Source: a virus | Taxonomy: Duplodnaviria; Heunggongvirae; Uroviricota; Caudoviricetes | IMG/VR virus record: IMGVR_UViG_3300045988_004821 | DNA: 64,000 nt | Strand: one strand, 5' to 3' | In this document: positions 1 through 64,000 of the stretch, one piece after another | Position numbering within the stretch: the first letter of the stretch is position 1 | How the letters are laid out: each line of letters starts with the position of its first letter | Program-made: the position numbers and the translations under genes | Notes under the pieces: model-generated | What the model saw: the letters and a program-made list of their open reading frames with translations, nothing else | Database searches by the model: none | Told to the model about the DNA's origin: nothing

Positions 1-63
1 AATTACTTACAAGGTTCTGAAGAGGCTCCTGTAAGTTTAAACGTTAACAATTCAGGTGAAGAA

Positions 64-531
64 ATGACTGAACAAGAAAAGCAAGAACTAGAAGCTTTGC
101 GTCTTCAGGTTGCTCAAATGAAAGCTAAAGAACAGGAAGCTGCTTTGTCAGATTTGACTAATAAGATTTCTGCTTCTGCTGAAGCTTTTGGGTTTGATGC
201 AAAAGAAGCTGCAACGACTATTTTAGGTGCTGGTCTTGACAACCCTCTGAGTGTTCTGTTTATGAATGCTATGGAAGGTGCTAACCAGAAACTTAATGAA
301 ACTATCGCGTCCCATGCTTCTGCAATGGAAGAAAAAGAATCAGAAATTACCAAGCTGAAAGAAACTGCTGGTGCTGTTCTTGAACATTCCAACGCTATGG
401 AAGAAATGGGTAATGACGGCGAAGCTGATTTGGTTGAAGAAGAAAAAGAACCAGCTAAGAATGCTTCCGAAGACACCGCTGAACAACGCAAACTGGCTCT
501 CCAGAATGCTCTAAAATCTCTTATCAAATAA
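64..531 (+). CDS. putative capsid scaffolding protein; frame is open back to window start, so true 5' end may lie upstream
   Basis: SD-like AGGTG upstream of ATG 64; acidic Glu/Ala/Lys-rich helical composition; directly upstream of capsid genes. Confidence 0.4.
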   Translation: MTEQEKQELEALRLQVAQMKAKEQEAALSDLTNKISASAEAFGFDAKEAATTILGAGLDNPLSVLFMNAMEGANQKLNETIASHASAMEEKESEITKLKETAGAVLEHSNAMEEMGNDGEADLVEEEKEPAKNASEDTAEQRKLALQNALKSLIK

Positions 532-542
532 GGAACACAATA

Positions 543-920
543 ATGGCATATGAAGGTTTTACTCACTTAGGTAAAAGAGAACCTCTGAATGATATCATTC
601 TTTGGGAACAGGTTACCCCAACAGGTCACTCTCGCAAAGAGTACACTCCAGTTGCTTCAACAGAATACCGTGTAGGTGAAGTCCTGAAAGCAGATGGTAC
701 TAAAGTTGCAGCAGGGGAAGAAGCTCAGGCTGATTCTGTATGTATCGTTAACTTTTACGCAGACCTACAACTGTCTTATCACGGTCAGTTGAAAGTAGTT
801 GGTATTCACCGTGACGCAGAACTGAAAGACCTGCTTACTCTTGAATCCGGTGTTAATGCTGAGAACGTCAAGAAAGCTCTGGCTGCTAAAGGTATTGATT
901 TCGTACCAACTGGCCTGTAA
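543..920 (+). CDS. putative head decoration protein
   Basis: 125-aa ORF between scaffold-like and major capsid genes; size and position typical of decoration proteins. Confidence 0.3.
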   Translation: MAYEGFTHLGKREPLNDIILWEQVTPTGHSRKEYTPVASTEYRVGEVLKADGTKVAAGEEAQADSVCIVNFYADLQLSYHGQLKVVGIHRDAELKDLLTLESGVNAENVKKALAAKGIDFVPTGL

Positions 921-953
921 TAACAATAATAAGACATTCTGGAGAATTTTACA

Positions 954-2057
954 ATGTTGACTAATTCTGAAAAAAGCAGATTTTTCCTTGCTGACCTGAC
1001 TGGTGAAGTCCAGTCTATCCCAAATACTTATGGGTATATTTCCAACTTAGGTCTGTTCCGTTCAGCACCAATCACCCAAACTACTTTCCTTATGGACTTG
1101 ACTGATTGGGATGTTAGCTTGCTTGATGCGGTAGACCGTGATAGCCGTAAAGCAGAGACTAGCGCACCTGAGCGTGTTCGTCAAATCAGCTTCCCAATGA
1201 TGTATTTCAAAGAAGTTGAAAGCATTACTCCTGATGAGATTCAGGGTGTACGTCAGCCAGGCACTGCAAATGAACTGACTACCGAAGCTGTAGTCCGTGC
1301 TAAGAAGCTGATGAAGATTCGTACCAAGTTCGATATTACTCGTGAGTTCCTGTTTATGCAAGCTCTGAAGGGTAAAGTTGTTGATGCTCGTGGTACTCTG
1401 TATGCTGACCTGTACAAGCAGTTTGATGTTCAGAAGAAGACTGTTTACTTCGACCTTGATAACCCTAATGCGGATATCGATGCTTCTATCGAAGAACTGC
1501 GTATGCACATGGAAGATGAAGCTAAGACTGGCACTGTAATCAACGGTGAAGAAATTCACGTAGTTGTTGACCGTGCATTCTTCAGCAAGCTGACTAAACA
1601 CCCTAAGATTCGTGATGCTTACCTTGCACAGCAGACTCCGCTGGCTTGGCAGCAGATTACTGGTTCTCTGAGAACTGGTGGTGCTGACGGCGTTCAGGCT
1701 CACATGAACACTTTCTACTACGGTGGCGTTAAGTTTGTCCAGTATAACGGTAAGTTTAAAGACAAGCGTGGTAAGGTTCATACTCTGGTTAGCATTGATG
1801 GTGCTGGTGCAGACGTTGGTGTAGGGCACGCTTTCCCTAATGTATCTATGTTGGGTGAAGCTAACAACATCTTTGAAGTTGCATACGGCCCATGTCCTAA
1901 GATGGGTTATGCAAATACACTTGGTCAGGAACTATACGTATTCGAATACGAAAAAGACCGTGACGAAGGTATTGACTTCGAAGCTCACTCTTACATGCTG
2001 CCATACTGTACTCGCCCTCAGTTGCTGGTAGATGTTCGTGCTGACGCTCAAGGCTAA
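954..2057 (+). CDS. major capsid protein
   Basis: 367-aa ORF in head module upstream of head-tail joining genes; size and position fit a major capsid protein. Confidence 0.55.
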   Translation: MLTNSEKSRFFLADLTGEVQSIPNTYGYISNLGLFRSAPITQTTFLMDLTDWDVSLLDAVDRDSRKAETSAPERVRQISFPMMYFKEVESITPDEIQGVRQPGTANELTTEAVVRAKKLMKIRTKFDITREFLFMQALKGKVVDARGTLYADLYKQFDVQKKTVYFDLDNPNADIDASIEELRMHMEDEAKTGTVINGEEIHVVVDRAFFSKLTKHPKIRDAYLAQQTPLAWQQITGSLRTGGADGVQAHMNTFYYGGVKFVQYNGKFKDKRGKVHTLVSIDGAGADVGVGHAFPNVSMLGEANNIFEVAYGPCPKMGYANTLGQELYVFEYEKDRDEGIDFEAHSYMLPYCTRPQLLVDVRADAQG

Positions 2058-2078
2058 TATTCTTAAGGAGGGTTATGA

Positions 2079-2528
2079 ATGTGTTATACAGGCGACCCAG
2101 CCAATAACCCTCTTGATAGAGTAAGAATCCTCTGCACAGACACCAATAATGATGAAATTCTTATTGAACAGTCTGTGCTAGAGTGGTTCTATCTAGAATC
2201 TGGAAAGGATGAAAAGAAAGCAGCCATCAAAGCTCTTAAATATTTACTCTTTCAAGTAGCCAAGATGGGAGATGAGAAGGTTGGTGGTGTTTATTTACGT
2301 AACTCTTCCAGATTCAAATCTCTGAAAGCTGTTTATGACGACCTTGTTAAAAGCTCTGTTTCAGGACTACCCTATGCAGGTGGTATTAATCAGTGTGATA
2401 TTGACATGCGTCGTCAGAATCCTTGCTCTGTCAAGAAATACACAGAATATGGTGATGCTGCCAGATACGAAGGCAGAGATTACTGCAACCGTGTTAATGG
2501 CGTATTTATTATCGAGCGAGATGAATAA
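2079..2528 (+). CDS. hypothetical head completion / head-tail joining protein
   Basis: Co-oriented ORF with RBS GGAGG upstream, between capsid and sheath genes. Confidence 0.3.
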   Translation: MCYTGDPANNPLDRVRILCTDTNNDEILIEQSVLEWFYLESGKDEKKAAIKALKYLLFQVAKMGDEKVGGVYLRNSSRFKSLKAVYDDLVKSSVSGLPYAGGINQCDIDMRRQNPCSVKKYTEYGDAARYEGRDYCNRVNGVFIIERDE

Positions 2529-3010
2529 TGGTTAAAAGGGTTATTCACCCCGCGAGAGCAAAATTAGTCGGGGCTATGAAGAACTTGCAAACGGCTAATG
2601 CTCAAGTTGGGTATTTTCAAGAACAAGGTCAACATAGCTCTGGTTTTTCTTATCCTGCTTTAATGTATTTACAAGAAGTTATTGGGGTTCCTTCAGCTTC
2701 TGGTAAAGTATATCGTAGGTTGTTTGAAATCACTATGATGCTAAACAAACAGACCTTGTTAGAGCAGACTAAGAAGAATCTATATAAGCAACTTAGCAGT
2801 CTCAACACAGACCCTTCAAATACCTTAGAAGCATTTGCAAAGAATGCTCAAAAGGCAATTAAAAGGGGTTTTGGTAATTCTGCTATCCTCCCTCCTAACG
2901 CACCTTCCACAGTCAAGAAAAAAGGCTTTAACGCACCTCTTGTTGAGACAGGTGACTTAAGAGATAACCTTGCTTATAAAATTTCTACTAAGAAGGGTAT
3001 TAAGAAATGA
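2528..3010 (+). CDS. hypothetical head-tail joining protein
   Basis: Start overlaps upstream stop (ATGA); position in morphogenesis block. Confidence 0.3.
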   Translation: MVKRVIHPARAKLVGAMKNLQTANAQVGYFQEQGQHSSGFSYPALMYLQEVIGVPSASGKVYRRLFEITMMLNKQTLLEQTKKNLYKQLSSLNTDPSNTLEAFAKNAQKAIKRGFGNSAILPPNAPSTVKKKGFNAPLVETGDLRDNLAYKISTKKGIKK

Positions 3011-3408
3011 GACTCTTAAACAGACACAGCTTTGTAGTAAAGCGTAAAGTCTCTGAAGATGGTTATTATAATGATGATGGTGATTGGGTAGCTTCACAAG
3101 ATATTGTAGAGGTTAACTGTAAAGGTAATATCCAGCCATATATCAAAGGTTCTGTAAAGAACGGTACACAGATTGCTTTACCGGAAGGTATTAGACTAAC
3201 CGATACAAGAATCCTGTATACTACATATAAACTTAGAACTTCAGATGATGTAGAGTGGAATGAGTCTGATATTGTTATGATTGATGGTCATGAGTATGAA
3301 GTATTTATGACTATGGATTGGTCACAGCAATTAGCCCATACATCCCATTATGAATATATCATTATTAGAAGGGATAAAATGAATGCAGTTAGAAACAGCA
3401 GAACTTGA
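3007..3408 (+). CDS. hypothetical tail completion protein
   Basis: Overlapping start/stop, position between capsid and sheath genes. Confidence 0.3.
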   Translation: MRLLNRHSFVVKRKVSEDGYYNDDGDWVASQDIVEVNCKGNIQPYIKGSVKNGTQIALPEGIRLTDTRILYTTYKLRTSDDVEWNESDIVMIDGHEYEVFMTMDWSQQLAHTSHYEYIIIRRDKMNAVRNSRT

Positions 3409-3982
3409 AAAAGGTCTAGTTAGAACCTTAGTGGATGTTATTGGTCACAGATTAGCTCGTGATAAAAATAATAGACCAAACGTAATTAGAGCTTACCCTT
3501 CTGATAACTCAAATGACAAAGGTTTAAAACCTGACCAGCCATTTATTACCGTATATTGTCAAGATGCTGCAACACCTTATGGTTGGGTTCTTGATAAGTT
3601 TGTTGAAGATGATGTAGTTTGTTACAGAATTGCTTTTCAGATTCCAGTATTAATTACGGTGAATGGTAAAGGTGCTCACAGTATTATGCTTGAGCTTAAA
3701 CAAAGATTAGAGATGAGTTCAGTCAGAGATTTAATCCTTGAAGAAACAGGAGCTACAGTACTGGACACTGGAGCAATCCCAAATGATTACACTTATCTCA
3801 ATACAGATTTCGAAAATTCTGCACCTCTTGTTGTAACTCTTGTAAAAAACTCAGTCCTGAAAGATGAACGTGGAAGTATTATTGAGCGTGTCATTGTTGA
3901 TGGTGAGTTAGTTTATGAAGAAGGACAAGAGCCACCAGAATATATTATCCATCTAGATGTAGACTCCAAAGGGGTAAAATAA
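3383..3982 (+). CDS. hypothetical tail terminator / sheath-associated protein
   Basis: 199-aa ORF immediately upstream of sheath-like gene. Confidence 0.3.
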   Translation: MQLETAELEKGLVRTLVDVIGHRLARDKNNRPNVIRAYPSDNSNDKGLKPDQPFITVYCQDAATPYGWVLDKFVEDDVVCYRIAFQIPVLITVNGKGAHSIMLELKQRLEMSSVRDLILEETGATVLDTGAIPNDYTYLNTDFENSAPLVVTLVKNSVLKDERGSIIERVIVDGELVYEEGQEPPEYIIHLDVDSKGVK

Positions 3983-5335
3983 ATGTGGAATCCAATTGTT
4001 AATGTAGATATTACATTGAACACCGCAGGAACTACAAGAGAAGGTTTTGGTTTGCCACTATTCTTAGCTTCAACAGATAACTTTGAAGAAAGAGTCCGTG
4101 GTTACACTTCCTTAACTGAAGTTGCTGAAGATTTCGATGAAAACTCTGCTGCATATAAGGCTGCTAAACAACTTTGGAGTCAGACTCCTAAAGTAACTCA
4201 GCTTTATATTGGTAGACGCGCTATGCAGTACACTGTATCAATTCCTGATGAGGTTACTGAGAGCACGGACTACTCAATTACTGTAGCTGTCGGTGGGGGA
4301 ATGTCACAACCATTCCAGTACACCTCACAAGGTGAAGATACTGCCGAGAATGTATTACAACAGTTTAAAACACAGATTGAAGCTGACCAATCAATTAAAG
4401 ATAAAGTTTCAGTCAATGTTACTGGTAGCAACGGTTCTGCCACAATGGTCATCTCCAAAGCTGGTGACAATGATTTCGTGAAGGTAACCACTACAGCACA
4501 AACTGTGTCTATTGCAAGCACAACTGCTGATACAGCGTCAACTGCTCTGGCAGCTATTGAAGCTTATTCTACCGACTGGTATTTCATTGCAGCAGAAGAC
4601 AGAACTCAACAGTTTGTTTTGGCAATGGCTTCTGAGATTCAGGCTCGTAAGAAAATCTTCTTCACAGCTAACTCTGATGTAGCAGCACTGCAAGGTACAG
4701 AATTAAATGGTGCAAATGATGTTCCAGCACAGCTTGCTAAGAGTATGTATACTCGCACAGTTTGCTTGTGGCATCACACAGCGGCAGAAGATTATCCAGA
4801 GATGGCATATATTGCTTATGGCGCTCCATACGATGCAGGGTCAATTGCTTGGGGTAATGCTCAGTTGACTGGTGTAGCTGCTTCTTTACAGCCAGCTAAT
4901 AAGAGACCTCTGACAAGCATTCAGAAGTCAGCTTTAGATGTACGTCACTGTAACTTTATCGACCTTGATGGTGGTGTTCCAGTGGTTCGTAGAGGGATTA
5001 CTTCTGGTGGGGAATGGATTGATATCGTCCGTGGTGTTGACTGGTTAGAATCAGACCTGAAAACTTCTCTGAGAGACTTGCTAATTAACCAGAAGGGTGG
5101 TAAGATTACTTATGATGATACTGGTATTACCCGTATTCGTCAAGTCATTGAAACCTCTCTACAAAGAGCAGTCAACAGAAACTTCCTGTCATCTTACACA
5201 GTTAATGTTCCTAAAGCCTCTCAAGTTGCTTTGGCAGACAAGAAAGCTCGTATCCTGAAAGATGTTACCTTCGCAGGTATCTTAGCAGGGGCTATCTTGG
5301 ATGTTGACTTGAAAGGTACAGTGGCTTACGAATAA
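3983..5335 (+). CDS. tail sheath protein
   Basis: 450-aa ORF directly upstream of tube-like gene and chaperone/tape-measure genes. Confidence 0.55.
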   Translation: MWNPIVNVDITLNTAGTTREGFGLPLFLASTDNFEERVRGYTSLTEVAEDFDENSAAYKAAKQLWSQTPKVTQLYIGRRAMQYTVSIPDEVTESTDYSITVAVGGGMSQPFQYTSQGEDTAENVLQQFKTQIEADQSIKDKVSVNVTGSNGSATMVISKAGDNDFVKVTTTAQTVSIASTTADTASTALAAIEAYSTDWYFIAAEDRTQQFVLAMASEIQARKKIFFTANSDVAALQGTELNGANDVPAQLAKSMYTRTVCLWHHTAAEDYPEMAYIAYGAPYDAGSIAWGNAQLTGVAASLQPANKRPLTSIQKSALDVRHCNFIDLDGGVPVVRRGITSGGEWIDIVRGVDWLESDLKTSLRDLLINQKGGKITYDDTGITRIRQVIETSLQRAVNRNFLSSYTVNVPKASQVALADKKARILKDVTFAGILAGAILDVDLKGTVAYE

Positions 5336-5350
5336 TAGAGGTAAATTGGA

Positions 5351-5797
5351 ATGGCTATGTATCAGCAATATTCCCCTAAAGACGTTGTATGTAGCTGGAA
5401 TGGTATTGCCATTGAAGGCTTTGCCCCAGACTCATTTTTACGTCTACAGAGAACATCACCACTTATCACACCAGTTGTAGGTGCAGGTGGTCAGGTTGCT
5501 CTGACAAGAAATGCAGACAAGACAGGTACTATTGAGATTGAGCTAATGCAGACTTCTCTCTCTAACCAGATGCTTTCTGCAATTCAAGCTAAACAAGACA
5601 ACATGGAACTTGAAGAAGATATCTCTTCTAACTTCGTAATCTACGACCCATCAGGCTCTGTTCTGGCAACTGGTATTAATGCTTGGTTGCAGGAATTACC
5701 ACAGATTGAACTTGGGCGTGACCAGAACTCTAAAACTTGGATTTTTGGTTGTGAGAAGCTAGACTACACTTCTACAATTCCAGCGTCAAGTGTTTAA
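5351..5797 (+). CDS. tail tube protein
   Basis: 148-aa ORF after sheath gene, followed by a terminator-like hairpin, then chaperone and tape-measure genes. Confidence 0.5.
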   Translation: MAMYQQYSPKDVVCSWNGIAIEGFAPDSFLRLQRTSPLITPVVGAGGQVALTRNADKTGTIEIELMQTSLSNQMLSAIQAKQDNMELEEDISSNFVIYDPSGSVLATGINAWLQELPQIELGRDQNSKTWIFGCEKLDYTSTIPASSV

Positions 5798-5810
5798 TAA
5801 ATCCTATAAG

Positions 5811-5841
5811 GGGGAGACTTTAAAAGGTCTTCCCCTTTTTT
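5811..5841 (+). terminator. rho-independent terminator after tail tube gene
   Basis: Hairpin GGGGAGAC...GTCTTCCCC followed by TTTTTT. Confidence 0.6.
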
Positions 5842-5870
5842 GTTTCTTTTAAAAGTATTAAGGAATCACA

Positions 5871-6269
5871 ATGAAAACAGAATCTAAAGTAATTAATGGT
5901 AAGAAAGTAAATATCGTTCTGCTTGGGGCAAGAGATGGGATTAAGATGTCTATGAAGCTGGGTAAAATTGTTGTTCCAACATTTGCACAGATGCTATCAA
6001 GTCTGACTGATAAAGATAAGAAAGAAGCTCCAATGGTTCCATTTAAAGACCTTGTTGAAGCTTGTTTTGACAGAATTGAAGAAATTAACCTTGAAGAAAT
6101 GGCTACCCTGTTATTTCAAGGGGCAACTGTTGATGACTTCCCACTCAATATTGATACATACTTCCAAGCAAACTACGGTGAGTTTATTGATTACTTAGCA
6201 TTTGCGCTGGAGGCAAACTTCGGAAGTTTTTTCGAAGCAAGCATTTTCAAAAGCCTAACTTCTCAGTAA
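5871..6269 (+). CDS. tail assembly chaperone (G-like)
   Basis: Located between tube and tape measure; slippery T_TTT_TTC near 3' end allows -1 shift into next ORF. Confidence 0.45.
   Translation: MKTESKVINGKKVNIVLLGARDGIKMSMKLGKIVVPTFAQMLSSLTDKDKKEAPMVPFKDLVEACFDRIEEINLEEMATLLFQGATVDDFPLNIDTYFQANYGEFIDYLAFALEANFGSFFEASIFKSLTSQ
6227..6233 (+). promoter_or_regulatory. putative -1 programmed ribosomal frameshift slippery site (T_TTT_TTC)
   Basis: X_XXY_YYZ heptamer in zero frame near end of chaperone ORF; -1 frame open into 6272-6511. Confidence 0.4.
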
Positions 6270-6271
6270 AC

Positions 6272-6510
6272 ATGGGTAATACTCTACAGACACCACTAAC
6301 TGATGCTGCTGTAGAGGCAACCTATGAAGAAGCAGACGAGATGAAATTTGTGCTTGCTATTTATGGTATGGAAGGGTGTAAAGAAACACTTGACCAACTC
6401 TTTGCTATGACATTCTCTGATTTATTATCATTGAGACAATTTCTTGAAATTCAGAGGTCGTATAAAGAGGAAATTGCTTACAACGAACTTAGAAGAGCAG
6501 GAAAAATGTA

Positions 6511-6511
<1 letters not shown>
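6272..6511 (+). CDS. tail assembly chaperone extension (T-like part of putative G/GT frameshift product)
   Basis: In -1 frame relative to upstream chaperone, with no stop between slippery site and this ORF. Confidence 0.4.
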
Positions 6512-14527
<8,016 letters not shown>

Positions 14528-14529
14528 TA

Positions 14530-15702
14530 ATGGCAGTAGGTGAAATTCAAATTAGTGCCTTGCCTCAAGCATCCTTACCAATTGACCTTAGTGATATCTT
14601 CCATCTTAAGCAGGGTATTGAGGATAAGAGGTGTACTCTTGAGCAATTACTTGCTCCACACGCAAGCCTAAGAAATAACCCTCATGGTGTTACTAAAACA
14701 CAAATTGGTTTAGATAATGTTATTAATGCTCTTCAGTTAGTCGCTGCAAATAACTTATCAGATATTGTTAATGTAGCTGAGGCAAGAGCAAATCTACAGA
14801 TTATGTCTTCAGAAGAGGTTAATAACCTTGTCCAGCAACATATCAAGGACAAGAGTAACCCACACAATACAACTAAGGCACAGGTTGGTTTAAGTAATGT
14901 TCAGAACTGGACAACATCTAATCTGTATAACGAAGATGCAGATAAGTATGCTACAGCAAGAGCAGTAAATAACTTGTACAAGGCTGTTCAGGCTTCTTAT
15001 CCAGTAGGTACTATCCATCTTTCTATGAACTCTGCAAACCCTTCCACATACTTAATTTGTGGAGGTACTTGGGAGTTAGTTTCAAAAGGCAGGGCATTGG
15101 TTGGCTATGACTCTGATACAAGACCAGCAGGTTCTGTATTTGGCGCTTCAACTGTCACTTTGTCAGTTAATAACATGCCTCAGCACTCCCACTCTGTGTC
15201 TCTTAGCGGTGGTGGTCACACTCATAATGCAACTGTGTCAATTTCAGCTTTTGATTATGGGACTAAGACTACAAACTCTTTTGACTATGGGACAAAAGCT
15301 ACTAACACAACTGGTAACCATACACACAGTGTGTCAGGTAACACTAGCACCAATGGTACTCACAACCATGATGTGTATCCTAGAGAAAATGATGGCACTG
15401 GTAATGCTGTGGCTGACTCTGATGGTGGTGGTGCAAGAAGGACATCAAGGACTTCTAGTGATGGTGCGCACTCACACAGCTTTAACGTCACATCTGGTGC
15501 ATCAGGTGACCACAGCCACACGGTTGGTATTGGTGCTCACAGTCATACAGTTGGTATTGGTTCACATACGCATAGTGGCACTGTAACAGTTTCTTCTTCT
15601 GAACATACACATAGTGGCAATACAAATAGTGTTGGTGGAGGTCAGGCAGTTAATATTGAACAGCCATCCTTCGTACTGTATGTATGGCAGAGAACAGCTT
15701 AA
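14530..15702 (+). CDS. tail fiber protein with His-X-His repeat tip
   Basis: C-terminal third has repeated HTHS/HSHS/HSHTVGIG motifs; C-terminus ...YVWQRTA paralogous to next gene. Confidence 0.6.
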   Translation: MAVGEIQISALPQASLPIDLSDIFHLKQGIEDKRCTLEQLLAPHASLRNNPHGVTKTQIGLDNVINALQLVAANNLSDIVNVAEARANLQIMSSEEVNNLVQQHIKDKSNPHNTTKAQVGLSNVQNWTTSNLYNEDADKYATARAVNNLYKAVQASYPVGTIHLSMNSANPSTYLICGGTWELVSKGRALVGYDSDTRPAGSVFGASTVTLSVNNMPQHSHSVSLSGGGHTHNATVSISAFDYGTKTTNSFDYGTKATNTTGNHTHSVSGNTSTNGTHNHDVYPRENDGTGNAVADSDGGGARRTSRTSSDGAHSHSFNVTSGASGDHSHTVGIGAHSHTVGIGSHTHSGTVTVSSSEHTHSGNTNSVGGGQAVNIEQPSFVLYVWQRTA

Positions 15703-15711
15703 TTTCTTTAC

Positions 15712-15732
15712 AGGGGCTTTATAGCCCCTTTT
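15712..15732 (+). terminator. hairpin between the two tail fiber genes (weak terminator)
   Basis: AGGGGCT-TTAT-AGCCCCT followed by TTT; preceded by TTTACAGGGG also seen in cassette B. Confidence 0.35.
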
Positions 15733-15748
15733 AAGAGGAAAATTTATA

Positions 15749-18103
15749 ATGGCAGATTACAAATTGAGTGAGCTAAACTCAATCGACACAATCCGTTCAG
15801 ATGACCTTCTTCATGTCAGAGTTAAAAAGAGACCTGAAATGCTGGGTGATGAAGACCGTCGAATGACCTATCAAGATTTCTTAGCATCTTTTAAGCTTGA
15901 AAGATTTGTTCAGATTGCTGGTAGCACTATGACGGGTGACTTAGGAATTGTTAAGCTACTTTACGGTGGCAAGGCTGTATTCGACCCCACAGGCTCTTCT
16001 GAGATTACTGTTGGTGATGTTTTAAAGACTTTTAAAATCAACGCAAACGGCCTTAAACTAACTATTGCAGACGCTTCAAGGTCGGCAACTGTTTATCATA
16101 CTTTGAATAAGCCAAGCCCTAATGAACTTGGGATGAGAACTAATGAAGAGAATGACGCAAGGTATGCAAGACTAGCCGTGAATAATACCTTTAGAGGTAC
16201 TCAAGCTATCCTCTCTGACAATGAAGCGCTCATTATTAAAAATATCACTCAAGGTGCTCCACTCTATCTTCGTGGTCAAGATGCAGATGGTACTAACAGA
16301 TGGTATCTAGGTAATGATAATAGGGGTACAAATAATCTTGTATTGAAGAATGTAAAGTCTGACGTTTCAATTGCTATTTTAGAGAATTTGGTGACAGTCA
16401 ACAGAACTCTTCAAATTGCTGGCCAAGTTCAGCCTTCAAGTTTTGCTAACTTAGATGCTAGGTATTTTACCCAGACAGCAGCTAATCAGAGATTTGCGCA
16501 GTTAGCTGGTAATAACACTTTTACTGGTACTAACACTTTCTCTAATTTTGTTGCTAAGAAGAATGCTGAAGCCATCACTCTGCAAAATGTGGACACTGCT
16601 CCCTCTTTATATATCCGAGCAAGAAAGTCAGATGGGAATTATAAGTGGTACATTGGTAATGACGGTGATGAGAACATTTTAAAAATCTATAACTATCTAA
16701 CAAAAACACAAGTCTCACTAGGTAACACTATTGCCATGAGCAAAACAGTTCAAATTGATGGTCAAGTACAACCTTCTGATTGGACTAACATTGATTCTAG
16801 ATATATTCCGGCAGCCAATTTGAGTAATCTCCCTAAACTTAATGTGTCTAATACTTTTACAAATGTGCAAACTATTGTATCTAACAACGAGGGTTTGGTA
16901 TTAAGGAACTTGACACAGGGGCAGCCACTATATATCCGTGGTGTTGATACTGAGAATGTTTCTAGATGGTGGTTAGGTGTAGGTGGTCCAAACTCTAATG
17001 TGGTAACACTTAACAACACCTATTCTGACACTAAAATCTCACTTGGTGGCTCATCAGTAATGACTAATAAGAGCTTAGCTATTACTGGTCAAGTACAACC
17101 TTCTGACTTCTCTAACTTAGATGCTAGATACTATACCCAAGCTGCCGCAAACGCAAGATATATGCTTGCAAGCATCACTGGTTCGGCTTCTGAAGCAGAT
17201 GGTGGTGATGGTGTTGCATGGGATGCAAAAACAGGTCTTTATAAGGTTACTAACACCACTGGACAGTCTTCTTCACTTGTATATAACATGTTTTTAGGGA
17301 CTAGTTCTACACCATCTGCACAATTAAAGTTTTCGTTTAAAAATGGTGGGATGTGGTATAGAACATCAAGAGATGCCTATGGCTTCGAAGTTAATTGGTC
17401 TAAAGTTTACACGGAAGCACAAAAACCAACCCCTTCAGAGATTGGTGCATACACTAAAGCTGAAACTGACCAGAAAATTGCAACAGCAATTAGTGACTCT
17501 ACAGACCTTAACAAAATCTATCCAGTTGGTATTGTAACGTGGTTTAACAGTAATGTTAACCCTAATACAGCACTCCCTGGTCTAACTTGGACGTACCTGA
17601 ATAATGGTGTTGGTAGAACTATCAGAATCGCAGCAGCAAACGGTTCAGATGTTGCTACAACTGGTGGTTCAGATTCTGTGACATTAGCTGTTGGTAACTT
17701 ACCATCACACACTCACAGTTTCTCTGCTACCACTTCATCTTTTGATTATGGTACGAAGAACACTAACAGTACTGGTGCACATACCCATTCAGTTAGTGGT
17801 ACTGCTGCATCTGCTGGGCAACACGCACACAGAATTTCACAGGGTGACAACGCTAACGTTTCATCAGGTAGAGTCGCATCTTCAAACTCTGCTCAGACCC
17901 ATGTTGGTTGGACTGAAAATGATGGTGTTCACACCCACTCAGTTAGTGGTACTGCTGCATCTGCTGGTGGACATGCTCACTCTGTAGGTATTGGTGCTCA
18001 TAGCCACACAGTTAGTGGTAACACTGGTGGTACAGGTTCTGGTTCAGCATTTAGTGTTACTAACCAGTTCTACAAGTTAATGGCTTGGGTAAGAACTGCT
18101 TAA
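15749..18103 (+). CDS. large tail fiber protein with internal repeats and His-X-His tip
   Basis: 784 aa; three approx 100-aa repeats containing GQVQPSDF/W; C-terminal HTHS/HAHS repeats ending ...MAWVRTA. Confidence 0.65.
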   Translation: MADYKLSELNSIDTIRSDDLLHVRVKKRPEMLGDEDRRMTYQDFLASFKLERFVQIAGSTMTGDLGIVKLLYGGKAVFDPTGSSEITVGDVLKTFKINANGLKLTIADASRSATVYHTLNKPSPNELGMRTNEENDARYARLAVNNTFRGTQAILSDNEALIIKNITQGAPLYLRGQDADGTNRWYLGNDNRGTNNLVLKNVKSDVSIAILENLVTVNRTLQIAGQVQPSSFANLDARYFTQTAANQRFAQLAGNNTFTGTNTFSNFVAKKNAEAITLQNVDTAPSLYIRARKSDGNYKWYIGNDGDENILKIYNYLTKTQVSLGNTIAMSKTVQIDGQVQPSDWTNIDSRYIPAANLSNLPKLNVSNTFTNVQTIVSNNEGLVLRNLTQGQPLYIRGVDTENVSRWWLGVGGPNSNVVTLNNTYSDTKISLGGSSVMTNKSLAITGQVQPSDFSNLDARYYTQAAANARYMLASITGSASEADGGDGVAWDAKTGLYKVTNTTGQSSSLVYNMFLGTSSTPSAQLKFSFKNGGMWYRTSRDAYGFEVNWSKVYTEAQKPTPSEIGAYTKAETDQKIATAISDSTDLNKIYPVGIVTWFNSNVNPNTALPGLTWTYLNNGVGRTIRIAAANGSDVATTGGSDSVTLAVGNLPSHTHSFSATTSSFDYGTKNTNSTGAHTHSVSGTAASAGQHAHRISQGDNANVSSGRVASSNSAQTHVGWTENDGVHTHSVSGTAASAGGHAHSVGIGAHSHTVSGNTGGTGSGSAFSVTNQFYKLMAWVRTA

Positions 18104-18182
18104 TCCCTTGTTGACTGATTGTTAAGATGGTGTTAATATTCTTTATGGGTATTCTCACCATCTTGGCTGATGAGGTGATTAA

Positions 18183-18380
18183 ATGCCTACAATCCTAGCA
18201 ATTCTTCTAAAAAATCTAGGTAGCTTCTTCTGGAAACTCATTTTATCCCTTCTAAGTGAATACATGATTGAGAAAGTGTTCTTTAAGCTTGCAAGATATC
18301 TTGCGAGTAAGACAGACACACCTATTGATGATGAGTTCGTAGATAACTTAGAAAAAGCTTTTAAGGGGGAGAATAAATGA
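18183..18380 (+). CDS. hypothetical small protein
   Basis: 65-aa ORF after tail fiber gene. Confidence 0.3.
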   Translation: MPTILAILLKNLGSFFWKLILSLLSEYMIEKVFFKLARYLASKTDTPIDDEFVDNLEKAFKGENK

Positions 18381-18748
18381 AGTGGCTAGAGGAAGCTTTT
18401 AAAAATAATATTGGTGCAATTGTAGTTGGTATTTTTAGTGTTATTGGGATGTATACCACCATGCAAGTTTCGGATGGTAAGCAAGAAGTGTCTGTCACAA
18501 CAAAGTTACAGCAGCTAGATAATTACAGCAAAGCTAATTACTCAGCTATTCGTGATTTACAGTCTGACATGAGACTGATTCAGCTAGGGATGGAGAACCA
18601 GAAAGTTCAGTTAGAGAATGTTAAGGGCGAGAACGCAAAACTTACTAAAACCCTTGATAAATTCTCTGACAGCGTGAACAATCTGGCTCAATCAGTATCA
18701 GCCTTGCAAGCTATTACTGAAAAGAACACAAAGAATACTGAAAAATAA
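18377..18748 (+). CDS. hypothetical membrane-anchored coiled-coil protein
   Basis: N-terminal hydrophobic helix (IGAIVVGIFSVIGMY), then coiled-coil-like region; followed by strong terminator. Confidence 0.35.
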   Translation: MKWLEEAFKNNIGAIVVGIFSVIGMYTTMQVSDGKQEVSVTTKLQQLDNYSKANYSAIRDLQSDMRLIQLGMENQKVQLENVKGENAKLTKTLDKFSDSVNNLAQSVSALQAITEKNTKNTEK

Positions 18749-18753
18749 AATTT

Positions 18754-18786
18754 AAGGCTCCTTTTTTACGGGAGCCTTTTTTGTTT
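18754..18786. terminator. bidirectional terminator between converging + and - gene blocks
   Basis: AAGGCTCC / GGAGCCTT stem with T-rich loop, T-run on + strand and A/T run on - strand. Confidence 0.6.
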
Positions 18787-19686
18787 TTACTTGCCTACTG
18801 ACAGAGGTGCTTCAATCTTTCCTGCATGTTGGTAGTTGTTAATGCCACCAATAAAATCACTTGCAGTAAGATGTTTCAGGTCACTTAAAGTATTAAGTGG
18901 TAGACCAATCTCAAAAGTTGGTGCATGGAACTCTTCATTGTTCAGTAGTTCATAAACCTGTTTCATGTGGTTCTGATAAATCTGAGTATCTCCAAAGACA
19001 CCTATCAAGTACCGTGGAGTGTATCCAGTCATCTTACAAAGAACTTCCAGAATAAAACCATAAGATGCAATATTAAACGGGAGTCCTAAAAAGGTGTCTA
19101 CTGAACGCTGATACCATTGTAAGTCAACTTCACCCTCGTTAGTGATATAAATCTGAAACAGAACATGACAAGGTGCTAAAGCCATTGAGTTTGCTGCAAT
19201 ATCTGCTGCATTCCAAGCATTAACAAGCATGTAACGGTCTGTGATATCACCCTTCATCTTCGTTACTAAGGTCTCTAGTTGGTCTACAACACAACCATTA
19301 TGACCTTCAAAGTTTCTCCACTGAACCCCATAAATCCTTCCACCTGCATCATCTAACCAATCTTGTTCAGAAGAATAATTAGAGCTTAACCAGCGTTTAA
19401 AATCATCTGACCAGATAGTCCAGCGTTCTCCGTCATTTTCACCCCAAGTACGGTAACGAAGTTCGCCCAACTTATTCTCGCCATTCAGGAACCATAAAGC
19501 CTCCCCAATAACTTGCCGTGTAAACACCTGTTTAGATGTTAAGAGTGGGAAACCAGTTCGCATATCAAAGCGAAACTTAGGTGGAGCAAATGCAGAGATA
19601 ACATCTCCAGTTCGTGTAGTACGCAGTTCACCAACTGATAAAACATGGTTCAGGATATTTTTGTAACTTGTATCTGCTTGTGACAT
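18787..19686 (-). CDS. thyA: thymidylate synthase
   Basis: Motifs as in ThyA: catalytic-site ALAPCH, QWYQRSVDTFLGLPFNIASY; SD AGGA upstream. Confidence 0.85.
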   Translation of the reverse strand: MSQADTSYKNILNHVLSVGELRTTRTGDVISAFAPPKFRFDMRTGFPLLTSKQVFTRQVIGEALWFLNGENKLGELRYRTWGENDGERWTIWSDDFKRWLSSNYSSEQDWLDDAGGRIYGVQWRNFEGHNGCVVDQLETLVTKMKGDITDRYMLVNAWNAADIAANSMALAPCHVLFQIYITNEGEVDLQWYQRSVDTFLGLPFNIASYGFILEVLCKMTGYTPRYLIGVFGDTQIYQNHMKQVYELLNNEEFHAPTFEIGLPLNTLSDLKHLTASDFIGGINNYQHAGKIEAPLSVGK

Positions 19687-19687
19687 A

Positions 19688-20233
19688 TCAAAAGTGTCCT
19701 TTCACTTGTGGAACATAAATTTCAAAAGTTGCTTTACCATCCTCTGATGGTTTTGACTGTACCTTTGTAAATACACGGTTATCATACAGCTTCTCAAAGA
19801 AGTTTTCAAAAGGTAAATGCACAGTGGCCTCTTCAGTAACTTTATGGAAAACTGTATGGAAAACTACACCAGCATACGGTAAAGCATTGACAAGGACACC
19901 TGCACCACCAATTACAAAGACATCTTCATCAATAGAGCTATCAAGATACTTCAAAAATGCTCCAAAGGATTCTTTGCTGGCCTTAGCATACATTACCTCA
20001 TCTTTGCCAAAGTCTATGCCTAAGTATGGTACAGAATTTGTTAAGATGAGGTTTGCACGTTCTGGTAAAGGTTTACTACCCAGAGTCTTAAAAGTCTCAT
20101 TACCCATGACTACTAAGTTATTTTTAGTGAGTCTCTTAAACTCTTGCATGTCCTGTTTATGTCGAGGCCACGGCATACCAGTTGGAGTACCAAATTCACC
20201 GTTTTCACCACTTGCAAATATTAGCTTAATCAT
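19688..20233 (-). CDS. folA: dihydrofolate reductase
   Basis: N-terminal MIKLIFA...GMPW and VVMG..TF..L pattern typical of DHFR; adjacent to thymidylate synthase. Confidence 0.75.
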   Translation of the reverse strand: MIKLIFASGENGEFGTPTGMPWPRHKQDMQEFKRLTKNNLVVMGNETFKTLGSKPLPERANLILTNSVPYLGIDFGKDEVMYAKASKESFGAFLKYLDSSIDEDVFVIGGAGVLVNALPYAGVVFHTVFHKVTEEATVHLPFENFFEKLYDNRVFTKVQSKPSEDGKATFEIYVPQVKGHF

Positions 20234-20490
20234 TTTGTAAACCCTTTCTTAATGAACCAGTTGATGACACTCTTCACAGCTTTATTGCTATGGTAGACTA
20301 AGTGTGGTGTAGGTTGGTATGAACCATAAGCCCAGAAAGCAATGATTTCATTACATCCTGTACACCTTGTACTCTCTTCAGCAATATGACCGTTGACTAT
20401 TTCACTTACCTCACCTTGTAAGTCTGTACACCCACAATGTGGACATCGGATAGGTGTTCCATCAGACTCATAGCAGTGTTCAATTTTCAT
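20230..20490 (-). CDS. small zinc-ribbon protein
   Basis: Paired Cys motifs CPHCGC ... CTGC. Confidence 0.35.
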   Translation of the reverse strand: MKIEHCYESDGTPIRCPHCGCTDLQGEVSEIVNGHIAEESTRCTGCNEIIAFWAYGSYQPTPHLVYHSNKAVKSVINWFIKKGFTK

Positions 20491-21006
20491 CTATTTAACC
20501 TCAAAAACTGGCTCAAGAACCAATATAAAGTCTACACAGTCATCTTCTTCATCCAGAATACCATCAAAGTTCTTAGGAACGAAGTCGAAGAGGCTCATCA
20601 CAAAGCAGTCAGAAGTGACCCTGATAGTTCCTCCCATGTTCTCTACAGTTAACACTGTACGACTTTCTTTTACCTCCCTCAGAAGATTACCCACAAAGTC
20701 ATCTAAGAAGTACTTCATCAGTGACTTAAAACCTTTAGGATAATCTGTACCAGAGTATGTTTCAATCTGAGGCACAAGCTTAACATTTATACTAGTCTTT
20801 GTTAAGAACGTGTTAGAGAACATACTATCAGGTAACTTACAAACACTCTTTCCAGTACCTTCATGTTCAATCTCAACAAAACCAGCTTCGTCGCCACATG
20901 TAACTATTTTAAAAGATGCTTCATTCTCATACTGTGAAGCCATAAACTTTTTAAGCATCTCTTTAAGGAAATCTGCATGAGCATCTTGTAAGTAGATATC
21001 AATCAT
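20491..21006 (-). CDS. hypothetical protein
   Basis: 171-aa ORF co-oriented in - strand block. Confidence 0.35.
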   Translation of the reverse strand: MIDIYLQDAHADFLKEMLKKFMASQYENEASFKIVTCGDEAGFVEIEHEGTGKSVCKLPDSMFSNTFLTKTSINVKLVPQIETYSGTDYPKGFKSLMKYFLDDFVGNLLREVKESRTVLTVENMGGTIRVTSDCFVMSLFDFVPKNFDGILDEEDDCVDFILVLEPVFEVK

Positions 21007-21019
21007 AGTTAATCACCTA

Positions 21020-21379
21020 TTATGGGAACAAACACTTAATGTCATCGTTTTTGAAAACGAAACTTGTGTAGTTATGACCATCAACATCCAACCAAACAGC
21101 CTGAACATCTACACCATCAAGATTCTGGTAAAGCTCTTTGATGAAGTGGTCTTTCACAATCTGGCTACTAGTGGTTTCCAGCTTGATGTTTGAGATTGCT
21201 GAACCTACAGCCATATAGCCCATGACACGTTTCTTCTCAGTATGCTTAATCTTACCATCTTTGTAAGCCATAATGAGATTGGAGAGAATCTTCACACCAT
21301 AATACTTTTCAAGGTGAGTGGGTACGCCATAAAAGCCTAATGCGAAGTTTTCAGAGTGGATAATGTTTTCACGTTTCAT
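21020..21379 (-). CDS. hypothetical protein
   Basis: 119-aa ORF co-oriented in - strand block. Confidence 0.35.
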   Translation of the reverse strand: MKRENIIHSENFALGFYGVPTHLEKYYGVKILSNLIMAYKDGKIKHTEKKRVMGYMAVGSAISNIKLETTSSQIVKDHFIKELYQNLDGVDVQAVWLDVDGHNYTSFVFKNDDIKCLFP

Positions 21380-21380
21380 A

Positions 21381-21710
21381 TTAATCTGCCAACCTTAAAT
21401 TGAAATTAACACCAAATTTTTCACATACTTCCAACATATACTCAAGGGAAACATTACCAGTGAGGTGGATTATGTTGGATACACGAGCCTGAGAGATACC
21501 ACAAATTTTAGCAACTTGCTCTTGAGAAAGACCTCTGGATTTAATCTCTCTCTTAAAACGATGTGCAACGAAGTCTCTCATTTCGTCTACATCCATTGGA
21601 CAAATATAACTCTCCATTTCAGCCTCTCTATCAGCCTCCCAATCATCTTGTGGGGCATAAGGGTCAAAAACCTCATTCATCTTTCTTCTTCCGTTTGCGT
21701 GAAGTGTCAA
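21381..21710 (-). CDS. helix-turn-helix DNA-binding protein (XRE-like)
   Basis: Motif LSQEQVAKICGISQARVSNI typical of Cro/C1-type HTH. Confidence 0.45.
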   Translation of the reverse strand: MTLHANGRRKMNEVFDPYAPQDDWEADREAEMESYICPMDVDEMRDFVAHRFKREIKSRGLSQEQVAKICGISQARVSNIIHLTGNVSLEYMLEVCEKFGVNFNLRLAD

Positions 21711-21885
21711 TCAATGAATCTATGTTTGTAGCCCTAACCTTTTCACGTTCATCATTAAGATAATCATCAAGAGCCTTTTCAATCTGTGAATCATCTTGAC
21801 AGATGACTGTAAAGACTGTAAAGCCGTCTGTATCGTCAATTATCTTACCATAACCGCTTCTGGGATGTAACTTTTTAAGAGCCAT
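21673..21885 (-). CDS. hypothetical small protein
   Basis: 70-aa ORF, co-oriented. Confidence 0.25.
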   Translation of the reverse strand: MALKKLHPRSGYGKIIDDTDGFTVFTVICQDDSQIEKALDDYLNDEREKVRATNIDSLIDTSRKRKKKDE

Positions 21886-21886
21886 A

Positions 21887-22270
21887 TCAAATACCTGTGC
21901 AGCTTCTGTTTTCTAAGAAATACTCAACACCATACATAGCTTTTTGCATCAAATCTTCTTTAAACTGAATACGATGATTGAGCATAGCCTGTACATCAAT
22001 ATCATTAGGGTGCTTCTCTTTAATGTTTGCAGATTGCAGGAAATACTCTGCAAGAACACGATATTGGTAGTCAGTTACCTTATCAGTCATCTCTGTCAAA
22101 GACTCTTCAGAGATTGGTTTAAGTAGCTCACCATTCGCTAGAGCAACACCTTTAACAATCTGGCAAGTGTCTTCTGGAACACCTGATAAGTCCACATTTG
22201 GAAGTTCTGTTGCATTGACTGGTAAATTCATTGCCATAACCATTGCAGCAGCTAATAAAATCTTTTTCAT
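21887..22270 (-). CDS. secreted/periplasmic protein with signal peptide
   Basis: N-terminus MKKILLAAAMVMAMNLPVNA looks like a cleavable Sec signal; sigma70-like promoter upstream. Confidence 0.4.
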   Translation of the reverse strand: MKKILLAAAMVMAMNLPVNATELPNVDLSGVPEDTCQIVKGVALANGELLKPISEESLTEMTDKVTDYQYRVLAEYFLQSANIKEKHPNDIDVQAMLNHRIQFKEDLMQKAMYGVEYFLENRSCTGI

Positions 22271-22314
22271 AATGACCTCAAAGTTATATTAAATTTTGTA
22301 TTACATTGAGTATA

Positions 22315-22343
22315 AAAATAAGCTATAACACCTGACTTGTCAA
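22315..22343 (-). promoter_or_regulatory. sigma70-like promoter for secreted-protein gene, inside an 8-bp inverted repeat
   Basis: On - strand TTGACA-17-TATTTT; flanked by AGCTATAA / TTATAGCT at about 22321-22357. Confidence 0.3.
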
Positions 22344-22380
22344 CAGACTTTATAGCTTATTTGGCAGATTTTTTATAAGG

Positions 22381-22740
22381 TTACTGCCATCCTTCCATAC
22401 CTTACCTTACCACACCTAACCATACCTAACCAAACTACACCATACAATACCTTATTAAAAGACCCTCTTAAAGACCTTTTAAAAAGGTAAGTCTCATTTT
22501 AATGTAGCTGAGACTAACTACCCATACCTCACCCTACCAGACCCTACCAGACCAGACCTTACCCTACCAGACCCTACCGAACATCACTTAAAAACCCTCT
22601 TAGAAGACTCTTAAGTGATGTAATCGAATTTTAATGTAGCTCCGATTAACTACCCATACCTCACCTCACCCAACCATACCATGCCTTGCCAGACCGCACC
22701 TTACCTCATTAAAAGACCCTCTTAAAAGACCTTTTAAAAA
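22381..22740. repeat. structured non-coding repeat region A (CA-rich tracts, iterons, two covarying hairpin families)
   Basis: H1 hairpins about 22455-22482, 22582-22620, 22709-22737; H2 hairpins about 22490-22515, 22621-22648; no ORF. Confidence 0.6.
22521..22580. repeat. iteron-like direct repeats (ACCCTACCAG x4)
   Basis: 10-bp units at about 22531, 22541, 22561, 22571 with ACCAGACCTT between. Confidence 0.6.
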
Positions 22741-22758
22741 GGAGCCTCCGAAGAGGCT
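22736..22758 (-). terminator. rho-independent terminator after gene 22770-23210
   Basis: On - strand AGCCTC-UUCG-GAGGCT followed by TTTTT. Confidence 0.55.
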
Positions 22759-22769
22759 ACCTAGTCAAC

Positions 22770-23210
22770 TTAGAAAGGTTTTCTACGTTGCTTGTTAATG
22801 TTAGCTTTCATAGCAGCTAAATGGTTTTGCTGTTCAATCAGTCGTGAACGTTCTTGATGACTAAGCGCCATAGTGTTCACATTCTCAATTGCTTGAGTGG
22901 CTTGCTTTAAAGCTCGACCAATCTTACCAGACATTTTGCGTTTTGCAATAGTTGCTTGATGCTTAGGTTCAACCACACGATAACCAACACCCATTGAAGC
23001 AACCAGATAAATCTTCTCTTCTTTAAGAAGCTTTTCAATAAACTTCTCAAGTCGGTTTAGACGTGTAAGTGCATAAGCCTTCATTTCATCTTCGTACTTA
23101 ACAATGTCACCTTGATAAGTTGGCTTCACAATACCTAAGAAGGTGTCCATCTCGGAATGTGATACAGTGTCGCCGTAACTAAACTTTGCTGCTAATGCTT
23201 TTGTATTCAT
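22770..23210 (-). CDS. hypothetical protein (repeat-flanked module, gene 2)
   Basis: 146-aa ORF; followed on - strand by UUCG-loop terminator. Confidence 0.4.
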   Translation of the reverse strand: MNTKALAAKFSYGDTVSHSEMDTFLGIVKPTYQGDIVKYEDEMKAYALTRLNRLEKFIEKLLKEEKIYLVASMGVGYRVVEPKHQATIAKRKMSGKIGRALKQATQAIENVNTMALSHQERSRLIEQQNHLAAMKANINKQRRKPF

Positions 23211-23212
23211 AA

Positions 23213-23818
<606 letters not shown>

Positions 23819-23841
23819 TTAGTTGATTGTTAAATTGTTTG

Positions 23842-24187
23842 TAAAGAACCCTCAACAGAAGACTCTTTAGAAACTTGGTAGATTTTTAACGTGGCTACTA
23901 CCATCCACCCATACCATGCCACACCACACCGGACCTTACCTAACCCGACCTTACCATACCTGACCTAACCCTACCATACCTTATTAAAAGACCCTGTTTA
24001 AAGACCTTTTAAAAAGGTAAGTCTCATTTTTATGTAGCTGAGACTAACTACCCACACCAAACCATAGCATACATCGCATTACCGGACAGAACCATACTTT
24101 ACCAAACATCACTTAAAAACCCTCTTAGAAGACTCTTAAGTGATGCTGGTGAGTACCCGTTGGTTTATGCTGCTCAGTATACTCACC
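23842..24187. repeat. structured non-coding repeat region B (paralogous to region A)
   Basis: H1 hairpins about 23842-23869, 23984-24012, 24107-24145; H2 about 24020-24045; extra hairpin GGTGAGTA...TACTCACC 24148-24187. Confidence 0.6.
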
Positions 24188-24199
24188 AAATTTTCTATG

Positions 24200-24388
24200 T
24201 CAACAACTTTCTAATAAAGTTTTATGAAGATTTTGCTTAACGACCCGCCTAACATGCCTATGCTCTTTCTTAATAAAGAGTGACCTCTTCTTGATAGAGC
24301 GCCTATTCTTGTAAGTGTTGCTAGGATACTTATCATGAACCGGACAACAACTCCCCGGTTTTACAAACTTGATAATCTCTCTTTTCAC
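24200..24388 (-). CDS. hypothetical small basic protein
   Basis: 62-aa Lys/Arg-rich ORF directly downstream of ligase gene. Confidence 0.25.
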   Translation of the reverse strand: MKREIIKFVKPGSCCPVHDKYPSNTYKNRRSIKKRSLFIKKEHRHVRRVVKQNLHKTLLESC

Positions 24389-25487
24389 TATTCATAATCC
24401 CTAATAACGAGACCAACAGGGAACTGTAAAGAACCCTTACGAGTCATCTTCTGGAACTGAACCGTTAAAGGCTTCCCGATAAACTCTTCAGGGTGCTCAG
24501 CAAGATACTGTTTCTTCTCGTGTGTAGTTTTCCATGAGACATCTACAAAGACGTTAGGAAGAGTCTCTACAACGAACTTGCCATGACCACGTTTATCGGT
24601 CTTTACACCAGTCACTTTAAACTCTTCAGTGTGCATCTTCTTATGCTTAATCAAGAAGTATGAACGGTGACAACACTCATAGAAGGAGTCTTTAGAGATT
24701 GAACGGTACATTGCACCTTCAAACTTAGCTTCAACCCACTTATCATGGGCTTCATCAAACTCTTCCCAAGAATTTACACGGATAGTCTGTACAGGAACCA
24801 CTCTACAGGTATCCCCAAGCTGAACGATAGGTGAACTATCAATAACTTCACGACGCTCAGGCCAAGATTTTGAATTGTCACAGATATCATACCAGTAGAA
24901 TTTAAGAAGGTGACGGTCTGGATTGTCAGCATTCTTAATCATGGATACAATATCTTCTAAGTCCCAACCATGAGCATAAATCTCTCCATCAAAGTCTTCA
25001 ACTTGTGGATGTAATTTAAGCAACAAAAGCAAATCTGGAATTAGTTCTGCTGGAACGTTGTAAACAGTATTCTCACGAGAATAAGCCGTGAAGCTAACTG
25101 AATCATCATCTCTTGAAATTCTACAACGGACACCATCAAGTTTTGGTTGAGCATCAGCAGGGAACTTCAGATACTTTGCATGGCTAACCTTTGCAGCATC
25201 ATGAGCAAGCTGTACACCTACCTTCTCAGTATTCTGTGCAGATTCTTTTGTGTAAGCATAACCTTTACGGTCAACTTGCTTTTTATACTTAGCAGTAACT
25301 TCAAAGAGAGCTTGCTGTTCAGCGTTACGCTCATTCTTTTTACCGATGTTCTTAGGCTCTGCTGTATACTCTTCAAACATCATCTTGCCATTCTCTTTAC
25401 CATAGGTTGTAATAACTTTGTCACCTACAGCAACACATGACCAGACGTTGAAGGAACCATCTTTATTTTGTTTGTACAGAATTGTCA
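24388..25487 (-). CDS. ATP-dependent DNA ligase
   Basis: Adenylation motif KLDGVRC (KxDG); size matches T7-type ligases; start set at MTILYK with SD GAGG (track start 25524). Confidence 0.8.
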
Positions 25488-25681
25488 TTTTTAACCTCTG
25501 AGTGATACCAAGTATTGCAAGCATTACATGCGTAAAGCTCTAAGTCATTTTTATCTGGTTTGTGGAAACAGTTTGACCCACAACGACACCGGAATAGCTT
25601 ACCATCAACACGAAGAATGAATGTTTCAAGCTCACCATCTTCTGTAAGAACTGCGTTCTTAAATTTATCTTCTACAGTCAT
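25463..25681 (-). CDS. small zinc-finger protein
   Basis: Cys clusters CRCGSNC ... CNAC. Confidence 0.3.
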   Translation of the reverse strand: MTVEDKFKNAVLTEDGELETFILRVDGKLFRCRCGSNCFHKPDKNDLELYACNACNTWYHSEVKNDNSVQTK

Positions 25682-25884
25682 TTTCTCTTACCACCAATCT
25701 CTACGTCGATAACTTGAACATCGCCAGCAACATCAAACTTATGAATGATGCTTTCCACAGTGTAAGTCCAACCCTCAATGCGAACCAACTCACCTTCTCG
25801 TGGGACGATTGGATTACGTTGAGCTACGGTTGTAGTGGAGTGAACAACATCATAACAATAGATATAGTTTACTAGGACTTCCAT
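25678..25884 (-). CDS. hypothetical small protein
   Basis: Start moved to internal Met with SD GAGGT to avoid overlap with lipoprotein gene (track start 25983). Confidence 0.3.
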   Translation of the reverse strand: MEVLVNYIYCYDVVHSTTTVAQRNPIVPREGELVRIEGWTYTVESIIHKFDVAGDVQVIDVEIGGKRK

Positions 25885-25894
25885 CGTGAAAACC

Positions 25895-26131
25895 TCACTC
25901 AATAACCGTAGTGTGTGATTGACCATTTTTTCCATAACTATAAGATGTTGTTGTTTGAGAGTTTGGACATCTGACAACAACAATATCTCTGCTTATGGCA
26001 TCACCATGCAACTTATAGACTTTACAATCTTGCATCTCTGGTGGGAGACTATAAGAAGCATTTTTATCTTCATAAGAAGGGTTGCAGCCAGCTAGAAAAA
26101 TAACACCAAGCACAATTACTGGTTTCCACAT
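25895..26131 (-). CDS. putative lipoprotein
   Basis: N-terminus MWKPVIVLGVIFLAGCN has signal peptide with lipobox LAGC. Confidence 0.45.
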   Translation of the reverse strand: MWKPVIVLGVIFLAGCNPSYEDKNASYSLPPEMQDCKVYKLHGDAISRDIVVVRCPNSQTTTSYSYGKNGQSHTTVIE

Positions 26132-26288
26132 AATACTTCTCCTGTCTGTTGTTCACGATACTCAAGCTCTCTGAAAGTTTTGTAGTAATGAGCTTTGTAG
26201 TACGCTATCTCATTACTTTTTACGTTTGTTTTTAGTAGGTTCCAATCAGAGTCTTTACCCATCCTTCCCCAGAGACTATACAACCTAT

Positions 26289-26522
26289 TCATAACAATTC
26301 CAAAATATCAATACGTTCACCCTTAAGAACACCTGTGCGGTCTCTTGCAATCTTACCGTCAACAATAAGGATATGCACACTCCTTAAAGTGTCCCGATTA
26401 AAACCTTTTACGAACTTACAAGGCATTACCACAATAGACATCTCCTGAATCAACTCTGGAGTATAGCAATTGTCGTGAAGTTGCTGAATAACGTCTGCAA
26501 GTGTCATTTTTGATGTCTCCAA
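26289..26522 (-). CDS. hypothetical small protein, paralog of 26710-26928
   Basis: Shares ...VDGKIARDRTGVLKGERIDILELL with ...AGGKIAKDKTGYLKGERVNIESLL of the paralog. Confidence 0.4.
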   Translation of the reverse strand: METSKMTLADVIQQLHDNCYTPELIQEMSIVVMPCKFVKGFNRDTLRSVHILIVDGKIARDRTGVLKGERIDILELL

Positions 26523-26713
26523 TACTCAATATCAATAAGTTCTTGTGCAATGCTTTTCAGATTGCCTTTCAAGAAAACCTTCTCAGAACCTGAAAGAGAT
26601 GAATTGTCAATTAACCTGTTCATTCTCTCAAACAACTTCTGCTTACGATTCTTGATAGTTTCCTTTGAAGCACCTTTCATCATCGCTGCATGGGTTCTTC
26701 CACGGTGGCTCAT
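26504..26713 (-). CDS. hypothetical small basic protein
   Basis: 69-aa ORF between the two paralogs. Confidence 0.3.
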   Translation of the reverse strand: MSHRGRTHAAMMKGASKETIKNRKQKLFERMNRLIDNSSLSGSEKVFLKGNLKSIAQELIDIEYWRHQK

Positions 26714-26928
26714 AGTAAACTCTCAATATTTACACGCTCACCTTTCAAGTATCCTGTCTTATCTTTTGCGATTTTGCCTCCAGCGATAAAGATATCTACT
26801 CTACGTAGAACTTCAGGGTTTACCTTCAAATTCCTACAGCTACTGCAAAGAACAATAAACAGCCCTTCAATCTCTTTTTGAGAGTAACCAGCACATTGCA
26901 ACTGGACTTCAATTTCTGAAAGTGTCAT
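26710..26928 (-). CDS. hypothetical small protein, paralog of 26289-26522
   Basis: Conserved C-terminal block shared with 26289-26522. Confidence 0.4.
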   Translation of the reverse strand: MTLSEIEVQLQCAGYSQKEIEGLFIVLCSSCRNLKVNPEVLRRVDIFIAGGKIAKDKTGYLKGERVNIESLL

Positions 26929-26989
26929 GTGACCTCCTATACAAGATACAGTATAAGGTACTCTTCCATGAGCACCTTGTCAATACTAA

Positions 26990-29689
26990 TTAGTGTACTT
27001 CAAGCCAGCTTTTACCAACCTTACCAGTACCTGTTACAAGTGTTTCTTTCTTAAGACCTAAGTTCTTAGAAGCTTGTCCATAATACCAGTCAGTAACTGC
27101 TTTCACTTCTGCCGTCATACTCTCTGGACATTCCCAGCTTGTTTCATCGTGATATGCACAGAGTAAACGAGCACCAATAGCTGGTTGACGACCATTTAAC
27201 TTCATCAAACCTTCGTCAATCATACGACGACAAGCAAGGTTAATTGCCTCATTTTGAATCTGAGCCTCTGAACCCATCAAAAGATAGTTCAACAGCTTGT
27301 GTGGAGATTTACACCACAACCAAGCTCCAGCAACCTTTACAAATCCCCCTTTAGAGATTGCAGCAGTCTTACCAAACACCTCTTCAAGTGCCTTTTTAGT
27401 TGCTTTGTAGTCAGCTTCCAAGTTATCTAATAGTTTCTTAATCTTTGGCAAACGCACAAAGTAAGTCTGTTTAGTTAATGCACCTTCCTGAGTAGTGGCT
27501 GCCTTAATAGTTTTAGCAAACTTCTCATCACCTGCACCAAACAGTAGTGCATAGATACCATTCTTAGCTTTCTTACGACCTTTGCTAATCTCATGAAGAA
27601 GATTCTCATCCTGAGTAGCTCGACAAGTCAAGATGTCCTGCTCATCGTTCAAGCTAAAGTAGATACTGTTCAGTGTATGTGCATCAGTCCCTGAATAGAC
27701 AACGTACAGGTCATTCTCAGAGTCATAGCGAAGGTACTTATCAATCTCTGGGTTGAGGTACTCATCAAAATGTTTGCAGTAATAGCGTCCATCTTCTTGA
27801 CGAATGAACTCAATTTCCTCTTTACCTTGCGTTACCGCTTTGGTGAAGTCTTTATCACCCATAAAGTTACAAAGAAGAACTAGCTGGGCTGAGTTCATAT
27901 CTACAGAGACAACGTTAGTGCCTTCCTCACAAATCCACACTGCCCTCATTGGTTCCCCATAGACAGCAGCACCAGACGGTACGTTTACAATACCATATTG
28001 TGTCATACGTCCAGTTGAAGTACCAAACACCATTGCACCAGCACTAAGGCGACCATCTGGACGAATCTGGTTCAACCAGCCTTTTTCATCGTCCTTTGAG
28101 TTCTCAATAGTTCTGCGTCGGTGCATCAAAGTGTAGTATTTCGCAATCTTCTGTCCAAGCTCACCTTCAATCGTATCATAAGATGATTCAGTAAGTTTTG
28201 GTGAAGTACGGATTAAGCAAGGCTCAAGCAAATCTGTGTACTTCTTCACAGACCAGTTATGTTCAATGTACTGTACACCTTCATGTTCAACATAACTCAA
28301 ACCACACCGCTCAACCATTTCCTGCCACTTAGGATGTTTTGTAATCATCTTTTTATTGTCTTTGAAACGACAAACTTTGACAGGGCGACCATCAGAGTCT
28401 TTCTTGTAGTTCCAGTCATCTGGAATCCAACCAACTGATTTCAAGTAGTCTTTAACAACTGCTACCTGAGTCATACGAGAAACTTCAAACTCAATTGGTG
28501 TATATGGTGCATCAATCAAACCTGTGTAGCGACTTGACTCAAGTTCAAAGTGGTTAACAACGTGGCTGTTATAATACTTCACAGTCTTAACTGTTTTTAC
28601 TGGCTTCCAGTCTTTGCATTTCTTACCAATCTTTGCGTTCAACTCGTTGCAAATTGCACGAGCATCCTTCATTGCTACAAAACCTTCCTTGTACTCTTCA
28701 CCAGTTACAGAGTTGGTTGGTGTATAGCAATTTCTCTTTTCAATGTTAAAAATCTTTGTAGTTGGCTTACCAAATGGCTTGATTTCATATGTCTGCATCT
28801 CACCGTTACGTACCTGCTGACGGTACTTCGTCTTAGGGTACTTGGTAATTCTCTTCAGTCCATCTGCATGACCGAACGCTTCAACATACTCATTCCAAGC
28901 TTTTGCAAACTCTTCTCCAGTAACTTTACCTTTAGTCTTAATAGTTGGAGGAAGATGTGGTTCAACTTCTGAAGCAAGCTCATTAGTCAACTTGTCAAGT
29001 TCCTTCACATGGAACTCCATAAGCTCTTTATCAGCTTTCCAACCATTGATAGCTTGTTGACTCATCCAGAAAGATGTTTCTTTAGCTCGCATATAGGTTT
29101 CATAAGTGTCTATACCACACTTCTTTAACTTCAGGTATTCATTATCCAGTGCACGTTTAGTTTTGGCGTTAATACGGATATCTTCTACAACACGAGTGAA
29201 GATTTCTGCATTCCACACACCCCAATGTTCAATCTCTGGTTTACGTACACCAACACGAGCACCCCATGCTGCCAAGCCATGAGCACCTTTATAGCCTTTT
29301 GGAGTTGGTCTATCCATCCACTGAACACGAGATTGGATAAGAGAATCCTGAAAGAAATTACTCCACGGCTTACACTTTGGATTATCAAAGTTCCATAAAT
29401 CAGGTGCAATGTGATTGAAAACCCACCAGTCATAACCCAGACCATTATGGATGCAAAGTCGTTTCGCCTTTAGTGCAAACTCAATACCTTCACGCAAACC
29501 ACCCTTAATGTACTTGGTGTACTTGTGACCGAGGATAGGCTCATCTGTAAAAACCCATACAGGTGGCTCTTCATCATCAGATTTATAGTCTGCGAAAGCC
29601 ATTACGTGCACTTTAGTGAACTCAAGGAGTAAACCATCAGTTTCTGTATCACCAACTAAATGTAAGTTTTTAAAATCTACGTTTTCCAT
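26990..29689 (-). CDS. DNA polymerase, family A, with 3'-5' exonuclease domain
   Basis: N-terminal exo motif VGDTETDGL; about 900 aa; start set at MENVDFK with SD GAGGGA (track start 29719). Confidence 0.85.
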   Translation of the reverse strand: MENVDFKNLHLVGDTETDGLLLEFTKVHVMAFADYKSDDEEPPVWVFTDEPILGHKYTKYIKGGLREGIEFALKAKRLCIHNGLGYDWWVFNHIAPDLWNFDNPKCKPWSNFFQDSLIQSRVQWMDRPTPKGYKGAHGLAAWGARVGVRKPEIEHWGVWNAEIFTRVVEDIRINAKTKRALDNEYLKLKKCGIDTYETYMRAKETSFWMSQQAINGWKADKELMEFHVKELDKLTNELASEVEPHLPPTIKTKGKVTGEEFAKAWNEYVEAFGHADGLKRITKYPKTKYRQQVRNGEMQTYEIKPFGKPTTKIFNIEKRNCYTPTNSVTGEEYKEGFVAMKDARAICNELNAKIGKKCKDWKPVKTVKTVKYYNSHVVNHFELESSRYTGLIDAPYTPIEFEVSRMTQVAVVKDYLKSVGWIPDDWNYKKDSDGRPVKVCRFKDNKKMITKHPKWQEMVERCGLSYVEHEGVQYIEHNWSVKKYTDLLEPCLIRTSPKLTESSYDTIEGELGQKIAKYYTLMHRRRTIENSKDDEKGWLNQIRPDGRLSAGAMVFGTSTGRMTQYGIVNVPSGAAVYGEPMRAVWICEEGTNVVSVDMNSAQLVLLCNFMGDKDFTKAVTQGKEEIEFIRQEDGRYYCKHFDEYLNPEIDKYLRYDSENDLYVVYSGTDAHTLNSIYFSLNDEQDILTCRATQDENLLHEISKGRKKAKNGIYALLFGAGDEKFAKTIKAATTQEGALTKQTYFVRLPKIKKLLDNLEADYKATKKALEEVFGKTAAISKGGFVKVAGAWLWCKSPHKLLNYLLMGSEAQIQNEAINLACRRMIDEGLMKLNGRQPAIGARLLCAYHDETSWECPESMTAEVKAVTDWYYGQASKNLGLKKETLVTGTGKVGKSWLEVH

Positions 29690-29749
29690 TTTTACTCCCT
29701 CTAAAATCATTAACCTCATACATTACTGCAAAAAATTATAAAAAGCAAG

Positions 29750-29778
29750 TTGACAATGTACTTGACAAGGTGTTAATC
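29750..29778 (+). promoter_or_regulatory. possible sigma70-like promoter in divergent AT-rich intergenic region
   Basis: TTGACA with weak -10 (TTAATC/TAATCT); second TTGACAAGG copy at 29763. Confidence 0.25.
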
Positions 29779-29886
29779 TTTGCGAAGTGGGTTTTTACTT
29801 AAAAGGTTACTTAACAGTTTAACTATACAGATACTTTAAAACTCTTAAAAGATTATTTAATAGCTTTTAAAAAGCTTTAAAGTATA

Positions 29887-29901
29887 ACGTATAGAATACG
29901 T
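29887..29901. promoter_or_regulatory. palindrome ACGTAT-AGA-ATACGT in divergent AT-rich intergenic region (operator-like)
   Basis: Perfect 6-bp inverted repeat with 3-bp spacer between DNA polymerase (-) and first + strand gene. Confidence 0.3.
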
Positions 29902-29946
29902 TAAGATAAAAGATTAAAACTTAATAGTTACTTAAAAGAGGCTTAC

Positions 29947-30369
29947 ATGCAGAAAATGTTTGTTCACCCAGACATAGCTGACTTTGTTAGAGCTTTGCAG
30001 AAGTTGGAAGAACTTGACATTGCTGCTCAACGGGAATATGCTCACCATCACAGGAGAATGGTTGATATACAACATGAAATAGAGTTGTCTGAAAACTATG
30101 AAGATGACTTAAAATGCTCTGTATTTGAGCATATGAAAGATGTTGCTACAGCTAGACGTAAAGCTAAAGACACAGTTGCTTTACTAGATTCTCTTAAAAA
30201 GAGGTTGCAAAGTGGTACAGACCTGTGTAATCTAGCGTCACTGATTAATGATGTTGAAACTTCTTGGGATAGACATTACTATCCACGTTCTGAAAAGACA
30301 CTTGACTTTTCTTCATCCGAAAACTTAAAATGTTCTAGAAAGAAACTTAACCAACTGAGAGAGAAATAA
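29947..30369 (+). CDS. hypothetical protein
   Basis: 140-aa first ORF of + strand block after divergent AT-rich region. Confidence 0.35.
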   Translation: MQKMFVHPDIADFVRALQKLEELDIAAQREYAHHHRRMVDIQHEIELSENYEDDLKCSVFEHMKDVATARRKAKDTVALLDSLKKRLQSGTDLCNLASLINDVETSWDRHYYPRSEKTLDFSSSENLKCSRKKLNQLREK

Positions 30370-30370
30370 T

Positions 30371-31183
30371 ATGAATATCAATGTAGAACAAATGCTTGAA
30401 GAAAAAGGTATTGACGAAGCATTCTTAATCAATGCCGTAGAAAGCATGGCTATGATTCTTCGTGGAAACAACTATACAGAACAGTTTATGCCTGCAAGCT
30501 ATAACCTGCCTAAAGACAAGTCTGATAACGGTGCTTTTGCAGAACAGGTTAATATGATGCTGTGTGACAAAACACTTGCTTTAGCATCTATTGTTGTAGG
30601 TGTTGATGCTCTTGCAGAGTTCATTTTTTATGAGATGCAGAAAAATGACTATATTGCCATGACCTCTGAAGAAAAAGACTCGCTACTGCTCTTAGGTTAT
30701 GATGAGCTAGTTAACCTATTAATTTCGTCAACGAGTGCTGTTATGGCTGCTCTTGAGAAGCGCATGGAAGAGAAGCTTTCACGATATGAAAAACTTGATT
30801 GGGGTGTAGAGGAATTAAACCCACGAATCAAAGAGATTATCCAGCAAACCAAAGATTCTTTGGAAGAAGCTGTAAAAAATGATTCTGTAGCTGACATAGA
30901 GCCACTTCAGGTGAAAGTTGCATTGATGATTCCAGCCATCTCCACGATGATGAATATCGTTGCACTAATCCAGCTTTCACAGATGATGGGCACAAGCATT
31001 GAGTTCATTGAGAGTATGACTGGTGGTGTGAGTATGCAAGCAATCAATGATGTTCTGGTGAGTATTGGTGCTTCAATCATTGAAGAGAAGCTGCGCATTA
31101 ACTTTGGTGATGATTTTGTGAAGCAAATCTCAGCTATGGCTGAAAAAGAGTATTCACAGACTAATACTGACCAACTGCACTAA
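30371..31183 (+). CDS. hypothetical protein
   Basis: 270-aa ORF, followed by terminator-like hairpin. Confidence 0.35.
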   Translation: MNINVEQMLEEKGIDEAFLINAVESMAMILRGNNYTEQFMPASYNLPKDKSDNGAFAEQVNMMLCDKTLALASIVVGVDALAEFIFYEMQKNDYIAMTSEEKDSLLLLGYDELVNLLISSTSAVMAALEKRMEEKLSRYEKLDWGVEELNPRIKEIIQQTKDSLEEAVKNDSVADIEPLQVKVALMIPAISTMMNIVALIQLSQMMGTSIEFIESMTGGVSMQAINDVLVSIGASIIEEKLRINFGDDFVKQISAMAEKEYSQTNTDQLH

Positions 31184-31200
31184 GTCTTTATAAACCTTAC

Positions 31201-31225
31201 AAGCCTCCTTAGTTGGGGGCTTTTT
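31201..31225 (+). terminator. rho-independent terminator
   Basis: AAGCCTCC-TTAGTT-GGGGGCTT (one G-U wobble) followed by TTTTT. Confidence 0.5.
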
Positions 31226-31244
31226 AGTAATTAAGGGAGATAGA

Positions 31245-31988
31245 ATGAGTAATATTATCGCATTTACTGGAAAGGCACGTTCTGGAAAAGACACCTCATG
31301 TTCTATTGTTAAGAATATCCTAGAAGATGAGTATGGCTACAATGTTGCAGTAATGGCCTATGCAGACAACCTTAAACTCTCTGCATCAAGGATATTTGAC
31401 TTGACTTGGAATGACCTGTACGGTGAAACTAAAGAGACTCCACAGGTTTTTGATTTATCATACTCTGAACTGATGTTCAAGGTCACAGAAGCTATGGAGT
31501 TTACCTTCAGAGGCGAACGTTATCATACGGACTTCAAACTCATGTCAGAGTTAACCGGACGATTAATTATGGAACTAAAGAAGGTTGCTAAACCGACTCT
31601 ATTAACACGTCTGGGATTTAGTAAAAAGTATAAATTTTCATCAAGACAGATTCAACAGATTTGGGGTACTGAAGTTATCCGTAAAGTTATGGGTGACAAA
31701 TTCTGGGCTAAAGACCTCGAAAAACGAATGGTAAATTTCTTTGACGTTTGCTCACTTAAGAATCAGGACGGTGTTGTTTTAATCAGTGACTTAAGGTTTG
31801 ACTCTGAAGCTGAGTGGCTGAGCAGATTTGCACACCAAACTATTGAAGTAAAAAGAGACAATGTGGATAAGGTTTCGTCACATGTTTCAGAAAATGGGAT
31901 TTCTACCAAATATGCGCGTGACATTATTCATAATAATGGTACTCTTGCAGACCTTGAAAGCAAGTTAAGAGCTATCCTGAAAATTTAA
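31245..31988 (+). CDS. deoxynucleoside monophosphate kinase
   Basis: N-terminal P-loop IIAFTGKARSGKDT closely resembles T4 gp1 dNMP kinase (LIFLSGVKRSGKDT). Confidence 0.7.
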   Translation: MSNIIAFTGKARSGKDTSCSIVKNILEDEYGYNVAVMAYADNLKLSASRIFDLTWNDLYGETKETPQVFDLSYSELMFKVTEAMEFTFRGERYHTDFKLMSELTGRLIMELKKVAKPTLLTRLGFSKKYKFSSRQIQQIWGTEVIRKVMGDKFWAKDLEKRMVNFFDVCSLKNQDGVVLISDLRFDSEAEWLSRFAHQTIEVKRDNVDKVSSHVSENGISTKYARDIIHNNGTLADLESKLRAILKI

Positions 31989-31996
31989 AAGAGAGA

Positions 31997-32197
31997 ATGA
32001 AGATGAGAGTAAAAGATAATTTTAAAGTTATTGACCATCGTTTAGTGGAACTCTCATCTCTTTCCAATGAGGTAATGATTGAACGTCTTAAGAGAGTTGA
32101 ATCACGAAGGAAAGAGATTGCAGATGAGATTCATGAACTGGACAAGATTGAAAATGGATTGAAGGCAGAACTACAACGAAGAGGTGCTAATGTCTAA
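31997..32197 (+). CDS. hypothetical small coiled-coil protein
   Basis: 66-aa ORF overlapping start of primase-helicase. Confidence 0.3.
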   Translation: MKMRVKDNFKVIDHRLVELSSLSNEVMIERLKRVESRRKEIADEIHELDKIENGLKAELQRRGANV

Positions 32198-34175
32198 AGG
32201 TCGTAAATTGAAAGAGGCTGGTCAGTTTGTTGGTCATTGTGCATGTCCACGTTGTGGTTCATCAGATGCTGGTTCAATCTACCATCACGACGATGATTCT
32301 TATTCAATGACTTGCTTTAGTTGTAATAAAGGTTTCCCAGAGTGGGATTTTGATAAAGGACAAATTGTGAGCACTTATTCTACTGGTTCAGATAATAAAA
32401 ACCGTACTTTCCGTGGAATGGATTTAGACGATGTAAAAGAAAACCTTGAAGCAATGGACTTGAAAGACAGGAAGATTCCTGCAAAAGTTCTTGAACGCTT
32501 AGGTATCAAGGTTGACATTGACAGTGATGGTGAAATTGATGCACATTTCTATCCGACTTACAAACGTAATGAAGATGGCAAACTAGAACATGTTGGCTAC
32601 CGTGTTCGTCACCGTTACCCAGAGGACCATCCAAAAGAACACCTACGTGGTAAGCTAAAAGACTTTTCAGGTGGTGTTGGAGACATTAAAGGTGAACTGG
32701 CAATGTTCGGTTCATGGATTGCTCCAGAAGGTGGCAACCGTCTATTCATCTGGGAAGGTGAGATGGAATGTGCTACGGCAATCTACATGACTTCTCTGGC
32801 AATTAAAGATAAGTCTCGTCGTAAGAACTACTGTCACGTATCTGTTCCATCAGGTGCAAACATTAAGTCTATCAAAGACAACTATCAGTACATTACATCA
32901 TTTGATGAGATTTACTTGTGCTTTGATAACGATGAAGCAGGTGCTAAAGCAACAAAAGAGGCTGCTGGCATCCTACCTATTGAGAAGGTTCGTTTATTCC
33001 AGTATCCAGAAGGTGTAAAAGACCTTAATGAATGGTGGACAAAGTTCTATAAAGAGAAAGATACAGTTCTGGAAGGGTTTAAGCAGCGTATCTACAATGC
33101 ACCTCGTTACTGCCCTGCTGGTATCAAGAACTTTGCAGACGGTTTTGAGGCAATGAAGAATCGTGGTCAGATTCCATTGATTCCTTTTCCAGAATCTTTC
33201 GGAGACTTGAACAGGCTAACTTACGGTGGTTACGGTTTAGGTGAGATTACGACTATTGCAGCACCATCTTCAGTAGGTAAGTCAGCTTACACTCGTGAGA
33301 TGATTTATTCAGCTTGGAAAGAAACTGATTATAATATCGGTGTAATTCCTGTAGAAGATACCTATGAAGAGTTGATGGAAATGCTCTGTGCAATCCACCT
33401 GAGCAAACAGATTTCTGAGATTCCTTATGATGAACGGGATTGGGATGAATTAAAGGGAGCACACGCAGAGCTTTCAAAAGGTCGTCGCATCCATATCGTT
33501 GACCATCAAGGGGCGATTGACCAAGATAACCTGCTGGAGTTTGTTGACTATCTTGTTAACAGTTTAGACTGTAAGATTATTATTCTTGACCCTATTACAT
33601 TGGCTCTGTCACGTTCTGATACGGATGAAGAGGAAGTCTTGTCTGAACTATTGCGTCGTTGCAAACGCTACCAGTATGCACAGGTAAACGTTTGTCACGT
33701 TCGTAAGAGTGCAGGTGGTCAGAAAGCTAACTCTGAAGGTGGAGATATCTCTGAAGAGGATATTAAGGGTTCTGGTGCGTATTTCCAGATTTCCATGAAC
33801 AACATTCTGTTAATGCGTAACAAGGTTGACCCAGACCCTGTTAAGAAAAACTTGACAAAAATCAAGTTAACTAAGTGTCGTCGTCATGGTAAGTCAACAG
33901 GTATTGCTGGTCATACTTGGTACAATCCAGACACAGGACGTCTTATCAAAGCTTCTGGATGTGGTGTTGACATTGATGGTGCAGCAGAAAATATTCGTCA
34001 ACAGTTTGGTATTGGTGAAGCTGAAGACCATTATGACGACTCTTTACCTCATTATGAGGATGAAGTGTTTGACCGTGAGACTGGTGAAGTCTATACTGAA
34101 GAACAGCGTCAAAGCTCAACGATTCCACCTGTATTAAGTGAGGATGCAGATGACTGCCCGTTTGAAACTGAGTGA
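32184..34175 (+). CDS. DNA primase-helicase (T7 gp4-like)
   Basis: N-terminal zinc finger CACPRCG...CFSCNKG, central primase region, C-terminal Walker A SSVGKSAY. Confidence 0.85.
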   Translation: MLMSKGRKLKEAGQFVGHCACPRCGSSDAGSIYHHDDDSYSMTCFSCNKGFPEWDFDKGQIVSTYSTGSDNKNRTFRGMDLDDVKENLEAMDLKDRKIPAKVLERLGIKVDIDSDGEIDAHFYPTYKRNEDGKLEHVGYRVRHRYPEDHPKEHLRGKLKDFSGGVGDIKGELAMFGSWIAPEGGNRLFIWEGEMECATAIYMTSLAIKDKSRRKNYCHVSVPSGANIKSIKDNYQYITSFDEIYLCFDNDEAGAKATKEAAGILPIEKVRLFQYPEGVKDLNEWWTKFYKEKDTVLEGFKQRIYNAPRYCPAGIKNFADGFEAMKNRGQIPLIPFPESFGDLNRLTYGGYGLGEITTIAAPSSVGKSAYTREMIYSAWKETDYNIGVIPVEDTYEELMEMLCAIHLSKQISEIPYDERDWDELKGAHAELSKGRRIHIVDHQGAIDQDNLLEFVDYLVNSLDCKIIILDPITLALSRSDTDEEEVLSELLRRCKRYQYAQVNVCHVRKSAGGQKANSEGGDISEEDIKGSGAYFQISMNNILLMRNKVDPDPVKKNLTKIKLTKCRRHGKSTGIAGHTWYNPDTGRLIKASGCGVDIDGAAENIRQQFGIGEAEDHYDDSLPHYEDEVFDRETGEVYTEEQRQSSTIPPVLSEDADDCPFETE

Positions 34176-34584
34176 TAGTTACAAAAGAGAGGGGTTCATA
34201 CCCTTCTTTGAAGAAAAAAGTTTAAATGAATTTCAGGAAGAGTGTTTGACAAAGGTTGATAGGTTCTATAGAATGCTCTACATGAAATGTGATGGAGGCG
34301 TTGAGGTAGAAGAAAAGTTCCATCACAGTATGATAACAGTCACTATTACTATACCTCGACATAATATTGGTTGGCTGTTTATAATTAAAGAAAATGTGTT
34401 TGAATATCAAGTATATCGGAGAATATCATGAAACACTCTAAAGCATTTGAACAAGTTTTTGGGGATTCCTTAAAAGCCACTGCTGGTAAACCAGCAAAAT
34501 ACTATGAAGAGAAGCGTGTAAGAACTGGAAAAACTGCACGTAAAGCAGCTTCTAAAGATAAGCACAACTTCCAGTAATTAATGT

Positions 34585-34613
34585 TTGACAATAGAGTATC
34601 AACAAATTAGAAT
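34585..34613 (+). promoter_or_regulatory. strong sigma70-like promoter upstream of SSB-like gene
   Basis: TTGACA-17 bp-TAGAAT. Confidence 0.55.
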
Positions 34614-34649
34614 TGGTACTCTTCATAAATTGAGATAGAGGTTTAAATA

Positions 34650-35507
34650 ATGTCTAAAGTTGTTAAAATGAAAGCTCCGGTAGAGAAGTACAATGGTACT
34701 GAACGTCAAACTCTGCGTTACCTTCTGAAAGATGTTTGGTTTTATTACCTGAACACTTCACCACGTCCGGGTAAAGGTAAATCTATTGACAAGAAATTCC
34801 CAGGAAAAGATTGTAACTACAGCGTATCAATTCTGGCAGAAGACGGTAACAAACTCTTTAAAGAGTTTACTAAGTCTAAGAAGAACCCAGAAGGTTGGGA
34901 TAAAGTTACTACTGAAGCAGTTGATGCAGATGACTTCGAAGAGAAGTTTGGTTGTAAACCACCTTTTGAAGCAGACACTTACTACATCTTGAAAGTAAGT
35001 CGTGCAGCAGCTTATAAAGATGGTGCTGTATGGACAGCTAAACAGTCATTCCCTGTAATGCTGATTGAAGAAGTAAATGGTAAGCGTGTAGCTGTTAAAC
35101 AGCCGATGAAGAAAATCAAAGCTCAAGCATCCGATAAGCATGAAGATGACAAGAACTATGATGTAATTCATCCAGATATTGCAGTTGGTAACGGTTCTTT
35201 TGGTAGTGTGATTCTTTCTACTCACTTCTACACTTTTGAGAACAATGTTCTGACAAAACCTATTCAGGAACAGTTTATCATTGATACTCTTGTACCTTAC
35301 ACTGGTGGTAACGGTGCTAACGGTGAACCTGAACTGGATGAAGACGAACTGGCTATGCTTGGTCTTGATGGTGTTGAAGATAATGGTGAAATCACTGAAG
35401 AAGACGCAACAGACCACAAACCTTCGAACAATTCTGATGATGGTGACGATGAAGACTTGCCAGACCCAGATGACGAAGAAGATGAAGACTTCGATACAGA
35501 AGACTAA
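34650..35507 (+). CDS. putative single-stranded DNA-binding protein
   Basis: Very acidic C-terminal tail (DDGDDEDLPDPDDEEDEDFDTED); strong sigma70-like promoter upstream, terminator downstream. Confidence 0.45.
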   Translation: MSKVVKMKAPVEKYNGTERQTLRYLLKDVWFYYLNTSPRPGKGKSIDKKFPGKDCNYSVSILAEDGNKLFKEFTKSKKNPEGWDKVTTEAVDADDFEEKFGCKPPFEADTYYILKVSRAAAYKDGAVWTAKQSFPVMLIEEVNGKRVAVKQPMKKIKAQASDKHEDDKNYDVIHPDIAVGNGSFGSVILSTHFYTFENNVLTKPIQEQFIIDTLVPYTGGNGANGEPELDEDELAMLGLDGVEDNGEITEEDATDHKPSNNSDDGDDEDLPDPDDEEDEDFDTED

Positions 35508-35524
35508 TCTCTAAAAGTTACTTT

Positions 35525-35553
35525 AAAGCCCTGTACTTAGTATGGGGCTTTTT
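35525..35553 (+). terminator. rho-independent terminator after SSB-like gene
   Basis: AGCCC...GGGCT stem followed by TTTTT. Confidence 0.45.
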
Positions 35554-35569
35554 CATATGGAGAGTCACA

Positions 35570-36610
35570 ATGGAGAAGTATACACTAACAAAACTTCCCG
35601 ATTCAGTTACACATGTCTTTATTGACTCTGATAGCATTGCCTATAAAGGTGCTTGTGTAGTTGAGAAAGCAAAATATAAATATGTCAATAAACTCACAGC
35701 AGAAGAATCTGAACCATTTGATAATGCAAAAGATGCTGCAAGATGGTTAGCAGACCAGAGAATCCTTGTGGAAGAGCTTGGCCTGACATTTGATGAAGAT
35801 GAATGGGAAAGACAGACTTGGAAAGAAGCTAAGAGTGAAAAAGAAGCTATCATGGCTACTCAGCAGGTTCTTCAGGAATGGCTTAAGGTTGTTGGTAAAG
35901 AAAGAACTTGGGTAGGCTACTTAACAGAGAAGGGTGTACATAAACATAAAGACATTAAAGGTCTTGAGCACCAATATCAAGGTAACCGTAAAGATGCTGT
36001 CACACCAACACACTTAGTTGCTTGTCGTGAATATCTTCTGTCAAGACCAGAGTTCAAGCTCTTAAAGGGAGGCTTCGAAGCCGATTCCATCGTAATTGCT
36101 AAAGCTGAAAAGATGGGTAAGAAGGCTGCTCTTATGAGTATTGATAAAGACCTTCGACAAGCTGAAGGGACTTATTGTATTGATATGACTTATGAAAAGT
36201 CACCACTAATTTTTATTGCTGATAATAATGTTGGTGATATCTGGGATTGTCCTATCAAATCAAAACCAAAAGCTGCAAAAACAGTTGGTGTAGGTTTTAA
36301 ATTTTTGTGTTATCAGGCTGTTGCTGGAGATAATGCAGACAACTACTTCGGCCTTAAAGGTGCTGGCAAAGTAGCTGTGATGAATGCTTTAGATGGTAAA
36401 GAGACCTATAAAGAGTGTCTTGATGCTATCTATGAACTCTATGCTAAAAAAGAGTCTTACACCTATGTGTCATGGGATGGACAGACTGTTACCAAAACAC
36501 CATTAGAGTTAATGGAACAACATTTCTGGGTAGCATATCAAGAGAGAAATCCAAAAGATAATTTCTCTTTTAAGAAATATAATTGGGAGCCGTGTATGAA
36601 TGAAGATTAA
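35570..36610 (+). CDS. 5'-3' exonuclease / flap endonuclease
   Basis: Motifs FIDSDSIAYK, YQGNRK, EADSIVIA, helix-3-turn-helix GDNADNYFGLKGAGKV as in T5 D15 / T4 RNase H. Confidence 0.7.
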   Translation: MEKYTLTKLPDSVTHVFIDSDSIAYKGACVVEKAKYKYVNKLTAEESEPFDNAKDAARWLADQRILVEELGLTFDEDEWERQTWKEAKSEKEAIMATQQVLQEWLKVVGKERTWVGYLTEKGVHKHKDIKGLEHQYQGNRKDAVTPTHLVACREYLLSRPEFKLLKGGFEADSIVIAKAEKMGKKAALMSIDKDLRQAEGTYCIDMTYEKSPLIFIADNNVGDIWDCPIKSKPKAAKTVGVGFKFLCYQAVAGDNADNYFGLKGAGKVAVMNALDGKETYKECLDAIYELYAKKESYTYVSWDGQTVTKTPLELMEQHFWVAYQERNPKDNFSFKKYNWEPCMNED

Positions 36611-37097
36611 AGGATTTGGCAATTGCCCCACCTATGGTCATTGGGTATCTTTGTGTGGGGAAGTTGACCCCACTAAACATTTTGGCTTTGTCTATTTAGT
36701 ATACTGTAAGAAAACCGGACAATATTATATCGGAAAGAAACAGCTTAATAGTGTGACCAAAAGAAAAGTTGCTGGCAAGACTCGGAAGAAGGTAGTCACT
36801 AAGGAAAGTGATTGGATGACTTATGAGACTTCTTCTGAGTATATTAAAAAAGATATTGAGAGCTTTGGAAAAGAATTTTTTGACTTTTATATTATTCAAA
36901 CCTACCACACAAAAGGTGGTCTAGTTTATGGTGAAGCAAACCTTCAACATAAATTCGATGTAATGACAAAAAGGATTGACTCTAAGCTCAGACTCTTCTA
37001 CAATGCCAATATTGCAGCAATTAAGTTTATTACTAAAGAAACTTATGAAGATGCTGAAAAAAGAATCCATAAGGTAATGAAAGCAAACTGTGCTTGA
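36600..37097 (+). CDS. putative GIY-YIG domain nuclease
   Basis: N-terminal FVYLVYCKKTGQYYIGKK resembles the GIY-(10)-YIG motif. Confidence 0.35.
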   Translation: MKIKGFGNCPTYGHWVSLCGEVDPTKHFGFVYLVYCKKTGQYYIGKKQLNSVTKRKVAGKTRKKVVTKESDWMTYETSSEYIKKDIESFGKEFFDFYIIQTYHTKGGLVYGEANLQHKFDVMTKRIDSKLRLFYNANIAAIKFITKETYEDAEKRIHKVMKANCA

Positions 37098-37103
37098 TAA
37101 CTA

Positions 37104-37367
37104 TTGAGAGAGAATAAAATGTTTAACAAAAGTAAAGCTGTGAGTCATGTAGCAAAAGTTGACAGCAAGATTGAAGAACTTGAGCGCATTCTTGCAAATG
37201 CCAGAGAGTCAATAATTAAAGAGGTTGAAGCTGTTGAATCTCAAATGCAGCACCTAATGCTTAAACGTCAAGAGCTACGTGAGCATCTGGAATATATTGA
37301 AACACGAGAGCTAAAGGTTAACAGATATTTTAAGGAGTCAGAATGTTTAACTCAAGAGAATCAGTAA
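37104..37367 (+). CDS. hypothetical coiled-coil protein
   Basis: 87-aa ORF. Confidence 0.3.
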   Translation: MRENKMFNKSKAVSHVAKVDSKIEELERILANARESIIKEVEAVESQMQHLMLKRQELREHLEYIETRELKVNRYFKESECLTQENQ

Positions 37368-38098
37368 AAAACTGGAATCTTCGTTGTGGAAACACTCAAA
37401 AGCAACCCTACAGCAATGAGTATTGGGAATCTTTGAAATCTCAATCTCTATGTATGCTTGAAGAAGCAAAAGAGCTTGTAAAAGCAATTGAAGAGAAAGA
37501 CCCCATTGAGACACTGGATGCTCAGGCAGATTTGCAATATGTTCTTGACGGTTTGATTTACCTGTCACAACATGACCATAATGGTGCTATGGAAGCTGTT
37601 TGCCATAACAATGACCTAAAATACACAGACAACTATGAAGAAGCTTTAAAACGTCTTGCAGATATTGAGAAGCGTACTGGTCAAGAGTGTATCATCAGAA
37701 TGTCAGTAGTTGATGGCAAAGAATGGTATGCAATTGTTCGTGCAGCCGATGGGAAGATTATGAAGCAATCTAATCTCCCTAAAGTTCAGCTTGGTGAATA
37801 CATTGTAGAACTTGAAAGCCAAGAACTTTTTGTGGTAGTATCTGAGACATGCGTTATCTGCAAAGGTATTGTATGTAGCTTAAAGGATTTGGGTGTAGAT
37901 GGTTTTGTAGAAGTTAATCCAATTACCTCTAAAGCAGATAAAGATTTCTGTAAAGAGAATGGACTATGGATTGCAGATATTGTCTACTATGATGGTGAGC
38001 AGTTCCATGTAACCTCATACCCAAAACTGAATTATGATGCTAATAACCTGAAGTGCTGGTTAAAAGGGGTTGGTTATAATGGATTCACAGAACATTAA
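37343..38098 (+). CDS. putative MazG-like nucleotide pyrophosphohydrolase domain protein
   Basis: N-terminal LEEAKELVKAIEE...DLQYVLDGL resembles the MazG EExxE/D motif pair; C-terminal domain unknown. Confidence 0.35.
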   Translation: MFNSRESVKNWNLRCGNTQKQPYSNEYWESLKSQSLCMLEEAKELVKAIEEKDPIETLDAQADLQYVLDGLIYLSQHDHNGAMEAVCHNNDLKYTDNYEEALKRLADIEKRTGQECIIRMSVVDGKEWYAIVRAADGKIMKQSNLPKVQLGEYIVELESQELFVVVSETCVICKGIVCSLKDLGVDGFVEVNPITSKADKDFCKENGLWIADIVYYDGEQFHVTSYPKLNYDANNLKCWLKGVGYNGFTEH

Positions 38099-38402
38099 TA
38101 AAGAAGGTGTGGCTCAGAAGAGCCACTTCTCAAACTACAATATCTCTATGACGGTGTTTATGAATGACCCGTTACTTGAGAAGTATGGTGAGACTCCAGA
38201 TACACTTCTGGATAATGAACAAGTTTTAAAAGCAGTTCTGTACAAATACGGGATTGATATTGAGAAAGAGTATTCTTTTGAAATCTGTCAACACAGGAAT
38301 ACTTTTGGTAAAGTTGTAATGGCTCCACTCTTCATGGGTGTAGAAAGAACTGACTATGGTTGGTTATATCTAAAAAGAAACTTGGAGAAATACCGTGTCT
38401 AA
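38070..38402 (+). CDS. hypothetical protein
   Basis: 110-aa ORF. Confidence 0.3.
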   Translation: MVIMDSQNINKEGVAQKSHFSNYNISMTVFMNDPLLEKYGETPDTLLDNEQVLKAVLYKYGIDIEKEYSFEICQHRNTFGKVVMAPLFMGVERTDYGWLYLKRNLEKYRV

Positions 38403-38730
38403 AGCAAAAAAGCTATCTTATGATGACATTATCTCAGGTGCTAAATTAGGTGTTGATAGTATCGGACAAGATGTTAAGCACGGTGACACAGTTATGTACT
38501 GTGACGACCGAAGAGGCAGAAGTGCAATCTTGTTTGGAAGAATTGTTTGCAAGATGCGAGGTAATTACGTTGTTGCAGACATGGATGTGAATGTCACACA
38601 AAAACTTGAAACAATTATGGATGCTAGTGCACCGTCATGGTTCCTGAATTGTATGCACACCTCTTCAGTCACAAAAGTAAGTGATAAGTTTTACGATATG
38701 TGGCAGAATGAGCAAATTTTCAAGATTTAA
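38395..38730 (+). CDS. hypothetical protein
   Basis: 111-aa ORF followed by strong UUCG-loop terminator. Confidence 0.3.
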   Translation: MSKAKKLSYDDIISGAKLGVDSIGQDVKHGDTVMYCDDRRGRSAILFGRIVCKMRGNYVVADMDVNVTQKLETIMDASAPSWFLNCMHTSSVTKVSDKFYDMWQNEQIFKI

Positions 38731-38736
38731 ACTAGG

Positions 38737-38758
38737 GAGCCTCTTCGGAGGCTCTTTT
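38737..38758 (+). terminator. rho-independent terminator upstream of nrdA
   Basis: GAGCCTC-TTCG-GAGGCTC followed by TTTT. Confidence 0.65.
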
Positions 38759-38776
38759 CATCTGTAGGATTCAAAA

Positions 38777-41011
38777 ATGATTAAGACAATTAAAAAATCA
38801 AACGGTACAGTAGTAAGCTTTGACCCAGAAAGACTGAATAAGTGGGCATCATGGGCAGACAAGCGTGGAATCATCTGGTCAGAAGTCACTATGGAAGCCA
38901 TGAAACGTGTCTATGAAGGTTGCACCACAAAAGAGATGCACCAAGCCATGATTGATGTTTGTGTTGATAAACAAACTCAAGAGTACTCAGACATGGCTGG
39001 ACGGCTACTTCTGGGGATTATCTACAAAGAAGCCTTTGGAGGCTTTACTAAGGTTCCTACGCTGGTTACCTTCGTTAAAAATATGGAGAGAGCAGGACTT
39101 TGGGAGAAGATGGACTATTCTCAGGAAGAGCTTGAATATCTGCAAGGGTACATTGTGCACTCAAAAGATATCTCTTACGGCTATGCAGTGTTGAAACAGT
39201 TCAGAGATAAATATGGAATCCGTGATATTAAAACGGGAAGACTTTTTGAGTCACCACAATTTATGTTTATGGGTATGGCTATGAAAGCCTTCGAGAAGCA
39301 GCCAAAGCACCGTAGACTGCAAGATGTTATTAAGCTGTACACTTACCTATCTGACCTGAAGATTAACGCTCCTACGCCTTATCTGAATGGTTTACGTGCT
39401 ACTAAGTCAGGTTATGCGTCATGCTGCTTGATTAAAGCAAACGATACTGCTGAGTCACTTGGTATTGCTGCAAAGGTTGCTTATGATATGACCACAAAGC
39501 AAGCTGGTATTGGTATGCTGATGGAGACTCGCACTATTGGTGATGGTATCCGTCAAAACACTATCGAACACATGGGTAAACTACCTTATTACAAGCTTGT
39601 ACGTTCATCTGTAGAGGCAAATAAACAGAAGAGTCGTGGTGGTTCAGCTAACAACTTCTACACTGCTCTAGACCCGCAGATTGAAGATTTACTGCGTTTG
39701 AAGCACCCTACAACGGTTCCTTCGAAACGTATTAACGAGATGGACTACTCATTCGGTACAAATGATTATTTCTGGCAGTGTGTTCAGTATGATACAGATT
39801 GGTTGCTATTCTCTTACAAGGATGCACCAAAACTTTATGACATGTTCTACACAGCATCTGCTGATGAGTTTGCTATGGCAGTTGGTCACGCAGTACATTC
39901 AGGTGTTAAGCACAGACGAGTAAAGGCTCGTGAAATTGCCAAACTGTTTATTCAACAGCGTTATGCTACAGGTCGTGTGTATCCATTCTTCACTAACAAC
40001 GCAAACACACATACACCATTTAAAGAACCATTGAAGATGTCAAATCTTTGTATGGAAATTGTATTGCCAGTGTATGGTTTTGAGAAAGAGACAGACCTTT
40101 ACAGAGACGATGCTGTGAAAGAGGATGGTGAGGTGGCTCTTTGCTTCCTAGCTAGTTTGGTTGCAGGGAGAATTTCAGAAGATGAATACGCTGACGTTGC
40201 TTATTATGCTCTTGCAATGGTTGACTCCGTTATTGACCTTATGGATTATCCGTATCCGTCGATGCGTAACCATGTTCAGAAGCGTCGTTCTGTTGGGATT
40301 GGCCTTACAAATGTGGCTCATTACCTTGCGAAGAACTACGTGAACTACTCTTCACGAGCAGGTAAAACGAAACTCCATGAACTGGCAGAGATGCACTCTT
40401 ACTACTTACACGAAGCTTCTTTAAGACTTGCTAAAGAACGTGGTGTACCTGAGTATATGCAGTTCACTAAGTACCCTGAAGGTTGGGTTCCTCCGAAGAC
40501 AGCTAACAGGAAGATTGATGAGAAGCATGATGCAAAACTTCGTTATGATTGGGATGACTTAGCACAACGCATTAAAGAAAATGGTGGAATCCGCAACTCT
40601 GTATTAGAAGCTTACATGCCTAATGAGAGTTCTTCACTAGCAACTAATACGACAAATGGCTTGTACCCAATTCGTGACTTTATTTTAACTAAAAAGTCTG
40701 CAACTGGTAACGTGCTGTTTATTGTTCCAGATTATGAAGAGTTGAAGTATGTATATGAAATTGCTTGGGGTATTGACACCTTTGACCTGATTGATTGTTA
40801 TGCAATTGTTCAAAAGTTCACTGGTCAAGCTATCTCTTCAGATTTCTATGTTGACTACGCAAAAGCTAAGAAGGTATCATTGGCTCAAGCTTTGAAGTAC
40901 ATGATTTATGCCAACTCGGTAGGTATGAAAACCATGTACTACCTTAACAGTCGCATTGGTGTAGGTAAATCTGCACTGCAAGATGCTTATTGCGAGGGCT
41001 GTGGTGTTTAG
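38777..41011 (+). CDS. nrdA: ribonucleotide reductase large subunit (class I)
   Basis: 744 aa with N-terminal ATP-cone-like region; followed by nrdB-like and glutaredoxin-like genes. Confidence 0.85.
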   Translation: MIKTIKKSNGTVVSFDPERLNKWASWADKRGIIWSEVTMEAMKRVYEGCTTKEMHQAMIDVCVDKQTQEYSDMAGRLLLGIIYKEAFGGFTKVPTLVTFVKNMERAGLWEKMDYSQEELEYLQGYIVHSKDISYGYAVLKQFRDKYGIRDIKTGRLFESPQFMFMGMAMKAFEKQPKHRRLQDVIKLYTYLSDLKINAPTPYLNGLRATKSGYASCCLIKANDTAESLGIAAKVAYDMTTKQAGIGMLMETRTIGDGIRQNTIEHMGKLPYYKLVRSSVEANKQKSRGGSANNFYTALDPQIEDLLRLKHPTTVPSKRINEMDYSFGTNDYFWQCVQYDTDWLLFSYKDAPKLYDMFYTASADEFAMAVGHAVHSGVKHRRVKAREIAKLFIQQRYATGRVYPFFTNNANTHTPFKEPLKMSNLCMEIVLPVYGFEKETDLYRDDAVKEDGEVALCFLASLVAGRISEDEYADVAYYALAMVDSVIDLMDYPYPSMRNHVQKRRSVGIGLTNVAHYLAKNYVNYSSRAGKTKLHELAEMHSYYLHEASLRLAKERGVPEYMQFTKYPEGWVPPKTANRKIDEKHDAKLRYDWDDLAQRIKENGGIRNSVLEAYMPNESSSLATNTTNGLYPIRDFILTKKSATGNVLFIVPDYEELKYVYEIAWGIDTFDLIDCYAIVQKFTGQAISSDFYVDYAKAKKVSLAQALKYMIYANSVGMKTMYYLNSRIGVGKSALQDAYCEGCGV

Positions 41012-41066
41012 TTTTAATAACTATGAGGGTCGTAAAAGACCCTCTAAAAATAACTTTGGAGAGACC

Positions 41067-41324
41067 ATGAAAGATTTAATAGAAAAACATGAGCGACCAA
41101 TATACTTGCTCTACAAACCCCGCAAAACATTGTACTATGTGAGCAGCACAGGTATCATGATAAAGCAGAATGATGACTTATGGGTCACTGGAGCCTCTTA
41201 CATCTCTACAGCAGATGGTAAAATCTACGCAAGACCTTATGAGATGTTTAACAAAGAAAATTGGGAAGTTTTAGACAGAAAACAAGCCTTAGAAATGATA
41301 AAGAAAGGAGAAATCACGCTATGA
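41067..41324 (+). CDS. hypothetical small protein between nrdA and nrdB
   Basis: Start set at MKDLIEK with RBS GGAGA (track start 40983 overlaps nrdA). Confidence 0.3.
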   Translation: MKDLIEKHERPIYLLYKPRKTLYYVSSTGIMIKQNDDLWVTGASYISTADGKIYARPYEMFNKENWEVLDRKQALEMIKKGEITL

Positions 41325-42394
41325 TTAACCAGCACCCAATCTTTTTAGGTGGTGAGAGAAAAACTTTTGACTCACTTAATAAGCACTACCCAAAAATCTT
41401 TGAACTTTATAAACAACAAAAAGCACAAGACTGGTCAGAAGATGAGTTCCCTTTTGAACAATCACGTCTTGATTTTGAGAGTGTGCCAGCATCAATGTCA
41501 GGTGTAATGCTTGAGATTCTTAAGTGGCAGTGGGAAGCAGATACCCAAGTTGCTAAGAGTTTAGCGTTTGCCTTTGCACCATTCATCTCTGATGACATTT
41601 ATGCAACTGCGATTATGAAGCAGTCTGAGATTGAAAACCTACATGCCCTTACTTACTCAGAGATTGTAAGGCAATGTATTAAAAATCCTGAAACAATCTT
41701 AGATGAGATTAACCAGAACATTGCTGTACAAGACCGATTAAAAACTGTGAATCGTGTTCTTGAAGAATTACTGGATGAAGGTATAAACTATCGACTGAGT
41801 TATGTCCGTGACTCACTTCTGGATAAAGACCCTTTGCACTTCCATAAAGTGATTCTAAAAGGTCTATTTGCAGTGACTGCACTGGAAGGAATATCTTTTA
41901 TGGCATCCTTTGCATGTACTTTTGCACTTGATGCTCAAGATAAATTTCAAGGTATTGCTCAAGCTGTCCAGAAAATTATGCTTGACGAAATCCTTCACAC
42001 TAAAATTGATATTGAAGTTTTAAAAGAAACTTTAAGAGATGATGAGTGGCAAAAAGCTTTCCAACAAATTCTTCCAGAGATTAAAGTAATCTTAGATGAA
42101 GTAGTTGAAAGTGAAGAGAAATGGTCGTATTATATCTTCTCCGAAGGACGTGCTGTAGTTGGGTTAAATACAAAGCTTCTTCATGAGTGGGTTTACTATA
42201 ATGCTGCCCCACTGTATGATATGTTTGGCATTCCCAGAGATTTTGTAGCTCCTAAAGAACCACCTTTGAAGTACATGATTAAGAAGATGGAAATTGATAA
42301 AGAGCAGAATGCTAATCAGGAGCAACAGAATGGTGCGTACCTATTGAATACTGTTGTAGATGATTTGAATAGTGGATTTTTAGAGGTTCCTTAA
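41321..42394 (+). CDS. nrdB: ribonucleotide reductase small subunit (class I)
   Basis: Size and position fit R2 subunit; start set at MINQHP with RBS AAAGGAG (track start 41261). Confidence 0.8.
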   Translation: MINQHPIFLGGERKTFDSLNKHYPKIFELYKQQKAQDWSEDEFPFEQSRLDFESVPASMSGVMLEILKWQWEADTQVAKSLAFAFAPFISDDIYATAIMKQSEIENLHALTYSEIVRQCIKNPETILDEINQNIAVQDRLKTVNRVLEELLDEGINYRLSYVRDSLLDKDPLHFHKVILKGLFAVTALEGISFMASFACTFALDAQDKFQGIAQAVQKIMLDEILHTKIDIEVLKETLRDDEWQKAFQQILPEIKVILDEVVESEEKWSYYIFSEGRAVVGLNTKLLHEWVYYNAAPLYDMFGIPRDFVAPKEPPLKYMIKKMEIDKEQNANQEQQNGAYLLNTVVDDLNSGFLEVP

Positions 42395-42636
42395 TGACTT
42401 ATGTAATTTACTCCAAAACTGGATGCCCTCAGTGTGAGACTGCAAAGAATTTTGCGAAAGCTCGTGGTATTGACCATGTTGTGAGAATGTTAGGGCAGGA
42501 CTATGAACTATCAGACCTGATTGATATTGCACAGATGCCAGTTCGTCAGATGCCATTCATCATGAAAACTGATGGTCAAAATCTAAAACCTGTTGGGACG
42601 CTACAGAATTTTATGGCAGAGGTGAATAATGCTTAA
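42394..42636 (+). CDS. glutaredoxin-like protein
   Basis: 80 aa with CPQC active-site motif after YSKTG; linked to RNR genes. Confidence 0.6.
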   Translation: MTYVIYSKTGCPQCETAKNFAKARGIDHVVRMLGQDYELSDLIDIAQMPVRQMPFIMKTDGQNLKPVGTLQNFMAEVNNA

Positions 42637-42835
42637 ACGCATTTGGGAAGGTTTGGTTGTTGATGCACCAGCTATTGTGATTGGTATGCTTATCGTTAAC
42701 CTATTTACTGATTTTGAACAAGGTTCATTGTTTGGAGCCATGTTACTATGGGTTATCTTTGAAATATTAGAGATACAGTTAGGCATCACTGAAAAACTGA
42801 GAAAACTCGTTTCTAAGTTTTCTAAAAAGATTTAG
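42629..42835 (+). CDS. hypothetical small membrane protein
   Basis: Two hydrophobic segments; followed by UUCG-loop terminator. Confidence 0.3.
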   Translation: MLKRIWEGLVVDAPAIVIGMLIVNLFTDFEQGSLFGAMLLWVIFEILEIQLGITEKLRKLVSKFSKKI

Positions 42836-42842
42836 AATGAAA

Positions 42843-42864
42843 GGGTCTCTTCGGAGACCTTTTT
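42843..42864 (+). terminator. rho-independent terminator between glutaredoxin region and nrdD
   Basis: GGTCTC-TTCG-GAGACC followed by TTTTT. Confidence 0.6.
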
Positions 42865-42883
42865 AGCATGTAAAGGGGCAATA

Positions 42884-45028
42884 ATGAACAAAGTACAGAT
42901 TATTAAAAAGAACGGCTCACTTGAAGAACCTGATATCAAAAAAGTTTTAGCAGCAGTAGCTAAGTCAGCTAACAGGGTTGGATATAAAGAACTTCCACCA
43001 GATGTTACCCAAGCTCTTGAGTCAGCATTCATGAGGATTTTGGTAAAGTCCACTAAGCAGAATAATTTGCTTATCTCGGTAAATGATATTCACAGTATTG
43101 TTGAAGGTGCTTTGGCAGAAGTTAATCACGAGATTTATGAGTCTTACTCAACATACAGAAATTACCGTAAAGAGGTTGCTCAAAATTGGGATGAACTCTA
43201 CCAGAAGACTAAAGATACACTCTTCTTAGGTGACCGTGAAAATGCTAACTTTGACAGCAGTTTAATTTCTACGAAAGGTTCAATTATCCGTGGTTACCTG
43301 ACTAAAGAAATCTTTAAACAATACCATTTAACACCAGAGGAACTTGAAGCCATTGAAAAAGGGTTTATCTACATCCATGACTTAAGAGACCTAATTTTTG
43401 GTGGTATTAACTGTTGCTTGTTTGACATTGGTAAAGTACTGAAAGGTGGCTTTGAAATGTCTGGCATCGAATACTGTGAACCGAAGTCTGTGCTGTCAGC
43501 CTTACAGGTTATTGGTGATGTAGTTCTTTCAGCAACTGCACAGCAATTTGGTGGCTTTACTTTAGCAGAGATTGATAAGGTACTTGTACCGTATGCTAAG
43601 AAGTCTCTACGCTATCATGCTGAGAAAGCAGCATCTTATGGTATTCCTAAAGAACATTACCATAATTATGTCATGGAGCAGCTACAGATTGAATTAACTC
43701 AAGGTTTTCAGTCACTTGAAATGAAGCTAAACACTGTACCTTGTAGTCGTGGGGATTTTGCATTCACAACTTTAACATTTGGGTTGCTCGACTCAGATAT
43801 GTCTAATGAAGACAACCGACTACAATACATGATTGCAAGTACTCTCCTAGATGTTCGTATGAATGGACAAGGTAAGAGCAAGAAGCCTGTTGTATTTCCT
43901 AAACTGGTTTATATTTATGACCAGAAGAGACACGATGAGAATATCTGTCAAGGACACCTGTACAGTAAAGCTATAGAGTGTTGCTCTAAAGCGATGTATC
44001 CAGATTTCTTAAGTGTATCTGGTCATGGTGCTGTAGCAGAAGCTTTTGAGCGTTCTGGCAAGGTTATTTCGCCGATGGGTTGCCGAGCGTTCTTATCTCC
44101 GTATCTTAACGAGAATGGGGAAGAGTTCTACGTTGGTCGTGCTAACATTGGTGCTGTATCTTTGAACTTACCAATGATTTACCAGTATTCTAAAGAGAAC
44201 GGTTTAGATTTCTGGAAAGAGCTTGATAAGTACCTAGAAATGATTCGCAGCTTCCACAAGAAACGTTACGAAATGATTGCTAATATGCCAGCAAGTTCTA
44301 ACCCTCTTGCATTTACACAAGGTGGTCTGTATAAAGGAACTAAGAAGCCTACTGACAGGGTTGGCTGGGATATTGTGAAGTCCTTCACAGCTTCTTTTGG
44401 GGTTACTGCGCTTGATGAGTTATCTGTTCTTGCTGAAGGTAAACGACTTCATGAAGTTGGAAGCTATAGTTTTGCATACGATGTTCTGGCGTACATCAAC
44501 ATGAAAACTGAAGAGTTTAAAAATGAAGATGGTTTCTTATATGCAGTCTATGGCACTCCAGCAGAATCACTATGTGGGACTCAGCTAAAACAGTTCAGAG
44601 ATATGTTTGGGGTTATCAAAGGTGTTTCCGATAAGGAATACTTTACAAACAGTTTCCATATGAATGTTGTAGCAGACATCTCACCATTTGAGAAGCAGGA
44701 CTTAGAAGAGCCATTCTTCCATATCTGTAGAGGCGGTAGAATCCAGTATGTAAGAGTAGCTAACCCAGAAAACTTATCAGCACTTAAAAGTTGTATTACT
44801 AGAGGGATGTTGAAGGGTTTTTATCAGGGACTTAACTTTGACTTAGCAATCTGTGAACATTGTGGTAACAGACCAAAGGCTGATGTTGAAGAATGTGAGG
44901 TTTGCCATTCACATGATATCTCTGTGATTAACAGGGTGTGCGGGTACTTGTCATTCACAAAAATTAAAGGTCAGTCTCGAATGAATGACGCTAAGATGGC
45001 AGAAATTAAGGATAGGGTTTCTATGTAG
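42884..45028 (+). CDS. nrdD: anaerobic ribonucleotide reductase (class III)
   Basis: 714 aa; C-terminal glycine-radical motif RVCGYLS; Cys-rich zinc site CEHCG...CEVCH; activase gene downstream. Confidence 0.85.
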   Translation: MNKVQIIKKNGSLEEPDIKKVLAAVAKSANRVGYKELPPDVTQALESAFMRILVKSTKQNNLLISVNDIHSIVEGALAEVNHEIYESYSTYRNYRKEVAQNWDELYQKTKDTLFLGDRENANFDSSLISTKGSIIRGYLTKEIFKQYHLTPEELEAIEKGFIYIHDLRDLIFGGINCCLFDIGKVLKGGFEMSGIEYCEPKSVLSALQVIGDVVLSATAQQFGGFTLAEIDKVLVPYAKKSLRYHAEKAASYGIPKEHYHNYVMEQLQIELTQGFQSLEMKLNTVPCSRGDFAFTTLTFGLLDSDMSNEDNRLQYMIASTLLDVRMNGQGKSKKPVVFPKLVYIYDQKRHDENICQGHLYSKAIECCSKAMYPDFLSVSGHGAVAEAFERSGKVISPMGCRAFLSPYLNENGEEFYVGRANIGAVSLNLPMIYQYSKENGLDFWKELDKYLEMIRSFHKKRYEMIANMPASSNPLAFTQGGLYKGTKKPTDRVGWDIVKSFTASFGVTALDELSVLAEGKRLHEVGSYSFAYDVLAYINMKTEEFKNEDGFLYAVYGTPAESLCGTQLKQFRDMFGVIKGVSDKEYFTNSFHMNVVADISPFEKQDLEEPFFHICRGGRIQYVRVANPENLSALKSCITRGMLKGFYQGLNFDLAICEHCGNRPKADVEECEVCHSHDISVINRVCGYLSFTKIKGQSRMNDAKMAEIKDRVSM

Positions 45029-45035
45029 AATACAA

Positions 45036-45608
45036 ATGAATTACGAACTAATATATAATGCAATTATTAAAAAGGCACATTCTGAAAGGGGTGTGCCTCT
45101 CACATACTACAAATGTCAAGGTAAGGGTTATGAAAGACACCATATCATACCAGTATGTCTAGGTGGCGATAAAATTAGTGGAGATAACATTGCTTTACTT
45201 ACACCTAGAGAGCATTATATAGCTCATAAATTACTGGTTAAGATGTATCCAAACAATCATAAGTTATGGTTTGCATGGAGCAGGTTAGCTCATGATGGCC
45301 TAGATAGGAAAATATCATCCAGAGACTATGAAAAGGTAAGGGCTTTAAACTCGAAAGCTCTATCGATTGTGAATAAAGGTAGGGTTTTCACTGAAGAGCA
45401 TCGAAGACGATTAGGAGAAGCTCAAATAGGTAATACAAAGTCAAAAGGTTGTAAAAGGTCTATGGAAACAAGGAAGAAGATGTCAGAAGCCGGAAAAAAG
45501 CCAAAGAAAAAGAAAACTTGCCCGCATTGTGGCATGACTGGTGGTGCTGGTAACATGACTCGATATCATTTTGACAATTGTAAGAAAAAAAAAAATAACC
45601 TTATGTAA
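45036..45608 (+). CDS. HNH homing endonuclease
   Basis: HNH motif YERHHIIPVCLGGDKISGDNIALLTPREHYIAH; inserted between nrdD and nrdG; start set at MNYELIY (track start 44985). Confidence 0.7.
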   Translation: MNYELIYNAIIKKAHSERGVPLTYYKCQGKGYERHHIIPVCLGGDKISGDNIALLTPREHYIAHKLLVKMYPNNHKLWFAWSRLAHDGLDRKISSRDYEKVRALNSKALSIVNKGRVFTEEHRRRLGEAQIGNTKSKGCKRSMETRKKMSEAGKKPKKKKTCPHCGMTGGAGNMTRYHFDNCKKKKNNLM

Positions 45609-45619
45609 AACTTGACAAG

Positions 45620-46006
45620 GTGGTGTGGGTCTTGATAGGCTTACATCACCTTTTTATTTGGAGTTACATTATGGACTTGTGGCTTTATGTAGCAGTTTGT
45701 GGGATTGTATGTCTGATAATCTTATTTATTCTTGGAATAATGCGATTTAGAGACATCATACAGTCAGATTTTTTGCCTGAGTTTGCCATGATGGTTGGAG
45801 TTATTGCACTTTGTGTCTTGGCGGTGTTCTATTCATACAAAACTGTGATATGGATGAAGTCAAACAATTGTGTAAAAACTCATCAACATCGTGAGGTTAC
45901 TTATTTTGTGAGTGTACTTAGTGGGAACACCACTGTACTTGTCCCACAAACTTCTGTAGAGTATCTTTACACATGTGATAATGGTAAAACTATATGGTGG
46001 AATTAA
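45620..46006 (+). CDS. hypothetical membrane protein
   Basis: Several hydrophobic helices (e.g. LWLYVAVCGIVCLIILFILGI). Confidence 0.3.
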   Translation: MVWVLIGLHHLFIWSYIMDLWLYVAVCGIVCLIILFILGIMRFRDIIQSDFLPEFAMMVGVIALCVLAVFYSYKTVIWMKSNNCVKTHQHREVTYFVSVLSGNTTVLVPQTSVEYLYTCDNGKTIWWN

Positions 46007-46209
46007 CAATGGCAACACTCTTAAAGGTATTGACACCCACACTACACATAGTAATCTTCTTCTTTGGTGTTAGTGTTATGGTATGGGGTTTTTCAGACCC
46101 ACAATGGAATTTCTCATATCATGGTCAGATGGATTTATGGTCATGCTTCAAACCATTTTTAGGGTTAGCTATAGCATTCAGTGCATTACCAACTAAGGTG
46201 AGATTATGA
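45994..46209 (+). CDS. hypothetical small membrane protein
   Basis: Two hydrophobic segments. Confidence 0.25.
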   Translation: MVELTMATLLKVLTPTLHIVIFFFGVSVMVWGFSDPQWNFSYHGQMDLWSCFKPFLGLAIAFSALPTKVRL

Positions 46210-46601
46210 TTAAGTTGAACCAAAAACAATTAGAGTGGATTAAAGATTACGCCTCAGAGTGTGGCTCTTGCGAAAAGAATCATGTAAGATACTCAACATT
46301 CCACACAGTATTCACATTGTATATTGGCGACAACGTTCTAAGTGATTCTGTAGAAGATGGTGTAGCATTGCCTAATGAATTACTTGATAAACTAGCTGTA
46401 GTCTCTGGAACTTGGTCTGAAGAAGATGGTCACGAACTCTCTGATGATGTTGTATTCTACACCCTTGAAAACATCATGAATCCAGAGTACATTATGCTAA
46501 TGACTTGCGCACAAGATTGTGTACCATTACAAAACTTCATTAAAGAGTACTGTGAAGAATTTATTACTAAACAGGTTCCTTGTCAGGTGGTGTTTGAATG
46601 A
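46206..46601 (+). CDS. hypothetical acidic protein
   Basis: 131-aa ORF, Asp/Glu-rich. Confidence 0.3.
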   Translation: MIKLNQKQLEWIKDYASECGSCEKNHVRYSTFHTVFTLYIGDNVLSDSVEDGVALPNELLDKLAVVSGTWSEEDGHELSDDVVFYTLENIMNPEYIMLMTCAQDCVPLQNFIKEYCEEFITKQVPCQVVFE

Positions 46602-46897
46602 GTAAAACAATTCGAAGAAAAGGTTTAAAGAACGTTCATGGACTTTATGAGTGGAGAAATGAGGTACGTAACAGAGAAAATGCTTCAGATGTCTACTTCC
46701 ATTCTGATATGATGTCCAGAAAAGGTGGCTCTTATGACTTTACAAGTCAGCCTTGTAGAGAGATTAAGAAGGCTACTAAACGTCTTACAAGAACACAAAT
46801 AAGGCAGCTTTCTAAGACATCCTTCTTAGATGAAGACTTTGACATTGACAGTAAGTCTCCGAAGAAAGCTGCAAAGAACACTTATATGTATTGGTGA
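46598..46897 (+). CDS. hypothetical protein
   Basis: 99-aa ORF. Confidence 0.3.
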   Translation: MSKTIRRKGLKNVHGLYEWRNEVRNRENASDVYFHSDMMSRKGGSYDFTSQPCREIKKATKRLTRTQIRQLSKTSFLDEDFDIDSKSPKKAAKNTYMYW

Positions 46898-46906
46898 GGT
46901 AACTAG

Positions 46907-47392
46907 ATGAATTACATGGAGATTCGACCATTTGACACAGCTAATGGTGAAGGGGTTCGTGTAAGCCTCTTCGTAGCTGGTTGTAAGCATCACTGTGAAG
47001 GCTGCTTTAATAAGGAATCTTGGAAGTTTAATGCTGGTAAAGAGTTCACTTATGCAAACCTTTATGGCATCATTAAGTTAATGGATGATAATGCCATCAG
47101 TGGGCTGTCAATACTTGGTGGAGAACCTCTAGATGATAGAAATATTCAAGAGGTTACCAACATATGCAAACGTATTAAAACCGTTTACCCAGAAAAATCT
47201 ATCTGGCTCTGGACAGGTTTTCAGTTACATGAAAAAATTCACCTTGATGTGATGAAATATGTTGACGTGGTGATTGATGGTAAGTATGATTCATCTAAAC
47301 CAACAGTTAAACCGTATCGTGGTTCAGATAACCAAAACCTCTGGAGAAAAGAGTACGGATGGCAAGGTGATTGTCAGTGGAGAGCAGAGTGA
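46907..47392 (+). CDS. nrdG: anaerobic ribonucleotide reductase activating protein (radical SAM)
   Basis: N-terminal radical-SAM cluster motif CKHHCEGC (CxxxCxxC); about 160 aa. Confidence 0.8.
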   Translation: MNYMEIRPFDTANGEGVRVSLFVAGCKHHCEGCFNKESWKFNAGKEFTYANLYGIIKLMDDNAISGLSILGGEPLDDRNIQEVTNICKRIKTVYPEKSIWLWTGFQLHEKIHLDVMKYVDVVIDGKYDSSKPTVKPYRGSDNQNLWRKEYGWQGDCQWRAE

Positions 47393-47472
47393 TTATTCTG
47401 GCAAATGGACTAAGGTATAACTCCAATTGGTATCACTGAAGAAGAACTTAATAAGTTCTGTATTAAACTTTA

Positions 47473-47754
47473 ATGAGAGAGACTAAAATGGGAATTTTAG
47501 GTAATATGAAAGCTGGCTTCTTGAAGGCACTGGCAAAAGCAGCAGCAATCATTTCTATGACTGGAAAGCAGGTTGGTGTAGATGCTTCAGCAGTTGCACA
47601 AGTTCTTACAAGCCAAATTGAACAGCAACCTTACATCTATGTAGGCCGTGGCAAAGGTGGTAAGAAACAAGCCCACCGTCCGTCTGGTGCAGCAGCTATT
47701 AAACGAGCAGCCAAGAAAGCTCGTAACCGTAAACGTAATAAGAAGGTTAAATAA
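47473..47754 (+). CDS. hypothetical protein with basic C-terminal tail
   Basis: C-terminus KRAAKKARNRKRNKKVK. Confidence 0.3.
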   Translation: MRETKMGILGNMKAGFLKALAKAAAIISMTGKQVGVDASAVAQVLTSQIEQQPYIYVGRGKGGKKQAHRPSGAAAIKRAAKKARNRKRNKKVK

Positions 47755-47756
47755 TC

Positions 47757-48077
47757 ATGAGCAAAGTTTATAACACTCGCAAATTACAGATTTTCGTACT
47801 GTGCCAGTTTATGGCTAAAGAATACAACTTCTACTATTGCGGCACAGGTTTTATTAGTGATGATGATGGCTCATACCTTCCATTCAAAGAAGCTGTGAAG
47901 CTCTTTAATGAAGAGGAAAGCTCTAAGAAAGATATTGAAAAGGTGAAACTGACCTACAGCAAGAAAGATAAGAAGATTATCTGCCTAGATAACTTTGTAA
48001 AAGTTACTGGAGAAGCAAAAGAGTTTATGAATGAGAGTGAGATTTCATTCACAAGCATCTTGAAAGTAGCTCAGTAA
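47757..48077 (+). CDS. hypothetical protein
   Basis: 106-aa ORF followed by hairpin plus 15-nt T tract. Confidence 0.3.
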   Translation: MSKVYNTRKLQIFVLCQFMAKEYNFYYCGTGFISDDDGSYLPFKEAVKLFNEEESSKKDIEKVKLTYSKKDKKIICLDNFVKVTGEAKEFMNESEISFTSILKVAQ

Positions 48078-48090
48078 ACAGATACTATAA

Positions 48091-48124
48091 GGGAACTGTA
48101 AAGGTTCCCTTTTTTTTTTTTTTT
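48091..48124 (+). terminator. terminator with unusually long T tract
   Basis: GGGAAC-TGTAAAG-GTTCCC followed by about 15 consecutive T. Confidence 0.55.
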
Positions 48125-48138
48125 ATTTTGGAGATAAT

Positions 48139-48654
48139 ATGTACCTGTCAAACCTGAAACGTTCGGCTGCAATGTCAGTTCTAAGACTCAGCTTTGATGA
48201 GCGTCAAGAGTTTATAGACTCCCACAAATATGACCCTTCAAATTCTAATCACATGGTTCTTTGGAATCGTGATAACTTCCGTGAAAGAGCACTTGTCCGT
48301 TATTACCCACACTACACAATAGATAACCTGTATGAATGGTGTGTTGTGAAGAACACTATTGCAACACTGAACAATCTTTGCAGGTATACAGGTAAGCAAA
48401 CATTTACACTAGGCCACCACAAACCTGTTACAAAGGGTGGTGAGCATCACTGTGCAAACTGGTTTATTCAGACTAAACTTGATAACCAGAAGCAAGGTGA
48501 TAGTCTTCTAAGCACCCCTAAGATGACCTATGAAGAGCAAGAGATATATATCAAAAATAATATGCCAGATGTGCTTGACAACCACTATACAGATTTGGCA
48601 ATATCTCTCCTGTTGAAGTTCGAGACAGTTTATAGGGCAACTTACAATGGCTAA
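48139..48654 (+). CDS. putative HNH-family endonuclease
   Basis: Motif GHHKPVTKGGEHHCANWFIQTKLDNQKQG resembles an HNH core. Confidence 0.4.
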   Translation: MYLSNLKRSAAMSVLRLSFDERQEFIDSHKYDPSNSNHMVLWNRDNFRERALVRYYPHYTIDNLYEWCVVKNTIATLNNLCRYTGKQTFTLGHHKPVTKGGEHHCANWFIQTKLDNQKQGDSLLSTPKMTYEEQEIYIKNNMPDVLDNHYTDLAISLLLKFETVYRATYNG

Positions 48655-48925
48655 AGAGAAGTGGGAAATCCTACCATTAGTGAGTGAAGGTGGTAACGGT
48701 TGTGAGATGTACATGATACGTGGTCATGTTCCAGAGCCAATTGCACTTGAGATGGTAAACAACTTTACAGATGGTTCTTACAAAGACTTAGGCGAACCAA
48801 CTGTCAAGCAACAATGGGTTAAACCTGTACCAGACAGCACAGGTAACTGTAGTGTACTTTATCACGTTGTAGACCCTGCAAAATGCAAATCTGCAATGGC
48901 AGTAACAAACGTAACTTTTGATTGA
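48647..48925 (+). CDS. hypothetical protein
   Basis: 92-aa ORF. Confidence 0.3.
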   Translation: MAKEKWEILPLVSEGGNGCEMYMIRGHVPEPIALEMVNNFTDGSYKDLGEPTVKQQWVKPVPDSTGNCSVLYHVVDPAKCKSAMAVTNVTFD

Positions 48926-48936
48926 GAGAGAAAACT

Positions 48937-49818
48937 ATGAAAACATCTATCCGTGTTACAGTTCATTCACCAACTAAAGGAACTCATGAAGAAGAGTTTA
49001 ACATCATCCAATTTCCTTCTGGTGAGATTGGTGGACACTTTTCGCCAGAGTTTGTTGATTTCACTGCTTATGCAGCATCATCCATCAACAATGTGATTAT
49101 GATTGTAAAAGGCTATGATAAGGACACTTTGTTTGCTGTGGCACTTGCTAAAGAAGCAATTGATGATTTAATTCCTCATGATTATGCTTTAAAGACTGTC
49201 ATCTTTTACTACTTACCAAATGCACGTTATGACCGTCACATGTTTAAAGGCGACGCAGCAGCTTTAAAGGTTTTTGCTAAACAGATTAATGCAATGGGAT
49301 TTGGCGCAGTCTGTGCAGTTGACCCTCACAGCTATGTACCAGATAACCTGTTTAACTGCTTCCAGAGTATTCCTCAAAAGGAAATTGCAGTCCACTATGC
49401 AAATGACCCACTGATTGATTACTTAGTAGCCCCAGATGCAGGTGCTGCTAAGAAGATTGCAGAGACTGCTAAAGAGGTGGATAAACCATACATCACAATG
49501 TCTAAAGTGCGTAACCTTAAGACTGGTGAAATTACTGGTATGCGAATCCTTGATGATGTTGATTTGACAGATAAAACCGTCATGATTCTGGATGATATCT
49601 GTGATGGTGGTCGAACCTTCATAGAAGCAGCTAAGCATCTTCGTGAAGCAGGTGCAAAACGTGTGGAACTCTATGTAACACATGGTATCTTCTCTAAAGA
49701 TGTTGAAAACCTTCTTGACAATGGCATTGACCACATCTACACTACAAACTCTTTAGGGGAAGCTAAAGACCGTGGCTTAACACATTATAGCCAAGTTACT
49801 GTAGCAAACCTTGATTAA
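48937..49818 (+). CDS. prs: ribose-phosphate pyrophosphokinase family protein (possible ADPR-PP synthetase)
   Basis: PRPP-binding loop ILDDICDGGRT, NARYDR and VAPDAGA blocks as in Prs; directly upstream of Nampt-like gene; start at MKTSIRV (track start 48922). Confidence 0.7.
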   Translation: MKTSIRVTVHSPTKGTHEEEFNIIQFPSGEIGGHFSPEFVDFTAYAASSINNVIMIVKGYDKDTLFAVALAKEAIDDLIPHDYALKTVIFYYLPNARYDRHMFKGDAAALKVFAKQINAMGFGAVCAVDPHSYVPDNLFNCFQSIPQKEIAVHYANDPLIDYLVAPDAGAAKKIAETAKEVDKPYITMSKVRNLKTGEITGMRILDDVDLTDKTVMILDDICDGGRTFIEAAKHLREAGAKRVELYVTHGIFSKDVENLLDNGIDHIYTTNSLGEAKDRGLTHYSQVTVANLD

Positions 49819-49827
49819 AACTTTATA

Positions 49828-49848
49828 GGGGCTTAAAAGCCCCATTTT
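49828..49848 (+). terminator. hairpin after Prs-like gene (weak or partial terminator)
   Basis: GGGGCTT-AAA-AGCCCC followed by ATTTT. Confidence 0.3.
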
Positions 49849-49863
49849 GAGAGAGATTAAAAG

Positions 49864-51645
49864 ATGACTAAATCACTTTATGCAGTACCAGCAGGTTTAA
49901 ATGCAGATGCTTACAAATCTGGTCATGTTTACCAGTATCCTAGTGCAACAGAATATTTGATGTTCAACCTGACACCACGTAGCGACAAATGGTTTAACAG
50001 TCCATTAGCAATTGATGGTGTAGTCGCTTTTGGTATTCAACGTTTTGTTAAAGATTACTTGATAGACCACTGGAATGCTACGTTCTTTGAACGTGACAAA
50101 AAAGAAGCAATTGACGAAATCTTAGAAGTCATGAATGGTGTTCTGGGCAAAGATGCTATCGGTCGAGAGCATTGGGAAGCACTTCACGACTTAGGTTATC
50201 TACCAGTTGAAGTATACGCTGTAGAAGAAGGCACGGTTGTCCCTATGCGTGTTCCGATGATTGTTTTCCAGAACACTGTTTCAGGTTTCCATTGGGTAGC
50301 AGGTTATCTGGAAGATGCTTTCTCTGCTGAGATTTGGAAGGCTTGTACCATTGCAACTATTGCATTGCACTACAAACGTATCTGTAAGAAGTGGGCTGAC
50401 CTTACTTGTGACAACGACTTGCATTTGCCTTATCAGTGCCATGACTTTGCTATGCGTGGTATGTCCGGCTTTACTGATGACGCATTTAATGCTGTAGGCC
50501 ACTTAACCAGCTTTAAAGGAACTGATAGCTTCCCTGCTGTGTATACGGCTAAACGAATCTATGGACAGTCCTACCCAATCTCTGATATTGGTAGCTCTGT
50601 ACCAGCCACTGAGCACTCTGTAATGTGTGCAAACATTGCTTGGGAAGGTGGTAATGAGTTGATTGAAGAAGAAAGACGCTTTAAAGGTGAGTTACAAACC
50701 TTCCGTCGTTTCTTAACAGAAACTTACCCAACTGGTATTGCAAGTGTTGTTTCAGACACTTATAACTTCTGGAGAACTGTGTCAGAAATTTTACCAGCAC
50801 TTCGTAAAGAAATTATGGAACGTGATGGCAAACTGGTAATTCGTCCTGACTCTGGAGACCCTGTACATATTGTCACAGGTTATAAAGCAATCCACTTAGA
50901 ATGTGCTAAAAAGGCTTATTACGAACACTTAAGCAAGCTTGAAGCCAGCGACACAATGTTGAATGCTGTTCTGAACATGAAGCTTGAAAACATCAATTAT
51001 GGTATTGCTGGATGGCTACTGTCAGAAGGCTACGAAATGGTTGTTGACAGAGAAGACTTTGAAGTTGCTGATACAGTGCTGTTGAAAAACGCTTATATGG
51101 TTGGTTCTGCAAACGTTGTAACACGTCCTGTAGCTGAGATTGATGGAGCTATTAAAACACTGTACAACATCTTTGGGGGAACTATTAACTCTAAAGGGTT
51201 TAAGGTACTGGATGAGCATATAGGACTTATCTATGGTGACTCTATCACGCTGGAACGTGCAAACGAAATCCTGAAGCGTCTGTATGAAATGGGTTTTGCA
51301 AGCTCTAACGTAGTGTTTGGCGTAGGTTCTTACACTTACCAGTACATGACTCGTGACACCTTTGCATTTGCTGTCAAAGCAACTCTTGCAAGCATTGGTG
51401 GTAAAGAGATTATGCTTGCAAAAGACCCTAAAACAGATAGTGGTGTTAAGAAATCTGCCTTTGGTGGTGTAGCACCTATGTGGGATGGTGACAAGCTGAA
51501 AGCTATAGATGGCTATGGATTCCAGAGTTTTGCAGATGTACTTGACCACCCAGCTTGTGCCTTACGTTTAGTCTTTAGTGACTCTGAGCAGTTCGGTTAC
51601 ACAACTCTTGGGGATATTCGAAATAATATTGACAAGCAGCTTTAA
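49864..51645 (+). CDS. nadV: nicotinamide phosphoribosyltransferase family protein (possible nicotinamide ADPR transferase)
   Basis: 593 aa with N-terminal YAVPAGLNADAYKSGH resembling Nampt/NadV; terminator downstream. Confidence 0.7.
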   Translation: MTKSLYAVPAGLNADAYKSGHVYQYPSATEYLMFNLTPRSDKWFNSPLAIDGVVAFGIQRFVKDYLIDHWNATFFERDKKEAIDEILEVMNGVLGKDAIGREHWEALHDLGYLPVEVYAVEEGTVVPMRVPMIVFQNTVSGFHWVAGYLEDAFSAEIWKACTIATIALHYKRICKKWADLTCDNDLHLPYQCHDFAMRGMSGFTDDAFNAVGHLTSFKGTDSFPAVYTAKRIYGQSYPISDIGSSVPATEHSVMCANIAWEGGNELIEEERRFKGELQTFRRFLTETYPTGIASVVSDTYNFWRTVSEILPALRKEIMERDGKLVIRPDSGDPVHIVTGYKAIHLECAKKAYYEHLSKLEASDTMLNAVLNMKLENINYGIAGWLLSEGYEMVVDREDFEVADTVLLKNAYMVGSANVVTRPVAEIDGAIKTLYNIFGGTINSKGFKVLDEHIGLIYGDSITLERANEILKRLYEMGFASSNVVFGVGSYTYQYMTRDTFAFAVKATLASIGGKEIMLAKDPKTDSGVKKSAFGGVAPMWDGDKLKAIDGYGFQSFADVLDHPACALRLVFSDSEQFGYTTLGDIRNNIDKQL

Positions 51646-51659
51646 AAGTATATGATAAG

Positions 51660-51682
51660 AGGCTCCTACGGGAGCCTTTTTA
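51660..51682 (+). terminator. rho-independent terminator after Nampt-like gene
   Basis: AGGCTCC-TACG-GGAGCCT followed by TTTTT. Confidence 0.65.
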
Positions 51683-51698
51683 ATTTCTGGAGAAAACT

Positions 51699-52034
51699 AT
51701 GAAAATCAAAGAGATGAACATCAACATTGTCTTAGAAGAACGTTGGGAGAACATCAAGAAGCCTGAAGATGGTCATAAGTTCCTTAACAAAATCTTGGTA
51801 GCAGCTAAAGAAGAACTGACTGGCAAGGTCGCAGCAGCAATCACAATAAAGGTCTGCGTAAAAGGTCTTCCGCAACATCACCAATTTGCACTTGACGAGT
51901 TTAAAGAGAGCTTCTACAATCCAAACAAACAGATGCTTGAAAGTAACTTTGCAGTGTCTACAAGTATTGTCCATGACAGAAGCTTTATCCTTTACAAGAA
52001 TATGAGAGGTGAGTCATGCAAGCATATTGGATAG
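51699..52034 (+). CDS. hypothetical protein
   Basis: 111-aa ORF. Confidence 0.3.
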   Translation: MKIKEMNINIVLEERWENIKKPEDGHKFLNKILVAAKEELTGKVAAAITIKVCVKGLPQHHQFALDEFKESFYNPNKQMLESNFAVSTSIVHDRSFILYKNMRGESCKHIG

Positions 52035-52192
52035 AAATTTTACTGTCACTTGGTAGTGTAGCAGTATTTGTTTACCTCCTTTGTAAGTACTTTGCAGAGC
52101 ACAAAAAATGTGACTACTGTAATGGAGAGGGGTACATAAGGGCAGGATGTTGCCCTATGTGTGGTGGTTCTGGTAAAATGTTTAATAAGTAA
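52016..52192 (+). CDS. hypothetical small membrane zinc-ribbon protein (58 aa, below ORF-track cutoff)
   Basis: Read by eye: MQAYWIEILLSLGSVAVFVYLL... with CDYCNG and CPMCGG; fills gap upstream of rIIA. Confidence 0.25.
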   Translation: MQAYWIEILLSLGSVAVFVYLLCKYFAEHKKCDYCNGEGYIRAGCCPMCGGSGKMFNK

Positions 52193-52220
52193 TTTAACAG
52201 TAAACTGAGAGGAAAGTATT

Positions 52221-54587
52221 ATGCGCATGGTAAACGACCACGCAGAAGTGATTAAGAGTTCAACTTCTTTAGAGACGTCTCAAGCACAGATTACAATGAC
52301 ACCTGAAATGTTCAGCCTTTTGAGTTCTGGTGTATATACCTTTAAAGAAAGGGCAGTGATTCGTGAACTGTCATGTAACGCAGTAGATGCTCAGAAAGAA
52401 GCTGGAAAAGAGAATATCCCGTTCCATGTGCATTTACCTACTCGTTTTGAGCCTTACTTTGAAGTCCGTGATTTTGGAACTGGATTGACTCATGATAAAG
52501 TTATGAGTTTGTACCTAAACTACGGGGCTTCTACGAAGAATGACTCTAATGATTACATTGGTGCAATGGGTATCGGCTCAAAATCTCCATTTGCAATTGC
52601 TCAGTCATTCACAGTATCTAGCTATGTTGACGGTGTTGTTAATAAGTACTCAGTTTACCTTGAGAATGGTATCCCTCAAGTAACTAAGCTTACTACCAAC
52701 CCAACAAAGGAACCTAATGGCTTAGCTGTACGTGTAGCAGTTGCTGACCATCGTATCTCAAAATTCTTTGAAGAAGCTGGTCACGTATACTCATACTTTG
52801 CTGTAAAACCAGAAAGCAATATCGAGTATGACGATGTATTAGCAGATATGAACGTCATTGCCCGTGAAGAAGGTGTTTATGATGCCATGATTCATAAGCA
52901 AAGCTGGCGTTCTAGTAGTAACAGGACAGAGTTTAATGTGGTGATGGGTAACATTGCATACCCTGTTAACATGGAAGCATTACTTGGTGATGATTTCTTC
53001 AAAGTCTTGCCAGAATTTTTCCGTAGGAGCGTAGACCTTGTAAACATCTACATGCCTATTGGTTCAGTTGCTATTGCAGCTTCTCGTGAAGCATTGCAGA
53101 TGAATGACACGACAAAAAATGTTATCATTGAGGCTACTAAAAAGATAACTGAAGCAATTACAAAGGATGTTATCAAGAAAGTTAATAGCCAACCTACACT
53201 CATGGATGCTGCACAGGCTTATGCTGAGTTACGTTTGAACTCACGAGAGATGTTTAATGCTGTGTGTCCAAAGCTAGAGTGGGGAGGTGTTAAGCTTGAT
53301 TCTCTGGAAGAAGAATTACTAAACATTCGTCGTGGAATTATCTACGCAGAAGACGGCTCAGTCATCTATGAACGTGACGGCAAAGGTAATATTAAGGTTG
53401 ACAGTAAAGGAAACAACATTCCTAAAGTGGACTACCTATACAATCCAGTTGCTTATGTTAAGTTCAACTCTTTAGAGAGTAAGATTCGTGCAACAGCACT
53501 TTCCTACACTCAAGAAGCAAGCATGTTCAATATCTTTGGTGCAATGCGTAAAAGTCAAATTGAACAGTTTTTGTTCGTGATTAATGACCGTCGCAATAAA
53601 AACGGTACTGAGAAGACTGTAGGACGCAATCAAATCTTGCGTGGTGCATGTCGAGATTATGCCAGTGAGTCGAATCTGTTTCACAGATACAATGGTATTG
53701 TGTTTGTATTCTCGACTGAAAAAGAGTTAGATGATTTAATCAATCTACATAAACTTGATAAAAGCTTGTTAAAGATTGTGAAAATGTCTGATAAGGAGCA
53801 CCATTACCAGCGCAAAGAAGCTGTAAGGGGTGTTGTAAAACTCTGGAAAGCTGTTCCAGCAGAAGGTGTAGCTTCCTATAAAGAGGTTTCAGAGGACTTT
53901 GATACAATTGAAGAACCTCAGCTTTACATTAAGGCAGTTGGTGACACAGTTGATGGCGAATGTTTTTGCTCATCTCCAGAAGATGTAGCCAAGTCAGTTG
54001 CTAATGTTACAGGGAAGACAGTCTATGTTTTCCGAAAAGCAAATTGGAAAAAGATACCAGAAGACTGGATTGAAGTAGATGAGAAACTCTTGAACGACAG
54101 CTTAACTGATGTTCATTGGATTAATCATAACAGGTATATGACACGTATCTATATGAATGGTGTCCTTGACCTTACAAGCAGTTGGATTATTGCCAGAAAC
54201 TTTACGTTCAATAACAGGAAGATTTCTCGTGGCTATTGCTATTCACGAGACACAAACAAAACTATCTTCTTAGAAGGTAATGAAGAGGCTGTAGAGGCAA
54301 TGTTCGGTAAAATCCAATACGTTGCTGCACCATTTGCATACACTTATACTATTAGTGTATTGAAAACTTTGAAAGACTGTCTTGACAATGATACAAAGCT
54401 TTACAAGAAAATTAAGAAAGCTGGTGACCGTATGGTCATTAAGGTGACAAACTACCTTTCAAAAAGAAAACAAGAAAACTTCTTGCTTTCTCATTTGGAT
54501 TGGAATAAAGTGTCACCCATCGAAGTGAGTAAGTTCTTAGGCTTTGATGTGAAGTGTGTTCCAGAAGGGACTACAATTTACGATTAA
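52221..54587 (+). CDS. rIIA: rIIA protein
   Basis: GHKL ATPase-like N-terminus (RELSCNAVDA, RDFGTGL, NDYIGAMGIGSKSPF) and SVAIAASREAL block as in T4 rIIA. Confidence 0.85.
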   Translation: MRMVNDHAEVIKSSTSLETSQAQITMTPEMFSLLSSGVYTFKERAVIRELSCNAVDAQKEAGKENIPFHVHLPTRFEPYFEVRDFGTGLTHDKVMSLYLNYGASTKNDSNDYIGAMGIGSKSPFAIAQSFTVSSYVDGVVNKYSVYLENGIPQVTKLTTNPTKEPNGLAVRVAVADHRISKFFEEAGHVYSYFAVKPESNIEYDDVLADMNVIAREEGVYDAMIHKQSWRSSSNRTEFNVVMGNIAYPVNMEALLGDDFFKVLPEFFRRSVDLVNIYMPIGSVAIAASREALQMNDTTKNVIIEATKKITEAITKDVIKKVNSQPTLMDAAQAYAELRLNSREMFNAVCPKLEWGGVKLDSLEEELLNIRRGIIYAEDGSVIYERDGKGNIKVDSKGNNIPKVDYLYNPVAYVKFNSLESKIRATALSYTQEASMFNIFGAMRKSQIEQFLFVINDRRNKNGTEKTVGRNQILRGACRDYASESNLFHRYNGIVFVFSTEKELDDLINLHKLDKSLLKIVKMSDKEHHYQRKEAVRGVVKLWKAVPAEGVASYKEVSEDFDTIEEPQLYIKAVGDTVDGECFCSSPEDVAKSVANVTGKTVYVFRKANWKKIPEDWIEVDEKLLNDSLTDVHWINHNRYMTRIYMNGVLDLTSSWIIARNFTFNNRKISRGYCYSRDTNKTIFLEGNEEAVEAMFGKIQYVAAPFAYTYTISVLKTLKDCLDNDTKLYKKIKKAGDRMVIKVTNYLSKRKQENFLLSHLDWNKVSPIEVSKFLGFDVKCVPEGTTIYD

Positions 54588-54592
54588 AGTGT

Positions 54593-54622
54593 TTGACAAG
54601 GGGCTTCAAAGCCCCTTAGAAT
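54593..54622 (+). promoter_or_regulatory. sigma70-like promoter upstream of rIIB with hairpin in the spacer
   Basis: TTGACA-17/18 bp-TAGAAT; spacer contains AAGGGGC-TTCAAA-GCCCCTT. Confidence 0.45.
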
Positions 54623-54664
54623 ATCCTCACAAAATGATTTATTAACTAACAAGAGAGTAATAAG

Positions 54665-55774
54665 ATGACTACTAAAACTAAAGCACAGATTGACGCAGAA
54701 ATTTACAAACTGGTTAAAGAAGGTAAGCTGACTAAGACAGCTATTGCACAGAAATTTAATACTTCAACCCGTTCAGTTGGTCGTGCTGTAGAGCGTCATG
54801 AAGCAACCTTAAAAGGTAATAAGAAGGCGACTTCTACACCAGCTACGAAGACTTTGAAACAAGTTGCTAAGACTTTTAAAAAGAAATCTGACAAACCAGT
54901 TGAAAAAGTCGTTAAAGAGGTTGTACAGAAAGCTCCAGTAAATAAACTGCACGAAGCTATGCAGAAAGATGACAAGATTGAGTACATGATTACTGGTGAC
55001 TCTGTAATTATGACTTACGGTTCAGAGTCTGAAATTGTTGAATCTACTCATCCGAACTATCAAGAGATTGTAGTTCATGTTGTGAAAGGTGAGTTTAAGA
55101 AAGCCTTTGAACTAATGAATATTCGTAAGTCTATTGAAAACTTCACTCAGGGTGCTATCACAATCAAAGGTGACAAGTTATTCTACGGTGCTGTTGAGAT
55201 GCGTTCTACTCTGGTTGACCGTATTCTTCACATGATGAAGACTGGAGATAAAGGTTTTGAGCGCCTTGTGATGTTCTTCGAAAAACTGATGGAAAACCCA
55301 TCTAAAGACTCTGTAGAACAACTTTGGGGCTTTGTATCTCACCTTGATGTTGAAATTGATGAAGAAGGTTACATCATTGGTTGGAAGAAAGTATCTACTC
55401 GTGAAGGCAAGCTGGTTGACTCCCACACCTACAGAGTACCTAATGATTTGGGTAACATTGTAGAAATGCCACGTTGGATGGTTGATAATAACCGTAACGT
55501 GACTTGCTCTCAAGGTCTTCATGTTGGTGCTTGGGATTATGTTCGTTGCTTCTCAGGTGATACAATTCTGAAGGTTCGTGTCCATCCACGAGACGTTGTA
55601 TCCGTACCAACTGATTACAACGATATGAAGATGCGCTCGTCTCGTTATGAAGTTGCAGCAATCGTTGATAATCAACGTAAAGTGCTGAAAGCATGGGATG
55701 GCAAGACTGAAGCTTTACATGTCATCGTCGGTACTGCTGGAGAACTTATCTCCCAACGTAAACGTGAAATCTAA
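54665..55774 (+). CDS. rIIB: rIIB protein
   Basis: C-terminal block VRVHPRDVVSVPTDYNDMKMRSSRYEV and RSTLVDRIL as in T4 rIIB; directly downstream of rIIA. Confidence 0.85.
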   Translation: MTTKTKAQIDAEIYKLVKEGKLTKTAIAQKFNTSTRSVGRAVERHEATLKGNKKATSTPATKTLKQVAKTFKKKSDKPVEKVVKEVVQKAPVNKLHEAMQKDDKIEYMITGDSVIMTYGSESEIVESTHPNYQEIVVHVVKGEFKKAFELMNIRKSIENFTQGAITIKGDKLFYGAVEMRSTLVDRILHMMKTGDKGFERLVMFFEKLMENPSKDSVEQLWGFVSHLDVEIDEEGYIIGWKKVSTREGKLVDSHTYRVPNDLGNIVEMPRWMVDNNRNVTCSQGLHVGAWDYVRCFSGDTILKVRVHPRDVVSVPTDYNDMKMRSSRYEVAAIVDNQRKVLKAWDGKTEALHVIVGTAGELISQRKREI

Positions 55775-55790
55775 TAAGTAATTTCTTAAA

Positions 55791-55814
55791 AGGCTGCTTC
55801 GGCGGCCTTTTTTA
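55791..55814 (+). terminator. rho-independent terminator after rIIB
   Basis: AGGCTGC-TTCG-GCGGCCT (one wobble) followed by TTTTTT. Confidence 0.6.
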
Positions 55815-55843
55815 TTTGTATTTTGTGCAGAGTGCTGTATAAT
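55815..55843 (+). promoter_or_regulatory. sigma70-like promoter upstream of secreted transglycosylase-like gene
   Basis: TTTGTA-17 bp-TATAAT with TG just upstream of -10. Confidence 0.45.
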
Positions 55844-55874
55844 TGTTGTCACGATAAACTAAACAGGAGAACCA

Positions 55875-56423
55875 ATGAAGAAATTGATTCTAGGTTTGTG
55901 CTTAATGTTTACAGCACACTTATCTTATGCAGTTGACTGCCCAGAGCTATCAATTAGCCAAAAAGTAAACATGTTAAAAGCTTACCAGTATGGTGAGAAT
56001 AACATGGGTAAAGGTTGGGGTATCACTCTAGCTGCTATAGCCTTACAAGAGTCAGAGTTAGGTCTGAAGGTAGAGAATAAAAAGACACATGATTATGGTA
56101 TTTTCCAGAATCACTTGAAGACTGTTGTAAAGCGTAACAAAATTAGTCCTAATGTGGCTAAAAAGAAACTCTTAAAAGACTTTGACTATGCTGCAAAGGA
56201 AACGCACAAAGAACTTGAATTTTGGACAAAGGTGCATGGTCAGCCAAAGTCAAAGAAGACTTTACAAAAAGTTTTAGCATCATATAATGCTGGGTATTCG
56301 TACAGAATCCCTAAAGCTAAGAAATATTCTCAAGATGTCTATAACAACATGAAAGTCATCGCTCAATGTGAATTTGCAACAAACATTTCTAAGGTAAACC
56401 ATGAAAAAATTAAGAAAGTCTGA
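55875..56423 (+). CDS. secreted lytic transglycosylase-like protein (candidate endolysin)
   Basis: Signal peptide MKKLILGLCLMFTAHLSYA; AIALQESELG resembles SLT-domain catalytic motif; spanins 1.2 kb downstream. Confidence 0.4.
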   Translation: MKKLILGLCLMFTAHLSYAVDCPELSISQKVNMLKAYQYGENNMGKGWGITLAAIALQESELGLKVENKKTHDYGIFQNHLKTVVKRNKISPNVAKKKLLKDFDYAAKETHKELEFWTKVHGQPKSKKTLQKVLASYNAGYSYRIPKAKKYSQDVYNNMKVIAQCEFATNISKVNHEKIKKV

Positions 56424-57096
56424 TGAAGTCCTGTGTCATGCTTATGACTTGCATCCTCATGAGTTTGGTCTTGATTCCTGTGTATGGACTCCAGAACAGT
56501 GCAGGGATTTTGAAGACACAGCAAGAGAAGTTGTATGTTCACTTGAAGAGTTCCACACATCAGAGCCAATTGTGAATGTTGTAGATAAAGAGACTGGACA
56601 AACTATAGGGGTAAGTCGTGATAGTTTAGTCATAGTCAATAAAGACCTTGTAGAAAAAGGTAACCTCATCTTAGCAGATATTGATGGTGTTCTTACAAAT
56701 TTTAATCACGAAGATTGCTCAACGGAATTGACTGATGGGTCATTCTCACAGTACACTAATCTTCTTGACTCTGTAAGAGCAAAACCAACGTATGTTTTTA
56801 GTATTATTGATGCAATTGCTAATCATGCTGCCATTGGACTCTTGACAGCGAGAGGTGAATCTCAGAGAATACCTACTGAGATGTTTTTAAGGCATAACAT
56901 AGAGCATGACTACATGCTTTTTATGCGTGGTTTTGGAACTAACTCTATAAGTGCAGAAAGTTTGAAAGTGAGGATGATTCAGTCTTGCATCCTGCCTTAC
57001 TTTAATATAGTATGTTTTATAGAAGACACAGAGAAGAATGTGCAGAAGGTGAACAGAATCCTTCCACACATTAAAACCATGTTAGTTAAACATTGA
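56401..57096 (+). CDS. hypothetical protein, possible HAD-like phosphatase
   Basis: Internal ILADIDGVLTN resembles HAD motif I; otherwise unrecognised. Confidence 0.25.
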   Translation: MKKLRKSDEVLCHAYDLHPHEFGLDSCVWTPEQCRDFEDTAREVVCSLEEFHTSEPIVNVVDKETGQTIGVSRDSLVIVNKDLVEKGNLILADIDGVLTNFNHEDCSTELTDGSFSQYTNLLDSVRAKPTYVFSIIDAIANHAAIGLLTARGESQRIPTEMFLRHNIEHDYMLFMRGFGTNSISAESLKVRMIQSCILPYFNIVCFIEDTEKNVQKVNRILPHIKTMLVKH

Positions 57097-57106
57097 GAGA
57101 AAACTT

Positions 57107-57571
57107 ATGAACAATATCATTACGGTAGCACTGGACGATACGGTAAACAAATCTGCAATAGTTCGTAAAATGATTCAAGGTAACTTTGAAGGTAAAATTT
57201 TTCGTGCTGTTAATGTAAAAGCTGATGGCAGCATTCGTGAATATCGTGCATTATTGAATGTTAAAAAACACGTAAAAGGTGCTGGTTCAACGACTGCACA
57301 CAAAGAAAACCTGATGACTATCTATGATATGGGTAAGGCTTCAGAGTTAGGTGCTGAAGGTATCGTTAAAGAAGGTGCTCCGTATCGCTCTTTCAATCTG
57401 GAAACTACTCTTATGCTTTCCTTTACAAGTGATTCTAAAACAATCACTTACCTCTTTACTGATGCTGCAACGGTATCTGCTATTAAGGATAGCACTGTCA
57501 AAGCTGGCGTAGTTGCTGCTGCAAAAGCTTCTTCGATGGCTGCGAATATCCTTGCTAAAGTCCTCGGTTAA
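57107..57571 (+). CDS. hypothetical protein
   Basis: 154-aa ORF followed by UUCG-loop terminator. Confidence 0.3.
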   Translation: MNNIITVALDDTVNKSAIVRKMIQGNFEGKIFRAVNVKADGSIREYRALLNVKKHVKGAGSTTAHKENLMTIYDMGKASELGAEGIVKEGAPYRSFNLETTLMLSFTSDSKTITYLFTDAATVSAIKDSTVKAGVVAAAKASSMAANILAKVLG

Positions 57572-57582
57572 GGTTAAGATAC

Positions 57583-57604
57583 AGGCTCCTTCGGGAGCCT
57601 TTTT
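57583..57604 (+). terminator. rho-independent terminator upstream of spanin genes
   Basis: AGGCTCC-TTCG-GGAGCCT followed by TTTT. Confidence 0.65.
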
Positions 57605-57623
57605 CATTTTAGGAGATTGTTAA

Positions 57624-57971
57624 ATGACATTTAAAGAGTTCTGTCAAGCTACTTTCATAATTGTTTTCTTAGTTGGTGCAGGTGTCTGGGGAGGATACTC
57701 TTACAGAGACTATCAAGTTGCTGAAACTGAGCTAAATAATGAGAAACTAATAAGTGTTGCTAAAGATGCTTATCAGGAAGGTTTAGCAACACTCAGCACC
57801 AATTACAAAAATGATTTGAAAGACGTGCTTGCTAAGAATAAGCACACAAAAGAGGTACTAACATATGAAAAAACTAAGCCAGAGTTTTATAATGTTTGTG
57901 TTACTGATAATTATGTCAGGGTGTTCAACGAACAAAGTGAACAGTACATTCAAAAACTCCCAAGTAAGTGA
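57624..57971 (+). CDS. putative i-spanin (Rz-like)
   Basis: N-terminal transmembrane helix ATFIIVFLVGAGVWGG then helical periplasmic domain; o-spanin-like ORF overlaps its 3' end out of frame. Confidence 0.5.
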   Translation: MTFKEFCQATFIIVFLVGAGVWGGYSYRDYQVAETELNNEKLISVAKDAYQEGLATLSTNYKNDLKDVLAKNKHTKEVLTYEKTKPEFYNVCVTDNYVRVFNEQSEQYIQKLPSK

Positions 57972-58134
57972 GAGTGACAAGTACACTCAAGAAGAGTCAA
58001 GATTCACTGTCAAAGGTAATACCGGTAGTGATGTGGCAGCAGCCCTTGAGTTTTATCGTGATGGTTTTTATCAGTGCACAATAAAAGCTAATAACCTTAT
58101 TGACATGATTTTATTAGGAAACAAACAGCAATGA
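57865..58134 (+). CDS. putative o-spanin (Rz1-like lipoprotein)
   Basis: Lipoprotein signal MKKLSQSFIMFVLLIIMSGCS; RBS GAGG upstream; starts inside i-spanin gene. Confidence 0.5.
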   Translation: MKKLSQSFIMFVLLIIMSGCSTNKVNSTFKNSQVSESDKYTQEESRFTVKGNTGSDVAAALEFYRDGFYQCTIKANNLIDMILLGNKQQ

Positions 58135-58400
58135 CAGAGAACGAAGACACTTTCTATGTAGAAGGGTACTTACTGCTACCACGACCAAAAGAAACTTATA
58201 TGCGAATTGACTTCTTACCAACCATTATGGATAATGTGATGTGTCATATCTTTATGCAAGGTGTCACAGCACAGCTTAAGCATGTTGGTAAAGATTGCAA
58301 AATAAAGGTTGACACTCATCCAGAAATCAAAGAGAATCACTACACATGGTTCTTACCAGATTCTAAAGAAATCTTAGCAGTTCTTAAAACGAGGAAATGA
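58131..58400 (+). CDS. hypothetical protein
   Basis: 89-aa ORF. Confidence 0.3.
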   Translation: MTENEDTFYVEGYLLLPRPKETYMRIDFLPTIMDNVMCHIFMQGVTAQLKHVGKDCKIKVDTHPEIKENHYTWFLPDSKEILAVLKTRK

Positions 58401-58711
58401 TTATGCAATTCCAGCCAACAAATCGTGGATTTTCTTATGCAGAATTTAAAGATGCTAAAGGGGAAATTTGTACTTTACAAGAGAGTTCATCATACGAACC
58501 ATGTATCTGGTTAGGTGCTAAAGAGGTCTCTGTTCAGTACCTAGATGGTGGCTGGAAAACACTTGATATCCCAGCATTAGTAGGCAAAGATTTTGTAGGT
58601 AACCAAAGAATGAAACTCAACCAAGAACAGGTAAAAGAACTGTTGCCGTACCTTCAATACTTTGCTGAAAATGGTGAATTACCAACAGAGGAACTTACAA
58701 ATGCAGATTAA
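58397..58711 (+). CDS. hypothetical protein
   Basis: 104-aa ORF. Confidence 0.3.
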   Translation: MIMQFQPTNRGFSYAEFKDAKGEICTLQESSSYEPCIWLGAKEVSVQYLDGGWKTLDIPALVGKDFVGNQRMKLNQEQVKELLPYLQYFAENGELPTEELTNAD

Positions 58712-59024
58712 TGGAAGAGACTTTGTAGCCGTTTACTACGAGAAAGGTAAAGAGGTTGGTGTAGCACAAGTAACTTATGGCAATGGTAAGTGGCTATATG
58801 GAACAATTGCAGTAGTCGGAACAAGGAGTGATACAAAAACTTTCAAAGATTGTGTTGACCTTCTTGAAGAATCCATTCAGAATCATTGGTGTCTGATATG
58901 GATGACTGACAACGAAGTGATGGAGCGTTTCAAAAAGATTGATATCAACATTGATAGTATTGAGCATGTTGACTTATATGAGCTAACTGAGAAGGTAAAC
59001 TATGAAAGCTCTAGAGGTAATTGA
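58662..59024 (+). CDS. hypothetical protein
   Basis: 120-aa ORF. Confidence 0.3.
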   Translation: MLKMVNYQQRNLQMQINGRDFVAVYYEKGKEVGVAQVTYGNGKWLYGTIAVVGTRSDTKTFKDCVDLLEESIQNHWCLIWMTDNEVMERFKKIDINIDSIEHVDLYELTEKVNYESSRGN

Positions 59025-59229
59025 TAGAGACACTGGAGAAGTTACATCAGCATGTGTTTTCGTTAGTAACGACACAGTGATACCGTTTTACAATCTCGAT
59101 AGTTTTAGTTTTACAGGGATAACTCCAGAAGAATACTTTCAAGACCTCACCTTTGCCAGAATTTCTATAGATACATTCTATAAATGCTTCTATGATGAAG
59201 GCAAAGAATTACGAGAAACTGAACTATAA
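59002..59229 (+). CDS. hypothetical protein
   Basis: 75-aa ORF. Confidence 0.3.
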   Translation: MKALEVIDRDTGEVTSACVFVSNDTVIPFYNLDSFSFTGITPEEYFQDLTFARISIDTFYKCFYDEGKELRETEL

Positions 59230-59241
59230 GGTGTATATTAT

Positions 59242-59442
59242 ATGGCTGACTTCTGCAAAGACTGTTCTATCGAAATGTTCGGACGTGATACAGGTGACTT
59301 AAAAGGTCTTATCACTGAAGATGACTTTAAAGCTGGTTATGCAATGCCAGTAATCTGTGAAGGTTGCGGGTGTATCTGGGTAGACCACGAAGGACAACGT
59401 GTAAAACCTTCAGAAGATAAAGAATCTTGGGAGAGATGTTAA
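59242..59442 (+). CDS. small zinc-ribbon protein
   Basis: CKDC ... CEGCGC Cys pairs. Confidence 0.3.
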   Translation: MADFCKDCSIEMFGRDTGDLKGLITEDDFKAGYAMPVICEGCGCIWVDHEGQRVKPSEDKESWERC

Positions 59443-60222
59443 ATGGGTATTGTAAAAGTTGTAAAAGGTAACTTACTGGCTGCCTTCAAAAACACAGATA
59501 TTGAGTTAATTGCTCATGGTTGCAACTGTCGTAACCTCATGGGCGCTGGAATCGCTCAAAAAATTGCTAAGATTTTCCCAAAAGCTGAAGAAGCTGACCG
59601 GAAATTCCATAAAAAGTTTGGCTACAGTGCTCATGATATCGGATACCAGATGGTTGGTGAGGTGTCACATGCTCGAACGGAGTATGGTTACATTTTTAAC
59701 CTATATACACAGTTGGATGTTGGGAAGTGTGCATCATACCGATACTTAGTGGAGTCACTAGAAAAACTCCGTAAATTTTGCTGGCTGCACAACATTCGTA
59801 AGATTGGTTTACCTATGATTGGGGCAGGTATCGGTGGTTTAGATGCACAAGCTGTGAAAAGCCTCATTAATAGTGTTATGTATAACGTTGATGTGTACCT
59901 CTACGTCTATGATGAAACAATGGCAAGTGTAGTTACCCCTAAGTATGCTACCTCAGCACCACAATTCTATGATGGTGTCGTGCTAAGTGACGGGAAGACT
60001 AATCAAGTTACCCTCTATCAACTTGTTGAAGGTAAGGTTGAGGTTAGTTACCCTCTGGTTAGTGAGATGGGTATGTGCAACAGTGAAATGTTCCCAGTTG
60101 ACCCGTTTGGAAGATATGAAGGTGTATTCTTTGATAACTACCCAGCAGCGTACATCTACACAACAAATCAGGATGAAGTTCACTACTTGCTGTATTCTAA
60201 AAAGTTCAAATTCATAAGCTGA
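59443..60222 (+). CDS. TARG1/DarG-like macrodomain protein (putative ADP-ribose hydrolase) with C-terminal extension
   Basis: AHGCNCRNLMGAGIA and GLPMIGAGIGGLD match TARG1 blocks HCISEDCRMGAGIA and SMPRIGCGLDRL; about 95 extra C-terminal residues. Confidence 0.65.
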   Translation: MGIVKVVKGNLLAAFKNTDIELIAHGCNCRNLMGAGIAQKIAKIFPKAEEADRKFHKKFGYSAHDIGYQMVGEVSHARTEYGYIFNLYTQLDVGKCASYRYLVESLEKLRKFCWLHNIRKIGLPMIGAGIGGLDAQAVKSLINSVMYNVDVYLYVYDETMASVVTPKYATSAPQFYDGVVLSDGKTNQVTLYQLVEGKVEVSYPLVSEMGMCNSEMFPVDPFGRYEGVFFDNYPAAYIYTTNQDEVHYLLYSKKFKFIS

Positions 60223-60255
60223 TTAGTACTTTACAGTATCTACAAATCATCTAAG

Positions 60256-60301
60256 AAGGCTGCCTAACCCATTGAAAAATTTAAGGTAAGGCGGCCTTTT
60301 T
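60256..60301 (+). terminator. long-loop hairpin with T-run after macrodomain gene (possible terminator)
   Basis: AAGGCTGCCT ... AGGCGGCCTT stem (one wobble), 23-nt loop, then TTTTT. Confidence 0.35.
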
Positions 60302-60440
60302 CATTTTCAATTTGTGCAGGTATCTGTAGGGGTCTGTACAGATATCCCAAAAAATCTCATCGCCGGATAGAAAAATCATTTTCAAAACGTGCAGACCCCG
60401 CTCAGGTCGGGCAAGAAAAATCATTTTAGAATCGTGCAGG
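60301..60440 (+). repeat. three 20-bp direct repeats TCATTTT(C/A)NA(A/T)N(T/C)GTGCAG
   Basis: Copies at about 60301-60320, 60376-60395, 60421-60440 in a 490-bp ORF-free region. Confidence 0.5.
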
Positions 60441-60466
60441 TAGGTTTTTATAGAGAGCCAGACCAA

Positions 60467-60497
60467 CCCCTCTCCCCCTCTTACTCCCCCTCTCCCC
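60467..60497. repeat. homopyrimidine mirror repeat (potential H-DNA/triplex)
   Basis: CCCCTCTCCCCCTC-TTA-CTCCCCCTCTCCCC: 14-nt arms with perfect mirror symmetry. Confidence 0.55.
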
Positions 60498-60618
60498 AAA
60501 AGTCAAGAGAAAAATTTGTAGCGGATTGAAAAATAATTATTGATTTGTGTTCTGTTTTGTGGTAGTCGTGTGCGCCCGTTTCATTACAGTTTTTCCAAAA
60601 ATATTTTTAAAATTTTTC

Positions 60619-60647
60619 TTGACTCTTTGAACGTGGTTATCTAGTAT
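60619..60647 (+). promoter_or_regulatory. strong sigma70-like promoter of cassette A1
   Basis: TTGACT-17 bp-TAGTAT with AT-rich UP-like tract upstream; hairpin and RBS follow. Confidence 0.55.
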
Positions 60648-60650
60648 TTG

Positions 60651-60710
60651 CATCAACGGGGAGGGAATGACCTTCCCCACTAAATAAAGTCCTAAACTGG
60701 AGATTCAAAA
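60651..60710 (+). promoter_or_regulatory. cassette A1: 5' leader hairpin plus conserved RBS block
   Basis: ATCAACGGGGAGGGAATGACCTTCCCCACTAAATAAAGTCCTAAACTGGAGATTCAAAA then ATG. Confidence 0.5.
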
Positions 60711-61091
60711 ATGGCATATCGTGCACCTAAATTCATCAACAAAGACAACTTTCGCAACGCACTGGAGAAGTCACTTGATGAGAATTTTAAAGGTAATGTT
60801 ATTGTTGTTCACTCGTTTAATTTTAAGTATGATATCAACGGGAATAAAATCAACCATTACACGGCAACAATGTTAGATGGCACGCTTTCAAGTGAAAAAA
60901 CCATTTTACATGCACTTGCTGGACGTGGTAAAAACCTGATAAAATGCGATAAGAGACGTTATCAGGGTGGCGCATATGGTTATGATGATGCTGTTTATCA
61001 TCTTGAAAATATGGGCTATAAAGTAGAAAAAGCTGGGGTATCGCAAATCATCGGTAGTGATGGCTATGTAACAATCTTCAAAATTAACTGA
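60711..61091 (+). CDS. hypothetical early protein (cassette gene 1)
   Basis: 126-aa ORF behind promoter/hairpin/RBS cassette A1. Confidence 0.4.
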   Translation: MAYRAPKFINKDNFRNALEKSLDENFKGNVIVVHSFNFKYDINGNKINHYTATMLDGTLSSEKTILHALAGRGKNLIKCDKRRYQGGAYGYDDAVYHLENMGYKVEKAGVSQIIGSDGYVTIFKIN

Positions 61092-61180
61092 TAAAGTACT
61101 TTACAAGGGGCTTATAGTTCGATAAAGTAAGCCCCAGATAAAGAGCTTTACCACTAAATCCTAAATTGGAGAACTTAAAA
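61092..61180 (+). promoter_or_regulatory. cassette B1: intergenic hairpin plus conserved leader/RBS
   Basis: AGTACTTTACA, hairpin GGGGCTTA-N13-TAAGCCCC (61107-61135), AGATAAAGAGCTTTACCACTAAATCCTAAATTGGAGAACTTAAAA then ATG. Confidence 0.5.
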
Positions 61181-61190
61181 ATGGCTATTA
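61092..61190 (+). repeat. 99-bp perfect direct repeat, copy 1 (partner 63114-63212)
   Basis: Identical by eye from TAAAGTACTTTACAAGGGG through ATGGCTATTA. Confidence 0.6.
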
Positions 61191-61438
61191 TCAAAAACGT
61201 TGTAATTACCGCAAAGACTCGTGATGACGCTCGTATCATGGCTAAAAAGTTATGCGGGAAAGTGGTTGACAACGGAAAACAATCTGCTGTAAGGTGGGGC
61301 GTGAAGGTTGATAAACAACTAACCTTAAAACGCAGTTCAAACAACCTTTTTAAAGGTGTAAAATCACTCGGTAAAGTGAACGTCTTTACCAAAAAAGGCT
61401 ATAAAATGCACTTATCATTAACTGGCAATTTAATCTGA
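61181..61438 (+). CDS. hypothetical early protein (cassette gene 2)
   Basis: ATG start preferred over track TTG at 61166; preceded by cassette B1. Confidence 0.4.
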   Translation: MAIIKNVVITAKTRDDARIMAKKLCGKVVDNGKQSAVRWGVKVDKQLTLKRSSNNLFKGVKSLGKVNVFTKKGYKMHLSLTGNLI

Positions 61439-61526
61439 TAAAGTACTTTACAGGGGGCTTAAAAGCTGATACCTTAAGCCCCAGATAAAGAGCTTTACCA
61501 CTAAATCCTAAACTGGAGATTCAAAA
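61439..61526 (+). promoter_or_regulatory. cassette B2
   Basis: Hairpin GGGGCTTA-N13-TAAGCCCC (about 61454-61482) with different loop, then conserved leader and RBS. Confidence 0.5.
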
Positions 61527-62039
61527 ATGAAAACTGTAGACGCTACCTTTGAAGTTGTAAAAGAAAAATTCACCATTATTTATGAAGCTGTCAATTGCTT
61601 TGAAGCAAGCCATAATCTTGATAATTGGGAGTTTACAGACGACCATCAAGGCGGTGTGACTGTTAAAAATCCTAACTATCAGCATAATGAATTTAAATAT
61701 GCAATTCCTTTGCATTACAGCCTTAAACAGCTTTCTAGTGACTATGCAAAACAAGGCCGGGGGAATCCATCAAAAGAGGCTTACGCCAGCTTACAGAAAG
61801 AACTAGAAAGAGATTTAGAGGCTTCAGAGTATAACCTTGCCGCGAAAGTTGTGGATGCAAACGGTAGCACGGTTTTAGAAAGTTTTTATCTTGGTTATGC
61901 TTTCGATTGGTGCTATCGTGACGGCGATGATTTAGAGGATAGACTAAAAGAAGAGGTGAACAACGCAGACGCAGAATCTGAAGTATTAGAACGTTTGGAA
62001 TCGTTGAAAGACTCAGTGATGAATATCTTTAAGAACTAA
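61527..62039 (+). CDS. hypothetical acidic early protein (cassette gene 3)
   Basis: 170 aa, Asp/Glu-rich; preceded by cassette B2. Confidence 0.4.
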   Translation: MKTVDATFEVVKEKFTIIYEAVNCFEASHNLDNWEFTDDHQGGVTVKNPNYQHNEFKYAIPLHYSLKQLSSDYAKQGRGNPSKEAYASLQKELERDLEASEYNLAAKVVDANGSTVLESFYLGYAFDWCYRDGDDLEDRLKEEVNNADAESEVLERLESLKDSVMNIFKN

Positions 62040-62130
62040 ATAGATTTCTTTACACGGGGCTAACAAGCGGATATGATAGCCCCAGATAAAGAGATTTATC
62101 AAATTAACCCTTAAACTAGGAGATTCAAAA
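62040..62130 (+). promoter_or_regulatory. cassette B3 (diverged copy)
   Basis: Hairpin GGGGCTA-N14-TAGCCCC (about 62056-62083) with compensatory stem change, then AGATAAAGAG...GGAGATTCAAAA then ATG. Confidence 0.45.
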
Positions 62131-62427
62131 ATGAAATTATCAAATAAAGTTAGGGAAAACCTTAGCAAATTACTCAATAAAATTGATTTTATCGAGACAT
62201 CAAGAAATAGTCATGATGTTATGGAATGGTTACACGGCAAAATAAAAGGCCGTCGTGTAGTGATTTGCTTATGGAATAGTTGCAGGGAGTATAAAAATCC
62301 TGTATTGCAAATTAATGTTTATGATGATACTTGTAAAAGTCCTGTTAAGTCTGAAAGTGATTTACTAGATTCTTATGAGATAACTGTAAATGGCAAAGTG
62401 TCACGCAAAGAGGAAGCACTATGTTAA
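62131..62427 (+). CDS. hypothetical early protein (cassette gene 4)
   Basis: 98-aa ORF preceded by cassette B3. Confidence 0.4.
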   Translation: MKLSNKVRENLSKLLNKIDFIETSRNSHDVMEWLHGKIKGRRVVICLWNSCREYKNPVLQINVYDDTCKSPVKSESDLLDSYEITVNGKVSRKEEALC

Positions 62428-62753
62428 TGATGGGTATCACTGCAATCATTGCTATTATGGCGCTATATAAGGCGTACAGCGCCTACAATCTGGCAAGTAA
62501 GGCAATCACGCAACAGGTCAATAATAGCCTTGTAATGAGTTTTCTGGAGCGTTTAAGTGATGAACAAATAAAACGGTTAGAAATGAGCTTCAGATTTCAA
62601 TCAAAAACTTATCAAATCAGCGACATTTTCAAAGATAATTTTCAGCTTGTCGATGATTATAACTCTCTGATAAATGCTTTAAATATCAGTGACTTAAAAG
62701 ACTATTACACTGTAATTGTCCAAGAACTGAACAAACGAAAAAATTTCTCTTGA
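62421..62753 (+). CDS. hypothetical membrane protein (cassette gene 5)
   Basis: N-terminal hydrophobic helix MGITAIIAIMALY; start overlaps upstream gene. Confidence 0.35.
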   Translation: MLMMGITAIIAIMALYKAYSAYNLASKAITQQVNNSLVMSFLERLSDEQIKRLEMSFRFQSKTYQISDIFKDNFQLVDDYNSLINALNISDLKDYYTVIVQELNKRKNFS

Positions 62754-62778
62754 TTTTAGTTTTAAAAACAAGTAAATT
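62750..62778 (+). promoter_or_regulatory. sigma70-like promoter of cassette A2
   Basis: TTGATT-17 bp-TAAATT followed by ATCAACGGGGAGG hairpin as in A1/A3. Confidence 0.45.
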
Positions 62779-62783
62779 ACTAA

Positions 62784-62843
62784 TCAACGGGGAGGGAATG
62801 GCCTTCCCCACTAAGTAAAGTCCTTAAACTAGGAGATTCTAAA
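62784..62843 (+). promoter_or_regulatory. cassette A2: 5' leader hairpin plus conserved RBS block
   Basis: Near-identical to A1 (GGGGAGGGAATGGCCTTCCCC ... CTAGGAGATTCTAAA then ATG). Confidence 0.5.
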
Positions 62844-63116
62844 ATGTACACTACTAACAACGGTCGCACCTTAAACGTAACCCTACGCCACTATGTGAAC
62901 GGTGTAATGCACTTCGAGGATTTACAAGCTGAACAGCACATTTTGGATTGGCAACTTGCAGGATTCCAAAAAACTGCTACAGGATACGGGAAAAAGATTC
63001 CAACCAGTTGGAAAGTATACTACGAAGGACGTTTACGCAGAATTTATCAAGATGTGCAAAGCAATAGCGCATCGAGTTACATTATAGTAAAAGGCAAAAA
63101 ACTGCATTTAATGTAA
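62844..63116 (+). CDS. hypothetical early protein (cassette gene 6)
   Basis: 90-aa ORF behind promoter/hairpin cassette A2. Confidence 0.4.
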   Translation: MYTTNNGRTLNVTLRHYVNGVMHFEDLQAEQHILDWQLAGFQKTATGYGKKIPTSWKVYYEGRLRRIYQDVQSNSASSYIIVKGKKLHLM

Positions 63117-63202
63117 AGTACTTTACAAGGGGCTTATAGTTCGATAAAGTAAGCCCCAGATAAAGAGCTTTACCACTAAATCCTAAATTGGAGAACTTAA
63201 AA
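63114..63202 (+). promoter_or_regulatory. cassette B4 (identical to B1)
   Basis: Hairpin about 63129-63157; sequence identical to B1 through the first codons. Confidence 0.5.
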
Positions 63203-63212
63203 ATGGCTATTA
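63114..63212 (+). repeat. 99-bp perfect direct repeat, copy 2 (partner 61092-61190)
   Basis: Same sequence as copy 1; spans stop codon, hairpin, leader and first codons. Confidence 0.6.
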
Positions 63213-63607
63213 ATAACCGTGAATTATCAATTTTAAAAGCACGTTTGACCGTTAATCGAATCAACATTATGACATCATCAGCGCCTGATGAGACATTGCA
63301 CAACATTATCGGAAAGATTCAAAGCGTTATTTTAGACGTTGAAAACGTAAAAAGCTCATTGGCTGACGTTGCAGCAGGTATCACACTAGATGGCGCACAA
63401 TATGAAATGTCCGACATGTTAGGCAAATCAAAGGTAATGAATAAAGAGCTTGATTTAAAGATGTTCCGATTTGCTGTTAAAGTATGGCTATCCGTCGAGT
63501 ATGACGCTAATTTTGCAATCGCTGATTTCTTTGCCACTTGGTTACAACGTAATTTGACAAATCACGATTTCCGTGATGTCTGCGATGCAATTTATGCAGA
63601 ACTCTAA
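63203..63607 (+). CDS. hypothetical early protein (cassette gene 7)
   Basis: ATG start preferred over track TTG at 63188; preceded by cassette B4. Confidence 0.4.
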   Translation: MAINNRELSILKARLTVNRINIMTSSAPDETLHNIIGKIQSVILDVENVKSSLADVAAGITLDGAQYEMSDMLGKSKVMNKELDLKMFRFAVKVWLSVEYDANFAIADFFATWLQRNLTNHDFRDVCDAIYAEL

Positions 63608-63616
63608 AAAATTTTG

Positions 63617-63645
63617 TTGACACTGGTTTTTAGATAGATTAAATT
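63617..63645 (+). promoter_or_regulatory. sigma70-like promoter of cassette A3
   Basis: TTGACA-17 bp-TAAATT followed by ATCAACGGGGAGG hairpin. Confidence 0.5.
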
Positions 63646-63649
63646 ACAC

Positions 63650-63708
63650 ATCAACGGGGAGGAAATGACCTCCCCCACTAAATAAAGTCCTAAACTGGAG
63701 ATTCAAAA
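63650..63708 (+). promoter_or_regulatory. cassette A3: 5' leader hairpin plus conserved RBS block
   Basis: GGGGAGG-AAATGA-CCTCCCC perfect 7-bp stem, then ACTAAATAAAGTCCTAAACTGGAGATTCAAAA then ATG. Confidence 0.5.
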
Positions 63709-63912
63709 ATGGCTATTATTAATGGTTTAACCATTGAAACTACACACATCAAAGATATCAAAGTTGGCGATATAGTCCTTTCCCACGGCGTAGAAAAAAC
63801 TGTCACTGCAAAGGATATTAAAGAGGATTCTTTCATGGGTAGGACTCTCTTCGGTGATTCTTATTGCTTAGGCTATCTTGCAGTTTTAAAAGTTGTCAAA
63901 AATAACAAATAA
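63709..63912 (+). CDS. hypothetical early protein (cassette gene 8)
   Basis: 67-aa ORF behind promoter/hairpin cassette A3. Confidence 0.4.
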   Translation: MAIINGLTIETTHIKDIKVGDIVLSHGVEKTVTAKDIKEDSFMGRTLFGDSYCLGYLAVLKVVKNNK

Positions 63913-63997
63913 AGTACTTTACAGGGGGCTTATAAGTCTGTACAGTAAGCCCCAGATAAAGAGCTTTACCACTAAATCCTAAACTGGAGATTCAAAA
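63913..63997 (+). promoter_or_regulatory. cassette B5
   Basis: Hairpin GGGGCTTA-N13-TAAGCCCC about 63925-63953, then conserved leader and RBS. Confidence 0.5.
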
Positions 63998-64000
63998 ATG
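63998..64000 (+). CDS. start codon of a further cassette gene truncated by the window end
   Basis: ATG at the same position relative to cassette B5 as in other cassette genes. Confidence 0.3.

Follow-up and report, generated by a model that had tools for sequence, protein, structure and literature searches.

We analysed a 64,000-nt stretch of tailed-virus DNA (hereafter the window), in which two adjacent tail fiber genes had been predicted at positions 14530-18103. The interval begins exactly at the start codon of a short tail fiber (STF) gene and ends with the stop codon of a long tail fiber (LTF) gene, both on the + strand. We put the probability at about 0.88 that the pair belongs to a Felixounavirus, an E. 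coli myovirus resembling Felix O1, and encodes its short and long tail fibers; this figure covers our best explanation as a whole: two fiber sets, T4 gp37-type tips, and an origin by module exchange or very old duplication. The genes and signals considered are:

14225..14527, + strand: ORF for a 100-aa protein, platform orthologue, matching phrog_4141 (function unassigned); lies outside 14530-18103
14530-15702, + strand: STF gene, ORF with start codon at 14530, 390 aa
15713..15732, + strand: GC-rich hairpin and T-run (GGGGCTttataGCCCCTTTT), read from the sequence between the fiber genes
15749-18103, + strand: LTF gene, ORF whose stop codon ends at 18103, 784 aa

The DNA of the locus is 98.5-98.8% identical to that of the felixounaviruses ULIM8, ULIM3 and VpaE1_ev108, where tail fiber is the annotation. 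The window's gene order (wedge protein 2, wedge protein 1, the 100-aa platform protein, STF, LTF, two small ORFs and a convergent thymidylate synthase gene) recurs with the same gene sizes in FO1a, wV8, Sf13, C600M2, KhF1, VpaE1 and Bas63. Both proteins match PHROG tail fiber families (STF with E 4.6e-138, LTF with an E reported as 0 at 1326.8 bits); phrog_2097 and phrog_4277 match the pair, with orthology extending over the full length of both proteins, and both N-termini are nearly identical across relatives. On sequence, the STF is orthologous to VpaE1 gp74 and Bas63 gp26 and the LTF to VpaE1 gp75 and Bas63 gp27, and the Felix O1 counterparts are gp76/gp77. The 100-aa protein is 98.0% identical to bas63_0025 (Bas63 gp25), which forms a trimeric platform under the long fiber in the cryo-EM structure (PMC12609058). 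Between the fiber genes, the hairpin is followed by a ribosome-binding site and the LTF ATG; the consensus scan did not pick it up, and the wV8 record annotates a Rho-independent terminator at the matching position.

The STF can be divided as follows:

14530..14964, + strand: aa 1-145, conserved N-terminal, putatively baseplate-binding part and helix-turn shaft (PHROG tail-fiber matches)
14965..15174, + strand: collar domain, about aa 146-215 (Pfam Gp10_C; T4 alignment)
15175..15369, + strand: descending needle strand, aa 216-280, with HxH at 219, 230, 264 and 278 and two FDYGTK repeats
15370..15468, + strand: head segment, aa 281-313, predicted receptor-contacting turn; hypervariable, aligns with T4 gp37 932-965
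15469..15702, + strand: ascending needle strand and C-terminus, aa 314-390, with HxH at 314, 328, 337, 346 and 359; ends YVWQRTA

The first 145 residues are nearly invariant among relatives, and their shaft carries two NPHxxTKxQxGLxNV motifs; by analogy with Bas63 gp26, the N-terminus would bind the baseplate. Pfam Gp10_C scores 64.2 bits over aa 154-263 (cut-off 27), and the collar aligns with the start of T4 gp37 785-1026 (PDB 2XGF) as well as with the C-terminal domain of T4 gp10.

The LTF is divided as follows:

15749..16183, + strand: aa 1-145, conserved N-terminal part, putatively baseplate/platform-binding (conservation; Bas63 gp27)
16184..17188, + strand: shaft of three repeats of ~110 aa (aa 146-258, 259-371 and 372-480; Pfam, DNA repeats)
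17189..17503, + strand: gp37_C-type domain, about aa 481-585 (Pfam PF12604, E 1.4e-19)
17504..17698, + strand: collar domain, about aa 586-650 (Pfam Gp10_C; aligns with the STF and T4 collars)
17699..17830, + strand: descending needle strand, aa 651-694, with HxH at 654, 678 and 692 and one FDYGTK repeat (PDB 2XGF)
17831..17929, + strand: head segment, aa 695-727, predicted receptor-contacting turn; conservation 0.26, the protein's lowest
17930..18103, + strand: ascending needle strand and C-terminus, aa 728-784, with HxH at 728, 742 and 751; ends MAWVRTA

Over aa 1-160, blocks of 40 residues show a column identity of 0.78-0.94 with relatives (0.89-0.94 as far as aa 120), and this N-terminus is likely to play the baseplate/platform-binding role of its counterpart in Bas63 gp27. 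The three internal GQVQPS repeats noted originally are real: they appear on the DNA as three copies with spacings of 339 and 327 nt (repeat family D2), as three Pfam gp37_trimer stretches (E 9.5e-60), and as ~110-aa units of 36-48% pairwise protein identity, each ending GQVQPS(S/D)(F/W)xN(L/I)D(A/S)RY (GQVQPS at 225, 338 and 447). The shaft, which is variable among relatives, is composed of three P2 H / Mu S-type repeats plus the gp37_C domain, the latter matching residues 330-430 of the phage Mu tail fiber S (PDB 8JU3, E 4e-20). Gp10_C scores 25.9 bits in the LTF collar, slightly below the 27-bit cut-off, and collar conservation among relatives is 0.91-0.94. A Pfam Phage_fiber repeat lies at aa 724-736.

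The HxH needle and the T4 gp37-type tip

All the motifs on which the original prediction was built are present: HTHSVSG at STF 264 and at LTF 678 and 728, GAHSHTVGIG at STF 335, HAHSVGIGAHSHTV at LTF 742, and the C-terminal YVWQRTA (STF 384) and MAWVRTA (LTF 778). The STF holds nine HxH motifs and the LTF six, compared with means of 1.4 and 0.27 and maxima of 6 and 3 in 5000 composition-preserving shuffles. In phmmer searches of the PDB, the T4 gp37 tip 2XGF matches STF 146-362 (E 3.3e-29) and LTF 648-763 (E 4.2e-14). A three-way alignment places T4 HxH motifs 883, 915 and 929 opposite STF 219, 264 and 278 and LTF 654, 678 and 692, and T4 966, 980, 989 and 998 opposite STF 314, 328, 337 and 346; in the LTF the second block is 728, 742 and 751, with T4 998 opposite a gap, so that six of the seven are aligned. 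STF 230 and 359 are additional to the seven. Across 50 homologues, the HxH pairs at STF 230 and 346 never vary, and the pairs at 219, 278 and 314 keep a conservation of 90% or more. The FDYGTK and HSVGIGAH(S/T)HTV blocks are nearly identical between the window fibers and T4 gp37. The matches to 2XGF, with HxH motifs in register with the T4 needle, bear out the claim that both C-termini are T4 gp37-type tips and support reading them as metal needles like that of T4. The two C-termini are also related to each other, the shared WxRTA end belonging to the tip homology; BLASTP aligns STF 157-341 with LTF 591-755 at 38% identity (E 7e-28), and WxRTA is conserved in all orthologues examined (T4 gp37 ends IVRLA). 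We also considered the STF as a homologue of T4 gp12 and rejected this, with no gp12 among the PDB matches at E <= 1 and the STF being of gp37 type. T4 gp12 has a single zinc site.

The HxH motifs of T4 gp37 are iron ligands (PMC12609058). Judging from homology and published work on relatives, each window fiber would be a homotrimer whose conserved N-terminus attaches it to the baseplate and whose tip consists of a collar domain, a beta needle of six strands, each chain descending and then ascending, and a small head at the turn between the HxH blocks. At each HxH motif, the three chains would contribute six histidines around one axial metal ion (iron in T4). The motif counts would thus predict nine metal sites in the STF and six in the LTF, versus seven in T4, and needles of unequal length. 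Both the alignment and the pattern of variability fit a hairpin topology, with the head between the HxH blocks and the C-terminus back at the collar, as published for Bas63 (PMC12609058). An AlphaFold2 monomer model, built from a single chain only, was poor (pLDDT 63, pTM 0.25), and Foldseek with this model gave no match at E <= 0.001.

T4/lambda-type tips are reported to come with an adjacent gp38/Tfa-type assembly chaperone (PMC9659904). A tblastn search of the whole window with T4 gp38 gave a best E of 0.22, i.e., no gp38-type chaperone. The two ORFs downstream of the LTF (65 and 123 aa) match only PHROGs of unassigned function, and Pfam and PHROG matching recognised no Tfa/U-type gene directly downstream. 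A gp38/Tfa-type chaperone is an accessory, not a structural, trait of this tip type.

Head segments, host range and possible roles of the two fibers

It is mainly between the HxH blocks that relatives vary. Conservation in the LTF is 0.26 there versus about 0.9 in the collar, and in the STF the head segment, which like that of the LTF is roughly 33 aa long, is the most variable part. Both segments align with the T4 head domain, that of the STF with T4 gp37 932-965, and host-range mutations of T4 gp37 have been mapped at 938-955 (PMC5221442). These mutations fall within the aligned, hypervariable segment. The head is most likely the receptor-contacting part of the tip, rather than the HxH array or the C-terminus. 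The STF head type is confined to E. coli felixounaviruses, 26 in number. The LTF head type is shared, at 73-77% identity, with 52-kb E. coli myoviruses (ST32-like phages), and T4-like gp37 of E. coli and Shigella phages has a more distant version (51-57% identity). For the head type of Felix O1 there are 85 records, of which 79 bear the name of a Salmonella phage, with T4-like and P2-like phages included. Head types follow host genus. With no sequence relationship between the STF and LTF heads, the phage probably has two distinct binding specificities. Lipopolysaccharide is the receptor of the genus, and presumably of the window's heads as well; for these heads the receptor, like the split of roles between STF and LTF, is inferred. 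Both head segments are likely host-range determinants of the genus, and their exact boundaries (STF aa 281-313, LTF aa 695-727) give engineers some 33 residues to swap. The genus is used in Salmonella diagnostics and is considered for biocontrol of E. coli and Salmonella.

In Felix O1, a 271-nt stretch matches between the STF and LTF genes at 82% identity, and inside it the head-coding segments differ at a single position out of 84, a pattern suggestive of gene conversion. This head type gave 143 matching places in the 85 records, so that many Salmonella phages would have it at two places, a situation checked directly only in FO1a and Mushroom. We tentatively suggest that the conserved HxH-coding repeats flanking the heads serve as recombination handles, by which heads may be copied between a phage's own fibers and across unrelated phages, though we hold this to be somewhat less than an even chance. 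If true, the window phage would represent the two-different-heads state of a system that switches between one and two specificities, and it would depart further from the T4 pattern in its nine-site needle and its lack of a gp38-type chaperone. In the literature searched, we found no description of heads being copied between the two fibers of one genome.

The two tips could also act in sequence and not as alternative adhesins. The STF would then work like T4 gp12, staying folded until the LTF has bound reversibly, after which its irreversible binding to the LPS core would trigger contraction. Several observations on Bas63 by cryo-EM agree with this: both fibers are stowed along the sheath, wedge protein 2 carries the short fiber and a gp9-like platform the long one, and long-fiber occupancy is variable, suggesting mobile long fibers (PMC12609058). 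Moreover, the STF head is common to E. coli felixounaviruses with differing LTF heads, e.g., VpaE1, which fits a conserved core-binding STF and a variable LTF in the primary role. But the PDB search returned no T4 gp12 chain at E <= 1, the STF tip is gp37-like with its nine HxH motifs, and the BASEL paper describes the role of the short fiber in Felix O1 relatives as unexplored. We regard sequential action as possible, with a chance of roughly one in three.

Origin of the two tips

The original prediction also held that the tips arose by duplication and divergence. As a recent local event this is not supported: the tips lie as far apart as either lies from T4 gp37, and they never form a joint clade. 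In the three-way alignment, tip identity is 41.0% between STF and LTF, 41.3% between STF and T4 gp37 and 40.9% between LTF and T4 gp37. The LTF tip reaches 47-49% identity (187 bits) with the enterobacterial prophage fibers P0100, P0095 and P0105, compared with 35% (136 bits) with its own STF, and more than 15 non-orthologue proteins outrank the LTF as matches to the STF tip. A neighbour-joining tree on 201 columns of repeat-rich sequence, whose deep branching is uncertain, gave bootstraps of 98% for the LTF clade and 93% for the STF clade, and an exclusive STF+LTF clade in 0 of 100 replicates. On the DNA level, STF-LTF similarity in the window is limited to stretches of 34-50 nt in the HxH-coding repeats. 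The tips belong to one widely shared module family, but neither is the other's nearest relative. The best explanation of the arrangement is that enterobacterial phages exchanged modules, or that the duplication is very old, rather than that a recent local copy was made, and exchange from a shared pool accounts for the data at least as well as ancient duplication.

Could one ancestral tip nevertheless have been duplicated in place in the phage lineage, its copies diverging toward different receptors? In its favour, the genes are same-strand neighbours with a common collar-needle-head layout and WxRTA end; in Bas63, the baseplate-binding domains at the N-termini of the two fibers are reported to be alike in structure, with no sequence similarity (PMC12609058); and the Felix O1 heads indicate that STF and LTF genes can exchange sequence. 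Against this stand the equal distance of the tips from each other and from T4, the closer match of the LTF tip to prophage fibers, the absence of an exclusive clade, the confinement of DNA similarity to the HxH-coding stretches, and the Erwinia ounavirus Panisse, whose STF has a gp37-type tip and whose downstream fibers lack HxH. We therefore consider duplication in place unlikely, and keep module exchange or a very old duplication as the preferred origin. A last reading, that the HxH clusters are low-complexity Gly/Ser/Thr/His repeats with no metal role and the C-terminal likeness is compositional, can point to the G, S, T and H richness of the region, its short tandem DNA repeats and the low-confidence monomer prediction over it, but is close to refuted by the in-register, full-length alignments to a solved iron-binding needle (E down to 3e-29), by histidines that are invariant or nearly so in the 50 homologues while neighbouring residues vary, and by the shuffle test, which speaks against chance.

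Comparison with known systems

The architecture described here is already known: homology of both fibers to T4 gp37 was published in 2010 with the Felix O1 genome and in 2015 with VpaE1, and the collar-needle-head arrangement in 2025 with the Bas63 cryo-EM structure. The present analysis adds two small points, namely that the window has no gp38-type chaperone and that the two Felix O1 fibers share a nearly identical head segment.

The closest structurally characterised system is Bas63 (Escherichia phage JohannRWettstein), whose gp26 short and gp27 long tail fibers were seen by cryo-EM to be trimers, each with a collar, an HxH needle and a head (Sci Adv 2025); metals were not seen because the fiber density was too weak for side chains (PMC12609058). 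Its genes are orthologous and in the same order, with wedge proteins and platform 96-98% identical, while the STF is 79.6% and the LTF 68.4% identical and the heads differ. The LTFs have six HxH motifs each, with HHxH at 692-695 in Bas63 and HAH at 692-694 in the window, whereas the STF has nine in the window and seven in Bas63, the extra ones lying on the descending strand at 264 and 278. In vB_EcoM-VpaE1, of the same genus, gp74 differs from the window STF at only 12 of 390 residues, but 287 of 784 positions, located in the shaft repeats and head, differ between gp75 and the LTF. Both of its fiber C-termini were reported to resemble the T4 gp37 adhesin, and its receptor is the truncated LPS core of E. 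coli B (Viruses 2015, PMC4690856). This receptor is not transferable to the window's long fiber, since the LTF head resembles that of T4 in VpaE1 but not in the window.

T4 gp37 785-1026 (2XGF) resembles both tips in its succession of collar, descending HxH block, head and ascending HxH block and in a C-terminus that, as predicted for the window fibers, lies back at the collar. Tip identity is about 41%, with seven HxH motifs versus nine and six, and the heads are unrelated. In T4 the tip is carried by the last protein of a four-protein long fiber, whereas in the window it belongs to a one-gene fiber, and T4 has the gp38 chaperone, with none beside the fibers or elsewhere in the window. The P2 gpH / Mu S-type families (PF20744 gp37_trimer, PF12604 gp37_C and PF03335 Phage_fiber) match the LTF shaft repeats and gp37_C domain, and the nearest matches of the LTF tip are prophage fibers, e.g., P0100 from Klebsiella pneumoniae, that end LMGWYRTA. 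P2/Mu-type fibers differ from the window pair in that the latter's N-terminus and baseplate attachment are specific to Ounavirinae.

The two fiber genes and their neighborhood

Two open reading frames (ORFs) on the + strand coincide exactly with the two adjacent tail fiber genes of the original prediction, and code for the short tail fiber (STF) and the long tail fiber (LTF) of a Felixounavirus, i.e., a Felix O1-like E. coli phage.

14530-15702, + strand: STF, 390 aa, beginning with its ATG at 14530
15749-18103, + strand: LTF, 784 aa, its stop codon ending at 18103
LTF residues 1-145: attachment part, conserved
LTF residues 146-480: three repeats
LTF residues 481-585: gp37_C domain, matching the tail fiber S of phage Mu (PDB 8JU3, E 4e-20)

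A Megablast search with 14200-18200 matched 241 phage records, nearly all of which carry Escherichia, Salmonella, Citrobacter or Shigella phage names or the name Felixounavirus. The top matches were ULIM8 and ULIM3 (98.8%) and VpaE1_ev108 (98.5%), in which both ORFs are annotated as tail fibers. Upstream of STF lie genes for a Baseplate_J protein (489 aa), a baseplate protein (287 aa) and a 100-aa protein, while LTF is followed by small ORFs of 65 and 123 aa and then by convergent thymidylate synthase and dihydrofolate reductase (DHFR) genes. The genes keep this order and these sizes in Felix O1 (FO1a), wV8, Sf13, C600M2, KhF1, VpaE1 and Bas63, the last an orthologous phage whose virion was solved by cryo-EM (PMC12609058). 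Identity between Bas63 and the window is 97.1% for wedge 2, 95.8% for wedge 1 and 98.0% for the 100-aa long-fiber platform protein, and it is 79.6% for STF (gp26) and 68.4% for LTF (gp27).

The baseplate and fiber genes in 13362-14527 are closely spaced, and their start and stop codons abut or overlap (GTG at 13362 and ATG at 14225 each overlap the preceding stop, and the STF start is 3 nt past the platform gene), which suggests translational coupling. Since relatives annotate the 287-aa ORF as 285 aa, its true start may lie two codons further downstream. A GC-rich hairpin with TTTT behind it (15713-15732), located past the STF stop and ahead of the LTF ribosome-binding site, may attenuate read-through into the LTF gene; wV8 has an annotated Rho-independent terminator at the equivalent place. 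This hairpin was found by direct reading of the sequence and was missed by the promoter/terminator scan of 14000-19000, whose output was not above shuffled expectation. A strong hairpin with a T-run (18754-18778; 9 bp, 5 GC pairs) marks the junction of the + strand structural genes with the - strand thymidylate synthase/DHFR genes, and GC skew changes sign there. The two small ORFs directly 3' of LTF (18183-18380, 65 aa; 18377-18748, 123 aa) overlap, have hydrophobic N-termini and share 98% identity with Bas63 gp28 and gp29. PHROGs assigned no function to either; the 123-aa ORF matches a coiled-coil family (Pfam DivIC) weakly and below threshold, and its Sf13 counterpart is annotated as a holin. 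In T4 and lambda the fiber chaperone occupies the corresponding place, a likeness of position only. ARAGORN found no tRNA genes across the whole window (1-64000), and because about 22 are reported for Felix O1-like genomes (PMC3185647), the tRNA cluster must be in the ~24 kb of the genome outside it.

T4 gp37-type tips on both fibers

The motifs quoted in the original prediction are all present where it placed them. STF carries nine (219, 230, 264, 278, then 314, 328, 337, 346, 359) and LTF six (654, 678, 692, then 728, 742, 751), numbers never reached in composition-preserving shuffles (means of 1.4 and 0.27, respectively). BLASTP aligned the two proteins at 38% identity over about 190 residues (E 7e-28). 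Both C-termini, proposed earlier to be similar, match the crystal structure of the T4 long fiber tip, gp37 785-1026 (PDB 2XGF), STF at E 3.3e-29 and LTF at E 4.2e-14. In a three-way alignment, all seven needle HxH motifs of T4 (883, 915, 929, then 966, 980, 989, 998) align with HxH in STF and 6/7 do so in LTF, and T4 IVRLA corresponds to the C-terminal WxRTA of the window fibers. Histidines 230/232 and 346/348 do not vary among 50 STF homologues, and at 219, 278/280 and 314/316 conservation is 90% or higher.

The T4 tip domains are described here from later papers citing the structure work (PMC12609058, PMC5221442, PMC9659904). According to the Bas63 paper, the T4 needle holds iron along its length through di-histidine motifs, and the chain turns back at the head to form a six-stranded barrel (PMC12609058). 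Both Bas63 fibers have the same collar, HxH needle and head (PMC12609058). Motif counts predict nine axial metal sites for STF and six for LTF, compared with seven in T4 and Bas63 STF. Compared with LTF, the descending strand of STF carries one additional HxH and 21 inserted residues, and its ascending strand two additional HxH and 20 inserted residues. The number of motifs varies across relatives (STF 9 or 7, LTF 6 or 4; family members 5-9). Overall, the T4-type metal needle of the original prediction held up through homology to 2XGF, the aligned motifs and the published relatives; by the same homology and literature, the window fibers would be trimeric and metal-binding. An AlphaFold2 single-chain model of STF (50-sequence alignment; pLDDT 63, pTM 0.25) had nothing in the PDB at E <= 0.001 by Foldseek, the best match being the T4 gp10 C-terminal domain (E 0.21). 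An intertwined trimer is beyond what a single chain can reproduce, and the model therefore speaks neither for nor against the needle. Assignment of STF as a T4 gp12-type short fiber was rejected because the PDB search gave no gp12 match. Neither the T4 gp36 connector (best E 4.5) nor the T4 gp38 chaperone (best E 0.22) was found in the 64-kb window, whereas a gp38-type chaperone is reported to travel with the T4/lambda tip family (PMC9659904).

The three GQVQPS repeats noted earlier in the LTF shaft proved real at three levels: a DNA repeat family of three copies spaced by 339 and 327 nt, three Pfam gp37_trimer stretches (E 9.5e-60), and protein units of about 110 aa with 36-48% identity to one another. 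Five beta-helix repeat domains were counted in Bas63 LTF (PMC12609058), a number that would fit the three clear repeats, a putative degenerate unit at the N-terminus (12-22% identical) and the gp37_C domain.

Origin of the paired tips

The original prediction explained the shared tip by duplication and divergence, which we examined as a recent local event. The two tips are as far from each other (41.0% identity, three-way alignment) as each is from T4 (STF 41.3%, LTF 40.9%). Across seven genomes, STF tips (58-79%) and LTF tips (54-82%) each group together, while the STF and LTF tips inside one genome share about 35%. The LTF tip is nearer to enterobacterial prophage fibers (187 bits, 47-49% identity) than to its own STF (136 bits), and more than 15 non-orthologous proteins, T4 gp37 among them, outrank LTF as matches to the STF tip. 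Neighbour-joining of 36 tips supported an LTF clade (98%) and an STF clade (93%), with an exclusive STF+LTF clade in 0/100 bootstraps. In the Erwinia ounavirus Panisse, STF has a gp37-type tip and HxH is absent from the fibers downstream of it. At the DNA level, the two window genes resemble each other only over 34-50 nt of the HxH-coding repeats. Recent local duplication is therefore unsupported, and we rejected it on tip identities, window DNA comparison, tree and BLAST scores. An ancient duplication may still underlie the pair, and module exchange accounts for the data at least as well.

Head segments, host and receptor

N-termini and collars are near-invariant among relatives in both fibers, and variation is focused on the head, the ~33 residues that separate the two HxH blocks (STF 281-313, LTF 695-727); in LTF, conservation is 0.26 for the head vs about 0.9 for the collar. 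The head aligns with T4 residues 932-965, and the T4 host-range mutations fall at 938-955, on the head domain (PMC5221442). Judging from sequence, these segments of STF and LTF are probably what binds the receptor, which for the genus is reported to be lipopolysaccharide (LPS) (PMC8594841; PMC4690856).

Comparison across relatives with different hosts, as proposed earlier, revealed that head types track host. A tblastn search of the phage collection with the Felix O1 head peptide found it in 85 records (143 places), 79/85 of them named Salmonella phages, including T4-like (GRNsp7, Lv5cm) and P2-like (STYP1, SEN4/5, RE2010) phages. One ~33-aa head module is thus common to unrelated phage families infecting the same host genus. 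The STF head of the window is confined to 26 E. coli felixounaviruses. The LTF head of the window is shared by 9 felixounaviruses and the 52-kb E. coli myoviruses ST32, EcoM1 and TH53 (73-77% identity), and T4-like gp37 holds more distant versions of it (51-57%). STF and LTF heads assort independently. The original VpaE1 shares its STF with VpaE1_ev108, VpaE1_ev035 and the window (12/390 residues differ from the window), but its LTF (gp75) has a T4-like head and those three carry a very different LTF. The name VpaE1 is no predictor of long-fiber specificity, and transfer of the known VpaE1 receptor, the truncated LPS core of E. coli B, to the window LTF was rejected because head and shaft differ at 287/784 residues.

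Felix O1 has the same head in STF and LTF, as does Mushroom; such sharing was not seen in BPSELC-1 or the window. Head-coding DNA of FO1a (STF gene nt 862-945 vs LTF gene nt 2095-2178) has 1 mismatch in 84 positions, within a 271-nt match of 82% identity (195 nt, 85% in Mushroom). This pattern suggests that sequence passed from one fiber gene to the other by gene conversion, which would have given both fibers the same receptor-binding head.

The observation of HxH tips on two fibers is correct and already known. Likeness to T4 gp37 was described for the C-termini of both Felix O1 gp76 and gp77 in 2010 (PMC3185647) and for VpaE1 gp74 and gp75, proposed as adhesins, in 2015 (PMC4690856). The 2025 Bas63 cryo-EM paper covers both fibers, with their T4-like tips and HxH counts, and reports tips and shaft repeats that vary across the genus (PMC12609058). 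The present analysis makes small additions to these: the window without a gp38-type chaperone, the head shared by both fibers in Felix O1 and Mushroom, and the two extra HxH of the window STF, T4 and Bas63 STF having two fewer each.

Follow-up and report, generated by a model that had tools for sequence, protein, structure and literature searches.

The window, a stretch of 64,000 nucleotides from the genome of a Felixounavirus, contains two adjacent genes that very probably constitute the NARP1 operon (NAD+ reconstitution pathway 1) of this phage. The system is not new: the pair is the copy carried by a Felix-O1-type phage of the already published NARP1, which comprises Adps and Namat and was discovered in genes 79-80 of Bas63, a phage of the same genus (Osterman et al., bioRxiv 10.1101/2024.02.11.579819). 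Bas63 lacking genes 79-80 no longer overcame SIR2-HerA (bioRxiv 10.1101/2024.02.11.579819), and in an independent screen deletion of g79 or g80 reduced plating of Bas63 on Sir2-HerA cells by 10^4-10^6-fold. The anti-defence role of the Bas63 orthologues has been shown by these two groups, and the chemistry of ADPR-PP and NAD+ synthesis has been shown for the SPbetaL1, Paenibacillus and DyoEdafos enzymes. An earlier note on this DNA had brought in the NARP1 literature; that reading was correct and applies directly, with Namat of the window identical to Bas63 gp80 at 586/593 residues (99%) and Adps identical to gp79 at 229/293 (78%).

The locus was organised as follows:

48089-48111, + strand: upstream terminator-like hairpin (9-bp stem, then ~15 T; -12.4 kcal/mol)
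48139-48654, + strand: homolog of Bas63 gp77 (171 aa, 89% identity, phrog_3500)
48647-48925, + strand: homolog of Bas63 gp78 (92 aa, 99% identity, phrog_4726)
48937-49818, + strand: adps, Prs-like gene, predicted ADP-ribose pyrophosphate synthetase (293 aa)
49828-49843, + strand: intergenic hairpin between adps and namat (GGGGCU-UAAA-AGCCCC, 6-bp G+C stem, then AUUUU)
49864-51645, + strand: namat, Nampt-like gene, predicted nicotinamide ADP-ribose transferase (593 aa)
51657-51680, + strand: intrinsic terminator 3' of namat (10-bp stem with 5 G-C pairs, T-run)

The earlier note had described a Prs-like and a Nampt-like gene, co-oriented and 45 bp apart, with a PRPP loop ILDDICDGGRT and a terminator after the pair. 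Both ORFs were found as described, adjacent on the + strand with exactly 45 bp between them (49819-49863); nt 49585-49617 encode the loop (DDICDGGRT being Adps aa 219-227), and the terminator (-16.6 kcal/mol, z = -3.3) closes the unit. At its longest, from the earliest candidate start (TTG 48922), the Prs-like ORF spans 48922-49818; the adps start is most likely ATG 48937, which agrees with the start annotated for Bas63 gene 79 and with the HY02 Adps sequence in the table of the discovery paper, and which is preceded by GAGAGAGAAAAC. The 171-aa gene, packed tightly 5' of adps, has weak HNH-endonuclease similarity, and its Bas63 counterpart gp77 was reported to counter the Ec67 retron (PhageMaP preprint 10.1101/2024.10.10.617714). 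The 92-aa gene overlaps the gene before it by 8 nt, stops 11 nt short of the adps ATG and returned no match in a Pfam search. The upstream hairpin probably delimits the transcription unit on its 5' side. A promoter scan from this hairpin to the first gene returned consensus-level matches only and no clear promoter, so the limits of the unit are drawn from the terminators and from how the genes are packed. The intergenic hairpin (-12.6 kcal/mol, z -2.9), also kept in Bas63, falls below the T-run criterion of the terminator scan; it may act as a leaky terminator or serve to stabilise the transcript.

The window and Bas63 (Escherichia phage JohannRWettstein; bas63_0079/0080) are collinear at ~91% DNA identity and agree in the position, order and lengths (293 + 593 aa) of the two genes, in the 45-bp spacer with its hairpin, in the flanking genes gp77, gp78 and rIIA/B, and in the clamp residues and inserted subdomain of Namat. 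They differ in Adps aa 1-155, which is just 66% identical, and in the small gene 0081 that follows the terminator in Bas63 and is missing from the window.

Family searches assigned the pair to Pribosyltran/Pribosyl_synth and NAPRTase/NAMPT_N (Pfam) and to PHROG 619 and PHROG 448 at E-values of 1.7e-97 and 6e-202, far beyond chance. The family-invariant residues of Adps are present at R97/D99/R100 (ARYDR), D129/H131/S132 (DPHS) and K190/R192 (catalytic loop), K190 being the counterpart of the catalytic lysine, K197 in B. subtilis Prs and K162 in SPbetaL1 Adps; K190, R192, R97/D99/R100 and H131 were invariant across a 39-sequence family alignment, and the ATP motif is retained. Adps is 99.7% identical to Adps of phage HY02, which is included in the Adps/Prs table of the discovery paper, where HY02 Namat is listed as 'Adps-associated' (bioRxiv 10.1101/2024.02.11.579819). 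Bit scores were 121 against Vibrio phage Gary Adps, 100 against SPbetaL1 Adps and 62 against host Prs (E. coli). Adps fell far under every NCBIfam Prs equivalog cut-off (PRK00934, 104.7 vs 296; PRK03092, 64 vs 438), and the sole Prs-type model that it passed was the broad TIGR01251 subfamily (124.8 vs 113). By these bit scores and cut-offs and by the HY02 identity, Adps of the window groups with Namat-associated Adps proteins and not with housekeeping Prs. Its AF2 model (pLDDT 90.6) has the two-domain Prs fold, with a TM of ~0.75 to Prs structures, the only ones used in the comparison since the PDB copy searched has no solved Adps structure.

The N-terminal domain of Adps corresponds to a separate feature of the gene:

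48937-49400, + strand: mosaic segment of divergent sequence in adps (aa 1-155, N-terminal domain)

Within this segment the window and Bas63 share 62-75% nucleotide and 66% amino acid identity, against 88-97% nucleotide and 91% amino acid identity in the flanks. Two allele classes of the Adps N-domain occur among Felixounaviruses, and the allele of the window is common to HY02, heid and LF82P2-type phages.

The comparison of both proteins with characterised Adps/Namat and with Prs/Nampt, which the earlier note had proposed, placed the first protein nearer to Adps by bit score and the second nearer to Namat by phmmer and Foldseek. Namat phmmer bit scores were 432 for SPbetaL1 Namat, 352 for HdNadV and ~144 for mammalian Nampt, and the top PDB entries in a Foldseek search with the AF2 model (pLDDT 93.4) were 9W5X/9W5W (SPbetaL1 Namat) at a target-normalised TM of 0.95, above HdNadV and mammalian Nampt. 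The Nampt-like catalytic core is intact (D15, Y17, F195, R198, D221, H251, R327 and D329 in the window; the reference is SPbetaL1 D13, Y15, F189, R192, D215, the catalytic His, R306 and D308). As judged from the alignment, Namat of the window carries both parts of the published ADPR-PP selectivity clamp:

49978-50004, + strand: selectivity-clamp loop (SCL), Namat aa 39-47, RSDKWFNSP
51325-51357, + strand: selectivity-clamp helix (SCH) motif, Namat aa 488-498, GSYTYQYMTRD

In published Namats the SCL supplies the residue that stacks on adenine; its third position is R, K or Y, and with K or Y there the stacking falls to the fourth, Bas63 Namat being the published example. K42 of the window aligns with SPbetaL1 R40 and is followed by W43, the predicted stacking residue as described for Bas63; in the alignment S-D-K42-W43 is identical to Bas63 Namat, whereas SPbetaL1 uses R40 directly. 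In the SCH, Y490 and Y494 are the counterparts of SPbetaL1 F392 and Y396 in the alignment. The aromatic clamp residues are absent from Nampt according to the published comparison. Among the 20 NAD+-contact positions in the SPbetaL1 Namat crystal, 16 are identical and four conservative in the window, and all 20 are identical between the window and Bas63.

The NARP1 of Bacillus phage SPbetaL1 (Namat PDB 9W5W/9W5X, NAR 2026, PMC12774641) shares with the window the two-gene order, catalytic core, SCH motif and fold. It differs in that its genes abut without a spacer and its Namat, at 491 aa, lacks both an inserted subdomain (window aa ~340-427) and a 15-aa insertion (window aa 257-271). The subdomain accounts for most of the extra length of Namat in the window:

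50881-51144, + strand: Ounavirinae-specific inserted alpha/beta subdomain, Namat aa ~340-427

Namat exceeds typical Nampt/Namat by ~100 aa (593 vs 491 aa), mainly through ~72 extra residues within aa ~340-427, together with the 15-aa and a 4-aa insertion. The inserted subdomain was modelled confidently, and family members have between 21 and 104 residues at this site; searched alone, aa ~340-427 matched no Pfam family and no PDB sequence. The surplus pointed out in the earlier note is real, but the suggestion that it may reflect altered substrate handling was not supported. Preference for ADPR-PP was shown biochemically and structurally on SPbetaL1 Namat, and because this characterised protein lacks the insertion, the insertion does not set substrate choice. 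The subdomain was accordingly rejected as a substrate-choice determinant: the characterised Namats of SPbetaL1 and Gary do without it, its site varies in length, and the clamp motifs lie elsewhere.

By analogy with the characterised NARP1 enzymes, those of the window, including the divergent Adps N-terminal allele, would act as follows. A host NADase defence (SIR2, TIR, SEFIR and similar) would cleave NAD+ to ADP-ribose and nicotinamide. With ATP as the donor, Adps (48937-49818) would pyrophosphorylate ADP-ribose at the 1'' position to yield ADPR-PP, and Namat (49864-51645) would then form NAD+ in a single step in which nicotinamide displaces the pyrophosphate of ADPR-PP. The restored NAD+ pool would make phage replication possible. 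On the side of the window, the scheme draws on orthology, on the conservation of catalytic and specificity residues, on fold and operon anatomy, and on the lack of an NMNAT; the chemistry and the phenotype come from orthologues and homologues. Identity to the enzymologically studied SPbetaL1 proteins is 36% for Adps and ~43% for Namat, and the Adps N-terminal domain differs by 34% from the genetically tested Bas63 allele. Bas63 Adps itself purified poorly (bioRxiv 10.1101/2024.02.11.579819).

A classical salvage route, in which a true PRPP synthetase and a true Nampt make NMN that host NadR/NadD convert to NAD+ in a NARP2-like or NAD+-boosting manner, is very improbable as the function of the pair. 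It would fit the public records, which name the two genes ribose-phosphate pyrophosphokinase and nicotinamide phosphoribosyltransferase, and the Pfam, PHROG and NCBIfam names, which agree with Prs/Nampt. Namat also makes NMN from NAM + PRPP in vitro, and with this activity kept, some classical flux via host NadR/NadD may occur. Against it, SPbetaL1 Adps accepts ADPR with ATP but gave no product in a Prs-type assay, ADPR-PP accumulates in Bas63-infected cells, SPbetaL1 Namat prefers ADPR-PP, and the published phylogeny separates the clade of Adps-associated Nampt homologs from the NMNAT-associated NARP2 clade (bioRxiv 10.1101/2024.02.11.579819). In the window, Adps misses all Prs equivalog cut-offs and Namat has the Namat-specific clamp. 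The folds of NARP2 (NadV-NatV) of Vibrio phage KVP40 and of cellular Prs/Nampt are homologous to those of the pair (TM ~0.75 for Prs; target-normalised TM ~0.91 for Nampt), but the window has no NMNAT partner within the scope of the Pfam and tblastn searches.

These searches agreed with the earlier note, which had recognised no NMNAT in the window. Pfam analysis of the ORFs in 18787-63912, bar a few very short ones, gave no CTP_transf_like, NadR or Nudix match at E<=1e-3. Searches by tblastn with E. coli NadD and NadR against the window and, beyond it, the complete Bas63 genome found no NMNAT (best E = 0.8); the block of structural genes at 1-18748 was covered by this tblastn alone. The NMN adenylyltransferase in the same phage that characterises NARP2 was thus not found within this scope. 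In the NARP1 reading none would be needed, since Namat would regenerate NAD+ in one step.

A Macro-domain gene in the window brings in a variant of the pathway, the NARP1-AP of Vibrio phage Gary (Adps-Adpp-Namat; bioRxiv 10.64898/2026.01.28.702374):

59443-60222: Macro-domain gene, PHROG 335 'phosphatase', 7.8 kb downstream of the pair

Adps of the window is 39% identical to that of Gary, and the two phages share the Namat clamp signature and a Macro protein of the same PHROG. In Gary, however, the Macro phosphatase gene lies between adps and namat, whereas that of the window is distal and its product has an extra C-terminal region. NARP1-AP is recognised by a Macro phosphatase gene in the operon, within two genes, and none was found there: the neighbours of the pair (47473-48925 and 51699-52192) gave no match to Macro (Adpp) or RyR (RyDEP) at E<=1.

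It is conceivable, though rather unlikely, that the pair and the distal gene form a split NARP1-AP, with the Macro protein serving like Adpp as an ADPR-1''-phosphate phosphatase that also neutralises aRES-type defences leaving phosphate on ADPR. The Macro protein belongs to the same PHROG (335) as the characterised Adpp of Gary, aligns with it along the full length of the Macro domain (28% identity, E 2e-13), has a Pfam Macro score in the range of Adpp and matches yeast Poa1p, an ADPR-1''-phosphatase, at E ~1e-4; the published survey took two genes on each side of NARP1, so that a distal gene would have been missed. Set against this are its location outside the operon, the ~100 aa of extra C-terminal region, a closest PDB sequence match to an OARD1/TARG1-type deacylase and not Poa1p, and a resemblance to Tk.4-type proteins (RB49 Tk.4, ~38%) that is as near as or nearer than that to Adpp. 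The Macro family occurs in ~2750 phage records, including T-even-type phages in which it is annotated Tk.4, and co-occurrence with NARP1 alone was therefore judged uninformative. Were the split arrangement true, Felixounaviruses would be resistant to aRES-type defences, with the Macro phosphatase feeding Adps, and Adpp would be commoner among NARP1 phages than the published 15%, a count confined to genes adjacent to the operon. The presence in one genus of two very divergent Macro alleles (41% identity) and two Adps N-domain alleles would then indicate ongoing selection on the pathway.

NARP1 itself ranks among the important discoveries of recent years: this phage pathway overcomes several immune systems that deplete NAD+, and it runs through ADPR-PP, a metabolite not known before. 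The locus in the window is an orthologue of the first-described one from the same genus, and the tables of the discovery paper already contain near-identical relatives of it. Its practical value lies in annotation: public records of such phages still say Prs/Nampt, and among the matches listed a single record uses 'ADP-ribose pyrophosphate synthetase'. The natural variants of the Felixounavirus enzymes, namely the Adps N-domain alleles and the inserted subdomain of Namat, could lend themselves to mapping the parts on which enzyme function depends.

Co-oriented open reading frames for a Prs-like and a Nampt-like protein were found as the earlier note had described them, the second beginning 45 bp downstream of the first, and the strong terminator reported after the pair was recovered as a 10-bp stem followed by a T-run. 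The relevant features are as follows:

48089-48111, upstream terminator, preceding four tightly packed genes
48139-48654, + strand, homologue of Bas63 gp77 (89% identity)
48647-48925, homologue of Bas63 gp78, no known function
from ATG 48937 (earliest possible start TTG 48922), + strand, adps, Prs-like, 293 aa from the ATG
49864-51645, + strand, namat, Nampt-like, 593 aa
51657-51680, terminator closing the four-gene unit (-16.6 kcal/mol, z -3.3)
59443-60222, + strand, Macro-domain gene, 259 aa (PF01661, 28.9 bits)

ATG 48937 is the likely start of adps, rather than TTG 48922, because a GA-rich ribosome-binding stretch lies upstream of it, the annotated start of the Bas63 orthologue is identical, and the phage HY02 protein tabulated in the NARP1 paper begins there. 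Prs and Nampt/NAPRTase superfamily assignments were very strong (Pfam, PHROG, NCBIfam), and the Prs-like protein fell far under every Prs "equivalog" threshold (NCBIfam).

NARP1, in which an ADPR-pyrophosphate synthetase (Adps, Prs-like) and a nicotinamide ADPR-transferase (Namat, Nampt-like) rebuild NAD+ from ADP-ribose (ADPR) and nicotinamide, was first found in genes 79-80 of Escherichia phage JohannRWettstein (Bas63); Bas63 lacking these genes is sensitive to SIR2-HerA, ADPR-pyrophosphate (ADPR-PP) builds up in Bas63-infected cells, and the purified homologues of Bacillus phage SPbetaL1 convert ADPR and ATP to ADPR-PP, and ADPR-PP and nicotinamide to NAD+ (bioRxiv 10.1101/2024.02.11.579819). 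In an independent Bas63 knockout screen, loss of g79 or g80 reduced plating on Sir2-HerA cells by a factor of 1e4-1e6, and less so with Ec86 retron and hhe (10.1101/2024.10.10.617714). The proposal that the window pair is NARP1 is supported by orthology to Bas63, the clamp residues, the Namat model and this published chemistry. Since NARP1 has already been published, from the same genus, the pair is a known system in the genus of its discovery and is not new.

Megablast of the locus returned 259 phage records, nearly all Felixounavirus and relatives, with best matches at 97% identity (LF82P2, HY02, heid). The window is collinear with Bas63 (MZ501086) at ~91% DNA identity, and gene lengths, the 45-bp spacer and the spacer hairpin are the same in both. 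Bas63 gp80 matches the window Namat at 586 of 593 residues, and gp79 the window Adps at 229 of 293, gap-free. HY02 Adps, listed in the supplementary tables of the NARP1 paper, where HY02 Namat is termed "Adps-associated" (10.1101/2024.02.11.579819), is 99.7% identical to the window allele. Felixounavirus NARP1 sequence was also present in records labelled Campylobacter phage A126 (H45, MG065668; 94% identity over the operon) and Staphylococcus phage SA1 (GU169904), the latter's Adps appearing in the NARP1 paper's table (10.1101/2024.02.11.579819); these records are probably mislabelled or contaminated, rather than host jumps.

Window Adps scored higher against characterised Adps proteins (121 bits against that of Vibrio phage Gary; 100 bits, 36% identity, against SPbetaL1) than against E. 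coli Prs (62 bits). It keeps the catalytic K190/R192 loop, the ARYDR ATP motif and the family-specific DDxCDGGRT loop (within ILDDICDGGRT, nt 49585-49617), and was modelled with a two-domain Prs fold (pLDDT 90.6); the PDB holds no Adps structure. DNA identity to Bas63 drops from ~95% to 62-75% across 48900-49400, the 5' half of adps, and then recovers; the segment is gap-free and flanked by 88-97% identity. Protein identity to Bas63 Adps is thus 66% in the N-terminal domain (aa 1-155) and 91% in the C-terminal domain. Felixounaviruses carry two Adps allele classes (~155 records match the window at >=90% identity, ~91 at 60-80%), both retaining the invariant residues, a pattern that suggests recombination or diversifying selection on the N-terminal domain.

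The crystal structures of SPbetaL1 Namat (9W5W/9W5X) defined an adenine "selectivity clamp" with two elements: the SCL, a loop of variable sequence, and the SCH, a helix motif of the form GSX-phi-X-phi-X-phi-TRD (PMC12774641). The window Namat, ~43% identical to that of SPbetaL1, has GSYTYQYMTRD as its SCH and K42-W43 in its SCL, a variant for which Bas63 is the structure paper's illustration (PMC12774641). Sixteen of the 20 NAD+-contact positions of SPbetaL1 Namat are identical in the window and four are conservatively replaced (S-to-A, A-to-S, F-to-Y, R-to-K); all 20 are the same in Bas63 as in the window. The AlphaFold2 model (pLDDT 93.4) had SPbetaL1 Namat as its top structural match (target-normalised TM 0.95), ahead of HdNadV and mammalian Nampt.

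The earlier note had supposed that the ~100 aa excess of Namat may reflect altered substrate handling. In an alignment of 35 family members this excess was chiefly an insertion at aa ~340-427, between the RPDSGDP strand and the next helix, the remainder being 15 residues inserted at aa 257-271 and four additional SCL residues. The main insertion, modelled confidently as a small alpha/beta subdomain, is common to Ounavirinae-type phages down to ~46% identity, and matched no Pfam family or PDB sequence; family members differ widely in length at this site, with 21-104 residues. Because SPbetaL1 and Gary Namat lack it, the subdomain was rejected as the source of ADPR-PP use.

A classical salvage route would call for an NMN adenylyltransferase (NMNAT), which the earlier note did not recognise. 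No nucleotidyltransferase, NadR or Nudix family turned up in the ORFs scanned within 18787-63912, and E. coli NadD and NadR, used as tblastn queries, had no match below E = 0.8 in the window or the complete Bas63 genome, which fits an NMNAT-independent pathway.

The gp77 homologue is apparently co-transcribed with NARP1. Bas63 gp77 is reported to counter retron Ec67 and is called GIY-YIG in the PhageMaP preprint (10.1101/2024.10.10.617714); the window product had no GIY-YIG match in Pfam and weak HNH-endonuclease similarity in PHROGs (E 7.6e-6). In the adps-namat spacer a 6-bp G+C hairpin with AUUUU directly after it is conserved and may attenuate or stabilise the transcript. Downstream of the unit lie rIIA and rIIB, and since those of Bas63 counter QatABCD (10.1101/2024.10.10.617714), the surroundings of the pair appear to be an anti-defence region. 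The 3' edge of the operon has an indel: Bas63 has a 345-bp gene, bas63_0081, directly after the namat terminator (11511-11853 of the Bas63 stretch L007) that the window lacks (51693-51701). The top sigma-70-like match of the region (51629-51656, +, TTGACA-16-TATGAT, 11/12) overlaps the namat stop codon, abuts the terminator hairpin and may be the promoter of the downstream gene at 51699.

In Bas63, nrdD (anaerobic ribonucleotide reductase) is split by a ~745-bp homing-endonuclease insertion, whereas the window nrdD (region 42884-46038) is uninterrupted; Bas63 in turn lacks the window's ~1 kb extra after nrdD, which holds a free-standing NUMOD3/HNH-type endonuclease ORF (44985-45608). In a Felixounavirus subset (H17, H40, H43, H44, H51, H55-H58, H60, H61) the NARP1 locus is ~470 bp longer with an HNH homing endonuclease annotated under the match, so that in these phages the operon, or the DNA next to it, has acquired a mobile endonuclease.

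The Macro-domain protein shares PHROG 335 with Gary Adpp, the characterised NARP1-associated ADPR-1''-P phosphatase (bioRxiv 10.64898/2026.01.28.702374), at 28% identity (E 2e-13), and matches yeast Poa1p weakly; its additional ~100-aa C-terminal region had no family match. The family is common, with ~2750 phage records, among them T-even-type ones in which the gene is annotated Tk.4. The protein is 100% identical to that of Salmonella phage Si3 but only 41% to Bas63_0095, so two very divergent Macro alleles exist within the genus. That the gene is a distal functional partner of NARP1 is possible but unproven; it would escape the count of the aRES/NARP1-AP preprint because that survey was limited to two genes on either side of NARP1 (10.64898/2026.01.28.702374).

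Namat homologues of 496 aa that carry the clamp motif GS[YF]TYQYNTRD (P0068, P0072, P0087, P0110), and also Adps homologues of ~285 aa (P0191, P0197-P0203, P0224), are encoded on chromosome-sized contigs of Klebsiella, Cronobacter, Erwinia, Phytobacter and Superficieibacter. These matches suggest that Enterobacterales, in addition to the published Paenibacillus case, carry bacterial or prophage copies of NARP1.

Follow-up and report, generated by a model that had tools for sequence, protein, structure and literature searches.

A same-strand direct-repeat array as a conserved, putatively protein-binding cis-element at a transcription boundary of Felix O1-like phages

Iteron-type replication origins, such as the lambda ori and plasmid or P1-type origins, are built from same-orientation repeats of ~20-30 bp with A/T tracts, located near an AT-rich stretch, and classical iteron arrays are regularly spaced. 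Same-strand sites are also found in the operator arrays of P2 C and Cox and of phi29 p4, where they lie between divergent promoters and serve an early/late switch; their spacing is 10-22 bp, and they overlap with the promoters. H-DNA and G-quadruplex/i-motif tracts, in turn, display homopyrimidine mirror repeats and a G4 pattern on the complementary strand. In phage T5, the injection-stop (iss) region spans 1.2-1.7 kb and contains inverted repeats, palindromes, and eight DnaA boxes (bioRxiv 10.1101/866236). The PeSLs of T4-type phages are promoter/stem-loop cassettes that are known recombination sites (PMC2839356; PeSLs also in PMC4122927).

Salmonella typing, detection, and therapy make wide use of Felix O1-like phages. 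The genome papers of this group (Felix O1, wV8, VpaE1, and UAB_Phi87) state that temporal transcription control is unknown, and the replication origin, temporal transcription control, and host-takeover region of these phages are unmapped (PMC3185647). We describe here an intergenic region at positions 60223-60710 of IMGVR_UViG_3300045988_004821, a viral stretch of 64,000 nucleotides analyzed in full (the window). A sequence-only reading had listed a terminator-like hairpin, three direct repeats, a mirror repeat, and an AT-rich tract before a promoter, and all four features exist in the sequence with coordinates correct to within one base. Comparison with relatives indicates that the direct repeats are the real finding and that the eye-catching mirror repeat is the least important feature. 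On the same comparative evidence, the repeats constitute a subfamily-wide cis-element at a single locus that was not previously described; the four genome papers named above do not mention the array.

Genomic setting of the region

Judged by nucleotide identity, the window is from a Felixounavirus. The 2 kb around the region are up to 98% identical to Felix O1-like phages (Ounavirinae, Felixounavirus), with Salmonella phages BPS17L1 and Si3 and Escherichia phage ECML-1 as the closest relatives. Upstream lies a long rightward operon that, by the Si3 annotation, comprises ribonucleotide reductases (nrd), NAMPT, rIIA/rIIB, pnk, spanins, and, as the last gene, a macro-domain gene (59443-60222, plus strand; 259 aa; Pfam PF01661, E = 1.2e-6). 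Given this content of nrd, rIIA/B, pnk, spanin, and macro genes, the earlier term "replication block" was loose wording. The allele of the macro-domain gene that closes the operon is rare: protein identities of 96-100% are confined to Si3, finno, and a few more phages, and identity to the Felix O1/wV8 type falls to ~41%. Downstream of the region, an array of small genes of no known function runs toward the genome end. Its first gene (60711-61091, plus strand; 126 aa) matches phrog_4495 (E = 1.7e-72, no known function), and relatives carry a different gene at this position. The non-coding block is better conserved than the genes on either side.

The intergenic region was aligned for 22 distinct genomes of Felixounavirus, Mooglevirus, and Suspvirus. 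A GC-rich hairpin ending in T5 lies at 60253-60301 (plus strand); with a folding energy of -23.3 kcal/mol (z = -5.2 versus shuffles), it is predicted to be the strong intrinsic terminator that ends the long rightward operon. Its 3' arm, AGGTAAGG, is invariant in 22 of 22 aligned genomes across the three genera, the consensus fold reaches z = -14 relative to column-shuffled alignments, and the wV8 and ASO1A records annotate the hairpin as a terminator. The "long-loop terminator-like hairpin" of the first description is thus a terminator hairpin without the long loop, as the stem is long and almost fully paired. The suggestion of a regulatory region at a module boundary was right, with the terminator and a promoter cassette (below) both conserved.

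The direct-repeat array

The array is composed of TCATTTTCAAnnnGTGCAG at 60301-60319, 60376-60394, and 60421-60439, with 0, 0, and 2 mismatches, respectively; no other match to TCATTTTCAAnnnGTGCAG with fewer than two mismatches occurs within the 64 kb. Three 20-bp direct repeats had been reported. The repeats are present, their ends had been set one base too far, and the unit proved to be longer, ~27 bp, consisting of an A5 or T5 tract, TCATTT, 7 nt, and GTGCAG(G/A)T. An A5/T5 tract precedes each unit, and its type alternates from copy to copy. Unit 1 (60296-60322, plus strand; CTTTT-TCATTT-TCAATTT-GTGCAG-GTA) is orthologous to copy 1 in all relatives, and its T tract is the T-run of the terminator. 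Unit 2 (60371-60397, plus strand) corresponds to copy 3 in relatives with four copies and looks like a fusion junction: the alignment picks up the common Felix O1 type again at 60376, inside the unit. Unit 3 (60416-60442, plus strand) is equivalent to copy 4, and its TCATTTT and GTGCAGGT are invariant in the 22 genomes. The copies are spaced 75/45 bp apart. Repeat variants exist, with GTGCAGGT in some copies and GTGCATAG in others.

Three to four copies of W5-TCATTT-N7-GTGCAG on one strand are found in Felixounavirus, Mooglevirus, Suspvirus, and Kolesnikvirus. Most genomes carry four, the extra unit being a second copy upstream of the window's unit 2, and this second copy was lost independently in the window lineage (with Si3 and finno) and in BPSELC-1. 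Among 83 units in the 22 genomes, TCATTT and GTGCAG are invariant and the gap between them is fixed at 7 nt, with spacings in Felix-, Moogle-, and Suspvirus of 73-77/39-41/45 bp (e.g., 73/39/45 and 75/41/45; 43 is also seen). Across the 17 genomes with four copies, invariant columns make up 44 of 48 in the core (92%) versus 34 of 80 in the spacers (42%; Fisher p = 9e-9), a statistic that is partly circular, given that the core was defined from the repeats themselves, and for which an Erwinia phage serves as the independent check. This phage, vEam_PM_6 (Kolesnikvirus), encodes a macro protein of 36% identity and has an intergenic region that blastn does not align. Directly after its macro gene stand four copies of W5-TCATTTY-N6/7-GTGCATAG, spaced 37/37/39 bp, and beyond the array follow a C-rich tract and an AT-rich tract with a TTGACT-17-TATATT promoter.

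Across ~50 loci from Ounavirinae, among them stretches of 14-34 kb, the exact motif occurs only as this cluster, and the part of a relative's genome lying outside the window's coverage holds no further copy. Neither the motif nor homologous sequence was found in the E. coli genomes and plasmids searched, and, apart from unrelated tandem or coding repeats, pattern scans of IMG/VR and metagenomes yielded nothing but Felix-like contigs. The hosts of array-bearing phages include Erwinia, Citrobacter, Shigella, Salmonella, and E. coli. Conservation in relatives, proposed earlier as a check, was borne out for the direct repeats: four Ounavirinae genera retain them despite divergence of the spacers and flanking genes, which makes a cis-acting function likely.

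The units also resemble the 3' flank of the terminator (GGGCTTTTTCATTT versus AGAGCTTTTTCATTT). The repeats could accordingly be duplications of this flank with no dedicated function, and the block a homologous linker for modular recombination. Consistent with such a linker are the macro-allele junction inside the repeat at 60376, the removal of a copy on two occasions by unequal crossing-over, and the standing of PeSL-type cassettes as known recombination sites (PMC2839356). The core motif and its 7-nt gap survive, however, in the Erwinia phage, where the rest of the region is unaligned, and recombination alone would not conserve core over spacer columns so selectively. We therefore regard a mere linker as improbable.

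A protein-coding role for the block was rejected. The gap had been called ORF-free; short ORFs of 72 aa (minus strand), 46 aa (plus), 47 aa (minus), and 34 aa (plus) do exist, and none of them keeps its frame in relatives. The 72-aa minus-strand ORF (60281-60499) reads through all three repeats in the window because 75 and 45 are multiples of three. The spacings of 73, 41, 43, and 37 in relatives place the repeats in different frames, such that the "proteins" end at different places. ORFs have been annotated over the region in wV8, Sf14, Mordin, Pr103Blw, and mistaenkt, and the family phrog_15689, which derives from annotations of this kind, gives no better than E = 0.005 against the window ORF. 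Since the spacing does not run in multiples of three, these overlapping ORFs, including the phrog_15689 family, are probably spurious.

Several RNA and host-factor assignments were likewise discarded. The best Rfam match is the terminator hairpin at E = 0.14, with none below E = 0.1, and a search for conserved RNA structure on either strand (RNAalifold with column-shuffle controls) supported only the terminator and a 3-bp leader pairing. A general promoter motif does not apply, as the repeat motif is found nowhere else in the genome. Consensus scans for DnaA and IHF sites found none over the repeats in this phage; with one mismatch allowed, TTWTNCACA overlaps none of the repeats here, and the Erwinia-phage copies reach 8/9. 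Sites for sigma-54, CRP, Fur, and type I restriction, compared by eye only, gave no fit.

The C-rich tract and the promoter modules

The perfect mirror repeat reported at 60467-60497, CCCCTCTCCCCCTC-TTA-CTCCCCCTCTCCCC, is exact, with homopyrimidine arms of 14 nt in full symmetry around a 3-nt center. It contains 22 C in 31 nt in a genome of 18% C, and its minus strand reads G4-N3-G5-N7-G5-N3-G4. When both strands of the 64 kb are scanned for the canonical G4/i-motif pattern, in which loops of 1-7 nt separate four runs of three or more G or C, this tract is the sole match; any such pattern appeared in only 13 of 200 shuffles. The G4Hunter score of the tract is -2.36, the next extremes in the window being -1.40 and +1.28. 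The perfect homopyrimidine mirror and the canonical G4 pattern on the complementary strand are shared with H-DNA and G4 tracts, and the mirror repeat could in principle be the functional core of the region, switching to H-DNA or to a G-quadruplex/i-motif under supercoiling. Besides the extreme composition, this possibility is favored by a G-run or C-run tract adjoining the array in every lineage, C-rich tracts also following the array in Moogle-, Susp-, and Kolesnikvirus.

As a point of difference from H-DNA and G4 tracts, the mirror repeat is not conserved as a structure-forming element across relatives. The arms mirror each other only imperfectly in Felix O1, wV8, and Mooglevirus, and the Erwinia phage shows no mirror symmetry. 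Among GenBank relatives, ~139 records carry an unrelated segment at the site versus ~65 with the C tract. In this second allele of the 55 bp from the last repeat to AAAAGTCAA, the plus strand is the G-rich one, and the G-rich strand thus flips between alleles: G4Hunter scores across lineages run from -1.7 to -2.6 where the strand is the same as here, and from +1.1 to +1.6 for the alternative allele, whose runs are on the opposite strand. For the mirror repeat, then, the comparison with relatives turned out negative, most Felixounavirus records replacing the tract and only a subset of genomes having perfect symmetry. The record counts imply that H-DNA is not a required function. The mirror repeat accordingly appears to be a dispensable, lineage-variable accessory and not a core element, and a non-B DNA switch at the heart of the region is very unlikely.

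Two GenBank assembly artefacts fall exactly at the C tract, a hint that it is hard to sequence. The Andreotti record, which starts inside the region with a "repeat_region", is a snap-back assembly artefact, and the C-tract expansion in VpaE1_ev035 is a Tn5 mosaic-end remnant.

A leftward promoter-like module emerged from the alignment at 60478-60521 (minus strand), consisting of an AT-rich tract and TTGACT (60506-60501)-17-TAAGAG (60483-60478). Within it, AAAAGTCAA is invariant and AAAAGTCAAgagAAAAATtTGTAG nearly so, the -35/AT-rich part forming the most conserved block of the region; AAAAGTCAAgagAAAAATtTGTAG is an inverted copy of the UP/-35 region of the downstream promoter. Back-to-back with this module lies a rightward one (60529-60568, plus strand), with an invariant AAAAATAATT followed by TTGATT (60540-60545)-17-TAGTCG (60563-60568). 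Its TTGA is conserved, and the -10 takes the form TAnnnG in relatives without exception, a poor element for sigma-70. From these elements we infer a conserved divergent promoter pair that is weak in the window allele.

The leftward module raises the prospect of a noncoding RNA of ~250 nt that would start at the divergent promoter and run through the G-rich tract and the repeat antisense to the hairpin, with the motif working at the RNA level, either as a sponge for protein or by antisense pairing with the 3' end of the macro mRNA. The left-pointing -35 and AT-rich tract are kept in four genera; the alternative allele has a reasonable -10 (TAGCCT), and that of the Erwinia phage is good (TTGACG-18-TATACT); and the hairpin folds on the minus strand as well, at -18.2 kcal/mol. 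Against such a transcript, the TAAGAG of the window allele, Felix O1, and Moogle-/Suspvirus lacks the final T, the minus strand exhibits neither conserved structure nor covariation (z of -1.6 to +0.5), no U-run follows the minus-strand hairpin, and no Rfam family matches. A leftward RNA of this kind is, in our estimate, quite unlikely.

The AT-rich UP-like tract (60588-60618, plus strand) is conserved, and the 30 nt from 60588 are 90% A+T, tied for the window maximum. As the sequence-only reading had it, this tract precedes TTGACT-17-TAGTAT, a sigma-70-type promoter for the first gene of the small-gene array that could be confirmed at 60619-60647 (plus strand) in the sequence. TTGAC and TA.TATTTgCATCA are conserved in the 22 genomes, and ASO1A annotates a promoter there. 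This predicted strong sigma-70 promoter, ~320 bp past the terminator, restarts transcription into the small-gene array. The leader (60658-60713, plus strand) contains a G/C stem-loop, GGGGAGGG...CCTTCCCC, folding at -18.4 kcal/mol, an SD GGAG (60699-60702), and the ATG. The stem-loop is the right-hand part of a dispersed cassette, annotated as DR_6 in wV8, with further copies at 62739-62846 and 63606-63711; between 60.6 and 64.0 kb this type of cassette is present three times and a second type four times. Like PeSLs, the cassette combines a sigma-70-like promoter, an AT-rich upstream tract, and a polyG/polyC stem-loop, and its copies stand before small genes of no known function in a variable region whose gene content differs among relatives. 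The cassette differs in belonging to another phage subfamily, with no sequence homology claimed, and the repeats and C tract lie outside any PeSL. Within the small-gene array, the repeats accompany the first promoter alone, and the remaining cassettes lack them.

Origin, genome end, and transcription boundary

The main rival to a transcriptional role is a replication origin, in which the repeats would be iterons for a phage initiator, the G/C-run tract and AT blocks would unwind or form an R-loop, and the promoters would activate or prime a T7-like replisome. Such replisome genes (primase/helicase, Pol A, and exonuclease) are present. As in iteron origins, at least three same-orientation repeats with A/T tracts sit at a single genome locus (three here, four in most relatives), near an AT-rich stretch and near promoter modules facing both directions, in a non-coding block conserved above its flanking genes. 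The 30 nt that share the AT maximum (60588-60617) lie ~150 bp from the array. The earlier label "origin-like" holds for this architecture only, that is, for same-strand repeats with an AT-rich tract and promoters nearby.

Other features set the array apart from iteron origins. Its spacing is wide, irregular, and genus-dependent (37-39, 39-45, and 73-77 bp), as illustrated by 75/45 here versus 37/37/39 in the Erwinia phage, and one copy has been lost twice without obvious harm. The neighbors of the array are the macro-domain gene and a small gene of no known function, no initiator gene is apparent nearby, and the Si3 annotation lists no Rep-, O-, or DnaA-like product, with profile searches covering part of the proteins. 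The region of this phage has no DnaA boxes, and the AT-rich tract doubles as the promoter UP element. No compositional skew switch occurs at the array: the cumulative GC skew, which in phages is confounded by gene orientation, has its minimum at ~29.8-30 kb and rises monotonically through 60 kb without an inflection at 60.3 kb. The most AT-rich 100 bp of the window are at 29.7-29.9 kb, in a divergent intergenic region between DNA polymerase and rightward replication genes that carries its own repeats. On balance, we consider an origin at the array doubtful.

A genome end or packaging site was excluded, since the 581-bp direct terminal repeat of Pr103Blw, determined by PhageTerm (PMC8303462), has no match to the region. 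A direct terminal repeat of 608 bp was mapped in UAB_Phi87 by Bal31 digestion (PMC4837284). The Pr103Blw repeat lies 4.4-6.4 kb downstream of the region in Felix O1, HY02, and Pr103Blw, and 27 records contain it at two places. The region shares with the T5 iss a repeat-rich non-coding block that is conserved above neighboring genes, a location ~5-8% of the genome length from the terminal repeat, and a border with small genes that have host-type promoters. By analogy, the array and G-run tract might stop or pause DNA entry, or anchor a membrane or host factor, in a two-step delivery like that of T5 iss/FST. If so, the small-gene array, a terminal segment making up ~5-8% of the genome, would enter first and be set apart from the rest. 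In contrast to T5 iss, the region is 0.5 kb and without DnaA boxes in this phage, and with these defining boxes missing, a T5-like injection stop is a highly improbable reading. We know of no report of two-step DNA entry in Felix O1-like phages, which are myoviruses. A less exotic variant would be a new origin type employing a T7-like replisome and host RNA polymerase.

The interpretation that we favor, tentatively and with somewhat less than even confidence, is that the array comprises putative tandem protein-binding sites at a transcription boundary. The three to four same-strand sites of ~27 bp would bind one sequence-specific DNA-binding protein, most likely phage-encoded, given that E. 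coli genomes and plasmids lack the motif, whereas phages of five hosts keep it. The bound protein would act as a roadblock or insulator, stopping leftward transcripts of the divergent promoter and read-through from the upstream operon, and may also time expression of the early array. Conserved -35/AT-rich modules that face both ways beside the array support this boundary model. Several same-strand sites are shared with the P2 C/Cox and phi29 p4 operators, a likeness that serves as a lead only; the sites here differ in being 37-77 bp apart and 60-300 bp from the promoters.

Other observations count against a boundary role. Annotation offers a single candidate binder, an HTH_3 protein of 99 aa whose gene lies elsewhere in the genome, and the distance from array to promoters differs between genera (~67 bp here versus ~174 bp in the Erwinia phage). 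The poor leftward -10 (TAAGAG) of the window allele may leave little leftward transcription to block. With repeats only at the first promoter, a regulator acting here alone could not switch the small-gene array off. A literature search for the Felix O1-like genus found no transcriptome, footprint, or mutant study, and the text of the Bas63 essentiality screen does not mention the region.

For this widely applied group of phages, the array offers a 27-bp bait for the binding protein together with defined bases to mutate, and nature has supplied three-copy variants of the array and two alleles of the neighboring tract for comparison. Phage engineers would do well to keep payloads out of this seemingly "empty" gap until its role is known.

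Mosaicism and gene calls at the repeat array

The control region between the macro-domain gene and the terminal small-gene array (60223-60710) is of composite ancestry. Its left part, together with the macro-domain gene, belongs to a rare allele (59443-60375): the encoded protein has close matches (96-100% identity) only in Si3, finno, and a handful of others, and shares ~41% identity with the Felix O1/wV8 type. From 60376, which lies within a unit of the W5-TCATTT-N7-GTGCAG repeat array, the sequence is again homologous to the common type, and this position is therefore a mosaic junction. A small duplicated element, TCTGTAG / TCTGTAC, lies between repeats 1 and 2 (60323-60341); the palindrome CTGTACAG forms part of this duplication, and relatives carry two copies of TCTGTAGAGA at the equivalent position.

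In several records, hypothetical proteins have been annotated across the repeat array (L004 1199-1435, L005 1248-1436, L009 2215-2373, L002 2402-2566, and L034 932-1240), with those on the minus strand forming phrog_15689. Because their reading frames are not conserved, differing between genera, these annotations are probably spurious gene calls.

Assembly artefacts at the C-rich tract

Two GenBank assemblies display artefacts at the C-rich tract, the homopyrimidine mirror repeat at 60467-60497. The Andreotti record (MN850610; L001 3082-3104) terminates in a snap-back just before the tract, while that of VpaE1_ev035 (LR699048; L179 205-222) contains within it a Tn5 mosaic-end remnant, CTGTCTCTAGAGACAG, accompanied by a 14-nt duplication. 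The tract may thus be difficult to sequence or assemble. The longest pyrimidine run of the window is found elsewhere, as TTCCC followed by a T15 homopolymer (48105-48124).

Dispersed cassettes and a candidate DNA-binding protein

Two families of dispersed cassettes, each composed of a promoter, a G/C stem-loop, and an SD, are interspersed through the small-gene array (60608-64000). Type A occupies 60608-60713, 62739-62846, and 63606-63711, and type B 61069-61190, 61416-61537, 63091-63212, and 63887-64000. Both types resemble the promoter/stem-loop (PeSL) cassettes of T4-type phages. The sole annotated candidate for a site-specific DNA-binder in the genome is an HTH_3 (Cro/CI-type) protein of 99 aa, Si3 gp083 (L059 32953-33252), which is located in the minus-strand replication block and has its equivalent near ~21.8-22.1 kb of the window, on the minus strand.

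Direct terminal repeat and origin candidate

A direct terminal repeat of ~580 bp is present in Pr103Blw (L008 1-581 and L009 8342-8922), with a homologue in Felix O1 (12771-13339) and 80-95% identity across 243 records. It sits in a ~1.8 kb non-coding gap, outside the window, on which the two terminal transcription units converge.

The divergent intergenic region at 29720-29946 separates the DNA polymerase gene (minus strand) from the rightward replication genes. Here the cumulative GC skew reaches its minimum, and A+T content over 100 bp attains its highest value in the window (82%); a 27-nt near-palindrome and a pair of CTTAAAAGRTTAYTTAAYAG repeats are also present. As a conventional candidate for an origin, this region is better than the control region at 60223-60710.

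Follow-up and report, generated by a model that had tools for sequence, protein, structure and literature searches.

Predicted promoter, stem-loop and leader cassettes divide a row of small genes in a Felix O1-type phage

The window analysed here is a stretch of 64,000 nucleotides from a Felixounavirus, a Felix O1-type phage. Between 60.6 and 64.0 kb it carries a row of small genes divided by repeated units of 90–110 bases, each made up of a predicted host-type promoter, an RNA hairpin and a ribosome-binding leader. These cassettes begin at the upstream stop codon within an AT-rich stretch and end in a common leader, with GGAG usually 8 nt ahead of the ATG. When both strands of the entire window were searched with profiles, type A was recovered three times and type B five times, in every case on the plus strand and inside this interval, and the rest of the window yielded no further copy. 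The three diagnostic motifs (4, 5 and 3 matches, respectively) are likewise found only there, where shuffles expect 0.00. An earlier note, made from the letters alone, had placed eight cassettes at these positions, between ORFs of 67–170 aa with no recognisable function, and all of this is borne out: none of the array ORFs has a Pfam or NCBIfam match, all are assigned to PHROGs of unknown function, and the three that were compared with PDB sequences found no match. The roles in host takeover or anti-defence that the note connects with such arrays are conjectural for these ORFs, and a homologue of any kind was looked for and not found. Its statement that every gene is preceded by a cassette holds for eight of the nine gene starts, the exception being the gene at 62421–62753, which has none and overlaps the preceding gene by 7 nt (ATGTTAATGA).

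The left edge of the array, 3′ of a macro-domain gene, is marked by a terminator-like long hairpin with a T-run, read from the sequence at 60255–60300 on the plus strand. Its counterpart in Felix O1 is terminator t13 (PMC3185647 Table 2), and the AYO145A record also annotates its counterpart as a terminator. The first cassette, A1 (60596–60710, including an AT-rich upstream stretch; promoter-like score 9/12), has a −35 TTGACT at 60619–60624, a −10 TAGTAT at 60642–60647, a predicted start at about 60654–60656, a hairpin at 60658–60678 (GGGGAGGG/CCTTCCCC; −17.9 kcal/mol) and a Shine-Dalgarno (SD) GGAG at 60699–60702. It precedes a 126-aa gene (60711–61091, phrog_4495), whose stop codon (61089–61091) opens the type B cassette B1 (61089–61180; fold −25.3 kcal/mol, z −4.1). 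Here the −35 TTTACA (61100–61105) and the −10 TAAAGT (61123–61128) lie in a two-part hairpin (61092–61150, upper stem 61107–61115/61127–61135), with the SD at 61168–61171. An 85-aa gene follows (61181–61438, phrog_5089), then cassette B2 (61436–61526; −25.6 kcal/mol, z −3.2), with TTTACA at 61447–61452, TACCTT at 61470–61475 and a hairpin at 61439–61497 (upper stem 61454–61462/61474–61482). The next gene (170 aa, 61527–62039, phrog_4190) is missing from phage wV8.

Cassette B3 (62037–62130; promoter scan 10/12; −27.2 kcal/mol, z −5.5) is a divergent copy, with TTTACA at 62049–62054, TATGAT at 62072–62077 and a hairpin (62040–62099) whose 13-bp lower stem has no interruption. The type B consensus given in the earlier note does not extend to this copy (62040–62130), which has ATTTCTTTACA, a GGGGCTA/TAGCCCC stem and AGATTTATCAAATTAACCC. 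It is followed by the two overlapping genes (62131–62753; 98 aa, 62131–62427, and 110 aa, 62421–62753). Cassette A2 (62739–62843; −35 TTGATT 62750–62755, −10 TAAATT 62773–62778, hairpin 62789–62809 at −19.8 kcal/mol, SD 62832–62835) precedes a 90-aa gene (62844–63116, phrog_3436), and B4 (63114–63202; −27.2 kcal/mol, z −5.2; −35 63122–63127, −10 TAAAGT 63145–63150, hairpin 63113–63173) a 134-aa gene (63203–63607, phrog_4327). B4 and B1 are 100% identical over 99 nt (61092–61190 and 63114–63212). Cassette A3 (63606–63708; promoter scan 10/12; −35 TTGACA 63617–63622, −10 TAAATT 63640–63645, hairpin 63656–63675 at −17.2 kcal/mol, SD 63697–63700) leads into a 67-aa gene (63709–63912, phrog_3623). 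Cassette B5 (63910–64000; −25.1 kcal/mol, z −4.2; −35 63918–63923, −10 TACAGT 63941–63946, hairpin 63910–63968) takes in the ATG (63998–64000) that is all of the ninth gene within the window. The array runs past the window end; in AYO145A about seven more genes follow, then a terminator.

The predicted type A promoters differ little from TTGACA-N17-TAAATT, and their G+C-rich hairpin lies 2–4 nt 3′ of the predicted transcription start. Among 45 unique type A hairpin segments, 42 fold to stems of at least 5 bp though their sequences differ. Given its distance from the predicted start, this hairpin would cap the 5′ end of the mRNA and may shield it from 5′-end-dependent decay.

Type B had been described as a stop codon, a hairpin and a leader; this turns out to be wrong or incomplete, as a conserved TTTACA-N17-TAnnnT promoter is predicted inside it. 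The form TTTACA-N17/18-TAnnnT is kept in 97 of 98 unique type B cores from four genera (N17 in 88 copies, N18 in 9), and the 13 different −10 hexamers all read TAnnnT. The invariant “CA” of the −35 sits in the internal loop of the hairpin and the invariant “TA” of the −10 in its terminal loop, so pairing cannot explain their conservation. The TTTA of the −35 and the final two −10 bases belong to the stems as well, so part of their conservation could be structural. A consensus promoter scan flags four of five type B and two of three type A copies (three of the eight cassettes are given as below its threshold), but it is weak by itself, since it reports 23 sites over this AT-rich region against 14.3 expected. 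We read type B, too, as a predicted sigma70-type promoter, on the strength of the conserved form and its unpaired invariant bases. The early promoters of the T4/PST PeSLs are reported to have the form TTTACW-N17-TAYWAT (PMC4122927), PeSLs being the promoter-early stem-loop cassettes of the T4-like phages RB49/phi1, T4/PST and KVP40/nt-1 (Arbiol 2010, PMC2839356; Comeau 2014, PMC4122927).

The type B hairpin is not the 8-bp stem of the earlier description; it is a two-part structure of about 60 nt, with a 9-bp upper stem, a 3×3 internal loop and a lower stem of 11–12 bp, and its predicted folds range from −25 to −27 kcal/mol (z −3.2 to −5.5). The nine pairs of the upper stem are 94–100% paired and the next two positions unpaired; compensatory changes include GC↔UA, UA↔AU and AU↔UA, one pair showing six pair types. 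Pairing in the lower stem stands at 96.9%, and GC↔UA covariation is seen there too. When the copies were aligned independently with MAFFT, pairing reached 95.6% of cells (shuffles 91.6%) and the covariation score came to 0.135 (shuffles 0.072; 0/500 shuffles in both cases), and slid controls are 32–56% paired. The cassette copies share descent and conversion and hence are not independent, so that counts of them overstate the number of events. In the upper stem about 73 G·U wobbles stand against a single A·C, which places the structure on the plus (sense) strand. Single-stranded DNA, too, can accommodate G·T pairs, and the asymmetry thus identifies the strand, not the molecule.

Comparison with related genomes, where a lack of cassette conservation would have told against the earlier note, finds the same cassettes conserved in the same gene array of four Ounavirinae genera, and similarity searches return almost only Ounavirinae-like records. 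For Felix O1 and wV8 the repeats had been listed as direct repeats, without interpretation. The start Met-Ala-Ile, which the earlier note included in the conserved unit, is seen in three genes of the window; of 132 cassette-gene junctions from 12 loci, 51 have Ala as codon 2 and 30 have Lys. The expectation that the cassettes lie at the edges of gene modules that differ among related phages is supported: in a gene-order map of 12 arrays, gain, loss and duplication occur mostly in cassette-bounded units, and gene pairs with no intervening cassette stay together; in all 11 non-Erwinia arrays the 98-aa and 110-aa genes are neighbours. In wV8 the deletion junction has been mapped to the common GGAGATTCAAAAATGAAA, in Michonne two type B cassettes stand side by side ([B][B]) at a tandem duplication, and in the window the cassette at the slot of the 85-aa gene bears the 3′ signature of the slot of the 134-aa gene. 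Mean identity between cassettes at different slots is 81.4% within a genome and 76.2% across genera; for the same slot across genera it is 76.8%. Cassettes are thus more alike within a genome than at the same slot across genera, which is within-genome homogenisation. As to timing, the placement in an early region agrees with RT-PCR of Felix O1 for array ORFs 16, 20, 21 and 22, which peak at 5 min, but not for ORFs 17, 19 and 23, at 25 min (PMC3185647 Table 3).

How would such an array work? We consider it likely that it is a hyperplastic, probably early-expressed region in which modules of one or two genes are joined by promoter/stem-loop/leader cassettes of the PeSL kind. Every cassette would provide a promoter for the unmodified host sigma70 RNA polymerase. 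The type B promoter would be embedded in the two-part hairpin, and because transcription from it is predicted to begin just 3′ of the upper stem, the hairpin would form only in RNA arriving from upstream. It may mark that RNA's 3′ end, as an attenuator and/or as a processing and 3′-stabilising structure. As direct repeats 75–100% alike, the cassettes would also be substrates for homologous recombination and gene conversion, by which whole modules could be deleted, duplicated or replaced with their neighbours' expression signals undisturbed.

Type B could instead be purely an RNA element: the type A promoters would give a polycistronic RNA, from which cleavage at the type B hairpins (by an RNase III-type enzyme, or by RNase E within the tract AGAUAAAG) would release stable monocistronic mRNAs, as happens in the early region of T7; TTTACA/TAnnnT would then be a by-product. 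A helix of about 20 bp split by a 3×3 internal loop has the size and form of E. coli RNase III substrates, in which internal loops lead to single-strand cleavage that leaves stabilising 3′ hairpins, and five signals of this kind occur in T7 early RNA (PMC3867540). Covariation and G·U wobbles also point to sense RNA, and both hexamers are partly base-paired. We nevertheless hold this to be unlikely, since the unpaired CA and TA are invariant at the exact sigma70 −35 and −10 places, 17–18 bp apart, while neighbouring loop bases vary, and since runs of four successive type B cassettes, or the Erwinia phage locus with type B only, would leave long promoterless stretches. It is compatible with the PeSL-like reading if both functions coexist. 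That the inverted repeats act as DNA is decidedly improbable, whether as operators bound by a dimeric regulator of phage or host origin or, in an integron-like way, as targets (cruciforms or folded single strands) of a module-moving recombinase or structure-specific nuclease. TAAAG-N2-CTTTA does occur twice, once at the −35 and once shortly after the predicted start, TAAAGTACTTTA forms a perfect palindrome that recurs 47 bp downstream as TAAAGAGCTTTA, module exchange is observed, and the PeSL authors speculated that a protein may target the GGGG...CCCC motif. In divergent copies, however, the half-sites are not palindromic singly and are still complementary to each other (GC→UA, lower-stem pair 11), as fits a stem and not two independent operators; many G·U pairs would become A·C mismatches on the opposite strand, the mapped wV8 crossover falls in the SD–ATG leader outside the hairpin, and no recombinase is annotated within the regions retrieved.

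Stem-loops from RB49 PeSLs acted as terminators in a reporter (PMC2839356) and some GenBank records call the cassette hairpins terminators, which would make each gene an isolated, “moron”-like transcription unit behind an ordinary intrinsic terminator. Yet a terminator scan flags none of the cassettes, the GenBank features are on the opposite strand, and neither stem is followed by a T-run (CCCC-AGATAAAG and CCCC-ACTAAAT). Without a U-tract after the hairpins, the role seen for RB49 PeSLs cannot be assumed here, and we regard this account as very improbable. Hardly credible is an invasion of intergenic gaps by selfish miniature palindromic (REP- or MITE-like) elements with no expression role: the cassettes are indeed short, near-palindromic, repeated and intergenic, but the copies are confined to one array and persist, with compensatory changes, in the corresponding array of four genera.

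Parts of this architecture recall known systems. The 5′ UTR of ompA is a 5′-terminal stem-loop mRNA stabiliser, a geometry known to block 5′-end-dependent RNase E attack, and the type A hairpin likewise starts 2–4 nt from the predicted 5′ end. The phage “morons” of Hendrix and colleagues are small accessory genes with their own promoter inserted between other genes, as here, but the array uses one common repeated cassette family in place of individual promoter/terminator pairs and has no canonical terminators. Integron attC arrays share small ORFs in one orientation, imperfect palindromes between them and a strand-specific folded structure; in contrast, no integrase was found in the regions retrieved, the cassettes contain a promoter and an SD, sequence and not structure alone is highly conserved, and the mapped crossover lies outside the hairpin. 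The RNase III signals of T7 early mRNA are conserved intercistronic hairpins of about 20 bp with an internal loop, also between small early genes (PMC3867540), and cleavage here would similarly give the upstream message a 3′ hairpin; the T7 sites, however, have no promoter, and cleavage in the array is putative. The closest match is the PeSL, which in T4-like phages drives early expression and allows gene swapping. Every feature of the PeSL definition that can be read from sequence is found, point by point, in the array cassettes (PMC2839356 section 14). They are intergenic units of about 100 bp running from an AT-rich upstream stop through a sigma70-like −35/−10 and a GGGG...CCCC stem-loop to SD and ATG, with the stem-loop between the −35 and −10 or overlapping the −10 (as in type B) or downstream of it (as in type A); they cluster among ORFans of a hyperplastic region, at indel or replacement boundaries between close relatives, and share the TTTACW −35 form of T4/PST. 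They differ in phage lineage (Ounavirinae, not T4-like), in the two-part type B hairpin (about 60 nt), in whose lower stem the −35 region is paired to transcribed leader sequence, and in the two discrete classes alternating within one array; for RB49, promoter and terminator activity and mini-circles have been demonstrated, whereas the present cassettes are known from sequence. We thus see in them an independent and structurally distinct PeSL-like instance, one that is real and useful and introduces no new principle.

The small-gene array that closes the window is probably organised by a repeated promoter/stem-loop/leader cassette system like the promoter-early stem-loop cassettes (PeSLs) of T4-like phages. 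Matching of 57-64 kb to phage records identifies the window as a Felix O1-like myovirus of the genus Felixounavirus (Ounavirinae); 258 phage records match, the best being Escherichia phage AYO145A at 94.7% identity. Upstream of the array are rIIA/rIIB and a macro-domain gene (59443-60222), and a terminator-like hairpin and some 400 bp of non-coding DNA separate the array from this gene. Because its counterpart in AYO145A extends over 14 genes (orf015-028) and ends at a terminator, the window stops in the middle of the array. In Salmonella phage UAB_69, ~480 bp separate the last gene of the array from an annotated 618-bp direct terminal repeat (14626-15243) further downstream, so that the array adjoins a physical genome end and is read towards it; the first base of the UAB_Phi87 record is not at the terminal repeat.

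Eight cassettes, three of type A and five of type B, could be read from the sequence where the earlier note had placed them, each spanning a stop codon to an ATG (8/8). A repeat finder sorts them into families of 89-104 nt, three diagnostic motifs occur four, five and three times (0.00 expected from shuffles), and profile HMMs built from the window copies recover exactly these eight when both strands of the 64-kb window are searched. The associated ORFs have the sizes first reported (67-170 aa), and their lack of recognisable function was confirmed: the eight array proteins have no match in Pfam or NCBIfam and all fall into PHROGs of unknown function, while the three searched against PDB sequences matched none. 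The claim that a cassette precedes each gene holds except at 62421-62753, where a cassette-less gene overlaps its predecessor by 7 nt. This is the only cassette-less gene junction in the window's array, and the overlap between the 98-aa and 110-aa genes (62421-62427) reads ATGTTAATGA, with the start inside the stop region, which suggests translational coupling. Likewise, B3, the third type B cassette, diverges from the type B consensus first proposed, and the Met-Ala-Ile start applies to three window genes and not to the rest. Across 132 cassette-gene junctions in relatives, Ala (51/132) and Lys (30/132) are the dominant residues at codon 2.

Type A and type B are each present in about 250-290 phage records, whose hosts are almost all enterobacterial or Erwinia. 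The array was compared between the window and 11 further phages of the genera Felixounavirus, Mooglevirus, Suspvirus and Kolesnikvirus (the Erwinia phages). The equivalent array carries cassettes in all 11, the Erwinia locus having type B only, so that the conservation among relatives on which the earlier note staked its reading is seen across four genera. A 16-mer scan of IMG/VR found cassette-bearing loci only on contigs of ~53-94 kb, mostly Ounavirinae-sized full-length genomes of 84-94 kb, and its matches were mostly known isolates in fragments. Lone 16-mer matches on unrelated IMG/VR contigs contained no cassette by profile search and are chance matches. In the record of Staphylococcus phage SA1 (GU169904.1, 147 kb), four stretches match Felix O1-type cassettes at 87% identity, and one or two Campylobacter-named records match too; these may be mixed or mislabelled assemblies. 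The gap ahead of the array has features of its own (60301-60497): three copies of a 19-nt repeat, TCATTTTnnAnnnGTGCAG, at 60301, 60376 and 60421, and a polypyrimidine tract, CCCCTCTCCCCCTCTTACTCCCCCTCTCCCC, at 60467-60497. The repeats are kept in 11/11 Felixounavirus, Mooglevirus and Suspvirus loci and the tract in 8/11; neither is present at the Erwinia phage locus. Directly after the macro-domain stop codon, 60220-60235 reads TGATTAGTACTTTACA, which corresponds to a type B cassette in its 5' half but lacks the GGGG hairpin. This half cassette, seen by regular expression in the window only among 12 loci, resembles the "degraded half PeSLs" of T4-like phages.

Type B was aligned over 46 copies and then over 168 unique variants. 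Of 98 unique cores, 97 have TTTACA and TAnnnT separated by 17 nt, or by 18 nt in nine copies, with thirteen distinct hexamers, all TAnnnT, at the -10 position. Two dinucleotides are invariant while adjacent loop positions vary freely: "CA" in TTTACA, which sits in the internal loop, and "TA" in the -10 box, which sits in the terminal loop. Pairing does not account for their conservation there. Type B had been described as promoter-less, yet this conserved TTTACA-N17/18-TAnnnT arrangement points to an embedded sigma70-type promoter. A consensus promoter scan, weak by itself with 23 sites against 14.3 expected, flags four of the five type B and two of the three type A copies. TTTACW-N17-TAYWAT is also the early-promoter form of the T4/PST PeSLs (PMC4122927). 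Type B transcription is predicted to begin seven bases past the -10 box, at the A of CCCC-AGATAAAG. Between -10 and start, the discriminator is an invariant, G+C-rich AAGCCCC in type B and an AT-rich ACTAATC in type A. Such a difference could alter the response of a promoter to ppGpp/DksA or to supercoiling.

The promoter is set in a hairpin larger than the one originally outlined for type B: a two-part structure, whose arms were anchored on TTTACA and GATAAAG. The upper stem has nine pairs, each 94-100% paired, and pairing drops to only 19% and 36% at the next two positions. Its changes are GC/UA (all Erwinia copies), CG/UG/UA, UA/AU and AU/UA, and the ninth pair occurs as six pair types. The lower stem joins the leader AUAAAG.GCUUUA to the -35 region and the flank upstream of that region over 11-12 pairs with one A.A mismatch, pair 11 changing between GC and UA in divergent copies. 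An independent MAFFT alignment (77 sequences) shows pairing in 95.6% of cells as against 91.6% in shuffles, and a covariation score of 0.135 as against 0.072 (0/500 shuffles in both cases); when partner columns are slid as a control on the type B alignment, pairing falls to 32-56%. Folding of the five window copies as RNA returns an identical structure in each (-25 to -27 kcal/mol, z -3.2 to -5.5). Wobbles in the upper stem number ~73 G.U against a single A.C, and one U.G is almost fixed in the lower stem. This G.U excess assigns the structure to the + strand, as sense mRNA or + strand single-stranded DNA. Since transcription is predicted to begin immediately 3' of the upper stem, the whole hairpin would form only in RNA arriving from upstream.

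In type A, the order is promoter, conserved ...ATCAAC and then hairpin, which puts the predicted start 2-4 nt before the stem. The -35 box occurs as TTGACA, TTGACT, TTGATT, TTGCAA or TAGACA, followed by N17 and a -10 box that is mostly TAAATT. Stems of at least 5 bp are formed by 42 of 45 unique segments from differing sequences, such as GGGGAGG/CCUCCCC, GGGAGG/CCUCCC and GGGGC/GCCCC. A hairpin so near the 5' end is a known geometry for protection from 5'-end-dependent decay. Both types share a leader ending ACTAAAT..CCTAAACTGGAG, in which GGAG lies 7-10 nt before the ATG over 132 junctions, at 8 nt in 93 of them.

Transcription attenuation, processing and simple 3'-end protection are all candidate roles of the type B hairpin. 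An intrinsic terminator has a G+C-rich stem with a U-run directly behind it, and the GenBank records of XTG1 and wV8 mark several cassette hairpins as minus-strand rho-independent terminators, antisense to the genes. These labels have no T-run behind them, nor does one follow either stem in the sense direction, where the 3' flanks are AGATAAAG and ACTAAAT; termination by the cassette hairpins is thus doubtful, and a terminator scan flagged no cassette. A pair of independent palindromic operators is disfavoured as well, the half-sites of divergent copies being complementary to each other rather than self-palindromic. The T4 MotA box, TGCTTtA, has its centre around -30, leaving about 12-13 bp to the -10 box. 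TGCTTTA is indeed present in the copies of Mooglevirus, Suspvirus and the Erwinia phages, but 19 nt instead of about 13 nt lie between its end and -10, and a MotA-dependent middle promoter was rejected on this spacing. No known RNA family fits either: Rfam gave no match above gathering score, with two sub-threshold chance hits only.

The type B hairpin also resembles RNase III processing signals, where an internal loop causes only one strand to be cut and a stabilising 3' hairpin is left behind, T7 early RNA being an example (PMC3867540). An E. coli RNase III signal comprises about two helical turns, often with an internal loop, and type B comprises 11-12 bp, a 3x3 loop and 9 bp; by analogy, it may be a processing signal of this type. 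One could go further and regard type B as dual-coded, a sigma70 promoter written inside an RNase III-type processing hairpin, an idea that is rather improbable. Read-through RNA would then be cleaved at the internal loop while new RNA was begun at the embedded promoter, cleaved and newly started RNAs would share a nearly identical 5' end (CCCC^AGAUAAAG), and a protective 3' hairpin would stay on the upstream message. If so, each module would yield a uniform, monocistronic-like mRNA regardless of its upstream neighbour. Modules would in turn be freely interchangeable, which could explain the homogenisation of the architecture across the array.

Clustering of ORFs and placement of genes and cassettes in the 12 arrays shows that backbone order is kept and that the differences are whole units. 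A 68-aa gene precedes the 126-aa gene in some arrays and is missing from others; the 126-aa and 85-aa genes are jointly missing from Felix O1, as is a two-gene unit downstream of the window, and the 170-aa gene is missing from wV8. One slot is filled by either the 67-aa gene or an unrelated 82-aa gene, except in XTG1, which has both; another slot holds five different small ORFs depending on the phage, an 87-aa gene near the array end is present or absent, and the 85-aa gene is tandemly duplicated in Citrobacter phage Michonne. Most variable units are flanked by cassettes on both sides. XTG1 departs from this in having an inserted 62-aa gene that no cassette separates from the next gene, as do Mooglevirus and Suspvirus in having small ORFs directly after a neighbour gene. 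Cassette-less pairs such as the 98-aa/110-aa genes remain together in 11/11 non-Erwinia arrays. A 62-65-aa family occupies different slots in XTG1 and Michonne; its copies are only distantly related and so give no evidence of recent translocation.

Several junctions retain traces of exchange. In wV8 a single cassette lies between the 85-aa and 98-aa genes. As far as GGAGATTCAAAAATGAAA its sequence is that of the window cassette ahead of the 170-aa gene, and it then continues into the 98-aa gene, which implies a crossover within the shared SD-ATG segment. The Michonne duplication (2425-3295) is a tandem copy of one 85-aa gene and its cassette, in which two type B cassettes are fused head to tail (...AAAATG|CTTTACA...), the ATG of a complete cassette meeting the next CTTTACA. 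The first cassette in the window is composite: the promoter that opens the array is followed by a standard type A hairpin and leader, with the join at ATCAAC. The window's 85-aa slot bears the 3' signature GGAGAACTTAAAAATGGCTATTA, found in the 134-aa slot of AYO145A, Felix O1 and the window itself; as a result, two window cassettes 2 kb apart (61092-61190 and 63114-63212) are 100% identical over 99 nt, first codons ATGGCTATTA included. The corresponding AYO145A copies differ, and on its sequence the identity looks like recent gene conversion. Type B cassettes are 81.4% identical between different slots of one genome, 76.8% in the same slot of another genus and 76.2% in different slots of another genus, so that across genera same-slot copies are no more alike than different-slot copies; orthologous genes are 70-77% identical between genera. 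Within-genome likeness, slot-independence, the 99-nt identity and the junctions together indicate, as far as sequence comparison can tell, recurrent exchange among cassettes. The initial outline, of regulatory cassettes doubling as recombination homology, thus stands, even though it missed the type B promoter and understated the hairpin.

RT-PCR, used non-quantitatively, assigned ORFs 16, 20, 21 and 22 of the Felix O1 array to 5 min; for ORFs 17, 19 and 23 the time was 25 min (PMC3185647). This timing does not sort by cassette type. The organisation and timing of Felix O1-like transcription have been called unknown, with no promoters identified in the array (PMC3185647; PMC4690856), and the VpaE1 paper left early regulation unanswered (PMC4690856). 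Felix O1 direct repeats have been listed (PMC3185647), and the wV8 record annotates the cassette repeats as DR_1 to DR_9. The literature yielded no Felixounavirus transcriptome, no earlier interpretation of these repeats and no link to PeSLs, and the PeSL papers make no mention of Felix O1-like phages. With the cassettes, about a dozen candidates for host-type promoters become available, their leaders defined, which makes the question of Felix O1-like transcription directly testable. Naturally variable, cassette-bounded slots are likely to be tolerant engineering sites in Felix O1-type biocontrol and therapy phages, and the variable ORFs form a short candidate list for host-interaction screens.

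PeSLs were defined in T4-like phages as a stop codon in AT-rich sequence, a sigma70-like promoter, a GGGG...CCCC stem-loop, an SD and an ATG, the stem-loop lying between -35 and -10, over a box or downstream of -10 (Arbiol 2010, PMC2839356; Comeau 2014, PMC4122927). They are clustered among ORFans in hyperplastic regions and sit at the boundaries of indels or replacements between related phages, and neighbouring copies recombine into mini-circles (PMC2839356; PMC4122927). Further PeSL traits are a stem-loop that terminates or attenuates transcription and a promoter that is strong in vivo. The Ounavirinae cassettes share every feature of this definition that can be tested in sequence. The promoter agrees at sequence level, with sigma70-like -35 and -10 boxes at ~17-bp spacing after AT-rich sequence. 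Type B places its stem-loop between -35 and -10, overlapping the latter, and type A downstream of -10; an SD and a start codon likewise close the cassette. Location agrees too, the cassettes occurring only in a single array, whose ORFs have no known function and where most variable modules are cassette-bounded. Similarity searches with the cassettes return almost only Ounavirinae-like records, and the cassettes are a structurally distinct instance of the PeSL kind, independently evolved or highly diverged. Covariation and strand asymmetry add to the T4-like work that the stem-loop is selected as a sense-strand structure. The PeSL idea, of expression signals doubling as recombination linkers, thereby reaches a second, unrelated group of virulent myoviruses: Felixounavirus is not T4-like, a difference that concerns where PeSLs were described and not how they work.
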